Source: Octopus sinensis
Lineage: Eukaryota
Assembly: GCF_006345805.1 (NCBI RefSeq)
Contig: NC_043016.1
Location: forward strand, 19,902,001 to 19,966,000
Direction of reading: 5' to 3'
DNA: 64,000 nt
Part shown: positions 1-64,000 of the stretch, one piece after another
How the letters are laid out: each line of letters begins with the position of its first letter
How positions within the stretch are numbered: the first letter of the stretch is position 1
Notes under the pieces: model-generated
What the model was told of the DNA's origin: nothing
The model's database searches: none
The model's input: only the letters and a program-made list of their open reading frames with translations
Program-made: the position numbers and the translations under genes

Positions 1-2267
1 CCAACAGTTGCCTGTGCAAGAAAGATTCCTCTCTCCATGCCACTGATGATGTTTGAGGAAGAGGTAAAGCTAATACAGCGCTAGACACCAAAGTGTGATC
101 ATAGATGTTGCAAACAGAATGCCAAGAGCTAAAACAGTTACTACAAGACATCTCATCCAACTCTAACAATTCTATCAATTTACCACACTAGATTGGTATC
201 TTAAATCTCTATCCTGAATGATGAAAGGCAAAGTTGACCTCAGCAAGAACTGAACTCAGAGTACAGGAGTTGGAACATATATTACGAGGAACTCAATCTG
301 ATACTTTAACAACTCTACCAAAGACGAGGTTAAAAGTCGGTAAAAATTACAGTGATCATATTACAAGTATCTGAAAACTAAGTGCAATAGTTTGAAGCTT
401 AGAGCATCACAAGTGTTAATTAATGTTTCTAAATATTAATTAAACAATTAATCCATGCAATAGTAAAGGTAAAAATGACATGCCAACATTGATGTCCATG
501 CAATTAGATTAAGTGATTGGGGAGCAAGCTCTGAGGTGTGAATCAGTCGGAATGTTGGAGTGGAATGTGCAGTGAAATGGTTATTAAAAGAAAACAAAAA
601 GTATTAGTAACTCATTAATTTACTTTAAAAATATATATATTTAAAATATTAATTGTTTCCTCAAATGTGATGTACACAATTAATATGAACTAACAATATA
701 TTTTTTTTTTCATAAAAAAAGGGGAAATTTTATGAAAATGTAAATGGTAATAAAATAAGAATTAATTGAAATTTATAAACAAAAAAATTATGTTATGATG
801 AGTCAATATTTCAGATAATTATTTTATAAAAATTTGCCATGGAATTTATTAACTGATTTTATTTGGAAAACATCCAGTAATCTATATATCAAAAGTAACT
901 GATTTGTTTAATATCAGTAACTGGTATCTGAAATTATACATAATACTGAATTCCTTCTTTAACTTTCCAATCATTACATACTCAGTTCTACACTTACCAA
1001 TTCCACAGCCAAAGATTACATGAGATGTTTCACTTTAGAATTCAGCTCCAACCAGAATACTGAAGTCAAATATTTATCAGACCAGTATATGAAGGAGAGA
1101 GTATACATTTTGATACTTTGCCAGAAGCTCTAGTTATAAATCTCTTAAAATCATGTTGAAACGATACAGCAATCCTTCTAATAAGATCTAAAAGGAAAGC
1201 ATACTTTTGCTCTATGATAATGAGGTGGGGGGGAGCATCAGAGAAGCAGCTTCCTTGAGAGGCATAGGGGCAAGTTTGGTGGATCTTTCATAATAAAAAT
1301 TTAGGATAATCTTGAGGTTATAGGGCCTTACTTCGATTGAGAGTAAACATGATAAATTTTATTCTATTGTAATACAATATGCAAGGGAAAAGATTTTGGG
1401 GGTGGGATATAAATTCATAAGAATATTAAACTCTTTTAATTAAGGAATATTTAAAACTAACCCATCTAAGATTACCTCTTTATTCTGCCATACAAAATTT
1501 GTCCATTTTAAAATATATCGAAATTACTTCTTTCCATTATCATTCTATGACAGAATCTTTTGTCAGATTATATTCCAAACATTCAAGCAATGACTAATTT
1601 TAATTAAATCCTTTTAATTAATGAATACATTAAACAAATTGAAACATTTAGATTTTGTAGCTCATTAAAAAAGTGTTTTTAGCACCAGAGTTGTTTAAAT
1701 AATGGCTACTAAAGAGTCTAAAAGAAAATAATTATAATTCTTTTTAGCAAAGACTTAAACTAAATGCTTACACCTTTATCTTTGTAAGTGATTTCGGGAA
1801 ACAGGAAAAAGTGTTTAAGTGAGATGGTGGAGGTGTAACTGAAAATATTTAAGAAATCTCCCAAAACCATTTTTACAACATATTTATTGACCACATACAG
1901 GTTTCTTCATAAAAATATGAGTTTTCTTTTTTTTTTTTTGTTATTTCTAGCAAAATTAATGACTATGTAGAGGCTAATCCAGGTTTATAGAAACTTTTGA
2001 CATCATATGAGTCAATAAATAAAATGAAATTTCAACCTTTCTTTGCAATCAGACCCCTCCCCACATCCGTTACTTTTTCTCTCCATCTTCATTGTGCACA
2101 TTGAACTCATTTGAAATGCAAAAAAAAAAAAAAAAAAAAACGAAATGAAATAAAAAAAAATTAAAACAAATGAAAAAAAATTACATGAAATAACAACAAA
2201 CATCCAATACTGAGGACTAGTATATAACAATTTACTAGTATGCAATAATCTCGACTACAAAACTTAC

Positions 2268-2306
2268 CTGCACTTGACATGTATTTTGTATTGGCGGAGA
2301 AGTAGT
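2268..2306 (-). other. Candidate 39-nt exon, host gene unassigned (possibly a beta-adaptin cassette exon)
   Basis: Acceptor tttcttcttgtcttcag| and donor CAG|GTAAGT; 156-nt AG-free pyrimidine tract upstream; 13 codons with no stop in phase 0 (TTSPPIQNTCQVQ). Confidence 0.5.
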
Positions 2307-5300
2307 CTGAAGACAAGAAGAAAGCCGATGACAATTGTGAAGAGTACAGAAAGGTAAATAAAGTAGCAGGCGAGGGGGGAAAGAATTTGGTCAGATTAGG
2401 AGAAAGGAAAGAATGTAAGAAATGGATAGGAGGATAGAAACATTGGGTAAGTATACAAAGTTGTCTCAAGACGAATCGTGTGTTGTCAGCCTTGGTGTAA
2501 CTGTGTCATTCAGGCTGTGTCATTTCAAGAAGACACAGCAGAACAGTTTCCAGCTATTCTTACAAACAAGTTATATTTAATAGCGCCAAGGAAGCTGATG
2601 CTCTCTGTTGACATTTGATAACTTAAACAGCATTTTAATAATATATTTAATTTTTCTTTTCTTTTTTTCATTAAATAATGAATTATAGTGTTTAATCTTT
2701 TTGATAGCAACTCATCTGAAATAGTCTCTGGTTCTACAATTCATACTTCCTGTTTAAAAGTGATCTAAATTAAAACTTTTCATCAAAATTTCATGTTGAT
2801 TTAAGTTTTTAACATCAGATTAATAATGACAAACTTATTTTACAAAATTCCTTGTTATTTTCAAAATTGACTATGATAAAGTTACTGTATTTTATCAAAA
2901 ATATAGTAATGAAATGATTAAGATAAAACTTTGAAAGTACATTTAAAGATAAATTAATTACACTTTATTATATTGACTGTTTGCAGATAATACTACAAAC
3001 AAACAAAAAAGAAAGAAAAAAATCCAATGAAAATAGATATATATATATATAACCACCATCACCACTACCACCACCACAAGCATCAGTTAATTTCTTAAAT
3101 GAGCAACAATAGATAAAATTATATATATAAAAAAGGTAACAATCGGAATAAAACAGAGCAGCAGTTTGCAATTTAACAAATGCCAGCCCACCAAAAATGA
3201 CGAAAAGGAAGACTAAATTTTTTTTTCCTCGACTCCACACCATCTTCATTAATGAGAAGATAAAACAAGAGTTTACATCCCTATAATTAATCTTTCTATG
3301 CCATGCTGTCAGACAGATTTTAAAAGTTATAAAAAAATTTTAAAAACTATTTTTTAATTTTATCAAACATGGCAATTCTGTCTACTTCTTTTTCAGTCTA
3401 CACAGCCCAAAGTTCCATTATAGAATATTTCAGAATAATTACTGTCACTCCTCTGACTATATACTTAGATGTAGTTTTGACTGCTAGTAAGACCAAATGT
3501 TAAACAGAAATTGAGTATACTCAACACTTCTAGCAATACATAAGTGTAAATATATATATATATATATATATATATAGTAAGATATTCTATGTGGCACAGG
3601 TTATGTCTCTCATCATCATTGTTGTTGTTTAATGTCCATTTTTCCATGAATGGGCCTGGTGGAATTTATCTAAGCAGGTTTTCTATGACCAGATGCCATT
3701 TCTGTTGCCAAACCTCATCTGTTTCCAAGCAAGCTAATAATAACTGTTTCCAAGCGAGCTAACCCCATAGCTAAACATGTTTTTCATGGAAGAATGAAAA
3801 TGAACATCACTAGTATGATGGTGATGCTCACTTTCAATCACATGACACCTAGACAGGGTACACAGAAGCACATGTACATAGATACACAGATGATATATCT
3901 TCACAAAACTAAACTTAACTTACAAAGGATTATACAAAGATAAATAAATATAATAAAAATTAACCTAATTTCAGTTTGCAATTTTTAAACTTTTTTCTCG
4001 TGTTTTGATAACTGGACACCAATATATGTGAATACAATTTGACTGCTTTTTAAGCTGATATTTTTTATCAATTTGTTGGTGGGGAATGAACGCATTAAAA
4101 AAAAAACGAAGATAAAAGCACCAAAATCGTAAAACTTTTAGCAGAAATCACTGGTATTCAAAAGAAATGAATAACAGGCCTCTTTAGTTTCTGTTGACCA
4201 AATCTACACATAAGGCTTTGGTCAGCCTGGGGGCTACAGTACAAGACAACAGTCTAAGGTGCCACACAGTGGGACTGAAACCATAGTTGGGAAGTAAGCT
4301 TCTCAACCAAACAGCACATCTGCACCTATCTAATTAGTTTTTTTTTGTTTTTTTTTATGAGCAGTGTATTTTATTGCAGCTAATGAAGCAAATTAATAAG
4401 CTTATACTCAGATTTAATATTTGCAGCAATTAAAGAAATCTCTTATACACTTAAGAGTGTCTAAGGCTGAGAAAAGGACAAGATGAAGCTTTGGGGTTAC
4501 TGTTGTTTTGTAGCCTGAAGTGAATTGATCAAGCAAACATATGGTACACAGGTAGTTGGCTGAACAGATCTGTAGCTTCAGTTATGTCTCTGCCTTACTG
4601 AGGGTCAAACAGTATGCTGTGATTTCATCACAGCATACTGTAATAAGATTGTTTGAATATGTTACACTGCTTCATCTGTTTTTGCATGTTAAATTGCTCA
4701 GAAAGCACATCTACAATCAAAAAGGTATCCCAGCAGTGACCATCCAATCTTTTCATCACACAGTGCATCCAGAACCACATTATCTACATGCCCTTTTCTA
4801 AGGCAGCAGGCTATAGTTTTGAGAGAGATCTGGCTGCTATTTCTTGCAGATCGACTGACAACATAGAAATATTCTCATAGCCAGGGTTAGGTCAGACTAG
4901 GATGACTTGGTCAGAGTGTGACATTTGTTGTTCCTCAACCTACTGGAAATAGAACTAAAAATCTGTTTCAAATTACACCTACAGTCCTAAAAAAAATAGA
5001 AGGGCAGTCACAATAGTACTTGAAAACAAGACTAAATGGTCTCATCTGGAGAAACTTTGACCAATGGTCTACTCAATGACTGAACAACAACTACTACTAA
5101 AAGCAGCTATAATTGAGATGCATTTCACCAGCACAAAGAAACTCAGTTTCCTACTAGCTTTGGCAGTCCTCTGTTTTACATACACACAACACTTATGAAT
5201 TTCAATAATGTAAATAATTTTGTGTTTTGTCAAGAAGTTTTTACCATAACCACCTTCACATCCCCATACAAAAAAAAAATTTAATCTAGTTCTCAGCATT

Positions 5301-5559
5301 AGATGGACATGTCACATCACTCAATAACTTTTTTAGGACACAGTAGCAGTGCCACCACCAATAGCAGTCTTTCTTTTTTTTTTTTGAACCGGTCTTCTCT
5401 GGCACAGTGCTTTTGTAAGTTTTTGCACTTAGGGTTAGGAAAAAGGTGGAGGCTGCTGGTAAAGATGTATCTTTCATGACCAGGAGGAAGAAACACTCTC
5501 TGTCATCAGATGTGTTCAAGAGGACCAATTTTTCCCAATAGTTTCAGATTATTATCAAG

Positions 5560-5910
5560 AAGTCAAGCCAACCAATGTGGCACATTGCTGTACAGCTCAA
5601 GATAGCAGTCCATTATCATCTGAGCAACATATGAGGTCAAGTGGTACAATTCCTATATGATGAGGAAAGGTCATATGTCCAACAAAGCTCAGAAGAACAG
5701 TATGACTATGTTACTACCAAGATCTCCTGATTTGAACTGCTGGACTGTCTGTAGTGTCTGCATCCTGACTGAGTGAGGAAGAAGACTGGCTAATATACTA
5801 ATGATGTGATGGATTTACTGGAGGAGGCAGCCAGCATGGGCAGAGATCATCTGATCTTGGCATGAAGTTGCTTTAGCCTCCACACAGGGGCTGATTGTGG
5901 CTTTGTTCAA
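5560..5910 (+). mobile_element. Highly decayed Tc1/mariner remnant
   Basis: ccaagatctcctgatttgaac (PRSPDLN) at 5717-5737; otherwise heavily frameshifted. Confidence 0.4.
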
Positions 5911-6039
5911 TGGTTCATTTCTTTTATACATCAAGTTGAATAGGTCTTACTTTACTGGGAATGTTTTTATTTTACTTATTTTTTTTTTTTGCTTGATGTC
6001 AGTCCATATATTATTTTGTTTTCAAATAACTGCCATTCC

Positions 6040-6044
6040 ATATA

Positions 6045-6099
<55 letters not shown>

Positions 6100-6205
6100 A
6101 TATATATGGCGGTGCCCCAGCATGGCCACAGCTCATTAGCTGAAACTGGAAAAATCAAAATCAAAATCATATATATAATATATATATATATATTATATAT
6201 ATATA

Positions 6206-6240
<35 letters not shown>
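6040..6240. repeat. (TA)n microsatellites (representative; many more TA, CA/TG, GAT and TC tracts throughout)
   Basis: Direct reading; others include 21520-21570, 21712-21757, 21895-21939, 42235-42350, 46215-46265, 48466-48502, 58700-58785. Confidence 0.95.
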
Positions 6241-7212
6241 TTTAATGCATTTGATGTTGAAATGGTTTGGACAGTTCAACAGGATCTGATAGGCACAAGG
6301 ACTGCAATGTGCTCCACTGTCTGCTTCCTAGTGCCAACCACTTCACATTTTACAGCATGTAGTGGGTGCTTTTTTTGTGCCACAAGCTTAGTGAGGCCAT
6401 CATGCAGCTTGCAGGACTACAATTCAGGAAGAACATTTTATGCTAGGATATGTAGAGGAAAAAGAAGGATAAAAGTATGATAGCAGAGCAAGTATATCAT
6501 ATGCATTTAAATTATCATCATCTTCATTGCTTTTATATCTGTTTTCATGCTGGTTGTGAGTTTGATAAAACTTCTTGAGACAAGTCTCTATGGCTGGGTG
6601 TTCTTTATGATACCAATCGTTTTACTTGGTTCCAATGTAAATATTTTATTTCACTCATCTTTCACACATTGAATTACAGTGCATTAGGGCAATACTGCAT
6701 GTGCATGCATGCATGTATATCAAGACGTGTGTACCCAATTTTGCATGTCTTTGTGTGAGATCTGTATGATATATGCATATTACATATTTATTTGGGTACT
6801 ATTGAGTGTATATATATATATATGTATGTGTATATAAATATATGTACACACTCACACACGATATGTATCTGAGCATGTATAAACGCCTATGGTATCTCTA
6901 CAGATGATATATCTACACAAAATTAAACTTAAAAGATTATACAAAGATAAATAAAATTAAAGTCAAACTAATTTCAGTTTGGAATTTTTAATTTTTTTCA
7001 CGTTTTGATAACTGAACACTAATATATATGAATATAATTTGATTGCTTTTTAAGCTGATATTTTCCCCCAATTTGTTGGGGGGAAAAAACTAAAAAGAAA
7101 GAAGAAATGAAGACAAAAGCACCAAAATCATAATACTATTAGCAGAAATCACTGGCATTCTAGAGAAAAGAATTTTTAAATATTCATGACATATCCTCAT
7201 TTTTAGAGAATA

Positions 7213-7249
<37 letters not shown>

Positions 7250-7519
7250 CACACACACACAACCAGTCTCTATTTTCTCAGAGAGGAAAATACTTAGAAA
7301 TGGAAATGTAAAATAAATTTTTGAAAACAAATACTGGGAAAAAAAAAAATTGCAGTACATGCTCTTGTGTGAGAATATAACAAAACGAGAACATTGATTT
7401 AAATTTTCAACATAAAACATAAGCATATTGATTGACTTTGAAGTCAATATATGCTAGAACAGATCAAGATGCTTTGCTATTAATTTGTTGATGAACATGA
7501 TTTACATGAGAAAAAACAA

Positions 7520-7730
7520 AAAAGGGGTAGGAAGAGGAGTACAAAATAAGAGGGGGAAGAAGAGAGGAGGAAGAGAGGGCAGAAGAAAGGGGTAGGAAAA
7601 GGGAGGTGGAAGGGGGAAAGAAGAGGGGAGGAAGAGAGGGCAGAAGAAAGGGGTTGGAAAAGGGAGACGGAAGGGGAGAAAGAAGAGGGAGGAAGAAAGG
7701 GGAGGGAAAGGGAAGGAAGAAGGGAGAACA
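7520..7730. repeat. Polypurine (GA-rich) tract with an internal ~59-bp duplication
   Basis: aggaagagagggcagaagaaagggg occurs twice; the + strand is almost free of pyrimidines. Confidence 0.85.
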
Positions 7731-9432
7731 AAATAGAGTACAGTTAAAGTTTTAGACGACACTTCTTTTCTGCCATTAATTATATTCTTTGTTTTATGCT
7801 TAAATCAGGGAAAGATGATTATGAAGAAATTTTATTTTTCTGGATTGTTCCAACAATCCCCCACCCCCCACCATCGCTTCACTTGTTTTAAACAGTTCAG
7901 CAACAGGGGTTGATGAGCTAGAGGACTGCACCATGCTCCAGTCTGTTTTGGCATGGTTTTCACAGCTGGATGCCCTTCCTAATGCCAACCACTTTACAGT
8001 GTTCACTGTGTGGGGGGAGGGTGATTTTTCATACATAGCACCAGCATTATACTGTGGTTGCCAAGTAACTTGCAAGGTAACACCCTCAACTGATACAGGG
8101 GGGAGAAGTACTGAGAAAGATGGCCTTATGCCAGGTGAAACGCTAACCGTTTTGATACCAACCTGCCAGAGACTGCCCTTGATTTTATAACAGAAACTCT
8201 ATGCTTGAAAGTGATCTCAGTTTAAGCTTTCTATGAAAATTCAGTGTTAATTTATGTTCCAGACAACAACTTAATGACAAGATTAATAAATTCTTCGTTA
8301 TTTTCAGAATTAATTTGATGTAAAGCAGTGTCTTTCAATAGAAATATGGTACAAAGGGGTTAAAGTATGATAGGGGAACAGGAAACGGTGTCTTGCTCTA
8401 AGGGAGACATATGGTACTCCAGCTGGAAGAAAAGGAGGATGGTTAAAATTCCTTACTTGGCATTTTAATTATATTTTCACTGATGCCAATAACAAAAAAC
8501 AGGTTATCGAGGAAGCCCTTATGGGTGACATTCTAGAATGTATTTTCAAAGGACTACTGAAGTCTTGATTTAAAATACTGACTCTTTAGCTGACAAGCAC
8601 ACATACTTGTGTATTTTATGTATTTCACTATTTTAGCTCTACTTTAGAGCATTGAGCACTTAGTATTTATTACATAAAGGATACAACATATTGCCCAGTC
8701 CAGGAATTGAACCAAGAAGTTTATGATCATAAGACTAACACCACAACCACTAAGCTATGTAAAAACTCAGCCATATTAATTTAAAAATGAAAGCACTTTT
8801 GGTCTATGAAGATTTACAGTGCCTTTGATGTAAAGATAAAGTTTCTTTCATTAGATATACAAGTTGAGTTAATTTAATTTTTTTCATTTCAAAAAATTTT
8901 TTTTTTATTTTACAAAACTATTTTACCCAAGTTTAGTTAACAGAACTTTATCCCAATATTCAATCCTTCAGATCTGTGCTCTTATTTACCTTAATCATAA
9001 TCATTTAATATCCCCTTTTCTATGCTGACAAGAACAGGTAAGCCAGAGGGCCCTGCCAGGTATATCACATCTGTTTTGGCCTGATTTCTACAGCTGGATG
9101 CCCTTCCTAACACCAACCACTTTACAGAGTGTATTGGGTGCTTTTTACATGGTACCAGTACTGCTGATGTCACAAAGTACTTGCAAGACAAGACTCCTCA
9201 TCAGAGTAGGGTATAGCGTTGAGGGATAAGAAACCAAGACAAAGGGAGACAGGAGCAGGTGTCTTGCTGAAGGTGAATACATGGCTATCATCATCAAACA
9301 TCCGTTTTCCATTTGGTATGGGCTGGATGGTTTGATAGGGGCTGGCAAGCCTGAAGTCTGCACCAGGCTTCACTGTCTGTTTTGGCAGGATTTTTATAGC
9401 TGGATGCCCCTCCCAACACCAACCAAACCACT

Positions 9433-9471
<39 letters not shown>

Positions 9472-10969
9472 CTATAATTGTTCAGTGAAAGCAAGAACTT
9501 TAATTTTTCCATGAAATAAATGTTTCAGGTTTACAGGCAAACATTTCTTGAACAACAGAGTAATAAAAGCAAGCAAACAAGAGAAAGTTTAGTAACAATA
9601 TTATTATAATTTAAGTGCAACACAATAAATAATTCTATGAACTTTATGATAGCCACAAAATTAGAAATCACGGACAGATACATCTTTTCTGTCACAGATT
9701 ACATTTTCCTTTCATCTTTTACTTGATTCAGTCATTGAACTGCAGCAATGCAGGGGTACTGCCTTTGTAGGGCTTTAGTAGAACAAACTGACCCCAGTAT
9801 TAACTTTTGTTTTTACTCAAAGTTTGATGCTCATTGTCTCAGTCTCTTTTGCCAAACTGCTAAGTCAGTCGCTCACTCACTCACTCACTCGCTCGCTCAC
9901 TCTTTCAATGGGCTTCTACATGATTTCTGTCAACTAAATTCCTTCACAAGGCAATGATCAGCCTGGCAATATAGTAGAAGACATTTGCCCATGATGCAAG
10001 ACTAAACCTGAAACACACAGTCATGCCTGTGCCTATTTATTAAACAAAATTAACATAGTAGTAGATGAATATAAAATGCAACAAAGAACAAGTTATAAAA
10101 AGTGTTACCAAATAACTATAAGTAGAAACTGGTGTGGCAGACATTCTTAACACAGTGGTTTCCCTCGTTTCTCTGAAATCATTGATTTTTATCTTCATAT
10201 GCTTAAAATATGTGACTTTTTTTGCACCATAAAAGAAAGCTCCAAAGTAATTCTAACTATTGTCATGTTTCCCTAGGGAAACATGACACCCTGAAGGAAA
10301 ACCACTGTATTAGAGCAATATTTACCCCTTGATAATGAAACAAAATTTGTAAGTTTACTTAGAAAAAGATTAAAATAGCTTTATGCTTTTTTTTTTTAAT
10401 TATTTTAATGGTTTTTCTGGTTTGGAGTAAAAGAATTCATTATAAAACATAAAGCTTTTGAATAATTTGAAATAACTGAAAATAGATGCCAAATAAATAT
10501 ATTTTGAAAACCATCAGTTTTAGAAATTTGTAGTTTTATCAAAAACAAAAAAAAAATGAAAACTGAAGTATTAGAGTATTAGGGAAATATTCAAGTTAAT
10601 TAAATATTAGGAGAAAAATAAAGTTAAGTGAAAGACCAGTTAGAATTTAACTTGCATATTTAATAATGTTAAAAAGATTAGTTAGTGCTCATGCTATAAA
10701 TGAACAGAAAAGTGATAACATTTTTAAATAGTTTTCTTTTTTTTAATTTAAAATTGTAAGGAATAACCTAGTAGTGTTTGGCAATACCAATATAGAAATA
10801 GATATTGATAAAATTAAGTTTTAGCTGAGATTAATTTGAGAGAAGGAAAAAAAAAACCATACCATACAATTTTAAAGTATTTGTTCAGAAAGCAAAGAAA
10901 AAGAACATCAAAGTTAAAATGAAAAACCAGGCGTAATTGTAATAACCAATAACTTTTGCATTTACTCAC

Positions 10970-11124
10970 AGTGAAACTAGGATTTCCAGGCTGTATTTTA
11001 AGCTCTGCCAATACCCAGATGCCATTGGTCAGTTTGAGTGATTGATACAACATATCTTGTCCTTCGACATTCCTCTTGGCAATAGTGAAAATATTGTTGT
11101 TTCTAAGTTTTTGGGAAACCATAT
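10970..11124 (-). CDS. AP1B1/AP2B1: beta-adaptin coding exon 20 (155 nt)
   Basis: tttgtag|AT ATG GTT...TTC ACT|gtgagt; [52 protein letters not shown]. Confidence 0.96.
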
Positions 11125-14100
11125 CTACAAAACAGCAATTAGTTGTAAATTGTTAAAATGCATAATAAATTAATACAGAAAAAAATAACTCGCAACATCT
11201 ATGGGTGAGATTATAATAAGACAGTAATTGACTTAAACTACTCTTGAGTATAATAACTGCATCCCTCTGCCAAGCAATGTTGAGCCAGTGTAGAAGAGTA
11301 GGCTCATCAAACCAGTCTGACCTCTTGGTGGAGAGAACATGCTGAGGCCTTCATCCTGTGGTGGACCAAACATAGGCAATCCAATCCAAGAATGAATTAA
11401 CTAAACATGAATGCTTTATGAAAGAGACATGCAGGCAGTTTGGTATTGAGAGAGCTAAGATGGTGTCTTTCATCTTTTACTTGTTTTGTCATAAGACTGT
11501 GGTTATGCTGAGAATCTGCCTTGAAGAGTTTTAATCAAACAAATCCACCACAGTACATTTTCTTTTTTTGATGTCTGGCCACCATCTATCTATCTCTTCT
11601 TTTACTTGACCATCCCATTATATTCTGATCCCCGTTACTTGTGAGTATGTCCAGCACTTCACCACCAACTCTCTCCTGCTTTCTCTCATACTATAGCTGT
11701 CTCCCACTCTCTCTCTCTCTCCTCCTGTTCTTCCCTCAGGCTGGGGTAACCTTGTACCTCCTCTACAGCAAGACACCTATTTCTGTCTCTCTGTCTTACC
11801 ATAACCTTTTATCATCCGACACAAGATCACCTCCTCCAATGTCCCTTCACCTCCCAAAGGATCCTTGTCTTGCAAGTTACTTGGTGACCCTGTCAGTGCA
11901 GGTACCACTTAAAAGGCTCCCAGTCCACAGTGTAAAGTGGTTGGCATTTGGAAAAAGCACTCACTCCATTTTACTGGGTGGTTGGTATCAGGAAGGGCAT
12001 CCAACCATAAAAACTATGCCAAAACAGACACACAAGTCTGGTGCAGGCTCCTATCAAACCATCCAGCCCATGCCAGCATGGAAGGCGGAACATTAAATAA
12101 TGATGATTATGGTACTTATTCTATCAATCTCATTTTCTGAACTGCTAGATACAGGGGCATAAACAAACCAAACGTTAAGGAATGGTTGTGTTGGTGGGGG
12201 AACAAATACAAACACGACTGGCTTCCAAACAATTTTCACCAACCTAATTCACTCATAAATCATTGATTGGCCTGAAACAATAATAGAAAATAACCTGCCC
12301 AAGGTTCTGTGCAGTGGGACTGAACCTGAAACCATGAGGTTGCAAAGCAAGCTTTTTAACCACACCTACAAGGTAACATTTAGTAGTACCATGGATACTG
12401 ATGGCACTTACCAGCATTGAGTTGTACATCATTTATGGTATGCTGCACTTCATTTTGAGCTGGAATGTCTTTCCATGTGGCTAAGAATACTCTTTTGTCC
12501 ATTTCACCGTCTTCAACAAAGTAGATATGCATTGGAACTATGCAACTGAAGTAAAACACATCAATGTTATTTTTAATGGCAACCTGAAACAAGAAAAGAA
12601 GAAAAATTATTTTTTAGCATGCTGAAAATTAAAAAACAATATATCATTTAAATATAGATATACCTTGTGTATCATCATCATCATTGTTTAACATCCGTTT
12701 TCCATGCTAGCATGGGTTGGACGGTTCGACCGAGATCTGGGAAGCCAGAAGGCTGCACCGGGCTCCAGTCTGATCTGGCAGTGTTTCTACAGCTGGATGC
12801 CCTTTCTAATGCCAACCTCTCCGTGAGTGTAGTGGGTGCTTTTTACATGCCAGGCGAGGCTGGCAATGGCCATGATCGGATTGGTGCTTTTTACGTGCCA
12901 CCGGCACAGAAGCCTGTCAAGGCGGCACTGGCATCAGCCACGTTCGGATGGTGCTTTTTACATGCCACCGGCACAGTGGATCACATACAAATAGATTTAC
13001 ACCTGCTACTGTCGAGTATAGAGCTCCATGTAAATTATCATCATCCAATCTGCTGCCAGTTCAGTGGTTTGGTTACTATTATACTTAATAGTATTGCGAG
13101 TTATGTGAGGACACATTGCCTAGTGGTTAGTGTTACACCCATGATTGTTAGATCATGGTTTCAATTCTTGACCAAATGGTGCAAAACGCTTCATCTTGCG
13201 TTGCTCTGCAATTACTCTGACACCTAATGCATTGTACACCGTGCTCCCATTCAGGCAATGTGGATTCGATGAAGGGAGAGAGAGCCAATGAGCAGCACTA
13301 ACATTTGATCACTATAAACACAAATCATTTGTGCTGGTCGTTTAACAAAAGCAAATGCTCATACATCATCTTTGATGAAAGAATCCATCATCATTACTAG
13401 TTATGATAAACACAAGTTTAATCCATACGTTCCCATATATTTCATCACTGTGGTTGTTTGGAACTTCTGCATTGGATGTTCCAAGTGCAACTAGATACTG
13501 AACTACAACAGAACAGGGAACACTAATATATAATATACAATTCTTGAATCATTTCAAACAATTTATTATTCAACCTTCTTGGTTTGAGGGGAGGGGGACA
13601 TATTTCTTTAGAAATTCATTGTCTATTATTTTAAAAAGTGATTAAAATACATCAAAAATTTGAATGAGTTTAACGAAAATAATTTTCCCATTATTACTAA
13701 AATGTTTGGAACATAGTTTAACAAAACATTATGTAATTTTTATGTATAAAGGCTGTGCTCCAGCATCGCCACAGTCAAATGACTGAAACAAGTAAAAAAA
13801 GTAAGTACCTGTAAATTAGTTAGGGGATCCATTTTCAAAACTGGTCCAACAGTATTAAGTGGTAGAGATGTGAATGCTGTTTGGTTAGGGTTCAGGGGAC
13901 CTTGTAATTGTAGAGACTGTGCTGGCTGCAGACCAAAGCTTTAAACCAAAAGAGTTTGAAAACAAGAGTTAAACAAGTAATATAAAATTAGGGGACAAAA
14001 GTCTTTTTTAAAAGAAAGAAAAGGCAACCCACAGAACATAACATGCTCAACATCACACCCTTCCTGACAACAGATTACAAAAAAAAAAAAAAACTTGAAA

Positions 14101-16807
14101 TTGAAAAATTTATGAAACTATAAATAAAAACAAATAGCATGCTGTATAAATTCAGATCCAGTATTAGTTTTGTAAAGTGGCTTAAGTGTCTGAGAAAAGG
14201 TAAGGAAGCATTCATACTGAAAGAAATTCAGGATGAATCAGTGCCTTGTCTTAAAGGTGATTCTTTGTAAAATTTCATTTATAGTTTCCCCTAAATTTTA
14301 ATAATTCTACTTTTGAAGTTTATATTCAATCAATTTTCACTGTGTTTCTAACATTTGGTTTATCAACAGAAATTCAGTTTTGGGGTGTTTTCTTTCCTCA
14401 TTGTTTGATTAATAACAAACTCATCATTCTAATATACAAAGACTTTGTAATAATGCTTTCAGTAGGATAGTTCTAGATTACAGAAATTGTTTTTGCATTA
14501 GACAACTTTTAATTAAAATGAAAACCAATGCTTCTTGGCAAATGGACTTGCCTTACACTCTCAAAATATCTAATTCATTTCATATAGTGCATTTCATAAG
14601 CAAGGCTATTGTAGAAAGTAAGTTTTTGAAAATATAAGCAAATCAGATGTTTTACAGTAACCTGCCAATGACTGTTCTACTGTCATACCTATTTTCGAAT
14701 CTTACATTAAAATGAAAAAATTATTATTAAATTCATATTAATACATAGTTGGATAAGCAATGTGTTACCAATCTCACATTTAAGTATTATCATCATAGAT
14801 TAGTTTTATTTTGATATGTGAAAATTATTTGAATTCAAAAATGTGTACTTTATATTTGATGGTAAAAATATATAAACTTTTCACCCAATAAAAAGTTTTT
14901 TCTCTTTAAGTAGAAGCTTTAATACCTGTTTTTATTGAATTGAATTGCAAATCCACCCATTGCTTGCATGGCTTTGTTGGTGAGTGTTATTTCCATCATT
15001 ATTTGACCATTCTTTCGTGTAAATGTTCCACTAACTTCAAGACCTTTTCCTTTTATAGCTGGAACCCAAACCTAAAAACATGTATTAAATTCTTTCAACT
15101 GTAGAACAAAAGACATAAGAACATAGAACAAACATTTCTCTTTTAAATGTTTGTCCTTTGTTCTTATTGAAATTTCATACAATGGACCCATCTCAACTGC
15201 TACCAGAAAACATTTGGCTTTTTTCATTTTGAACAATAACCTGAAATATGCAACAAATATTTCTTCACCCACCATTCATTCAACTTCTCTGCTCACTATT
15301 CCTGAGAGAGTCATAGAGGTAGAATCGTCTGCCACCCGAGAAGCAAATGCCATTACACTTTCTGGCTGGATTGATAAACCGAGACAGGATATTAGCCAAC
15401 CGTCTCATTCTTGGTCTACCTCTAGGTCAGCTGCCTGCTGCTCAATTTCAAGGTTCTGTCTTGTGATTCTTTCCCGCAACCTTCAAATCACATGTTCATA
15501 GTATTGGAATTGTGACCTCTCAATGCAGAGAAGTAGCAATTCAACCTGGAGAGACTCCCTGGTCTCTGAGTTATGCATCCTGTCAAGTAACGTTACTCCA
15601 GAGATCCTTCCGAGAAACCTTCATTTTGGCTGCTTGTATCCATGATTCTACTCTTTCGGTCATTCTTCACATTCATCAAAAACAAAGAATATCACATGAA
15701 CTGCAATGAATAAAGCATAATTGCTATTCAATTAATTGTTAATATGGATAGTCCACTCCACTCTGCAGGAAACATAGGACTGGTTTCTGGATTTCTTTGG
15801 CATACATATACTCCCCCTGGATAGGATGCCAGTCCATCACAGGATTACTGAATGGACTGCAGCAACGTGAAAGAACACAATGCATTGTCCAGTCCAGGAA
15901 GTGAAACCACAATTTTATGATCATAAGTCCAGCACCCTAACCACTAAGCCATGAACTTCCACAATCATTAATAGAAAATATAATTGAAAAGTTACCTCCT
16001 GAGGTGGTACATAAAACTGGGTGGCTGGCAATCCAAATATATCTCCAAGACCACCTAAAGCATCACCACTACTGACACCGGTTCCTAACTGTGAAAAGAA
16101 AAAGAAAAGAAAAAGGTTGTTAATTCAAATTTTCTGTTCTTTTATTTTCATATTCTACAGATTCAAAGCAAAAATCTTTGAAACCCTACTTGACAATCAT
16201 CATCATCGTTTAACGTCCGCTTTCCATGCTAGCATGGTACAAACATTTATTGCCTCTTGAGCAAGTTACACAATTCACCTTTTCTCAGGATGATTGACAA
16301 TAGATTTTACTCCTACATTTTATTCCTGATATCATTAATAATCAATGACGGTTCAAATACAGCCTTTTTGTTATGAAGAAAACAGCAAAATTAGAAACTT
16401 GAATGAGATTTAACTAGTACTTAGGAACAGGTGTGGCTGTGATAAGAAGCTAACTTTCCAACCACCGGTCTCAAGTTCAATCCCACTTTAACCAAGTTTC
16501 TTCTTATAGCTGGGCCAACAAAAACCTTGTGAGTGGATTTGGTAGATAAAAACTGGAGAAGTTTACCAAGTATATCATCATCATGTATATCATGTGTGTG
16601 TGTGTGACTATCGCTTTGCCCAAGTGTTTTAGAAGAATGTCACTAATGCAAGCAGTGTCCTTCATTTCCAGTCTTCCATGAAATCCTGTTTGGTCATGGG
16701 GGAAATAGATGAGGGTTGATGATAGGAAGAGTATCTGGCTGTGGAAAATCTGCCTTGACAAATTCTGTCCAACCCACGGAAGCATGAAAAAAAATGGGCA
16801 TTACACT

Positions 16808-16839
<32 letters not shown>

Positions 16840-19800
16840 GGTATACATTTGAACGTTATTGCATGCAAATAATTACAAACATCTTGCCCCCAGATCCCAC
16901 GCAAATTACTACACCCAGTTCTTACTTCTCAGAATATTGGCCCTTTGTAAATCCCTCCTTGTTCATGCTTTTTTCTGCGGCCATTGACTGGAGCTGCTCA
17001 ATCTCACAGTTATTGAGGGCCTGCAAAGGCCTTCGGCATGGTGGTTTTCTCCAGATCAAAACAATATATGTCTGATGGTTACTAGCAGAATTATTGACAC
17101 TGGGTGGCTGGCAATTATACAAACCACTCTGCAAAGTGGTTGGGGCAAGGAAGAGCATCTGGCTGCAAAACTCGTGCCAAAGCAGACAGTGAAGCTTGGC
17201 ACAGTCCCCAAGCAGCTTACCAGCTCCTAACAAACTGTCCAACCCATGCAAGCATGGAAGCCAGATGTTAAATGATGGTGACGACACAATCACACATGAA
17301 AAGGGATCGTGTCATGCAGAAACTTGATGACTTCACCAGTGCTGGTGCTACATGAAAAAAGGACTCAATACACTTTGTGAAGTGCTTAGCATTAGGAAAA
17401 GCATCCTGCCATAAAAATCATGCCAAAGTAAACACTGGAGCTCCTCTGGCTCATCAGTTTCTGTTGAACCATTCAACCCATACCAGCATGGAATAAAGGA
17501 CATGAAATAACTTATTTTTCTTTTGCTATGTGGTAGTGCGTTCAGTAGGACTGAACCTGTCATCACAGGGTTGCGCAGTGAATTTCTTAACCATACAGCC
17601 ATGCACATTATCGGTTGTGAAAATACTTGCTCCGATATCATGAATGACTGAAATTTTGTTTTTTTAATAAAAACCTTACTTACTTAAATGTAACATGAAA
17701 AAGAAAACAAAAAAATTAAAACATTTTTTAAACTTTTTTTTTAATAGATAATTTCTTTCAAATTATCGTTTTTGCATAAAAATAATACTCACTAGTGTAT
17801 CAAGTCCATCACCTAGGATATCCATTCCACCACCAGCAGTTGGAATTTGTTGAGTGGAATACATTTGTTGTTGCTGTTGTTGATGCATAGGTGGAGCAAG
17901 GTCCATGTCTAACAAATCACCAATGAGGGAATCAACTCCTGGAATTACTGTAGGTTGAGTACTATTTTGATCAGCTGACACTGTCTGGTTAGTTTGGTTA
18001 GCTTCTTCAACCAAGCTGCCACTAAATGTCAAAATAGAATTTTGAAAAAAACATTTAAATTTATTGCATTTTTCTCAAAAAAATAAAGTATATTATAATT
18101 TTCTTAAAAAATAATACAGTAATCAACTTCCATTTTGTTTTTTTTTAGTAATGTTCACATTAATGCTATATCCATTTAATATAAAGTAAATCATTTATGG
18201 AGATCTCGGATCCCACAAGCAGCAGTGAAGACAAACCATCAAAAGGAGCAGTAATTTTGAATAGGAACTGGTCCGGGAGAAAGGGGTCACTTTAATTCAA
18301 TCACAAGCAACATCTCTACAGCCTGTGGTAAATAAAACTTACTCATTCTATGCTATAAAATGTTTGGTTTTAAGGAGAGCATCCATGTGTGAAAACAATA
18401 CCTCAATATATAACACACTCGATAATAAAGACTAGCAATCTTCTCTGTAGTTGTTAGTGTCTCATGATGAAGGAGCTTCACAATGGACAGACAGTGTAAG
18501 ATCCATCAGTTCAACCCATACCAGTATGACAAAAAAAATGGCATAAAATGATGACTACTGTAATTTCAGAGTAGATGTAATCACTCAACATGCTAGAAGA
18601 TGCAAGAAATCTCCTTCACATGCACCCTACCATTTTCAAAATGGAAGGACACAAGCAGTCAAGGATGCATGCAGCCCACCAAAAAAAGGCAGGATGGTCA
18701 TGGGTAAAACAGTTTTGACTGCATATATATGACCAATATCTGCTCGACCTGAAGCTAAACAACGAACCAATCTTTCTTTTATGAAATAACCAAAAACAAT
18801 TATGAAAACAAAAAAAAAAGCCAAAAATAATCCTGAAAATTTAAAATAACAGACAGGAAGCAAAACTAGAAAGTAAAAGAAAAATTAAACTTAAACCAGG
18901 AGAAACAAAATCAGAGAAAACATATAGAATATTATTCCATCAATACATCTAACATTTTATCTAGATTGTTATGCTAATTAGTATAATGGACAAACAGAAA
19001 TTAAGTCAATGATGAAGACAGAATTGGCAGAATTTAGATAAAGTATTTTGTGGTGTTAACTAAAACATTTTTTATGTTCTCATATCAAATCCAAATTACA
19101 TCAACTTTGCCTGTCATTCTTCAAGGGTTGGTAGAAGTATGAGTCAAAGTAATGCATGTGTGTGTGTGTGGAGGGGTTCGATTTAATTGATGACACTATC
19201 ACCACAAAAAAAGATTAAGAAAACGAAGTATAGTTTAACACATCTGCTACTCTACCAATTTTGCCCTGGCCCCACTATCCCACAGTATTTCGTTAGATCT
19301 ATCTGTTTCAAGTTCAAACTTAAAATTCACAATTCTTCTTCCTGGGACCTTGCACCACACACCAGATTTGCATCCTAGTGCTAATGTTATGTCAAACGGT
19401 AGAGTACAAGTCTAGATAGAAATTTCCTTCAGTGAAATAATGGAATGTTTCTCTCACATGTGGGACAGTGATAATGTTACACAGACATCTGAAATAAATA
19501 AAGAAATGGGGTGGGGGGAGGGCACCATTTCACTAGTTGATCTGAAGTCACTCGCTAACAGTCTTCCATTCTCAGATGTACTGTCTGTTCACTGCCATCA
19601 GCTACAGCAATTACAGTGGCTTCTGCTTCTCAGAGCTGAATGATCTTGGTACCACCTACAGTCAGATACAGCCTTAACTGACACATCCCTCCTCTTGCCA
19701 TCTATGCTGTGTCAAGTTTTTCCACAAAACCCACTGGAATTCCTGCCATGTATATATTTTTTTTTTGGCAACTTGTAGTTGTCCTAGAATAATGGATCAC

Positions 19801-21522
19801 ATTAATCTCACAAGTCTTGGCAGACCTATGTAGCTTATGGACGCAGCATCTTCTTTCAGATCAAACAATAGGGAAAAAAATATAAAATGGAAGTACCCTA
19901 AGATGTGTGCTTTCACTTGGGTAATGTGACTTTGAAGAGGGAAGAGAGAGAGAAAGAGGGAGAGAGAAGACAGTAGAAAGGCCAGAATGGTGTGGGTGAA
20001 AGGAGCAACAAGTATGATGGTCGAGACGGAGTTGTTGGGGTGAAGATGAGATAGGAGCGATCAACAATAGCAGAGGTGGAAAAAGGCAAGAGTAGATGAT
20101 GGGTGAAAGAGAAATGGCTCAGGGAAGAAAGAAAGTGATGGCTGGCAGTACAGATATGGTGATGTTAGAGAGTACTAGTGACAAATGGTTCAATGCGGTC
20201 TCTTATTCATAGATCTAGTGAAGGGTGACATGTGCAGCATGATGATGATAATGGTGATGATAAGTGGGTGGAGTTTAGGGATTGAATGTGGATAGGCTTG
20301 TATTGCAAATGTGCCTATATCTGTATTAAATTTTTGTGCTTTTATGTCTTGTAACTTAACAGCTTGGCAACTAGAAACTGATATGGTGGTGCACCTAACA
20401 TGGATGCAGTCCAATGACTCTCTCTCTTTTACTCTTTTACTTGTTTCAGTCATTTGACTGCGGCCATGCTGGAGCACCGCCTTTAGTCAAGCAAATCGAC
20501 CCCGGGACTTATTCTTTGTAAGCCCAGTACTTATTCTATCGGTCTCTTTTGCCGAACCGCTAAGTTACGGGGACGTAAACACACCAGCATTGGTTGTCAA
20601 GCAATGCTAGGGGGACAAACACAGACACACAAACATACACGCACATACATATATATACGACGGGCTTCTTTCAGTTTCCGTCTACCAAATCCACTCACAA
20701 GGCTTTGGTCGGCCCGAGGCTATAGTAGAAGACACTTGCCCAAGGTGCCACGCAGTGGGACTGAACCCGGAACCATGTGGTTGGTAAACAAGCTACTTAC
20801 CACACAGCCACTGAAACCATTAAATGAATAGAAGGAATGTATGAAAAGAAAAAAACAAAAACAAATAGAACATGTGAACTTACGATGTAGAACGAGGTGG
20901 TAGAGCCTTTCGTGTACTTGAACGGCCTTCAACAAATGCATTTGGAGGTTTGTGGTAAACTGAAGCGAGACTGGCAATATGACAGATGAGTTCATCAAGA
21001 AGAGTTGGTTCTATAAGGTCCGTTTCCTCAGAGATTAAGGGTTTCTCAGCCAATACTACATCTTTTGCAGCAGCTGGGTCAGTTGAAAGGAGACGCCAAT
21101 AAATGTAGCCACGATCTCTCAAATCAGGATTATCACTATCCTTTAAGTAATAAACAAAATAAGGATTCAAACATTTGCAGAACAAAGCAGAAGGATATGT
21201 AAGCCTAAAACAATGCAATTCTCTGAAATGAACCCTTACTTTATTAAAATTATCAATAAGAAAATATTTTTCAATTAGGAACAAATTGATAATAGAATAC
21301 TGCAGACACATCCCTTACTGGCTTCAGCCGTTAACTACAACCATACTGAAGCACTGCCTTAAATGGCTTACTTAAACAAATCAACCCTAGTACTATATTC
21401 TTTTTCTTAAACCACTACTTATCCTATTGGTCTCTTTTGCTGAACCACTAATTTACAGGGATGCAAACAAACCAGCACCAGTTGTAAAGTGGTGATGTGG
21501 GACAAACATAAACATACATACG

Positions 21523-21573
<51 letters not shown>

Positions 21574-21709
21574 CAGGCTTTTTTTTCACCCACAACACTT
21601 TATTTGGTCCACGGTGATAGTAGAAGACACTTGCCCAAGGTATCACATAATAGTATTGAACCTGGGATTATGCGGTTGGGAAACAAACTTCTTACCACAC
21701 AGTCACGCT

Positions 21710-21758
<49 letters not shown>

Positions 21759-21890
21759 CACATTCATAGAATCTGTAACTAATTATGCTGCTGTTCAGGG
21801 AACATCTTTTACATCTACTTCAGTAAAAGATATATATATATATATATACATACATACACTCACACATGCAAACACACACATATATATACA

Positions 21891-21941
<51 letters not shown>

Positions 21942-24043
21942 CAAGCCTCTTTGGTAGTTTCTTCCATCTACCAGATTCCACTTACAAAATCACTGGTTAA
22001 TGTGATGTCTGAGGTACCACGTTGTGAGGTTGAACCTAGTACTATGTGGTTACAAAGCAAAATTTGTTAAGCCAGTCCTGAATTATATTTGTGGGCAAGT
22101 GGGAATAATATTGGTACAACATCAGTCAAAATACCTTGTGGTATTTATTTATGTCGTTTTTACAAATTCCACTGGGATCAGTTCTGTCCTTCATAGCTCC
22201 ACAGTTATGGAAGTATATACCAAATACACCAGTGTCAATTCTATTTACTCTACCTTCCTATACATGAATGGCTTTGTAAGAAATTGATATTTAGATAGCA
22301 TAAAACATGTAAAATCACAGATTTAAATTAGGGAATAAACTGAATGTATAATAAGAAATATTGTCGTAGTTGTTTGGCTTTCTAAAATTTGTTTAAATGG
22401 TGCCTTTCAAGCAATCTCATCTCTGTATAAAGTTGGGACAGTAGAGGCATAAACATGAAGTTAAGAAAATTTGCATCACTGTTGTGGGGTTTTGAGTTTT
22501 AAGCTTACAGAACAGCAACTTGGGTAGATGTCTTCTACAAGAGCTTTGAGCTTACCAATACCTGACAAGGTATTGATAGATGGTAGGTAGACTTGATCTG
22601 TTGCCTGGCTTAACACTAAAAACTTTATCCTTGGGTAGCCTTTAATAGAGATTATTCTAATACAAGCAATTTAGCCCACTCTTCCCTTTCTCCCACCCAT
22701 CTTATAGGCCCTGAAAGGGTCTTTCGGTACTACCCTTATTTCTCTGACATAACCATGAAAAATATTTTAGTATTAATTGTGTAACAAGTTCACTAAATAT
22801 TTTACATATAACTTCCAGATTTCTTTGAGACAAAAAAGGAGTTTAAAAAAAAATTCAAATACATATCATAAACATAAGTTTCTAATTTCAAACAACATTA
22901 GAAATTATAAGCTAAAACCATTTTACATCTTGTATTTGACTAAGTTTATAATTCTAAAACAAAGAACAGACCAAATGTGTTTGCAAATTCTTTTCTCTTT
23001 ACCTGAGTGGCCAAACTCAAAACTTGCTGAACTAGTTCTTGTGTGTCGGTGGGGCGTTTCAAAAACAGTTTCACAATAGCGGTTAACAACTGCAATTGGA
23101 CCTGCATGAAGAAACAAAGAAGTAAAAACAAAACAAAATAAAATGAGTGTCAATGTCATAGGAAGCAGTGTCATTTATTTCCAATATTCTTTGAAAACAT
23201 GTTTGGCAATGGGAGAAAATATTACCTTGCTGGGAAACAGAACAGGATTGACAACAGGAAGGGCATCCATTAAAATAATGATCATGATCACATATTTGTC
23301 CAAGAGAAGGATGGTTGATTCCATTAAATAATGTGTGTGTGTGTGTGTAAATGTATGGGTATATTTATATATGCATATACATATGTATGTATAAATATAT
23401 GTTATGTATGGAGATATATATGGGTATGTATGTTTATCAAGTAATATCGTATGTATGGAGAATGTATTGTGTCTATACAAATGTATTTATAGACATAGAT
23501 AAGCTCTCGTTTATTTATTTAATGAATGTATTGTGTATATATAATTATTTAACTAATAATTAGTTTATTTGATCAATTGTAGACCTAAATGTATATAAAT
23601 ATATGGATATGTATGTGTTTGTATATATTGATTTATATGTTGATGTATAAATATATTTGTATGTGTGTGTGTGTGTATATATATGTGTGTGTGTGTGTGT
23701 GTATCGTCAACATTTAACGTCCGTTTTCCATGCTAGCATGGGTTGGATGGTTTGACCGGGGTCTGGGTAGCCAGGAGGCTACACCAGGCTCCAATCTGAT
23801 CTGGCAGTGTTTCTACAGCTGGATGCTCTTCCTAACGCCAACCACTCCGTGAGTGTAGTAGACCTGCTGGAAAAAAAAGACAAACACAAACACATAGAGA
23901 CATAAACATGTTCTCTCTCTCTCTCTCTCTCTCCTTCTCAATCGTAAAGGATACAATCCAAAACTTCCAGTTCTGTTTGGTTCGATTCTCAACATAATCT
24001 TGAAACAAGATCCTCAAATTGGTTTTAGGGTAGCTCACCCGAT

Positions 24044-24081
<38 letters not shown>

Positions 24082-24677
24082 ACATGTGATTGAATTTTTA
24101 TATGCTTTATTAAATTTTGTAGATAAATATTCATGTATTAACTTACACTTGTATTGCTTATTATAAGAATTCTTTGTTTACGATTAATATTTGAAAGTTA
24201 ATTTAAGGATATACATAGTAATTACGGGAGATTAACACGGTATGTTTACTTAATCATTCGGTCTTCTATATACTAACCGTAACTGAGACGTAGAAATTCA
24301 AATTTGTTAACCAATTAGATAAAACTTATGATTAAAAATAATCACTCCCTAACCCCCAATAGTTTTAAAACTCTAAAATATTAATATATAACATATAACA
24401 TGGCCCTTATAGCTAATCTATTATATCTTAACAACTGTTTTCTTGTTATGAAATATTCTGTAAAAATATTCTGTGAAATCATATTAATTAGATGGAAAAA
24501 CATATACATATACGTATAATTTCACTGTGAGGAAAAGAAAAAAAAATCCTCATATAGATATTGGTGTATATTTGTATGTATGTATATATATGTACATGTT
24601 GCTTCTATTTGTTGCCAATACACATGGACTTATGTGTATGAAGAAGATCAATATTGTAACAACCCTGGTCTAACTGT

Positions 24678-24714
<37 letters not shown>

Positions 24715-27700
24715 GTTTGTATTGATTGTGGTTTTAAAATTTATAAAATTAAATTTACCGTAATGAATTGTTTATATTGTATCATAATATATGATATATT
24801 GGAATCTACTATAATATGTATTGTGAAGTGAAGATTACTCTAAATCTAATGATATTGTTATTATTGATAAGTATAATAATAATAATAATAATATTAGTAA
24901 TAATTAAATATTGTTTATGTAGTCATGAGCATGGACGTATGTATATGTTCCAGTATATATGTATATGACGAATGGTCTATTTGCTTGGACCTATTGTTTA
25001 ATTGTGCTTATTTATGTATTTATACACATGTAAAGGTCTATATACTTTGCTTATGTATGTATATATATGTGTGTGTGTGTGTGTATGTGTATATGGTTAG
25101 TTGTTTATATTTATATATATTAAATTGTACGTGTATCCTGTTTCATGTATTTATATTTTAAAAGTTCTTTATAATCTCTGACAAGGTCTATGGTTATATA
25201 TAAGTACCGTAACTTTAAATGCCTACAACCTCAATATAATTGACAAGTATAGGCACGGGGGAAAAAAACTACTTTTATCCATAGGCTGAAACAGCTGTAA
25301 GCGTGATTTTAATGATTTCAATAATTTATATTAAGATTTTTATAATTGTATTCTTATCTTATATGTATTGAATTATAATGTATAGATGTATGTTATTAAG
25401 GTTCTCGTTTTTGTTAAATGAATAAATAAATAAGTCAACAGTCTGACTATTACTTTAATTAACCACAAAAAAGGTGAGAGGTTTCCCAAGGTAGTATTTG
25501 AACTCAGAACATTAAAAAATTGCTAATGCATGTTGTCAATCTACCAAATTATGCACTTTTATTTTAAGAGATTCATTACAAACATATAAAGCAGCAGCCA
25601 GTGACCTTTTTTGCACCACAGACCAAGGTAATGCACATAACAATACACAAAGTGAAGAACATAATTTAATACTCAACATATATAATACATATACATATAA
25701 AGATAAGATCCAAGGATCAGAGAGTAGAAAGATAGTAAGCTTCAAGAATTCCATAGACGGTATAAAAAAAAAACAACTTTCAGGAACAATAGTGGTTTAT
25801 TGACATTGAAGGTTGTAAATTTTACCCATATCAAAGTTCGATAAGTTATTTTATAGCTTGTGGTTAGCAGCTGGGGTTTTTGTGTATGCGAATAAGAATC
25901 CAAGATTAGGGAATGGAGTAGAGAGAATCCAGGCTACATAGGTTTCATAGCTTGCAAAACCCCTCTGCAGACTGTGACACTTCATTAAATTGAAGTGGAA
26001 TTTTAAAATTTATTCATTCTGTGTAACTTGTTACTGGATGGCAACCAAGTAATAGCTGGAGGCCCCTGATTCCTGCTTATATATAATTTTTTGTAATTTT
26101 CAAAAACAGATTACATATATTCATTGGATCAATTTCATTTACTAGTACAATCTTTTAAAGATTTCAATTTCATTACACCTTTTTTTTTGTGGGGTAACAA
26201 TTGCCTAATTATTATTGAATAAAACATGGCCTATCATACCTGTGTGTTTTCATCTTGAAATCCTTCTAAGAAACTTTCCAGAAGTTCATCTGCATTATCA
26301 ATACGCTCAGCATATTCTCCAATGATCCAAATCATGGATGCTCTATAATTAAAACAGATACATTAGCAAGCAACAACTTGATGATGATGATGATAATGAT
26401 GATGAACTTATTGTATACAGTACGCAGATGCACTACAACTCATCAGAATAAAGTAAGCTAAACTGCATGAACAGTATATAAAATATGCACAGGAAGTGAA
26501 CAATGGAAAAGTCTTTAAAATAAAAAAAACTTCATAAATCTCAAGATTGTCATAAAAATTTCTTGCATCAATTAGAAGCTAGACGAGATATTTTTGCTTC
26601 TTTTATTCTTTTTACTGGTTTCAGACTGTGAACATGCTGGAGCAATATCAGTAGTTATGACTGTTTTATTAATTAGGCATCCACATGGTTAAGAGGTCTG
26701 GTTTTCAACCACATGGTTGCTGTTTTGATCTTTAAGGTTGGAACTTTGAGCTATTGTCCTCTATCATAGCCACTTGTCAATGAAAGTCTTGTGAGTTAAT
26801 TTTAGGAGACAGAAAAGTGTGAACAAGACATGTGTGTGTGTGTTTTATTTTATTGTTTGCTCCTTCTCAAGCCATACGTGGCTCATAAGGGCCAGTTTCT
26901 TGGTTTCCATGGCGTATAGGTTCCCCCCCTGGACGGGACGCCAGTCCGTCGCAGGTGAGCTGCAAGAGGAAGGAGGAAAGAGTGAGAGAAAGTTGTGGCG
27001 AAAGAGTCAGCAGAAGTTCACCATTAACTTCTGCTGGAGCCACGTGGAGCGTAGGTGTTTCGCTCATAAACACACACACACATTGCCTGGTCTGAGATTC
27101 GAAATCGCGATCCCTCGACCGCGAGTCCACTGCTCTAACCACTAGGCCATGTGCCACACACCTGTGTGTGTAGACCAAACAAAAATACCTTGTGAAATTT
27201 AAGTATTGAGTTACATCCCTTCCATCAAGGCACACTATTTGATCATTAGTACCAGACAAATTATTGTTGATTGATGTAATTGGTTAAAGCCCTTAAAGGC
27301 AGTACTCCAGTAAAGGCTGAAACCAATATCACAAGTTATGAAATCTGATTTCATCAGAAGCTTTCGGTGCCAATGAAAAGGTTTATTCTTAAATCTCCAA
27401 ATCTTTGATAGAATATTTCATTCAATCAATACATCATACATGCTAAAGAAGACATTAAACGATAATGATGATGTGGCTTAAAAGATAATCAAAATTCAAA
27501 TAATGTTCAATAATATCAAATATTATTTGTTTCAAACAAAAGAAATATTATAGATTTTGCCTCATTCTGTATAAATGAATAACAACAATAATAATGAAAA
27601 AAAAAGCCAAGTAATATGTTTCATCTAAAGTTATCAGCTTGCATCAAAAATCTTCCTCATCATTTTATCTCAACATTGATTATCAAGAACCAATAAAGTG

Positions 27701-30700
27701 GGAAACCAGGCTGCTTACCTTGCCTCTGGTTCATCAAGGGTGTCCAAGTTTTCACACAGGGTAGCAATTATACTTTCGTATTTGTTGGGATACTTTCGGA
27801 AAATATCCTTACAAAAGAAAAAAAATGAGAAGTTTAAGAATCACTTGTAAAATTAGAAACTCAAATGTAAAAATTTGCCTTTTACAGCTTTTCAATAAAT
27901 GTTTTTATTTAAGCATTTATACTGTTATCCAGCCATTTATGACACTTTCAATCACTCCAGTTATAAACAAGACCACATATATATATATATATATGGAGAT
28001 TAAAAAAAAAAAATCAAAAAGGATTGAATATTATCCGAAAATTATATTAGTACTAAGCAAACTGAAATAATGTTTATCATTTGTTTTTATACCTTGATGA
28101 CAACAATAGCTTCTTGAACAACATAGTTAACTTTAGTTTGGATCAAGTCAAGCAGCGTGCTAACACATCGCTCAGCAGCCTGTTCGACTTTGATAGCACA
28201 TCGACCAATGGCTCTGACAGATTTACGTACAAAGTCCACATCAACCTCAGTGGCATACCTATAAAAAAAAAAAGAAAGCAAAAAAAATAAGAATGAAAAG
28301 AAACATTACATTTTTTTTGGACTAAATAAAATTGCACAAATATTTTAGAAAAAAATAAACATTGATATATTTTAAGTGAGGCTGTGCAATTTGAGTAGGA
28401 AAAATACAAGATTTTTTTTTTTTTTTTTTTTTAAAAGCATATGTTAATCAGGTTCTTTTGGCCAAATTTACATCTTTCACCAATACACATCAACAAAAGA
28501 TAGCTACAACACGCAATCATTTAATATTTGCTTTTCCAAGCTTGCATGCACTGGTTGGAATTTTTCAAACGTGCCGGTGGCACGTAAAAAGCACCATATG
28601 ATCGTGGCTGTTGCCAGCCTTCCCTGGCACGTAAAAAGCACCCACTACACTCATGGAGTGGTTGGTGTTAGGAAGGGCATCCAGCTGTAGAAACACTGCC
28701 AGATCAGACTGGAACCTGGTACAGCCTCTTGGTTCCCAGACCCCAATTGAACCGTCCAACCTATGCTAGCATGGAAAACGGACGTTAAATGATAATGATG
28801 ATAGCATTCAGACATTTGTTGAAATCAGCTCATTTGGGAGACTATGTCTAATGAGATTATATTTCACCATTTCTTTCAATGTTTTCCTTGGTCTTCCTCT
28901 TCCACAGGTTCCTGCCATTTGGATTGCTTGGCACTTCTTTACTGAACTGTCATTCTTCATATCCATCACATGTTTGTGTCAGTTTATGCTTCTGTCTTGC
29001 ACACTACAACTAATTACTCTTACACCCTGTTCATCTCTTAAGTCTTTTGTGGACTGTCTTTCATCATCATCATCATTGTTCAACCGTGGTCGAGACAATG
29101 GAATTTACCATGCTACGCCAGACTTCACAGTCCATCATGGCATTACGGAAGTCCTGTTGCTGGATGCCTGTATCCCTGGAGATTACATCAGAGTAGGAGA
29201 GTGTGCGCCCTCTGATATTGTGAGTAGATGGCTTCCAGAGGAGAAGAGTAGAAATAACCTCGTTTTCAGCTCTACAACAATGTCCAACACACTGGACTCT
29301 CCTACCTTTCACAAGAGATGACACAGGTGGTAGCTTCCCATATATTTGCATTTTCGTTGGATGGCGCTTCCACGAGAGATTTTGAGCTCTCATAAGGAGG
29401 CGAGTGTAGGTTCCATCCAACCACCTCTCAAGCTTCTTTGATAACATCCAGGTTTCTGAGCCATATAGTAGAATTGTCTTTCATACACACTAATATTATG
29501 CGTGTTTGCCTTGTTTCTTTCCAACCATTGCACATCTTTCACATTCAATACCCATGTTTCACTGCCATGCAGCATCATACTTTACACACGAGCATCATAC
29601 AATATATCCACCAATCAGAGAGATAATCCATTTGTTGCGAGCAGAATTAATAGCTCCAATTTTTTAGGGCCAGTTGCTATGCTTTCGGAATGCCCTATTC
29701 TACTGCTAATTATGTTATCTTGGTAACAGAAATTATCAAATATTTCTAAGGAAGCTTCCAAACATCTAAAAGAAGTTATTTCACACACAGACACGCAACA
29801 GGCTTTTACACAGCTTCCATCTGTGAAATAGCACTTACAAGGAATTTGTCAACCTAAAGTTCTTGTAGATGCTCAGGGCACCAAGTGGTGGGATCAAACC
29901 AGAAACCACATGGTTGCGAAGCAAACTTTATAACTGTCCGGCCATGCCTTACCATTAGTATATTTCCTATTTATAAGTGCTTATCATTTTCAAAAAAAAA
30001 AATCAAACAAGACAGAGTCAAAAACAATTTATATTGATTATAAAGAAATGAATTTACTCACTCTTTGAGTTCAGAGAGAACTTGGACAATGTTGGAATGA
30101 TTGGTCAAACGAATCATTATGTCGAGTTTCTCCAGTTTGACGTAAATAGGATCATTATACTTCACAAAAAACACTTTCATTTCATGTTTTAATATATCAG
30201 GTCTGAAACAAAGATGGACATATATTGTTGAGGGGTTTTCTTTTTAATAAAATGCTGAACTATTATAAAATCAAAAGGTAAAAAAAAAAAAAACGCTTTT
30301 CTTTGCTTTAAATATCTTACCTCTTCTGCACAATAAGATTTATATTACGTAAAGCAACATATTGAATTTCTGGCTCAGCTGAAAGTAAAGTGACCAATGG
30401 AGGAGCCAGTTTTTTAACCAACATATTGATATATTCACTTTGAGGTTCCATCATTTCCATAAATTTCATTATCACCTAAAATTTAAAAAACAAACAAAAG
30501 AAATTAATAGAAAATACTAACAAATAATATCTTCTATACATAAAAAAAGGAATAGATATAAATTAAAAGAAGTCTGTCAGGTATGTGTGTGTGTGTGTGT
30601 GTGTGTGTGTTCGTCCCACCACTGCTTCCCAGCCAGTGACGTTATGTTTACAACCTGTAACTTAATGGTTCAGCAAAACAAACTGACAGAATAAGTAGCA

Positions 30701-33700
30701 GGTTAAAAAAAAAAAAGTACTGGGGTCAATTTATTCATTCAACTAAAAACTCTTCAAGGTGGTGCTCCAGCTTGGCTGGAGCCTAATGACTAAAACAAGT
30801 AAAAAAAAACATAAAAGATATCTGTGGGGACTATATTTTATGGTGCAAGTAAAAGAGAGGATTTGAACTCTAGTGTTACGTAGGGTATCTTCTATCAACA
30901 CTTGTGCAAGTGTCAGCAAACTGGCACTTCGTTGATTGCAACAAGGGTTCCAGCTGACCCAATCAATGGAACAACCTACTCGTGAAATTAATGTGGAAGT
31001 AACTGAGCACTCCCACAGACATGTGTACCCTTAATGTAGTTCTCAAGGAGATTCAGTGTGACACACAATGTAACAAGGCCGGACCTTTGAGTACCAGGTA
31101 CAACACATTTTTGCCAGCTAAGTGGACTGGAGCAACATGAAATAAAGTGTCTTGCTCAAGGACACAATGCACCACCGGGAATTGAACCTACGACCTTACA
31201 ATCGTGAGCCAAATACCCTAACCACTAAGCCACACCTTCACATACCAGCTAACTGAGTGTATAGAAGTGGACAGTTTTCCTTAAAGGAAAGCATTCCATA
31301 CAAACTGAAATTCCAGGAATAATTTATGAATCATGAAGTATAATACAATAAATCTAAGAATGGAGATTACAGGATTGCATTTATTCCTTCATTATGATCA
31401 TTTCAAGAGTACATGGTTCAGAGACACCACGTTGATTCTGAACCATGTATTCTTGAAACAATAAATGCAATACAATAACATCTCATTGTTGGACTTACTA
31501 CATATACAGAAACAACGGAGCATAAATAGTGCATGGATAAAAAATGAACTGAAGACAGTCTAGTAGATGTTAGTGTACTCTTACAAATAAAGCTGAGAAA
31601 GTGATTGAGAGAAAATGACTGTTTCAATGACAGACAATGATCTATTTCTTTATTACCCACAAGGGGCTAAACATAGAGGGGACAAACAAGGACAGACATA
31701 GGTATTAAGTCGATTACATCAACCCCAGTGCGTAACTGGTACTTAATTTATCGACCCCGAAAAGATGAAAGGTAAAGTTGACATCGGCGGAATTTGAACT
31801 CAACGTAATGGCAGACGAAATACCGCTAAGCATTTCGCTCGACGTGCTAACGTTTCTGCCAGCTCTCCGCCTAAATGACAGACAATGATCTACAAGATAC
31901 ACAACCTTGCTTGATGTTGTTTTTGTTTAACATCCAGATCAGCTATGATTAACAGCCCTATGGTCCAAAGGCATTTAGATCTTGACTGTTCCAGTCTTAT
32001 TTTGTGGAATATTGTACTCACAACTACATTATCTAATAAGTTGATTTTTAAGAAAGTGAAATGAAATGCAGTCTGAGGGGGAAAATTCAATGCCTTTTTT
32101 TTTTGCTAGTAAGTCAAACAACTATGTAGATGTATTTTGGTTGGTTTGACTATGATGATGTCTACTTATAATGTAATAGATGTTATCTATTGTATCCAGA
32201 TGAATGAAAGACAGAGAATATGTAATCAGGTCTGATATCGAGAAAGGTGCACTCTAAGACAATTATGGATGAATACATGTCAAGATGGCTTTTTTTTTTA
32301 TTATTTATGGCTTGGCCAGAATAGGAAAGAACAATGCCCATCAGATTTTCCATACCACTAGGACTAGTTGAGAGACAGGAAGGAAATTACATCAAGCCAG
32401 CAACTTGGTATGAATTTTGATGATGATGAATATTCTACAAAAGGCACTCAAGGGTCAGGTGGTGGTGGTGGTGCTAAATGGAGTGATAAAATTAAGTTAA
32501 TTACCAAAAAATTAAGGGCAGCCCATTCGACAGACTCCCAAATAATTTTTGTTAATTACACTGAGTAAAGAACACTCAATTATAAACAATGACGGCATAA
32601 TTAAAAACTTAATTTTTCACTCTTTTTAAAAGAAACATTTTTTAAAATAGGAAAACTAAAGAGGTACAATATATTTATAAAATCCAATATGATAGACTCT
32701 GAAATGTTTCAACAATATGTAGACTTTAAAAGAAACTTACTCTGACAGCAGACAATACAACAGCTGCATTAGCATGGGCAAGTCTTGGAGTAACTCTTTC
32801 ACAAATACTGAAATAATCAAAGAATTTGAAAAAAGAAAAGGTAAATTTCATTAATCCTCAAAATCAGCAACTGTAGAAAAATAACTAAAAAGTTTACAAA
32901 ATGAAAAGAAATACCAAATATTTTTTATCCTTGAATAGATTTAGGTGTGCATGCTTAGTCTTCAGCTACTTAAATTTAAAACTGTATACAGCTATGGTAC
33001 AACCACACTTGCAATTCGCATCATCAGTTTGGAACCCCTATCTTGCTCAGAACATTGACCTCCTGGAATCTGTCCAGAGACGTGCAACCAAACGCATACC
33101 CTCCATCAGACACCTACCATATTCTGAACGCCTTGTTTCCCTGGGCATGGATTCACTGGAGCTCCGGCGTCTGGCAACGGACTTGGTAAACACCCACAAA
33201 GTTATCGACCACCTCACCAACAACAACAATGAACACCTTTTTGATCTCCATGTGTCTAACACACGTGGACATGCCTACAAAGTCAGAAAACAACACAGCT
33301 CCCATGACTTTCGGAAACATTTTTTCACGCTCAGAGTTGCTGAAGCATGGAATAAACTGCCTGCGTCAGTTGTTGACTGCCATGACACTGCATCCTTTAA
33401 GGCTCTCATGCTTTCTAAAATCTGCCAAAACTACACCTGATTATATATACACTTTAGATGAGTTGTAGTGCACCTGAGCACTGTACACAATAATAATAAT
33501 TATTATTATTATTATTATATTTAACTTGTTCCTCTTTCCCACCTTTCTTGAACTTTCACTTTTTTTTTAAACCTTGCTTGAGACATTGCATTTTTCTTAC
33601 TTCTATCGCCCCAATTCATAACTTTTCTCTCGTCTGTTCATTTTGCAACCCAGATTTCTGACCTTCTCACATTGTCTCTCCTCCATCTCACATTTTCATT

Positions 33701-36700
33701 TCAATTCCTCAGCCCATTTAAAAAAGGACTTTTTTTTTCATACTTTTAATGAAAGGTAAGGTCTGAAACTAATAGATTCAACATAGCTTTTAGCATTAAA
33801 TCCATTCAAATGTCTACCCTACCTACTTATAAAATACAGATTTCCAGTTTTAAAATAAATACATGCATGACTGAAAGCAATGACTAAAAATAGGTTAGCA
33901 AGAAGGAAAAGCATCCAACCATGAAGTTCTATCATGAGAATAGAGCTATGATGAATGAGACTGTGAGGGGCCCACAAGGCCTTACTGGGTAAAAAATGGC
34001 CTCAGAATCATTTGTAACCTTAGAACCATTTCACAAATTCTGAGGAAGATTATAATAGATTGAATTGACTTTTTCTATTACCAAAAGTGAAGTCAAACGT
34101 GATGGGATTCGGTCCCAGCATCTAATTGCACAAGATTCAATACCAGAAGACAATCAGTCTAGCAATTCACTATTCTAGCAATGTTCATATTAAAAACTGG
34201 GTTTATTTATACACACATTTTTGTGGCTGGGTGTGTATTTAGAAGTAAAGTAAGAATTCAATGCGAGATTCAAATTAACGTTGAATTGTCTTTTACACTG
34301 GAAAGTATTTTATTAATAAAAACCATAAAGAAAAGAATGATTTACCTTTGAGCTTCTCTCTCATCTTTTGGTGTAAAGTTGGAAATCGAATCAAGGATAA
34401 ACACTTGACCCCATCTGTTAACAAAAAAATAAATAAATAAATAAACAAAAAAAAACAAAAAAACATTTAAATTATATGTTATGTTGATGATGGCAGTCTC
34501 TCATAACCCAAGAAAGAATGTTCTGCAATTTCTTACTAAAAGACTACATATGATATGATTAAATGCTTCAGCTGCACAGCTTCACGGTGTACAAAACATC
34601 AGATGTTGAAGTGTCTCAGAGCAACAGGCAATGAAGCATTGTGCTCAGGGACACACAATACACCCACATAGTCCAAGAAATGGGACCAAGATTTTGTAAT
34701 CATGAGTGCAACACACAAACCACTAGGCCATGCACACTCACAAATTACATGTAATATATATTATGAAGCAATATAGTCAATAATTAAAATGCTTAAAAAT
34801 GTAATTTTAAGAAATCTATAGATTAAAAAAAAATACTATTCACAACTGTATCTATTCTGTGACCTCACCTCCACCAAAAAAAAAAAGATTTCTTTCTCTT
34901 TAATTTTTAGCATTGATTCATGGAAGCACGTATTTTAGAAACCCATAATATAAATTGAAGAAAAATCCAAATTGAATTGTACTGAATCCTATTTTTTGCC
35001 CTTGTTTTCATACTAAAAATTCTTCAGTTACCTTGTCCTTTGTTAGTGGGTTTTTTTTTTCAACTGATTCAAAAATGCTTTTTGTAAGAGTTGCAAATTT
35101 GTAAATACAAACATACATATTTTAGAGGCTCTGAGGAAGCTATAAGGTGATGCACAAACACTCAGCACATTACATCCTATAACAGAAACAACTGTAAGCT
35201 AATGAAGCTGATTATGTAATTCCTGTTCCCTCGTCATATCTCTAACTCCATATGCTCTGTACTTGCTTAACCCATTATTTTGAAGTACATGTACATTGGG
35301 TTCTAACAGCAGGTTATAAGTATCACTATGCCTAAGCAAAATCCTAATACACACACACATTGAAAACACAACTGTGATCTACTTTTATTTTTAATTAAAA
35401 TGGAGTTTTTTTCCATATTTCATCATGAAGTATTACAGTATGAAAAAACAAAAAATCAGACATGTCAAGTTTTTTTAAGTAACATTTTTTAAAAACCTCT
35501 GTTTCTCTCACACAATCATATTAAATGTCTAACATAGTACTTACTCTGTACACTCATTGAGAGCAGTCAAAAGCTTGTTAATAGTATTGGAGGTCATTTC
35601 TAATACTTGTTGAGCACTTGGTGAAGCATCTAGAATCTCAGATATGGCAGCCACTGCGTTGGCAACAACCTTGAGGAGGGGACAAAAAAAAAAGAAACAA
35701 ACAAACATATCTTTATATATAAAACTGAAGTTGTGTGTGTGAGAGTCTGTCTACTGCGATTTAGATTCCTAACTACTCCCACATTTTGCGGTGCAGTTTA
35801 ACCAAAAGCGGATATCTTATAGTCGTGATTCATATCGAGCCCTTCTGGGTATTAGCACGTGTCTACGATGAGTCTACGATTTAAAAAAAAAATTACCATT
35901 ATTTTTTCGTTTTTTAATGCATTTTTTACTCGGTTTTATATAAGGGAAGTAACTCTCTAAAAATGCTTATATAGTTATTTCCTTTACAAACCCGAGCAAC
36001 GCCGGGCGATACTGCTAGTTACATATAATTTTTGTTGTCTTTTATTTGCTTAAATCATAGTTGCATGGTTTCGGGGTGTAGGGTACCTTGGGCAAACATT
36101 TACTATAGTGTCAAGCCAACCACTGCATGGAAACTTGTCATGCACTGAATGTGTGTGTGCACACACTCACACACACACACATTTGTATATACATATACAC
36201 AGAGACTTATTCATACAGGATTGTTTCTATTCTTTGCATACATCCAGGCTGTTTATTGTTTAATGGACTGGGAAACTATTATCTCACTTGCAAACATATA
36301 GGTGATTAACAACATGAAGGGTGTCCTGCTATAGAAAATCTGCCCCAACATATCCTTGTCTGACCCATTCACCATCATGATCATTGCTTTAACATACATA
36401 TTTCCATGCTTGCATGGGTCAGACTGAGATAACTGAGGTAGATTTCCTATGGCTGGGTGCCTTTCCAGTCACCTACACCCAAAGCAAGGTAATATTTCCC
36501 TATGGCCAGACATGTTTTTTTGTAGGATATCTCTATATATATAAACGGCAAAATGTCTGTCTATATGTGTGTGTGTGTCCTTTATACAAATCCACAATTT
36601 TTCAGTTAGAGGGCTCACACTTTCTATGGTCATTCAAAACCGTCCAAGGGTGATCATGCATATCTTTACATTTCCCCAGTCACCCCACAAAGCCATTAAA

Positions 36701-39700
36701 AAAAATCAATAGAAGTGACTTTTTTGTGAATTTTCTATCCAAAACCCAATCAAAATGCCTGAAACTTAATATGCCAATTGAATGCCAGCTAGCTGTATGT
36801 GATTGGTCGGATATTTGGACAGTACTTGCGTGTATGTGCGCACGCACGCAGCTGTCTATGCATGCACTAGCACTATGACCCAGTGTTGCCAGGTCATAGT
36901 GCTAGTTAGAAATAAATGAACTAGATTATATAACATTGGCAATCATTTACAATTATCCTGCAATGCCAAGAAAAGGAAACACACACACATACACACACGA
37001 CAGGTTTCTTTCAGTTTCCATCTACCCGGTCCACTCAAGGATTTGGCTGGCCTACGGATATAGCAAATGACACTTGCCACACCTATACCTCAAGCATGGA
37101 TGAGTACACATGTATATGTGTGTGCTGAAGTGTTTCTTTCTGTGTGTCTTCATAACTACAAAACCATTCCTGTGCTTATGATAATGACTGCAAAAACAAA
37201 ATATGTACACATACATATACATATGTATAAATTCTCACACACACAAACATTATGCACATTATCATTGTCATTGTCATTCAATATTCGTGTTCCAAGCTAG
37301 CATGGATTGGCTGGTTTGACAAGAACCAATAGGTCTAAAGACTGCATCAAGCTCCAGAGATCTGCTTTGGCATGATTTCTACAGCTAGATACCCTTCCCA
37401 ATGCCAATTGCTTTACAGTGTGGATTGAGTGCTTTTTTTGTGCCACCAGCATTATTAAGTCATTGTGTGACTCACAGGACTACCAACTTCATGCTAGAGG
37501 ATGAGGGATTATAATATTATTAGAGAAGTAGAGTTCAGAAGTAGTTCTTCTCAAGGATTGGCATGGCTACTCACATTTAGTGCAAACTTATTCCAAATCA
37601 AACACAAAAACAACTTACCATTGGATTAGAATCCGATAACAAATCTCTCAAAAGATCTAAAAATCCTTGGTCTTCCACCAACTGTGAATTAATGTCATGC
37701 AGTTTAGCCACACACACAGCAGCGGTCTTCCTAACGTAAGGGTCTTCGTCTTTGAGACATTTACGCAGTGGCTCACAGAGATATTCAGTTATTTTGTCAA
37801 CGCGGATGCAGCCCATGGTACGAACAGCAAGGGCTCTGATCAATGGATTACTGTCTTCGCAATCCTAGATAAATATCAAAAGGATGACATATTTTAATTT
37901 TAAATAAAATAAACTCAATAGTAAGCAAATTGGCAGAAGCATTAGAGAAACAGACAAGATTTCTTGTTATATTTATTCTAATTCTATGCAGTTTGAGTTC
38001 AAATCCCACTGAGATCAACTTTGCTTTCCAGGGTCGATAAAGCACCAGTCTAGGGTGGTGGTCTAGCAGAACCATAAAAAAATCAAACAGGATACTTTGT
38101 GGTATTTGTTTTGGCTTGTTGTATTTTAAGTTCAAATCCTGCCAGCCACCATAAAAAAGATTGTGTCTACATGTATGCAGTTAACCATAAATAATATTAG
38201 AGTTATCCAAGAGGTTTAGCCCAAATGAAATTACCTTGTTTGTGATAAAGAATATATTCCTATAAAGTTTAGCCTCAGGTAAATTCTTAAGATAATCTAT
38301 AATCAAATGCAATTCTTTTAATACCAACCTGTTTGAGACCATCCTGGTCCTATGATACAAACTTCCCATTTTAAAGTGATCTAAAAACCCTCCATCAGAA
38401 TTTCACATTAATTTATGTTCCAAACACCAGCTTAATAATTACTAAGTTATTTTACTAAATTCTATGTCATCTTCAAAATTAATGGTATTACAAAGATGAT
38501 GTATTTTCAGAAAATACATTAAAGAAAGGGTTAATCCTGCAGCTTTTTTTTTAAATATTTATTTTAACCCATTTGTTGCCATATTTCTACTAAAATATGT
38601 CATTGTTACAATTAATTCAGAAAATAACGGAGAATTTAGTAAAATAACTGTCATTATGGAGTTTGGAATATAAATTTTGATGAAAAATTTTAATTTAGAA
38701 CACTTTAAAACACTAAGTTTGTAACATTCAACCAAGGATGGTTCCAGATAGTCGGTATCAAAAGAACTAAACTGGTAAGACGTAACTTGAGAGTTTTGGC
38801 TGCTATTTCAAGCATACACATTACCCTTATTATACAAGGAACAAGGCCACTATTTGAGGAAGCATATAAATAGTTAAACAGATCCTTTATGTTGTGCTTC
38901 ACTGGTATTTTAGTTTATCAATCACAGCTAATTGGCAGGCAAAACTAATTTCACTAACATCTGAACTCAGGACAAAGAGGCCAAAACTATATATCATGAA
39001 GCATATGGTCTGATGCTCTCACAATTCTGTCAGTTCCTTACTTTTTGTATTTAATTATATTAACCCTTTTAATACCTATTTCTTTACTACCCTCAAGGGG
39101 CTAAACACAGAGAGGACAAACAAGGACAGACAACCGGATTAAGTCGATTATATCGACCCCAGTGCGTAACTGGTACTTATTTAACCGACCCCGAAAGGAT
39201 GAAAGGCAAAGTTGACCTCGGCGGAATTTGAACTCAGAACATAGCGGCAGACGAAATATGGCTACGCATTTCACCCTGTGTGCTAACGTTTATGCCAGCT
39301 CACCGCCTTGTATTAACCCTTTTAATACCAACCACCCTAAGACCACCACCCCTGGGTGCATGATAAGAATTTCTTGTTTTAAAAGTTATCTTTCCATAAA
39401 GATTTCATGTGAATTTGTGTTCCAAACACTAGCTTAATAATGACAAAATAATTTTACTAAATTCATTATTTTAAAAATTAACTGCAGTAACAGCATTGTA
39501 TTTCAACAGATATAAGAAGGTAACTAAAGGTTAAGTGGTGTTTTACTTTGTTTTTTGTTTTTTTTATTTTTGAATACAAATTAATAGCCAGATAAAATAT
39601 GAATTGAATAAAGACGTATAAGGAACATTAATTAATTATAAAATGAGGCACAAGATAAGAACATAGATTTTACCCCCAAGAGGTCTTATCATATCTTGGT

Positions 39701-42249
39701 ACAATGTCATACTATCAGGATACAGTAATAGAGGACATTTATTCTGTGCAATGATAAGATAAACAAGCAGCTCAATTACTTGAACTTTCACAAGTCCTTG
39801 ATCAAAATCTATAGAGGAAAATGCAATTTGTAACATTCATGCCTTTCCCAAACATAACTACAGGAGTGATACTACAGCTTAGAAATGACAATATAGTCTC
39901 AGACTCAAGAAGTTTACTATTTATTCAACTCTTCAGCATTTCACATACCAAATTATATGTTAATGTCATTCTATAGCTCAGCTGCTTTTCACGAAGCCAG
40001 AACTTAATTCATTCACTTGAAGAGAGCGACATTGCTCACTGGAAATATTTCCATATTTTGACATTAATAAAAAAAAAAAATTTTTTACCCTGCTGGGTTT
40101 CACTATAGTTAAAGGAAATCTACAACAGCTGTTAATGTATATTATTACAAATAATACGAAAAGAAAATACAAATACCTAGTCTTCAGTAACATACTACTA
40201 CTAATAAATAATAACAAAAGTTGCTTATAATTTTGGCACAAGGCCAGAAATTTTGAGGGGAGGGGGACAAGTCTATTACATCAACGCCAGTATTTGACAG
40301 TTCATTTTATTGAACCTGCTCTCTACCTCCCCCAAAAAAGATGAAAGCCAAAAGTAACATCGAATAATAATAATTTTGGTGCAAGGCCAATGATTTAAGG
40401 TGAGTTGAGAGTGGGAGGATGGGGGGGGGCAAGTTAATTCCATTGATCCTGTTATTTGAATGCTACTTTATTTTATTGATTCCAGAAGGATGAAAGATGA
40501 AGATGACTTCTGTAAGATTTGAACTCAGTGTAAACAGTCTGAACAACATACTACAAAAGATTTCTTCCTACTCAATGATTTGCAAGTTCAATAATGGTGA
40601 CCTTCTTAATCACTGAAGGTTAACAAAAATCATCACAGACAGTACAGGACAATAGAGTGGGGGGGTGTACATTAAAAAAATGTGCAAAAAAAGAAAACCC
40701 AAAAAAATTTTAAACAGAAAATTGTTCAAAAGGAGACTTCTGGGGGTTACTTGTGAAAACCTCACAAAACTGGTCACAATGACCCTCAACCCATTGCCCC
40801 TCTCCAGTCTAGAAGTACATTATCAGAGCAGGTTTGTTCACTCAGACAATATTCGCCAATCTCATCCACATTTTAACAAATTTACTGGGAGATAGCACTT
40901 CCTTTTCCACCCACATTTTCCTTTTCAAGTGTAACTTGAAAAACTCGATAAGAGACAAGCCAGAGAGGACGATGTCTATTTTCAGCCCTTTTCGTTTTGT
41001 CCACAACAAAACCTCTTCTGCCAATGCCATTAGACAGATAAAAACTACTACTCCCAACAAAACGAAGGAGACAAGACAATCTTCACAATGGATCCATCAT
41101 ACATGCAATATGCATCATACAGGAGTGGCTGTGTGGTAAGTAGCTTGTTTACCAACCACATGGTTCCGGGTTCAGTCCCACTGCATGGCACCCTGGGCAA
41201 GTGTCTTCTGCTATAGCCTCGGGCCAACCAAAGCCTTGTGAGTGGTTTTGGTAGATGGAAACGGAAAGAAGCCCGTCGTATATATGTATATATATGTATG
41301 TGCGTGTATGTTTGTGTGTCTGTGATTGTCCCCCTAGCATTGCTTGACAACCGATGCTGGTGTGTTTATGTCCCCGTAACTTAGCAGTTCAGCAAAAGAG
41401 ACCGATAGAATAATTACTGGGCTTACAAAGAATAAGTCCCGGGATCGAGTTGCTTGATTAAAGGCGGTGCACCAGCATGGCCGCAGTCAAAAATGACTGA
41501 AACAAGTACAAAAAAAAAATTAAAAAAACATGCATACATGCACCAGATCCATCATACATTGCAATAGCAGCTGTTTGACATAGTATATTGGTGTGGTGTA
41601 GTTATTGCGTAGTGTTTTGTGTGTTGATGTGTACAGTTGGTTAATTGTTGTGACTGTGGCTATGTAGTTTATGATGTTCCCTTGCAGGTTTTGTCCCTGT
41701 TATAGGGTTTGAGTGTAGACTGAGTTGTATTTATGATTGCTGTAGTGTTTACAGTGCCGATGTTGTTTGTGGTGCTGGTTGTGGAGTTGGTGTTGATATT
41801 GTACTCCCTTCAAATCTCCCACTTGTACATGCTCCCTCTTTCTGTCTTGATGCTTTATATATATCGAGCTTACCTTGACAAAAGTGTTAACCGCCATGAT
41901 AGCCATATCTGGTTGACTCTTGGCATAGTTCATCAGGTATAAATACACCAACTTCTTCAATTCCAAATTATCAGTCTGCATACAATTAACGACATCAGGG
42001 AAGAGCGCACTAGAAAAAAAAATTGTTTTCAAATTTGACATATATTGACTTTAATGAGAAACATATAATTAAATTTTTACCCATTAATAGAATGAGCCAT
42101 TATGCTAGCACTAAGAGACTGATGTGTCACGTATATTAAAATAAAAATGTTGGACATTAATAGAATGATTTACCATTGTAGCACCAAGATACTGATGTCA
42201 CAAATATCAAACCAAACCAAGATAAAACATCTACTATATATGTATGTAT

Positions 42250-42300
<51 letters not shown>

Positions 42301-43362
42301 TGAATATATATATATATATACATTTATATATATATATATATATATATATGCATGCCTGCTTTATATATACACACACACATATTTAAATGAGCATATACCA
42401 GCGAGGGAGGGCTAAAAATATACACATTCTCCCAGCCATGCCAGCATGGAAGGCAGACAGTAAATGATGATGGCGACTGAATAAAAATATCTTACAGCGA
42501 TTTGTTTGAGTTACCTCTCTTTACTCCAGTTGAAGAGCTAGTTAAGATAGATCAATCACACTAAGTACTGAGATTTGACTAAGAAGAAACAAAAATAAAA
42601 CTAGCATGCTCACAGTTCAAAAAGATTAAAAGAAAAAAAAAACAAATAAAAGAATAACTTGAGCTACCTACAAACATCTAATGAATTAGTAAAATACTAA
42701 CCTGACATCTTTACCAACAGTCATGCTGGCAATAACTTTCTTCACAGCTTCCTTCTTTTTCTCTTTCTTGTCACAGTTTAATTCAGCCTTCAGCTCAAAT
42801 ATCTCACCTAAATGAAAGGAAATCGCCAAAAAATATTTACTACTAAATGAGAATTCATGCTTACTTAAAAAACATTCTAAAGTAAAAATTAGTGTAAGTG
42901 AGACAAAGAAATATCTTACTTGAATTTCCAAGTATCACGACATTGAACCATATGTTGAACTCAATATTTTTGTACTTTAAAACAACACACACACACACAC
43001 ACACACACACAATGAGAATGACAAACACACACACCAACTGCAGATTGAGAAAACATTAAAGGCCCCAGTACTATGAGAAAAAGAAATTATAACAATCAAA
43101 AATTTGATCAATCGATTAGTTAACAATAACACTGAAGTGAACCCCAATCAGTGCATGTGATTTGGAGGTAAGGGGTGAGAAAAAACTCCCAATGTAAAAG
43201 AAGTGTTATGCAACAAAACTATTTGACAGAAAAGAAAATGTGAAATCTATTTCAAACTGTTTTATATCTAAATAGGAAAAGATAATTTCTTGGCATTAAA
43301 ACAGAAACAGAAACAGAAACTGTACCTTTTTTAGTGGTGGTAAAATATTTTGAATCTGTCAT
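10970..43362 (-). CDS. AP1B1/AP2B1: AP-1/AP-2 complex subunit beta (beta-1/2 adaptin), 20 coding exons traced; terminal coding exon not found in window (3'-partial)
   Basis: Spliced translation runs [22 protein letters not shown]... through the adaptin trunk, a hinge with a clathrin-box-like LLDMD, and the appendage ending ...[14 protein letters not shown]. All 20 exons have GT/AG ends, compatible phases and sum to 2721 nt. Invertebrates typically have one beta subunit shared by AP-1 and AP-2 (e.g. Drosophila Bap), so the paralogue name is ambiguous. Confidence 0.97.
12412..12583 (-). CDS. AP1B1/AP2B1: beta-adaptin coding exon 19 (172 nt)
   Basis: gtttcag|GTT GCC ATT...GCT G|gtaagt; [57 protein letters not shown]. 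Confidence 0.96.
12671..12974 (-). mobile_element. RTE LINE 3' end
   Basis: Reverse complement of 60830-61017, with sub-repeats and a (CAT)n tail. Confidence 0.85.
13809..13938 (-). CDS. AP1B1/AP2B1: beta-adaptin coding exon 18 (130 nt)
   Basis: tttaaag|C TTT GGT...TTA CAG|gtactt; [43 protein letters not shown]. Confidence 0.94.
14926..15071 (-). CDS. AP1B1/AP2B1: beta-adaptin coding exon 17 (146 nt), appendage
   Basis: ttttag|GTT TGG GTT...AAC AG|gtatta; [49 protein letters not shown]. Confidence 0.95.
15280..15690 (-). mobile_element. Decayed RTE-type LINE 3' fragment
   Basis: Minus strand gives an RPRGRPR-like C-terminal RT segment; higher GC than surrounding intron; frame-disrupted. 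Confidence 0.6.
15996..16088 (-). CDS. AP1B1/AP2B1: beta-adaptin coding exon 16 (93 nt)
   Basis: Long pyrimidine tract then cacag|TTA GGA...CAG GAG|gtaact; [31 protein letters not shown]. Confidence 0.92.
17793..18021 (-). CDS. AP1B1/AP2B1: beta-adaptin coding exon 15 (229 nt), hinge with clathrin-box-like motif
   Basis: catttag|T GGC AGC...ACA CTA|gtgagt; phase 2 matches exon 14; contains [12 protein letters not shown] and [14 protein letters not shown]. Confidence 0.92.
20425..20811 (-). mobile_element. tRNA-derived SINE family A, full length
   Basis: A-box-like tggctgtgtggtaag, B-box-like gggttcagtccc, central TA/TG microsatellite, (gtaaaaga)n tail. Confidence 0.85.
20884..21140 (-). CDS. 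AP1B1/AP2B1: beta-adaptin coding exon 14 (257 nt), end of trunk
   Basis: cttaaag|GAT AGT GAT...ACA TC|gtaagt; [41 protein letters not shown]...[24 protein letters not shown]. Confidence 0.95.
23003..23101 (-). CDS. AP1B1/AP2B1: beta-adaptin coding exon 13 (99 nt)
   Basis: catgcag|GTC CAA...ACT CAG|gtaaag; [33 protein letters not shown]. Confidence 0.96.
23703..23859 (-). mobile_element. RTE LINE 3' end inserted in a TG/TA microsatellite
   Basis: Reverse complement of the 60850-61017 tail. Confidence 0.85.
26240..26342 (-). CDS. AP1B1/AP2B1: beta-adaptin coding exon 12 (103 nt)
   Basis: attatag|A GCA TCC...ACA CAG|gtatga; [34 protein letters not shown]. Confidence 0.96.
26862..27153 (-). 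mobile_element. tRNA-derived SINE family C
   Basis: Head ggcctagtggttagagcagtggactcgcgg...ttcgaatctcagacc; contains gcgacggactggcgtcccgtccaggggg. Confidence 0.8.
27719..27807 (-). CDS. AP1B1/AP2B1: beta-adaptin coding exon 11 (89 nt)
   Basis: ttgtaag|GAT ATT TTC...GCA AG|gtaagc; [30 protein letters not shown]. Confidence 0.96.
28093..28258 (-). CDS. AP1B1/AP2B1: beta-adaptin coding exon 10 (166 nt)
   Basis: tttatag|G TAT GCC...ATC AAG|gtataa; [55 protein letters not shown]. Confidence 0.96.
28570..28803 (+). mobile_element. RTE LINE 3' end
   Basis: gccggtggcacgtaaaaagcacc...ggacgttaaatgataatgatg, same as the LINE 3'UTR. Confidence 0.85.
28825..29740 (-). mobile_element. Decayed RTE LINE RT fragment, interrupted by the 29065-29474 insertion
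   Basis: MLHGSETW and GRGRPRKT-like segments on the minus strand match the 59005 ORF family. Confidence 0.75.
29065..29474 (-). mobile_element. RTE-type LINE 3' end (second family) nested in an older RTE fragment
   Basis: ORF 29073-29447 ([18 protein letters not shown]...GHCCRAENE); (TGA)n tail; 10-bp direct repeat tgtctttcat at 29055-29064 and 29475-29484. Confidence 0.8.
30062..30202 (-). CDS. AP1B1/AP2B1: beta-adaptin coding exon 9 (141 nt)
   Basis: gtttcag|A CCT GAT...AAA GA|gtgagt; [47 protein letters not shown]. Confidence 0.96.
30321..30475 (-). CDS. AP1B1/AP2B1: beta-adaptin coding exon 8 (155 nt)
   Basis: tttag|GTG ATA ATG...AAG AG|gtaaga; [52 protein letters not shown]. Confidence 0.96.
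31645..31873 (-). mobile_element. tRNA-derived SINE family B (Nin-like central domain)
   Basis: 19-bp target duplication aatgacagacaatgatcta (31626-31644 and 31874-31892); tRNA-like head at right; ctttcatcttttcggggtcgataa segment. Confidence 0.85.
32741..32807 (-). CDS. AP1B1/AP2B1: beta-adaptin coding exon 7 (67 nt)
   Basis: atttcag|T ATT TGT...GTC AGA|gtaagt; [22 protein letters not shown]. Confidence 0.95.
32965..33520 (+). mobile_element. CR1/L2-group LINE 3' fragment, antisense in intron 6
   Basis: [30 protein letters not shown]...[17 protein letters not shown]...TRGHAYK...[14 protein letters not shown], followed by an (AAT/TTA)n tail. Confidence 0.85.
34346..34414 (-). CDS. AP1B1/AP2B1: beta-adaptin coding exon 6 (69 nt)
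   Basis: taacag|A TGG GGT...CAA AG|gtaaat; [23 protein letters not shown]. Confidence 0.95.
35545..35669 (-). CDS. AP1B1/AP2B1: beta-adaptin coding exon 5 (125 nt)
   Basis: cctcaag|GTT GTT GCC...ACA GA|gtaagt; [42 protein letters not shown]. Confidence 0.95.
35710..36018 (+). mobile_element. Non-autonomous Helitron, family 1
   Basis: A|TC 5' end, subterminal hairpin cccgagcaacgccggg, CTAG|T 3' end; the same 5' end recurs at 63945. Confidence 0.8.
36530..36905 (+). mobile_element. Non-autonomous Helitron, family 2
   Basis: A|TC start; 14-bp inverted repeat ctagcactatgacc/ggtcatagtgctag ending CTAG|T. Confidence 0.75.
37619..37864 (-). CDS. AP1B1/AP2B1: beta-adaptin coding exon 4 (246 nt)
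   Basis: atctag|GAT TGC GAA...CCA ATG|gtaagt; [46 protein letters not shown]...DSNPM. Confidence 0.97.
39064..39530. mobile_element. Second TTAA-flanked MITE family copy, with a SINE inserted in its left end
   Basis: TTAA|cccttttaatacc...ctaaagg|TTAA; related copies at about 8147-8359 and 38315-38530. Confidence 0.6.
39077..39310 (-). mobile_element. SINE family B
   Basis: 19-bp target duplication tattaacccttttaatacc (39058-39076 and 39311-39329). Confidence 0.85.
41121..41512 (+). mobile_element. SINE family A, full length
   Basis: Same structure; near-duplicate gatccatcatacat(t)gcaata on both flanks. Confidence 0.85.
41874..42009 (-). CDS. AP1B1/AP2B1: beta-adaptin coding exon 3 (136 nt)
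   Basis: ttctag|T GCG CTC...GTC AAG|gtaagc; [45 protein letters not shown]. Confidence 0.97.
42702..42807 (-). CDS. AP1B1/AP2B1: beta-adaptin coding exon 2 (106 nt)
   Basis: tttcatttag|GT GAG ATA...GAT GTC AG|gttagt; [35 protein letters not shown]. Confidence 0.96.
43326..43362 (-). CDS. AP1B1/AP2B1: beta-adaptin coding exon 1 (37 coding nt, [13 protein letters not shown])
   Basis: ATG at 43362; donor G|GTACAG; N-terminus matches beta-1/2 adaptins. Confidence 0.95.
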
Positions 43363-43387
43363 CTTGATGTTATTGGTCACACGGTAC
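43363..43387 (-). other. AP1B1/AP2B1: 5'UTR part of the ATG-containing exon
   Basis: Acceptor tcttatattgcag| at 43388-43389, 25 nt upstream of the ATG, preceded by a pyrimidine tract. Confidence 0.75.
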
Positions 43388-44597
43388 CTGCAATATAAGA
43401 GTAAATGATATTAATTTCTCATTTTTTAATTCAACGCAAATGCTTGTTTATTTCAGAGAAAGGAGCAATAGTGCAAATGTGAGTTTATACCATACGCAAT
43501 GGCATTAATAATACAAGTAAAATAATAAGAGTAAATATCGATTTCATCTTTGACATACAAGGTCACAGTTTGTAGAGAATGGGTATAGTGAATTAAATCA
43601 ACATCCACTATATAACTGGTTCTGGTACATTTTTTGTCAACTCTGAAAGGGGTCAGATTCAAACTGAGAATATAGGGGGGAGAACTACAAGCTGCAAATC
43701 ATTCTGTCCAGTGCACAATCCTTCCAGTCTCACCATTGCTTTGATAAAGACAAATATTAAAGAATAGTCACTTCTACTAGTTATAGACTACATGACTATT
43801 ATGTTGAACTTGGAGATGGAAACCCTTATGCTGCCATTTGAGTTGCAAAAAAACAGCAGCCAAATCCCCACCTGCTAAATTACACTGTACTGCCTTAGAA
43901 TAAAAAAGACAATGATATATTTTATAATGTAAACAAAGATATGCAACAAAAATGGGATGGTTGCAGCTAGAACACATTTGGTCACAGGCATCTCAGTGTA
44001 GACTTGGGGTTAAACAACAATGGTTGAATTCCTTAACTAAAAATACAACATGACTGAAAACAGGACTTCTTTTCATTACTGCCATTATCATCTTCTTTCC
44101 AGCTACTCCTACCCACTCTTATATAATGTAGGGTAGACATGTATCATCTCCATAGCAAGATACCTGTGTTTGCCCCTGTATCATACTTTGGCCTCTCAGC
44201 ACCTGACATAAAACCCTTTCTCTCTACTACAACCCTACTCAGTCAGGGTTCTTTTTTTTTGTCTTGCAAGTAACTTGGTGAACTCGCGAGTGCTGATCTC
44301 CTGAGAAAAACACCCAGTACACTCTCTCTGTAAAGTGGTTGATATTAGAAAGGGCATCAAGCCATATCAAAAACCATGCCAAAACAGACACTGGAGCCTA
44401 ACACAGTTCTCTAGTTTGTTGGATCCAATCAAATTGTCCAACCCATTACAGCATGGAAGACATATTAAATAATAATGATCAAAACAAACAAAAAATTTGA
44501 GCAATACTAATGTAACAATATATAAAACATTTTCTCTATATATACTAATTAAGGATAATTATAAAAACTGATTGTTTAAAATGAAAAATTATATTAA

Positions 44598-44817
44598 CCA
44601 TTTAACATTCAGATTATTCTGTCAAATGTAAAGCTTATTCATTCACATTGTTTAAATTAATCAGACATTATCTCATAGCTTCAAGATGTTGATGATGTGA
44701 TAGTGTATTTTTAGAATGATAGTGTAAGGTAGGTGTGACAAAAAAGATCTGGACAGTTTGAACATAAAATGGGTAGAATATTTGAGCTGGAATATGGCCA
44801 GTTTGAATACCAAAGGG
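44598..44817. mobile_element. piggyBac-like MITE, same family
   Basis: TTAA|ccatttaacatt...aataccaaaggg|TTAA, 220 bp; interior similar to the 57770 copy. Confidence 0.7.
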
Positions 44818-46210
44818 TTAAGCCATAAATAGTATTCTTCGTTAAGTTTTACAGAAGTGATAAGTTCTCTGCAAACTGAAGTCTGAGATTTGGATTTATT
44901 GCCTATTTATTTTATATCAGGTGCAATTACCTCTAGAGTTGTCAGTTACAAGTTTATAACAGGAAAAATAAGTGGTTCACTGCATTTCTGACAATGAGAA
45001 TGACAGGCGAGTGTCTCTAACAGGATGCGGAATAAATACCACAAGTGACTGTGTTTAAAAAACATCAGTTTTTATTATTTTCTTGATGACGTTTACATCC
45101 TTCACTGATATATGTGCGCATGAACTTCTGTAGTTTCTATGTACCAAATTCCATTCCAAGAAGCTACAAGGTAGGAAACTTTTGCTCTAGGTACCAGATA
45201 AAAGTTTGAACAATACATTTGCTTATTTAACTTCAATACCACACAGTAATATTTAGAACCATTTAATTTTTAATGTTCTTCAGAGACATGAACATTCTTC
45301 GTTATAAGTGCTTGAGAGGGTTTATCTATCTTTATTTCTTGATCGATGGCTTCAGTTGTTGAGAACCTTTTTCAAAAGTTTTAGTCAACTATCTCAACAG
45401 TACATTTTTATGATACTTTATTTCCTTATTTCTAAAATCTCATTCATCGTCATCTTCATCGTTTAACGTCTGCTTTCCATGCTGGCATGGGTTGGACAGT
45501 TCGACTGAGGACTTGGTGAGCCAGAGCCTGCACCAGGCTCAATCTGATCTGGCAAAGTTTCTAAAGATACAAAATGCAAAATGACATCGGTGTTGCATAA
45601 AATAGAATGAAAATTCACATCACAACTACTTGTCTATTCCTTTACTTCTATTTTCAAATAAGTTTAGACACTGCAAATTTTATCGAGCTCACTCAAATTG
45701 TTGAGCTTCATTATGCCACTCCATACTTTGCAAAATGTGCCAGTGCATTCTAAGAGCAGAGTAAGAGGACCAGGATACCAGTATCAGTTTAGATAAGGGT
45801 GATAGCTTTTGTTATCTAGATGTAATTAGCAAGGAAGGTTGCTTCTATGAAAATATACTAGCCAGAGTAAGAACAGATTAAGGGAGCTACTACTGTTGCA
45901 GGCAACAAAGGTCTTTTCTCTCAAAGTAAAGGGCAGATTTTTATGACACAATTATTAGAACTAAAATGTTGCATGGTAGTGAGACATAAGCCATGAACGT
46001 AGAAGACTCGGGGAGATTGGAAAGAGATGAAACAAGCATGCACTGTTGGATGTGCAATGAAAATGTGCGTGGCTGTTGATATAAATGATTGAGAGAAAAA
46101 ACATATAGATGAAATGAATAATGTAATGCAAAAAGTCATGTTTTGGTCCATGACTTTGGCCCACCCTGTCTCCCCTATCCTCTCTAATTTTCTTTTTTCT
46201 ACCTTTCATT

Positions 46211-46254
<44 letters not shown>

Positions 46255-46399
46255 CCTCTTTCTCTCTCTGTCGTTGCTCACACATGACCATCGTCCATCT
46301 TTCTTTTCCTTACATGACCATCTAACTTTCCTGCACAGATGTTCTAAGGACTGGACATCTCCTATATCTCTTTCTTCTGTCTTTTCTCTTTTCAAAGAA

Positions 46400-46740
46400 A
46401 ATATTTCTCTCAGCATTCACTATTTTCCCCTCATTCAGGTCTAATGACCCTCCATGTTTGTTTTCGTTCGGTTTCCCTGTATGTCTCCACTGCTGTGTTT
46501 TTGTTCCTAACTTTGACCCTCTATAGATCCAAAATTTTATTTTGATATTTAAGGGAGCAACTGTCTTCGAAAACTCATATTGTCGTTGATTGCTCAAAAT
46601 GGGGAGTAGATAGACAGCCGACAACTGATGAAGGATCATTCTTTGTGTTACTTGCCCTTTTTTCTGTCGTTATTTGCATATTTAACTCATTTGTTTTCGT
46701 ATTTCATGTTGTTTACTATTGGTGATGTCCTGTACTCATA
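46400..46740 (+). mobile_element. Penelope-like remnant with hammerhead-like motif
   Basis: CpG-retaining, T-rich segment carrying gacagccgacaactgatgaagg and cttcgaaaactcatattgtcg. Confidence 0.4.
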
Positions 46741-46745
46741 AATGA

Positions 46746-46794
<49 letters not shown>

Positions 46795-47628
46795 CGTATG
46801 TACATAATGGTATACTGTATATGAAAGCACAAATATACACTGTATGTAAAATATTTATATCACATTTAAATCCTGTTTTACTTTGAAACAAGAAAATATG
46901 ACCAACATGATGTAAAAGTACTGAATTTAGCAAATCCTGTTTCTACAATTTCTCAGTTAACCTGAAAGCAAATACATCCTGCAGTCATCATCCTTTAACA
47001 TCTGTTTACTATGGTGGCATGGGTTAGACAGGTCACCTTCATCTTCAGATTCTATTCAAAGATTCTTGCCCTCCTAGACAAGTTGGAGGACCATGTCTTG
47101 TGTATGTTTCATATGGCATGATTTTTGTGTGGATGCCCTTCCTGGAATCAACCACTTTATAGCTTATTATAAAATGGCAGGTGCTAAAGAAGGAAGTCTA
47201 ATGCTCTAACTTCACACTCATTGCTCAAACCAACAAGAAAATCTTTATGTTATCATTCAATCTGATAGAAATAATAACTAAATCTCCCTCAAAATCACCC
47301 ACAACTGTATTAAAATGTAAAAAAAGACATATTGGATAATACAGTTCTAAATATATCATGTCTGAAATGAAGGCAGAATGGTCACAGCTGAAATTACGCT
47401 GATCATACAGCTGCTTAATAAGAGACAACCTGGGACGAAACAGCCATTTATTTATACATTTTTTTAAGGGATCACATATGATTCCTTCAATTCTTTTGTA
47501 AAAGCCAAGAGTTGAAAGAGCGAAAGCAAAATTAATAACACTACATTTATTTGACAGCCAAACAAGAAAACAGCTTTTGCTAAACAACAAAACGTGGCTT
47601 TCATAAACTATGCCAGTATTTAATTTAC

Positions 47629-47710
47629 CTCTCAATCGCACTGACGTACAACCTCGTTAAATCATATAGCACTGCTGTGACAGCACCTTATTTTTAATTG
47701 CTCTTCTTTC
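47629..47710 (-). other. Candidate non-coding 5'UTR exon of the beta-adaptin gene
   Basis: attatttgtag| acceptor and GAG|GTAAAT donor; stops in all three frames; locally CpG-retaining and not an obvious repeat. Confidence 0.3.
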
Positions 47711-47796
47711 CTACAAATAATTTCTAAGTTCACAAGCAACAACTAATCAACCTTTTTATCTTTTATTCAGCCCTGTGTGGCCAATAAAGAAAGTTA

Positions 47797-48176
47797 TCTT
47801 TTTACTTGTTTCAGTCATTAGGCTGCAGCCATGCTGGGACACCACCTTGAAGAATCTTTAGTCAACTGAATCAACTCCATTACTAATTTTCTTTCTTTTT
47901 TTTTTTCAACCTGGCATTTATTCTATCAGTTCCTTTTGTCAAACTGCCAAGTTACAGGGATGTAAACACACCAAAACTGGTTGTCAAGTGGTAGTGGGGG
48001 AAACTAACACAGACATGACACATATGGAGTGGTTGGTGTTAGGAAGGGCATCCAGCTGTAGAAACTAAACCAAAATCAAACCGGAGCCTGGTAAAGTTCT
48101 CCAGGTTACTAGTTTCAGTCAACAAACCATCTACCCATGCCAGTATGGAAAATGGATACTAAATGAAGAAGATGAC

Positions 48177-48214
<38 letters not shown>

Positions 48215-48392
48215 CATACATACGTACGATGGTTTTCTTTCCGTTTCTGTTTACCAAATCCACTCACAAGGCTTTGGTTAGTCTAGGGTTATAGTAGAAG
48301 ACACTTGCCTGCCCAAGGTGCCATACAGTGGGACTGAACCTGGAACTATGTGGTTGGGAAGCAAGTTTCATCCAACACAGCCATGTCTGTGC
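47797..48392 (-). mobile_element. SINE family A split by a nested RTE 3' end
   Basis: 3' half 47797-48022 and 5' half 48225-48392, with the RTE tail and (TA)n between. Confidence 0.7.
48024..48175 (+). mobile_element. RTE LINE 3' end nested in a SINE-A microsatellite
   Basis: ggagtggttggtgttaggaagggcatccagctgtag...aaatgaagaagatga lies between the two halves of a minus-strand SINE-A. Confidence 0.75.
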
Positions 48393-48464
48393 CACACACA
48401 CACCATGACTTGTTGAAAAATTCTAACAAAATGAGAGTTGTCTAATGACCACATTTACTTATGC

Positions 48465-48503
<39 letters not shown>

Positions 48504-48859
48504 TGCATGATTCTTAGGTCTCAAGAACAATTTGCAGAAACATAGGTTTGCAATGGCTTCTAATACATGATGAATCCCAGGCAAGCAGCCAAAATAACAA
48601 TGCAGAGGGTAGGCTCATACCACTTGAAACATCAACGCACTTTATGGGTTGGATTCAATAAATTAATCTTATCATATTCAAAAAGTTAACCAATTTGCTA
48701 AGAAATGAGCAAAATTTATTACAAACTTTATTAATTAACCACGATTCAAATGTTTACCAATTGAAACTTATCTTAGGTTATCTGATAAAATATTTATATG
48801 GATAATATTAATGGTGAACTAACTGGATTAATATAAAATTATACAACTATTGAATTTAA

Positions 48860-49081
48860 CCCTTTAGTATTTAAACTAGCCATATCTGGCCTAAATATTC
48901 TACATCTTTTATGTTCAAATTGGGCATATCTGGCCTCTCATATCTCCCCTACCATGTCATTCCAAAAATAAATAATCACATCACTGCAATTTCAAAGCTA
49001 TGAGATAATACATAATTAATTCAAAACAATGTGAATAAATAAGCGTTACATACGAGAGAGAGTAATCCAAATGCTAAACGG
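48860..49081. mobile_element. piggyBac-like MITE, same family, opposite orientation
   Basis: TTAA|ccctttagtatt...aatgctaaacgg|TTAA, 222 bp. Confidence 0.75.
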
Positions 49082-49263
49082 TTAAAGAAAATTAAATTCT
49101 CAAGAATGTGTTCCATTTACAGTTCCACTATTTTGTTTTAATCACAGCTAAAGTCTTACATCTGCTGAATTGTGAAAGCAAAAAAAAGGTTACAGTTTAA
49201 TCTAAATCGGACATGATTGCACAAAACAACAGTAACTGTTTTATCTTTGAGTGTATATGGGTA

Positions 49264-49321
<58 letters not shown>

Positions 49322-50161
49322 GATTTATCTTCAAACATAGAGATGCTGTTAAAACAGAACTATTGGGTAAATTACACTTACAAAGCAGAAAAACTTGTCA
49401 ACACTTTGTAAGGGTAATTTTTCTAATGTTCTAACGCCTTTTCTGCTATTCTAATGGCATTTCTACATTCAAAAATAAATTATCTTATTTGTATCTTACA
49501 ATACACATTTCGATGCTTATAAAAAAAAAACAAATGTTAGCTTGTTTATATCTATATACACATAGTTATATATATATATATATATATATAACTAATATTT
49601 TTGTTGTTTACCCTGGTTAGCCCCAACTGGGCTGACTTATGATCAAAAGTATTTCAGCTGCATCCATTCTGTTTTTTACATTACATGGAATCTACATAAT
49701 CTAGTGATCATTTCTAATTTTTAAGATGGTAGGGTGTAATTTGAGGGAGAGTTGGTAAAAAGACAACATTTAATTTACTAGAGACTATATCTTTTATCTA
49801 ATCAATATTTTAGAACAGAGAGCAAAAAACAATTTGGTAAACACAAACATAGTATGAAACAAAGGGTTCATGCAGATTGTAAATGTGAAAGATTTTCAAG
49901 AGTTATCAGTAGACTTTACATATTTTATATAACCAGGATTTAAATGTGAGCTATTAGTTTCATGTCTCCAAAAATACAAAGGTCAGACAACCTTGTATAG
50001 CATGCCATATATTTCCAAGATAGTATTTTCAGAGGCATGAAACAAATAGTAGTTTGAACTTAAATCCTCTGCATATAAAATGATATTTATCTCTCACTGG
50101 ATGAAGTACTTTCATTTTTCTTTTGTTGATCCCACCAATAACAGAGCAGTACATTTTATAT

Positions 50162-50194
<33 letters not shown>

Positions 50195-51249
50195 CATACA
50201 TACAGTGCCTGTTTTTACTTCTGTGTAATGGCTTCAAGCTGACATCTAAGAAATTTGGGCACAATGATCTTCATTGAGCTTGCAGAGTAGTTGGTTGTGC
50301 AAAACCTTAGTAGAAAAAGCAACAGGCCTGAAGTATACCACACTTCATGTATTGGGCACTTTGGGGTTATACATCATGGGAAAAGATTTGTTTTGCAAGG
50401 TTTCTGATACAGGTGTGGAGGAAAGACAGAAGAAAACACAACTTAAACCAAAAACCAAAGTCTGAATGCTTACAACAGAGTAGAATTAAAATGGAATAAA
50501 AACACCAAAGAGCCAAGTGGTGGTATAAAACTGTGCAACAGAAGATTAAATCCATCATCTATTATATATTTGAATACATCAATTACCATAGCCTTAGAAA
50601 CTTACAGTGCATTTGCAGGTAATAGAATTAGTGAAGAAATCAGTAACATTTGTAAAATATTTTTTCAGATATTAGAAGCTAGCTTGTAATGAGCAACATT
50701 TTGACCAAGTGGAAAGAATTGACCATTTATTTTTGTGCTATTGAAAAAATAAGGTTATGAGGGATTATTCACAGGGAGAAGAATGCTCTAAATAAGCTTG
50801 AAGTTGTTGATTTCACGAAAGATTTTTCCAGTATCTTTTGACTTGTGCGAAGTGACAACCAGGGTGGGTATATGTGTACTACAGGGTTTCCAAATAGTTA
50901 AGTGTTACTATGAGAAATAATCCTCTTACATCATAAACATGGTAAACTGCTGGTTGTACAAACAATGTTCAAAGAAAATTTCCTGCTGAAAATTAACGAG
51001 ATTATTATTATTATTATCATTATTATTATTATTATTATTATTACTGTGTCTATATGAAATGTTTCCACATTTTTTTAAACAATCTTGCACACTCCAAATC
51101 AGAGTTCATTCATTCTCATCACAGCTGTTTAGATTATGTAGTGCAAAACTGCGCTAACACTATCTTTAATCTTATGGGTTAATGAAAAACTTCTTTAGAA
51201 TGTATTCACTAGTTACACTGAAGAAAGTAAAAGTGGAAATGGTGATGTT

Positions 51250-51780
51250 TTGTAAGTATAGGAGCCAGAGTAAGGACAAAGGGAATAATTACCTCTATTA
51301 GCAACAAAGTGTTTTTCTCTCTCTGAGCAAGGTGTAAATGATATGATGTTCATGTGTGAAACATGGGCACTGACTACAGAGTATATGCAATGACTGGAGA
51401 AGAACAAGTCAAGTATGTTCTGATGGACGCACAACATTAATATATATGAATGACAAAGAACTGACAAGCTGAGAGGAAAACTAAGTTTAAGAGGAATTAG
51501 CCTCAGTATGCAAGAAAGATGACAGTGCTGGAATGAGCATGTTATGCATTGGAATGATGCTAGTTGTGTAAAGATGTAACAAGGATTGCAAGTGGAAGGA
51601 ACTGGCTGAAGAAAAAGGCTGAGCAAGACATGGGAAGAAGGGATGAAGGCTGAATGAAAAATTCTGCATGTCATTAAGGAAATAACAAGGACCTAAAAAG
51701 TGATGAGACACTGTGTTGAAGCAAACTTCTTGACCCTATGCCAGCACGAAAATTGAATGTCAAACAGGCATGATGAAAAG
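51250..51780 (+). mobile_element. Decayed RTE LINE RT 3' fragment
   Basis: Degenerate ETWALT...LEKN...GR-P-KTW segments similar to 60000-60400. Confidence 0.65.
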
Positions 51781-51844
51781 ACTTTACATTTAGACTACAA
51801 AATTGATTGTAATAGGTTAGCTTAGTGCCTGAGTATTTTAATGC

Positions 51845-52291
51845 TGTACCCATTTGTAGGCTGTGCCCATTTGTGAGTCTGTGCCCATTAGTGAGTCTGT
51901 GCCCATTAGTGAGTCTGTGCCCATTCGTGAGTCTGTGCCCATTCGTGAGTCTGTGCCCATTCGTGAGTCTGTGCCCATTCGTGAGTCTGTGCCTATTCGT
52001 GAGTCTGTGCCCATTCGTGAGTCTGTGCCCATTCGTGAGTCTGTGCCCATTCGTGAGTCTGTGCCCATTCGTGAGTCTGTGCCCATTCGTGAGTCTGTGC
52101 CCATTCGTGAGTCTGTGCCCATTCGTGAGTCTGTGCCCATTCGTGAGGCTGTGCCCATTCGTGAGGCTGTGCCCATTCGTGAGGCTGTGCCCATTCGTGA
52201 GGCTGTGCCCATTCGTGAGGCTGTGCCCATACGTGAGGCTGTGCCCATACGTGAGGCTGTGCCCATTTGTGAGGCTTGTGCCTATTTGTGA
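51845..52291. repeat. 18-bp minisatellite, 23 core units (ctgtgcccattcgtgagt / ...gagg)
   Basis: Tandem units read directly; core 51861-52274 with degenerate flanking units. Confidence 0.97.
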
Positions 52292-53432
52292 GCTACTTTT
52301 TAATTAGTTGTGTACTGTATGAGAGGTGGGGAGAGAGAGAGCAATTGCATTTTCTTTTAATATGTCATCTCCAATATATTAAATAAGGAAAGAACAGTTA
52401 CTTAGATAAATCTCAAAATGCATGTCGATATTCTTGGCTATCCATTTAAATTCGAATATTGAAATAAACAAAGCAGTGTGGCTAAGAAGTTTGCTTCACA
52501 ACCACATAGTTTGGGCTAAGCCCCACTGCATGGCAGCTTAGGCAGGTGCCTTCTACTACAGCCCTTAGCTGACCAAAGCCTTGTGAGTGGATTTGGTAGA
52601 TGGAAACTGAAAAAAAGCCCTTCACATATTTGTCTTCAATTGAGAGTACCTTGGTGCAACTTCAGCTTGTGGGTATATAATAAATTGATAGTGAATGGAC
52701 AGTAGACATGCAGTATAATCAAGTGGTTCAAGGGAGGGCATGTGATTAAGAAATTTGCATAGTTCTAAGCCAAATTCCTTTGCATAAGACCTCAGGTAAG
52801 GTAACCTATAATAACTCTAAAAATGACCAATGCTTCATAAAATGCTGTACAGACATATGTAGAAACCCATCATATTTATATCATCCTCCTCGTCATAAAT
52901 GTCTGCTTTCTATATTGGCATAGGTAAAATGGTTTAACAGAAAACTGGCAAGATACAGGGCTGTATTGAGCTCCAATGTCATTTTTGGTCTGGTTTCTGC
53001 AGTTGAATGCCCTTCCTAATGCCAACCACTTAACAGTGTACTGTATGCTTTTTTTTTTCATAACACTAGCACTCGTGAAGTTGCCATGCAACTTGCAAGA
53101 CAGACAAGAACAGAAGAGGATATAGAAAGAAGAGGCATTTGGGAGGGAAGGTGGTGGTGGTGGTGGTGGTGTGTGTGTGTGTGTAACACAAACACACCAG
53201 CAAGAGGACTGGCATGTGCTATTTACTTCACTTGAATTTCACAGACTTCCTTATCACTCTCACCACCAGAATGGAAGTGAATTAGTGATTGGCCCTATGA
53301 CGCTATGATGCAAAAAATAAATTATATAAAGTTAAAATTAAAAACGCTGCCAACAACACAATCTGTGCAGCATAATGTGTTAAAATTGTAGATCAATGTG
53401 TCTTTCATAAGAATTCAGTTTACTAATTATAT

Positions 53433-53666
53433 ATTTCTTTATTGCCCACAAAGGGCTAAACGCAGAGGGGACAAACAAGGACAGACAAAGGGATTAAGTT
53501 GATTACATCGACCCCAGTGCATAACTGGTACTTTATTTATCGATCCCGAAAGGATGAAAGGCAAAGCCAACCTCGGCAGAATTTGAACTCAGAACGTAAC
53601 ACCGGACAAAACACCGCTAAGCATTTCGCCCGGCGCGCTAACGTGCCTGCCAGCTCGCCACCTCAA
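53433..53666 (-). mobile_element. SINE family B
   Basis: 14-bp target duplication tttactaattatat (53419-53432 and 53667-53680). Confidence 0.85.
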
Positions 53667-54419
53667 TTTACTAATTATATGCTACATTCAAAGATAACTG
53701 GGATATGTTGATTGTCAGCTGAATAACAGTGAACTAAGCAGAGTGTCTGTGAGCCTAGCTAGGCACCTGTTGGCTGAATGGGACAGCTGTCGACTGTCAA
53801 CCAGATAACAGTCAACTGAAAATAACAAACAGTCAATGGAGTACATTGCAACAGTGAAATGAGGACAACAACAACTGCCAAATGAATATGGCAGCTGACC
53901 ACCAAATCAGACAACTCTCAAGTCTGTCGAGTACAAATGCTACTAAATGAGTACAACAACTGAATACAAAAAAACCACCATCAAAGGAGCATAACAAATA
54001 ATATAGGGTACAATAACAATGAAGTGCGCAACAATGAACTGAGTATAAAAACCGTCAATGGAGTACAACTGTCAAAGAAATGGACTGAACTTTCTAACAG
54101 TGAACTGAACATAGCACTATTAAATTTTGCAAAAACTGAAAATCTGATCTAGCAAATTTACTTTTCGTATAGAGTTAGCCAAAAATGTTTATAGGGGTGT
54201 CCACAGAAAAACTTGAAAAGTTCACATGCCATGAGGAGTGTCGAATTTCTGATCCTTGCCCTTCATCAGACTGAACTTGTGGAACTATCGTGATATGGAT
54301 TATCACCAAAACATACAGATGATACTGATTTGCTTGAATTCTGGAGTTCACTTTGGTAAATATGCAGTTTGTAAAATGATCTGAAGTTGTCATTTCAAGG
54401 TAAAACATTGTCTGGCCCA

Positions 54420-54799
54420 TGGTTTACCATTTAGGAAAATTAATTTGCAACCAAGATTTTCTTTTTACAACACTAGATTCAAAAAAACATTCTGTCTTTC
54501 ATAGGCAAGGATGTATGGCCCTCAAGAAGCCCTGGTCTCAAGCCATTAGATTTTTCTGTTTGGTCCATTTTGGAGATGAGAGTCTCAAGCACTCTTCATG
54601 CTTCACTTGATGCTCTAAAAGCAAAACTACACGAAGAATGGGCTTCAATTCTGCAAGAACAGCAGCATGCCAGTGTGAAACATTCACACCTAGGCTGTGA
54701 TTTGAAACAGAAGTGGACATGTTGAATAAATGTGGTAGTGTCATAATCTGCTTTGGCAAAATTGAAAAAACTTGGTTGCCTTAATTTTGGGACACCCTG
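54420..54799 (+). mobile_element. Tc1/mariner-superfamily transposase 3' remnant with right TIR
   Basis: WPSRSPGLKPLDFSVWSILE (WPPNSPDLNPLDY-like); ends aattttgggacaccctg|TA. Confidence 0.7.
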
Positions 54800-55813
54800 T
54801 ACATGACAAACTCATAATATGAAAAGATAAAGAAGTGCAATGGGATGGTAGTTTAAATTTTCAAAGTAAAAATAATCCATAGAATAAAAGCTAAGTGAGT
54901 ATCAATTGTTAGCATGTACCTGGTTTTTTTGTTAATGGCATTAGGTGACTTTTGTAGTCAACAGCCTTTTGAAACTCCCACTGTTGGCCCAGTGAAACAT
55001 CAATATGAAGTGAGAGAGGACTGCACCAGTAATCAGCTGGTACTTATTTTCAACTGAGTAGGCTGGAATATGGTGAAATGAAGAGCACTGTTTACAGACA
55101 TGTCACCCACTCCAAGAAGCAAACACGTTATATGATTGTAGCCTCAACACAAATCACTAGGCCACATGCCTTCACAATCCACATCTTTTACCTTTTACTT
55201 GTTTCAGTCATTAGAGTGCAGCCATGCTGGAGCACTGCCTTGAATTTTTAGTCAAATGATTTGACCCCAGCCTGATACTTGTTCAGTGGGTCTCTTTTAT
55301 CAAACCGCTAGGTTACAGGGATGCAAACACACCAATACCAGTTGTCAAATAGTGGTGGCAGGGACAAACACAGAAACAATGACACACACACACACGTACG
55401 TACGTACGTATGTATGTATGTATGTATGACTGGATTCTCTCAGTTTCTGCTAACCAAATCCACTCACAAGGTTTTGTTTGGCCTGAGGCTATAGTAGAAA
55501 ACACTTGCTGAATAGGGCTGAACCCAGAACCATGTGATTGGGAAACAAGCTTCTTACCACACAGCCCCCTTTTTTTTTTTTTTTACTATTTACCTCAGCT
55601 TTATAGATGAAGTGCTTAATATTTACATCTATACTACAATTTTTTATCTTTGAAGTCTAGTCATCAGATGTCTTATTCAAGGACATGTACATAGCTTTGT
55701 AGATGCACTGGTGGCTTAGTAAATAAAAGTAAGCTATGTACACATCCAGGAATACACAAATTTGAGGTGAGACTGAACATAGCATAGATGTAGCGATTAA
55801 AAAATATAGCACT

Positions 55814-56218
55814 CGTGCCAGTGGAATGTTGAAAGCACCATCCGAGCATGATTGTTGCCAAGGCGGTTGAATGTCTACCGTGCCGGTGGCACATAAAAAG
55901 CACCATTTGAGTGTGGTTGTTGCCAGTGTCACTTTACTGGCACATGTGCCAGTGACACACGAAAAACAACATTTGAGCAAGATCGTTGCCAGTGCTGCCG
56001 GACTGGCTCCCATGCAGGTAGCACATAAAAAACACACCTTTTGAGCATGGTTGTTGTCAGAATTGCCTGACTGGCCCTCATTCTGGTGGCACGTAAAAGC
56101 ACTCACTACACTCTCAGAGTGGTTGGCATTAGGAAGGGCATCCAGCTTTAGAAACTTTGCCAGATCAGATTGAGCCTGGTGCATGGAAAGTGGATGTTAA
56201 ACGACAACGATGATGATG
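55814..56218 (+). mobile_element. RTE LINE 3' end with expanded ~50-bp sub-repeats
   Basis: Repeated g(c/t)ggcacataaaaagcacc...gagc(a/g)tggttgttgcc units, then the common tail. Confidence 0.8.
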
Positions 56219-56253
56219 TAAATATAAGGTTAATAGTCTGAAAACTAATCTTA

Positions 56254-57146
56254 CAAGATGGAATCAAAAAGTTCTGTAGTGTGTCAACAGATAGCAGCAC
56301 ATTATTATGTGCTCAGTGAGAGCTAACAGTAACCTTTGTGTGACAGTGTGCCGAGTGATATTGCTGTATTTACTTCACAAGCTGTGACATTTGTGTTATT
56401 GTGATCACATGTATGCTGTAGTTTGTGATTTTGTCGTGGATACAAAGTTGGAAGAAAGAGCCAACATGAAATTTTAGGAAGTCTACTACAGAGACATTAA
56501 GCATGCTTCCACAAGCTTGTGGCAATGGGTTGCATGCACGTTTTGAGTGGCACAGACACTTCAAGAGTGGAAGAACATCCCTGGAAAATGACGAGCAATC
56601 TGGAAGACATGCCACGAGCATCACCCCCAGAAATGTTGATATTGTGCTTCGAGAATTTGCCCTCCCCCCAGTGCCAGACTGTCAATCAAGAGTTCTATTG
56701 CAACATTTTGAAGTATTTCTAAGAGGACATTTGGTGAAAGCGACTGGGTCTGTGGAGTTTAAAGAATTGGATTCTTCACAACAACAATGCACCCTGTCAC
56801 AGAGCTTCCCTCATTCATAAGTTTCTCATCAAAAGTGACATGGTATTGCTTCTGCACCTGCCTTATTTGCCAGATTTAGCACCTGCAAATTTCCATCTCT
56901 TCTCCAAGATGAAAATACAGCTCAAAGGTCACCGTTTTAACACTTGTCAAGATCAAGAGCAAATTGCAGAAGTCTTACAGAAAAAGACTTCCAGGCCAGG
57001 ATCCCAAAAGTGGTGAGAATGCTGGGACCAGTGTATTGCTGTGCAAGGTGACTATTTCGAAGGAGATTATGTTAAAACTTAAAGTAAATAAGTTATTTTT
57101 TTTTAATTAAGAATAACTAGTCTGGGAACCTTTTGATACCATCTTG
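56254..57146 (+). mobile_element. Internally deleted, decayed mariner transposon
   Basis: TA-flanked TIRs caagatggaatcaaaaagttc / gaaccttttgataccatcttg; remnants FEWHRHFKSGRTSLENDEQSGR (HTH) and PYLPDLAP (YSPDL-like). Confidence 0.88.
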
Positions 57147-57769
57147 TATAATGACACATCTCACACATTTTGACATTTACAAATTGGAAATCCAAGATAA
57201 AGGACTGTTGATCAGATCTGAATATAAACCTTAACTACATAATGAAGACAAAGATATGTAGTAAAATGTTACTGTAGAATCATCCTATACTTGCCAGCAA
57301 AGAAAACCAGCCATTAAAACAGGTACAATGAAAAACAATTTCAAATATATGTTACTTTTTTTCTTTTTAAATTGTAGCAAATGTTTAGGAAAAAATACAT
57401 TTTAAAAATTTAGATAAACATCAATAGAAGATGTAAAGCTGTAAAACCGTATTCCACCCAATCAAACGTGATTAAGTTGTTAAGAAAGATTTTTAAAATT
57501 ATTCAAGAAAGTACCAGTTGTATGGTGCAGACACAAGATCAAAACATAGAAAATAAGGGACAAGGTTATGTGCCAATATGAAACAATAAAGGTTCATAGG
57601 AAGCAATGGTGATCTGTGATAGACAAGCAGAACAATTAGCACTATACTCCTAGTAAAATTTATTAAGTTTCATCATTTTTAAGTGTTTTGCATATAATTA
57701 GTCTGCTGTTGTATTAGCATATCAAATCTCTATGAAAATGACACAGCTTAAATAAATTGATAATTTTAA

Positions 57770-57993
57770 CCCTTTAGCATTCAAATTATTTTGTCAAGTG
57801 TAATGGGTTTTTTTTTATTTACATTGTTTTGAATTAATCATATATTTTCACATAGTTTTGAAATTTTGATCATGTAATTATTTATTTTTAGGATGACATA
57901 GTAGGGTATGCATAAGAGGCTGGATCTGGTCAGTTTCAATATAAAGTAAGTCGAACATTTGTGATGGATATGGTCAGTTTAAATGCTAAAGGG
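57770..57993. mobile_element. piggyBac-like MITE (TTAA target duplication)
   Basis: TTAA|ccctttagcatt...aatgctaaaggg|TTAA, 224 bp. Confidence 0.8.
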
Positions 57994-58696
57994 TTAATGG
58001 ATGAACTGCATATTAAATTCTTTAAAATGCTTGATTCCTAATTAAAGATAGTTTATATCACATGCTGTCTCTTTGAAACCAATGAAGTCCCTCAACAGGA
58101 TAACTGAAACTGCTTGAAATAGCAACCATATCACATCCTACTTAAATAAGGAAAAAGATACCCCATCACTAAAACCATAAAAAAAAAAACATATGGAGGG
58201 GTCATTGCTGGAATAATGACTGCTTACAGAGTTGACCAGGAACTCACCAACACCACCAAAAGCATAAACAGAAGTATAATTTCATTTTAATATTAATGAA
58301 ATGATAAATCTTTAATAACATTACTGGGTGTACATTATTTTGAGCACTAAATGAACACATTTTTCACTTAACTGTTTCTTCACACTTTAACAAGTCAACG
58401 AGAGATGAATCAATGTGTGAGAAATAGCAACCAAAATTTCTTCCAATCACACCCTACTGTCCTCAAGAGGGAGGAACACTTTTGACAGTGTAGGTCCTGA
58501 ATATAATGTGTCTGAATAAAAATGGGATGGTCACAAATAAAATGCTTTTGATCATAGGGCAGGAGTGGCTGTGTGGTAAGAAGCTTGCTTACCAACCACA
58601 TGGTTCCACGTGGCACCTTGGGCAAGTATCTTCTACTATAGCCTCAGGCTGACCAAACCCATGTGAATGGATTTGGAAGACGGAAACTGAAAGATG

Positions 58697-58793
<97 letters not shown>

Positions 58794-58988
58794 TCCCAAT
58801 TTATATTCGTGTTTGTTATTTTATAATAATTACTGATATCCTTATATATTACTATATTTATAGCTTATATGTTATATGTATGTATATTATTGTAATTATC
58901 AGTTCAGTTTAGTAAATAAAGAAGTTAACATAATATAATGTCTAAAAGTTGATGAACTATCTATTGATCCTCTCCATTTTCTTATTGC

Positions 58989-61015
58989 TAGAGGTATCAA
59001 GCTGTTGGACCAGGTGATGAAGGTTACGGAGAGGGTCATAGCCCAACTAATTAGAGAGAGAGTTAGTTTAGATGAGATGCAGTTTGGGTTTGTGCCAGGG
59101 AAAAGTACTACTGATGCTATATTCCTGGTAAGGCAGCTGCAGGAGAAATACCTAGCCAAAGATAAGCCCCTGTACCTGGCTTTTGTTGACATGGAGAAAG
59201 CCTTCGACAGGGTCCCCCGATCCCTTATCTGGTGGGCAATGAGGAAACTAGGGATAGATGAATGGTTAGTGAGAGCTGTGCGGGCCATGTATAGGGACGC
59301 CGCTAGTAGGGTGAGGGTTGGAAATGAGTACAGTGAAGAATTCCGGGTAGAGGTAGGAGTCCACCAAGGCTCAGTACTCAGCCCCCTCCTATTTATCATA
59401 GTCCTCCAGGCAATAACGGAGGAATTCAAGACAGGATGCCCTTGGGAGCTCCTCTATGCTGATGACCTTGCTCTAATTGCTGAGTCGCTATCAGAACTGG
59501 AGGAGAAGTTTCAGGTGTGGAAACAAGGATTAGAATCGAAGGGCCTCAGAGTCAATCTAGCTAAAATCAAAGTCGTAATCAGTAGGAAGGTAGACAAATC
59601 ACAAACACCTTCAGGTAGATGGCCCTGCTCGATCTGTAGAAAAGGTGTAGGTAGAAACTCTATAAGATGCACCAAGTGTAAGCTATGGACACATAAGAGA
59701 TGCAGCAATGTCAAAGGAAGGCTAACTAGGAAGATGGTTTTTGTATGTGGCAGATGCTCAGGAACAATAAACACTGAAAATGCTCTGAGACCAACTTCCG
59801 TCACTTTCCAGGGAGAAAAACTAGAAATAGTTGATAGTTTCCGTTACCTAGGTGACCAAGTCAGCAGCGGGGGCGGGTGTGCTGAAAGTGTAACTGCTAG
59901 AGTAAGAATAGCTTGGGCAAAGTTCAGAGAGCTCTTACCTCTGCTGGTGATAAAAGGCCTCTCGCACAGAGTGAAAGGCAGACTGTATGATGCGTGTGTA
60001 CGAACAGCCATGCTACATGGCAGTGAAACATGGGCCGTGACTGCTGAGGATATGCGTAAGCTCGCTAGAAATGAAGCCAGTATGCTTCGATGGATGTGTA
60101 ATGCCGGTACTCACACTCGGCAGAGTGTAAGTACCTTGAGAGAAAAGCTGGACCTAAGAAGCATCAGTTGTGGTGTGCAAGAGAGACGTTTGCGCTGGTA
60201 TGGTCATGTGGCGAGAATGGATGAAGATAGTTGTGTGAAAAAGTGCCACACCCTAGCGGTTGAGGGAACCTGTGGAAGAGGCAGACCCAGGAAAACCTGG
60301 GACGAGGTGGTGAAGCACGACCTTCGAACTTTAGGTCTCACTGAGGAAATGACTACAGACCAAGACCTCTGGAAGTGTGCTGTGCGCGAGAAGATCCGGC
60401 AGGACAAGTGAGTCCATAACCCGTGGCCTTCTACATGGGATGGAGCCAGCCTACGTATGCATACCTTCCCTTCTTGGGACACAAAACTCTACTTGTGAAG
60501 ACGTGTTGAGGCAAGTGAGGATCAGAATCGAAATTGATCAATGGAAATTGCGGATGTGCTACCAGTGCTGGTGGCATGTCAAAACTCTGCTTGTGAAGAC
60601 CCGTTGAGGCAAGTGAGGATCAGAATCGAAATCGATCAATGGAAATCGATCAATGGAAATTGCAGATGTGTTACCAGTGCCGGTGGCATGTAAGAGAACT
60701 TTCCGTTTCGCGACCGTTGCCAGCACCGCCCCGTTTCGTGTCCGTTGCCAGCCTCGCCTGGCCCTCGTGCCGGTGGCACATAAAAATCACCATCCGTTCG
60801 TGGCCGTTTGCCAGCTCTGTCTGGCACCAGTGCGGGTGGCACGTAAAAAGCACCCACTACACTCACGGAGTGGTTGGCGTTAGGAAGGGCATCCAGCCGT
60901 AGAAACACTGCCAGATTTGACTGGGCCTGATGAAGCCTTCTGGCTTCACAGACCCCAGTAGAACCGTCCAACCAATGCTAGCATGGAAAACGGACGCTAA
61001 ACGATGATGATGATG

Positions 61016-61017
<2 letters not shown>
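58989..61017 (+). mobile_element. 5'-truncated RTE-clade LINE (RT C-terminal ORF, 3'UTR, (GAT)n tail)
   Basis: RT homology starts at RGIKLLDQVMK; ORF 59005-60411 contains QFGF, AFVDMEKAFDRV, GVHQGSVLSP, YADD and LRWYGHV...GRGRPRKTW; ends cggacgctaaacgatgatgatgatgat. Confidence 0.95.
59005..60411 (+). CDS. RTE LINE reverse transcriptase, partial (468 aa open, no endonuclease domain)
   Basis: Uninterrupted ORF with the YADD catalytic motif; truncated at the N-terminus. Confidence 0.9.
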   Translation: MDQVMKVTERVIAQLIRERVSLDEMQFGFVPGKSTTDAIFLVRQLQEKYLAKDKPLYLAFVDMEKAFDRVPRSLIWWAMRKLGIDEWLVRAVRAMYRDAASRVRVGNEYSEEFRVEVGVHQGSVLSPLLFIIVLQAITEEFKTGCPWELLYADDLALIAESLSELEEKFQVWKQGLESKGLRVNLAKIKVVISRKVDKSQTPSGRWPCSICRKGVGRNSIRCTKCKLWTHKRCSNVKGRLTRKMVFVCGRCSGTINTENALRPTSVTFQGEKLEIVDSFRYLGDQVSSGGGCAESVTARVRIAWAKFRELLPLLVIKGLSHRVKGRLYDACVRTAMLHGSETWAVTAEDMRKLARNEASMLRWMCNAGTHTRQSVSTLREKLDLRSISCGVQERRLRWYGHVARMDEDSCVKKCHTLAVEGTCGRGRPRKTWDEVVKHDLRTLGLTEEMTTDQDLWKCAVREKIRQDK

Positions 61018-61056
<39 letters not shown>

Positions 61057-61545
61057 TATATATATAGTGTGTGTGTTTGCCCCCGCCCCCTCACTATTGC
61101 TTGGCAACTGATGTTGGTGTGTTTATGTCTCCGTAACTTAGCGGTTCAGCAAAACAGACCGATAGATTAAGTGCTAGGCTTAGAAAGAATAAGTCCTGGG
61201 GTCGATTTGTTCGACTAAAGGTGGTGCTCCAGTGTGGCCACAGTCAAATGACCGAAACAAATAACAGAATAGAGTTTCTCAAACAAATCTGAACTATTTC
61301 TTCACTAGATTCAAAATCATCATAACTAGTCCTATGAGATGCCAGTGTCCCTTCAAGACATATCAAAAAGGTAGGTTTTATTTCATAAATGGATAAATGT
61401 GAAGAAAATATGCAAGAAAACCATAAGAATATTGTCATGTTTATCTATAAATATACTTATTGTCTTAGTGAATTGATCTACATTCTCAAAGATATTTTTA
61501 CATTTGATCTTGATTTTTCTCTCTCTCACACACACATACATATAT

Positions 61546-61785
61546 GGAGTTCCCAGACCGGGCGTTGTGTGTGTTTATTGAACAAAAACACCTAAAACTC
61601 CACGAGGCTCTGGCAGGGGGTGGTGGTGACCCCTGCTGTACTCTTTCGCCACCACAACCTTCTCTCACTCTTTCTTCTCACTCGCTTAGCCAGCAGGGTG
61701 GCGTCATTTGTAGGCTAAAACAATGCGAAATGCATTGTGACCAGCGATGTGTAGCAACATCTGATAGCCTGGTCGGTCACGTGAT

Positions 61786-61792
<7 letters not shown>
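61546..61792 (+). mobile_element. SINE family C variant with a different 3' tail
   Basis: Shares gtgtttattgagcgaaaacacctaa...ctctttcgccacaactttctctcactc with 26862-27153 but ends tgtgaccagcgatgtg...cacgtga(ta)n. Confidence 0.7.
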
Positions 61793-61842
<50 letters not shown>

Positions 61843-62254
61843 ATATATACACACTGTTGTGTCTGGGGAGAGTCATTTTCTTTTTGTGCCTTATAATTTA
61901 ACACACTCACCAGTAAAATTTCCACTTCTTTCTGAGAAATAAGAAATAAGTGGACATTTTACCGGTGAGTGTATTAAATTATAAGGCACAACAAGAAAAT
62001 GAATCTCTCAAGAGACAACAGAATATGCTCCAACACACGAACTCATATAAAGAATCTTGCAAACCAAATCCAAAAAAAATATATATATATATATATATAT
62101 ATATAGGAAGGGCATCCAGCTGTAGAAACATTGCCAGATAAGACTGGAGCCTGGTGCAGCCTTCTGGCTTCCCAGATCCCCGGTCAAACCGTCCAACCCA
62201 TGCTAGCATGGAGAACAGACGTTAAACGATGATGATGATATATATATATATATA

Positions 62255-62644
62255 GGCGCAGGAGTGGCTGCGTGGTAAGTAGCTTGCTTACCAACCACAT
62301 GGTTCCGGGTTCGGTCCCACTGCGTGGCATCTTGGGCAAGTGTCTTCTGCTATAGCCCCGGGCCGACCAATGCCTTGTGAGTGGATTTGGTAGACGGAAA
62401 CTGAAAGAAGCCTGTCGTATATATGTATATATATATGTATATATGTGTGTGTGTGTTTGTCTGTCCGTGTTTGCTGGTGTGTTTACGTCCCCGTAACTTA
62501 GCGGTTCGGCAAAAAGAGACCGATAGAATAAGTACTGGGCTTACAAAGAATAAGTCCCGGGGTCGATTTGCTCGACTAAAGGCGGTGCTCCAGCATGGCC
62601 GCAGTCAAATGACTGAAACAAGTAAAAGAGTAAAAGAGTAAGAG
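62255..62644 (+). mobile_element. SINE family A, full length, CpG-intact
   Basis: ggcgcaggagtggctgcgtggtaag...gtaaaagagtaaaagag. Confidence 0.85.
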
Positions 62645-62651
62645 TATATAT

Positions 62652-62873
62652 GGAGGGCGTTGTGTGTGTTTATTGAGCGAAAACACCTAAAAAGCTCCAC
62701 GGGGCTCCGGCAGGGGGGTGGTGATCCCTGCTGTACTCTTTCACCACTCTTTCTCTCACTCTTTCTTCTGTTGGCCTGCTCGCTTAGCCAGCGGGGTGGC
62801 GTCATTGAAGGCTAAAACAATGCGAACGCATTGTGACCAGCGATGTGTAACAACATCTGATGGTCTGGTCGAT

Positions 62874-62880
<7 letters not shown>
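62652..62880 (+). mobile_element. SINE family C variant, second copy
   Basis: Near-identical to 61546-61792. Confidence 0.7.
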
Positions 62881-62933
<53 letters not shown>

Positions 62934-63229
62934 TGGAGTTCTGAAATATCACGACGTTGCTACTCTGGAGTTTGGCGTCAACTGCTAATCATATAGGAGT
63001 ATAATTATATTACTAATGGTCGACACGAATATCCGAGTTACAACAGTATATCTGATTTTAAATAATATGTAAACAATAGTATATACATGTATATATATAT
63101 ATGTACTGAGAACTTTTTCTCACATTTGTGAAACGAAATAATTTGACTGTAAATTTATATACGTGACTCAAGGCTGCGACTGCATTTATCAAACATATAC
63201 ACACACACACATTTAGTGGGAGGATACTA

Positions 63230-63453
63230 TTGGGTTGGTGCATAATTATTGCGGCTTCTCCACCCCCAACAAAATCAATAACAATATTTAACAAAAATAT
63301 TTTTAAATGACGGTCGGGTCGTCTGCCAAGCAAACGGGAAGCAGTAATTGAAGTAGATGGTGAATATGCTCCCGAATAATCATTTAAAGATATTTTTGTT
63401 ACATGTTATTGATTTTGTTGAACAAAAGCCGCAATAATTATGCACCAACTCAA
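63230..63453. mobile_element. MADE1-like mariner MITE
   Basis: TA at both ends; TIR ttgggttggtgcataattattgcggctt / aagccgcaataattatgcaccaactcaa; inverted arms extend to about 80 bp. Confidence 0.85.
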
Positions 63454-63816
63454 TATTAAAAATATATATATAAATAATTATGTAGGGTAGAGATTTTTTT
63501 TTTAAATGTTAGCAGATTTACGTTTTACAAAACTGAGGACTTTGAGATAACTTTTCCCCCAAAATCTTCAATATTAAATATTTAAAAGTAACACCTTTAA
63601 ACAGTACTTGCAATTGCGACTCAATGAATGACTAAAACTAAAATGCAAAATTTATAACAACAGGAAAAGAAAGCCTAAATGAATTCATATTTCACAAAAT
63701 AAATAGCGGTTTCGTTATTTTTATAATAAAAATAAACCCCATTCAGCTATGGCTTATTACCAATTCAACAACCTAAAAGCAAATATATAGACGTCACTAA
63801 AATATGTGTGTGTGTG

Positions 63817-63865
<49 letters not shown>

Positions 63866-63944
63866 GCAAAATTAAGATGACATTTTCAATTTACATACGT
63901 ATAGGAAAAATAAAGCAACCCTTCTGAAAGCATCTAATATGTAA

Positions 63945-64000
63945 TCTTTATATATAAAAGTGAAGTTGTGTGTCTGTCTCCTACGATTTAGATTCCTAAC
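63945..64000 (+). mobile_element. Helitron family 1, 5' end (cut by window edge)
   Basis: tctttatatataaaagtgaagttgtg...gatttagattcctaac matches 35710 onward. Confidence 0.75.

Follow-up and report, generated by a model that had tools for sequence, protein, structure and literature searches.

The locus considered here lies in a window of 64,000 nt from Octopus sinensis CM016878.1 and raises the question of whether a 39-nt unit on its minus strand is a cassette exon of a beta-adaptin gene and, if so, how its use could be regulated and what the added residues might do. The host of this unit is the beta1/2-adaptin gene, which carries the RefSeq name 'AP-1 complex subunit beta-1'. Coding exons 1-20 (10970..43362, minus) were spliced into a model of 907 aa up to GNPSFT, which was identical at 907/907 positions to O. 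sinensis XP_029648499.1 and O. vulgaris CAI9734700.1 and differed by one mismatch from O. bimaculoides. The gene was assigned by an Adaptin_N trunk, an Alpha_adaptinC2 domain and a B2-adapt-app_C appendage combined with high identity to named orthologues, and all of these were found (Pfam PF01602, PF02883, and PF09066 are listed for the matches). Constitutive exon 20 (10970..11124, minus) ends with GNPSFT at 10970 in phase 0, as had been predicted. It is followed by the longest intron of the gene model (8,663 nt; 2307..10969, minus), whose layout is the same in a further O. sinensis sequence, L004 (exon 20 ends at 42971, cassette at 51635-51673), and whose Argonauta orthologue is 1,589 nt long. 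Only the first 2,267 of the 7,239 nt of the downstream intron (1..2267, minus) fall within the window. The terminal coding exon (LSLKARAMEVYQGMQLAYETILHN, then the stop) begins 7,239 nt past the cassette, about 4.97 kb beyond the window's start; it was located at 58913-58984 of L004, a sequence that matches the window at 100% identity over 4,500 nt. The 39-nt unit thus sits inside the last intron, with 8.7 kb separating it from exon 20 and 7.2 kb from the terminal exon. Searches of the window with human, fly, and cephalopod C-terminal peptides found no terminal exon, so that none lies between 2310 and 10969, where its presence would have argued against a cassette, and an Rfam scan of the window gave no matches.

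The unit itself (2268..2306, minus; ACTACTTCTCCGCCAATACAAAATACATGTCAAGTGCAG) is in phase 0-0 and encodes TTSPPIQNTCQVQ, which enters between T907 and L908 in the numbering of the skipped octopus isoform, or between T913 and L914 of human beta2. Splicing is in frame, from ...QPGNPSFT through the 39 nt to LSLKARAM.... The acceptor (...ggctttcttcttgtcttcAG, AG at 2308-2307, minus) was graded strong, and the donor GTAAGT (2262..2267, minus) forms with the last three bases of the exon the full U1 consensus CAG/GTAAGT, to which none of the other donors in this gene of 21 exons corresponds perfectly; this donor is conserved in O. bimaculoides and Argonauta. The sequence, phase, donor and coordinates of the original prediction were correct.

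Gene models of O. sinensis, O. bimaculoides, and O. vulgaris occur both with and without exactly these 13 residues. The residues are identical in O. sinensis XP_036367565.1 and XP_029648499.1, O. bimaculoides XP_014773111.1 and XP_014773113.1, and O. vulgaris CAI9734700.1, and absent from XP_036367566.1, XP_014773112.1, and CAI9734701.1. These octopus isoform pairs are annotation models. The exon had been presented as unannotated, which does not hold: it is already in RefSeq and GenBank models, and its existence is not new. Assembled transcripts were found for both forms. An octopus transcript from SRR3401912 (an 'octopus' metatranscriptome) skips the exon, while the form that includes it was assembled from whole Sepia esculenta larvae (SRR23936182). 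A spliced contig of cuttlefish type (L001) and 16 further contigs carry homologues of 36 or 33 nt at the predicted junctions, spliced precisely between GNPxFT and LSLK, and the cuttlefish homologue matched the window at exactly 2306..2262 (tblastn, E=1.5e-6). All three lengths (39, 36, and 33 nt) are in phase 0-0, so the frame is kept and both isoforms are productive. In transcripts and gene models, the exon is hence connected to GNPxFT on one side and to LSLK... on the other, and both the predicted beta-adaptin cassette and its alternative use in three Octopus species are upheld: 2306..2268 is a genuine alternatively spliced beta-adaptin exon with isoforms that include and lack it. Taken jointly, the observations are probably best explained by a genuine, conserved alternative exon whose inclusion would be regulated through a CU tract and a distant branch point and whose insert may tune binding at the top site of the appendage.

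With regard to function, an AlphaFold model placed the insert in the platform subdomain, as had been anticipated, and more precisely in the loop of its last beta-hairpin. The AF2 model of hinge and appendage with the insert had a pLDDT of 83.8 and superposed on 1E42 with a TM of 0.97 and an rmsd of 1.1 A. Confidence was low (about 51) for insert residues 284-295 and loop 277-291, the insert having no depth in the alignment, and CQVQ of the insert joins the last strand in this model. The top-site residues named in PMC1540706 are all conserved in octopus, R834K being the only change, and the insert follows the top-site glutamate (human beta2 E902) by 11 residues. According to the model, the 11-13 residues would enlarge the turn of the last beta-hairpin. 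Because this turn would adjoin the strand carrying that glutamate, the insert may tune, or add to, the binding of clathrin or accessory proteins at the top site.

Alternatively, the insert could function as a module of its own and not as a modulator of the top site, for instance by offering a proline-directed phosphorylation site (TTSPP) or a cysteine that is reactive or lipidated. The S-P dipeptide and the single Cys are invariant across all cephalopod versions, inserts of Littorina and Cherax at the same junction each contain a Cys, and the loop is predicted to be flexible. However, such motifs are short and common, and the inserts of the different lineages are otherwise dissimilar, so we regard this reading as unlikely. 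Tuning of the top site would matter for the following reason. Invertebrates are generally described as having one beta1/2-adaptin that serves both AP-1 and AP-2, and therefore an insert beside the top site would be one of few routes to distinct adaptors. If the inserts do alter ligand binding, an endocytic hub would have been tuned convergently by means of splicing.

The exon and its surroundings were then compared among cephalopods. Orthologous exons were found in O. bimaculoides (L003, 60615-60653) and in Argonauta hians (L002, 29606-29644), the latter flanked by AG and GT. Three synonymous changes and one conservative change separate the Octopus and Argonauta exons; Octopus and Sepia differ by five synonymous changes, one conservative change, and the deletion of one codon, and the length is a multiple of three in all cephalopod versions. 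The flanking intron sequences were assessed by global alignment of Octopus with Argonauta, with the 20 constitutive exons of the gene as reference. A downstream block from +7 to about +45 (2223..2261, minus; tttgtagtcgagattattgcatactagtaaattg) showed an identity of 0.72, against 0.51 +/- 0.05 (maximum 0.60) for constitutive exons. Upstream, the region from -1 to about -70 (2307..2376, minus), which the alignment and a branch-point scan resolve into acceptor AG, polypyrimidine tract, and conserved block, reached 0.71, against 0.55 +/- 0.03 (maximum 0.64). These patterns of change and identity show that the peptide and the flanking intron sequences are under constraint. Since the exon is present in Octopus, Argonauta, and two lineages of decapodiform type, one of them Sepia, it is probably as old as the coleoid cephalopods. 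An origin from a repeat was rejected: interspersed repeats lie several hundred nt away, and the orthologues are the only blastn matches of the exon region.

Upstream of the acceptor, the predicted zone of 156 nt without AG (2309..2464, minus) was confirmed, the nearest preceding AG being at 2466-2465 (minus). Its composition is T69 C50 A27 G10 (76% pyrimidine), and the orthologous tracts measure 165 nt in O. bimaculoides and 122 nt in Argonauta hians. Because the zone holds only 10 G and 27 A, the exclusion of AG is probably in large part a by-product of pyrimidine richness: mononucleotide shuffles lacked AG in 14% of cases for the 156-nt zone, and the shares obtained in the shuffles were 14%, 16%, and 24%. 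AG exclusion was consequently dropped as a standalone signal, and the evidence retained was the comparison with other acceptors of the gene and the conservation across species. The AG-free zones at the other 19 acceptors span 18-85 nt, so that of the cassette is about twice the longest. In addition, the 160 nt upstream of the cassette are 74% pyrimidine, as against 46-64% for constitutive exons, and CU-rich tetramers at -160..-1 number 17, where constitutive exons average 5.4 and do not exceed 9. The values are similar in the three octopods, with 71-78% pyrimidine and 16-18 tetramers.

Within this tract, the motif cctaatctgac, originally noted about 90 nt from the acceptor, is present at 2390..2400 (minus) and contains two candidates for a distant branch point, cCTAAT (A at 2396, -90) and CTGAC (A at 2391, -85); the AG-free zone has no other CTRAY matches. 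At the aligned position, O. bimaculoides has CTGAC (-99) and A. hians TACTAAC (-102), so a CTRAY candidate is conserved at -85 to -102 in octopods. A proximal candidate, TTCAC (A at 2338, -32), is likewise conserved. Considering that 14-24% of shuffles lack AG and that this proximal motif is maintained, a distant branch point is not a necessary feature of the exon. Judging from these motifs, inclusion would probably be controlled through the long CU-rich, AG-free tract, and a likely mechanism would involve both a bound PTB-type repressor and a branch point far upstream, at about -85 to -100. No GCAUG (Rbfox) motif was found within 120 nt downstream in the three octopods.

It could also be argued that the exon is effectively constitutive in coleoids, that the skipped isoforms are minor splicing noise which annotation pipelines collected, and that the insertion is specific to the lineage and involves no regulated switch. 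In line with this, the exon is included in 8/8 cuttlefish-type sequences reaching the C-terminus, across more than 80 transcript contigs, and the splice sites are very strong; the exon may indeed be constitutive in decapodiforms. Nevertheless, skipped isoforms come from separate annotations of three Octopus genomes (those of O. sinensis and O. bimaculoides by NCBI, that of O. vulgaris submitted separately) and are found in UniProt as well, the only full-length Logan-assembled octopod transcript that was recovered is the skipped form, and flanks conserved beyond those of constitutive exons together with an AG-free CU tract are typical of regulated exons. This scenario is accordingly rather improbable for the coleoids as a whole. 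Even less can be said for a chance pair of splice sites, or a neutral, recently exonised intron without function. AG-free runs of at least 150 nt are not rare in the AT-rich window (6-7 per strand) and the absence of AG fits composition alone, but an exon that lies outside repeats, is present in assembled mRNAs, and has been kept from Octopus and Argonauta to two decapodiform-type lineages with changes that are mostly synonymous and indels that preserve the frame is most improbably of this kind. Finally, the alternative offered originally, that the unit belongs to another minus-strand gene as an exon (phase 1) or first exon (start at ATG TCA AGT), has theoretical open frames and nothing else in its favour, and is refuted to near certainty by transcripts in which beta-adaptin exons flank the unit and are joined to it in phase 0, no match backing another reading.

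A regulated alternative exon of this kind resembles two known classes. Exons with long AG exclusion and distant branch points, such as those of alpha-tropomyosin and alpha-actinin, are reportedly repressed by PTB. The octopus exon shares with them an AG-free zone of more than 100 nt, which also holds for the O. bimaculoides and Argonauta orthologues, a CU-rich tract with dense upstream UCUU/CUCU motifs (a sequence feature), alternative use, and a best branch-point consensus toward the upstream edge region. It differs from them in that it keeps a conserved proximal branch-point candidate and that its lack of AG fits base composition (14% of shuffles). The second class is the neuronal microexons, which are said to form a conserved programme. 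Here the likeness consists in a very short, frame-preserving exon with strong splice sites, flanking introns whose conservation exceeds that seen at constitutive exons, and an insert in a surface loop beside an interaction surface of a vesicle-trafficking protein. At 39 nt, the octopus exon exceeds the 27-nt definition of a microexon and fits the 51-nt definition, and no UGC motif is evident directly upstream of its acceptor. Literature searches found nothing specific on octopus microexons, on AP1B1 microexons, or on alternative splicing of the appendage, and no paper on the conservation of this exon across coleoids, on its unusual regulatory anatomy, or on the unrelated inserts that vertebrate AP1B1, a gastropod, mussels, and a crayfish have at precisely this junction.

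Vertebrate AP1B1, Littorina, Mytilus, and Cherax carry differing inserts at the junction of the cephalopod exon. In Littorina saxatilis, isoforms X1 (XP_070205475.1) and X2 differ by a 36-nt mini-exon in the same intron and at the same junction, also in phase 0-0, which adds 12 residues (VNNTTPVCDTLH). Unlike in octopus, the stretch without AG covers only 16 nt and the sequence upstream of the exon is rich in GT. Homology of the two inserts was rejected, as there is no nucleotide similarity, the protein similarity is unconvincing, and the splice-site context differs; going by these comparisons, the Littorina exon is probably of independent origin. On a broader scale, the last intron of beta1/2-adaptin could be a bilaterian-wide hotspot in which at least five lineages (coleoid cephalopods, Littorina, Mytilus, the crayfish Cherax, and vertebrate AP1B1) have unrelated alternative mini-exons, the coleoid one being ancient, with an origin in the octopod-decapodiform ancestor, regulated, and possibly a neural switch. 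We put this forward tentatively, and rather doubt it in its full form. If it were true, all inserts would lengthen the same platform hairpin beside the top-site glutamate, and the coleoid switch of CU tract and distant branch point would retune the binding of accessory proteins or clathrin to the appendage.

The vertebrate insert is the one with which the original prediction had compared the octopus exon, and the DLE insert that it placed at the equivalent junction was confirmed. Vertebrate-type AP1B1 sequences (P0010 and P0093) read GNPSFT-DLE-LSLK, and a sturgeon AP1B1 locus has a single AG/GATTTGGAG/GT unit of 9 nt in the homologous intron of 4,232 nt (L022, 8884-8892). Human AP1B1 presumably has isoforms with and without residues 923-925 (DLE; UniProt Q10567 numbering), and literature searches on neural specificity of the vertebrate exon found nothing. 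The vertebrate and octopus exons share the intron, the phase-0 junction between GNPSxT and LSLK, and the platform hairpin. In contrast, DLE comprises 3 residues as opposed to 11-13 in cephalopods, without sequence similarity, and belongs to an AP-1-specific paralogue, whereas the octopus gene is the only close beta1/2 match. Since the inserts bear no sequence relationship to each other and the majority of other metazoans have none, independent origin is the simplest reading, which supports the convergence that had been suggested. The regulatory surroundings differ as well: the sturgeon exon has UGCAUG about 35 nt upstream and, unlike the octopus exon, no long CU tract.

The last intron of the beta1/2-adaptin gene ("AP-1 complex subunit beta-1") of Octopus sinensis contains a mini-exon, conserved and alternatively used, that encodes part of the appendage's platform subdomain and lies at a junction common to the vertebrate AP1B1 microexon. 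Both the observation and the main interpretation of the original prediction hold. Isoform lists were compiled from a full-length protein search and a cluster listing, and models with and without the insert TTSPPIQNTCQVQ were found in three Octopus species. It is present in XP_036367565.1 (X1) and XP_029648499.1 (X2) of O. sinensis, XP_014773111.1 and XP_014773113.1 of O. bimaculoides, and CAI9734700.1 of O. vulgaris; it is absent from XP_036367566.1 (X3), from XP_014773112.1 and UniProt A0A0L8HDQ5, and from CAI9734701.1, respectively. The feature is therefore not new, RefSeq and GenBank isoforms of O. sinensis already encoding it. P0001, retrieved by a protein search whose query was the appendage with the hypothetical insert added, is translated from a 2,049-nt spliced cuttlefish-type contig (L001, Logan ERR12945499) and reads ...GNPAFT-TTSPIQNSCQVQ-LSLKARAMDVYPGMQQAYETILHN. 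Its 36-nt insert was about 80% identical to the window exon, with one single-codon deletion, and matched the window at exactly 2306..2262 (tblastn, E=1.5e-6). The insert of Argonauta hians GAB1604573.1 was TTTPPIQNTCQVQ. In the cuttlefish-type cluster (94% identical), all 8 members reaching the C-terminus carried TTSPIQNSCQVQ or TSPIQNSCQVQ; these were drawn from many RNA-seq assemblies, one of them from Sepia esculenta whole larvae (SRR23936182; PMC10442824). The 'octopus' metatranscriptome SRR3401912 (PMC11662614) yielded an assembled octopod transcript of full length in which the exon is skipped. Thus, isoform models and assembled transcripts demonstrate that the predicted cassette exon is real, is used alternatively at least in octopods, and is present in public annotation.

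The host gene was mapped by tblastn from 43362 to 10970 on the minus strand, using a human AP2B1 query whose numbering agrees with the residues named in PMC1540706. The junction-resolved model comprised 20 coding exons and 907 residues, ended with GNPSFT in phase 0 at 10970, and had introns of 118 to 4,009 nt. It was identical to XP_029648499.1 and O. vulgaris CAI9734700.1 (907/907) and had one mismatch to O. bimaculoides. The window was 100% identical over 4,500 nt to a longer O. sinensis locus (L004, GCA_006345805.1 CM016878.1), in which 42971 is the last base of exon 20, and the cassette exon and the terminal exon (LSLKARAMEVYQGMQLAYETILHN) occupy 51635-51673 and 58913-58984, respectively. 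From these coordinates, the introns flanking the cassette are 8,663 nt upstream and 7,239 nt downstream. A terminal exon between 2310 and 10969 would have refuted the prediction; none was found within the window, because the terminal exon lies outside it, some 4.97 kb past its start.

The 39-nt cassette exon lies at 2306..2268 on the minus strand (ACT ACT TCT CCG CCA ATA CAA AAT ACA TGT CAA GTG CAG), with ...ggctttcttcttgtcttcAG on its 5' side and GTAAGT on its 3' side. Upstream of it, an AG-free tract of 156 nt runs from 2464 to 2309, the nearest upstream AG being at 2466-2465, and cctaatctgac at 2400-2390 could supply a branch adenosine at -90 or -85 relative to the acceptor. Strand reading and a script matched every one of these elements as originally described. 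AG exclusion alone is weak evidence, because each strand of the window has 6-7 AG-free runs of at least 150 nt, and AG was missing in 14% of mononucleotide shuffles of the zone, which contains only 10 G and 27 A. Within the beta-adaptin gene, however, the cassette acceptor is an outlier: AG-free zones at the other 19 acceptors were 18-85 nt. The cassette donor is also the only perfect CAG/GTAAGT in the gene. The 160 nt upstream of the cassette were 74% pyrimidine with 17 CU-rich tetramers; upstream of constitutive exons the pyrimidine share was 46-64%, and such tetramers averaged 5.4 and never exceeded 9.

The exon was identical in O. bimaculoides. Between Octopus and Argonauta it differed by three synonymous changes and one conservative replacement (S>T) without indels, and between Octopus and the Sepia type by five synonymous changes, one conservative replacement (T>S) and one deleted codon. 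In a third lineage the exon is 33 nt long. All versions are multiples of three in length, and the SP(P)IQN[ST]CQVQ core is invariant. The surrounding introns measure 8.7 and 7.2 kb in Octopus versus 1.6 and 1.4 kb in Argonauta, and only the exon with about 57 nt upstream and about 41 nt downstream could be aligned by blastn. In global alignments, cassette flank identity between the two was 0.71 (-63..-4) and 0.72 (+7..+51), compared with 0.55 +/- 0.03 (max 0.64) upstream and 0.51 +/- 0.05 (max 0.60) downstream for constitutive exons of the same gene. The AG-free tract was kept, with 165 nt in O. bimaculoides and 122 nt in Argonauta. CTRAY occurred in the Octopus zone only at -90 and -85; the O. 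bimaculoides sequence aligned there has CTGAC (-99) and that of Argonauta has TACTAAC (-102). Since a TTCAC nearer the acceptor, at -32 to -35, was likewise conserved, the branch point is not assignable from sequence. No GCAUG was found downstream of the cassette. Interspersed repeats lie in the minus-strand intron at about 4174-4315, 3886-4172 and 2690-2921, and several further copies of them, facing either way, occur elsewhere in the loci of O. sinensis, O. bimaculoides and Argonauta. The nearest stops some 380 nt before the cassette exon, and a repeat-derived origin was rejected.

The location predicted for the insert, in the platform subdomain, was supported by an AlphaFold2 model of P0001 built from a 90-sequence alignment (mean pLDDT 83.8, >90 throughout the appendage), which matched the beta2 appendage 1E42 with a TM of 0.97 and an rmsd of 1.1 A. 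The insert (residues 284-295) follows strand W268-Q276, which bears E272, the equivalent of human E902. Loop 277-291 (PGNPAFT-TTSPIQNS) was of low confidence (281-290 mean ~51), and CQVQ (292-295) is predicted to lengthen the last strand (292-300) before the C-terminal helix. According to Schmid et al. 2006 (PMC1540706), the top site consists of R834, F837, L838, W841, E849, I876, R879, V881, Y888 and E902; the DxxFxxFxxxR helix binds E849 and E902 through its arginine, and Y888V lowers clathrin binding. All these residues are conserved in octopus except R834K. The insert falls between T913 and L914, 11 residues past E902, and the enlarged loop may influence top-site binding.

The most interesting by-product is that unrelated inserts recur at one junction (GNPxxT/LSLK) across several phyla. 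The 8-residue turn QPGNPxxT was found in 150 of about 175 collected beta1/2-adaptin C-termini. Exceptions occur at precisely this junction: cephalopods add 11 to 13 residues, vertebrate-type AP1B1 (P0010, P0093) adds DLE, Littorina saxatilis isoform X1 adds 12 (VNNTTPVCDTLH), Mytilus species (P0155, P0273-P0278) add 6 (FVN[LV]LT), and Cherax quadricarinatus X2 (P0237) adds 21. In Mytilus the insert occurs alongside alternative use of two terminal exons (LSLKxRxMDVY... versus VSLRSGTPDIFPEIFQILDTILHN). A single Cys is present in each of the inserts of cephalopods, Littorina and Cherax. Like that of octopus, the Littorina insert is a separate mini-exon (36 nt, L021 28838-28873), but one with an AG-free zone of just 16 nt and GT-rich sequence upstream. 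The 9-nt DLE microexon named in the original prediction was recovered in AP1B1 of the sturgeon Acipenser oxyrinchus, whose homologous intron (4,232 nt) holds exactly one AG/GATTTGGAG/GT unit (L022 8884-8892; chance expectation ~1.5e-3 by our own arithmetic). This unit is unannotated and has a TGCATG some 35 nt before its acceptor; the annotated protein is without DLE. Because no convincing similarity was found among lineages, the simplest reading is that their inserts would have arisen independently.

Coding sequence diverged most between Octopus and the Sepia type in the hinge exon (17793-18021, compared with L001 and L005; 65% versus >90% elsewhere), where a poly-Q run varies in length (QQQQQQ versus QQQAQ). 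At about 900-930 of L001, a single C>T (CAA>TAA) creates an in-frame hinge stop (TTATN*NASQ) in this assembly alone, CAA being present in every other Sepia-type contig; the stop probably reflects an error of sequencing or assembly, or else a rare allele. At the 5' end of the coding region, 43363-43387 (minus strand) is in frame upstream of the conserved start MTDSKYF (YRVTNNIK), after an acceptor ttgcag/G, which accounts for N-terminal extensions in some isoforms. These derive from alternative 5' exons (MFMMYRVTNNIK in O. sinensis RefSeq isoforms; 76-95 aa in the models of O. bimaculoides and O. vulgaris) and probably reflect artefacts of annotation or upstream starts in frame. Upstream of the gene, a plus-strand 468-aa ORF (59005-60411) with reverse-transcriptase motifs (FGFVPGKSTTDAIF ... 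YADD) is identifiable by its sequence as a non-LTR retrotransposon fragment, and a long, low-complexity, satellite-like tandem repeat with a 24-nt period (51825-52307) leaves several frames open (PFVSLC.../MGTDSR...). A plus-strand 179-aa ORF within an intron (32901-33440) resembles the C-terminal part of a non-LTR retrotransposon.
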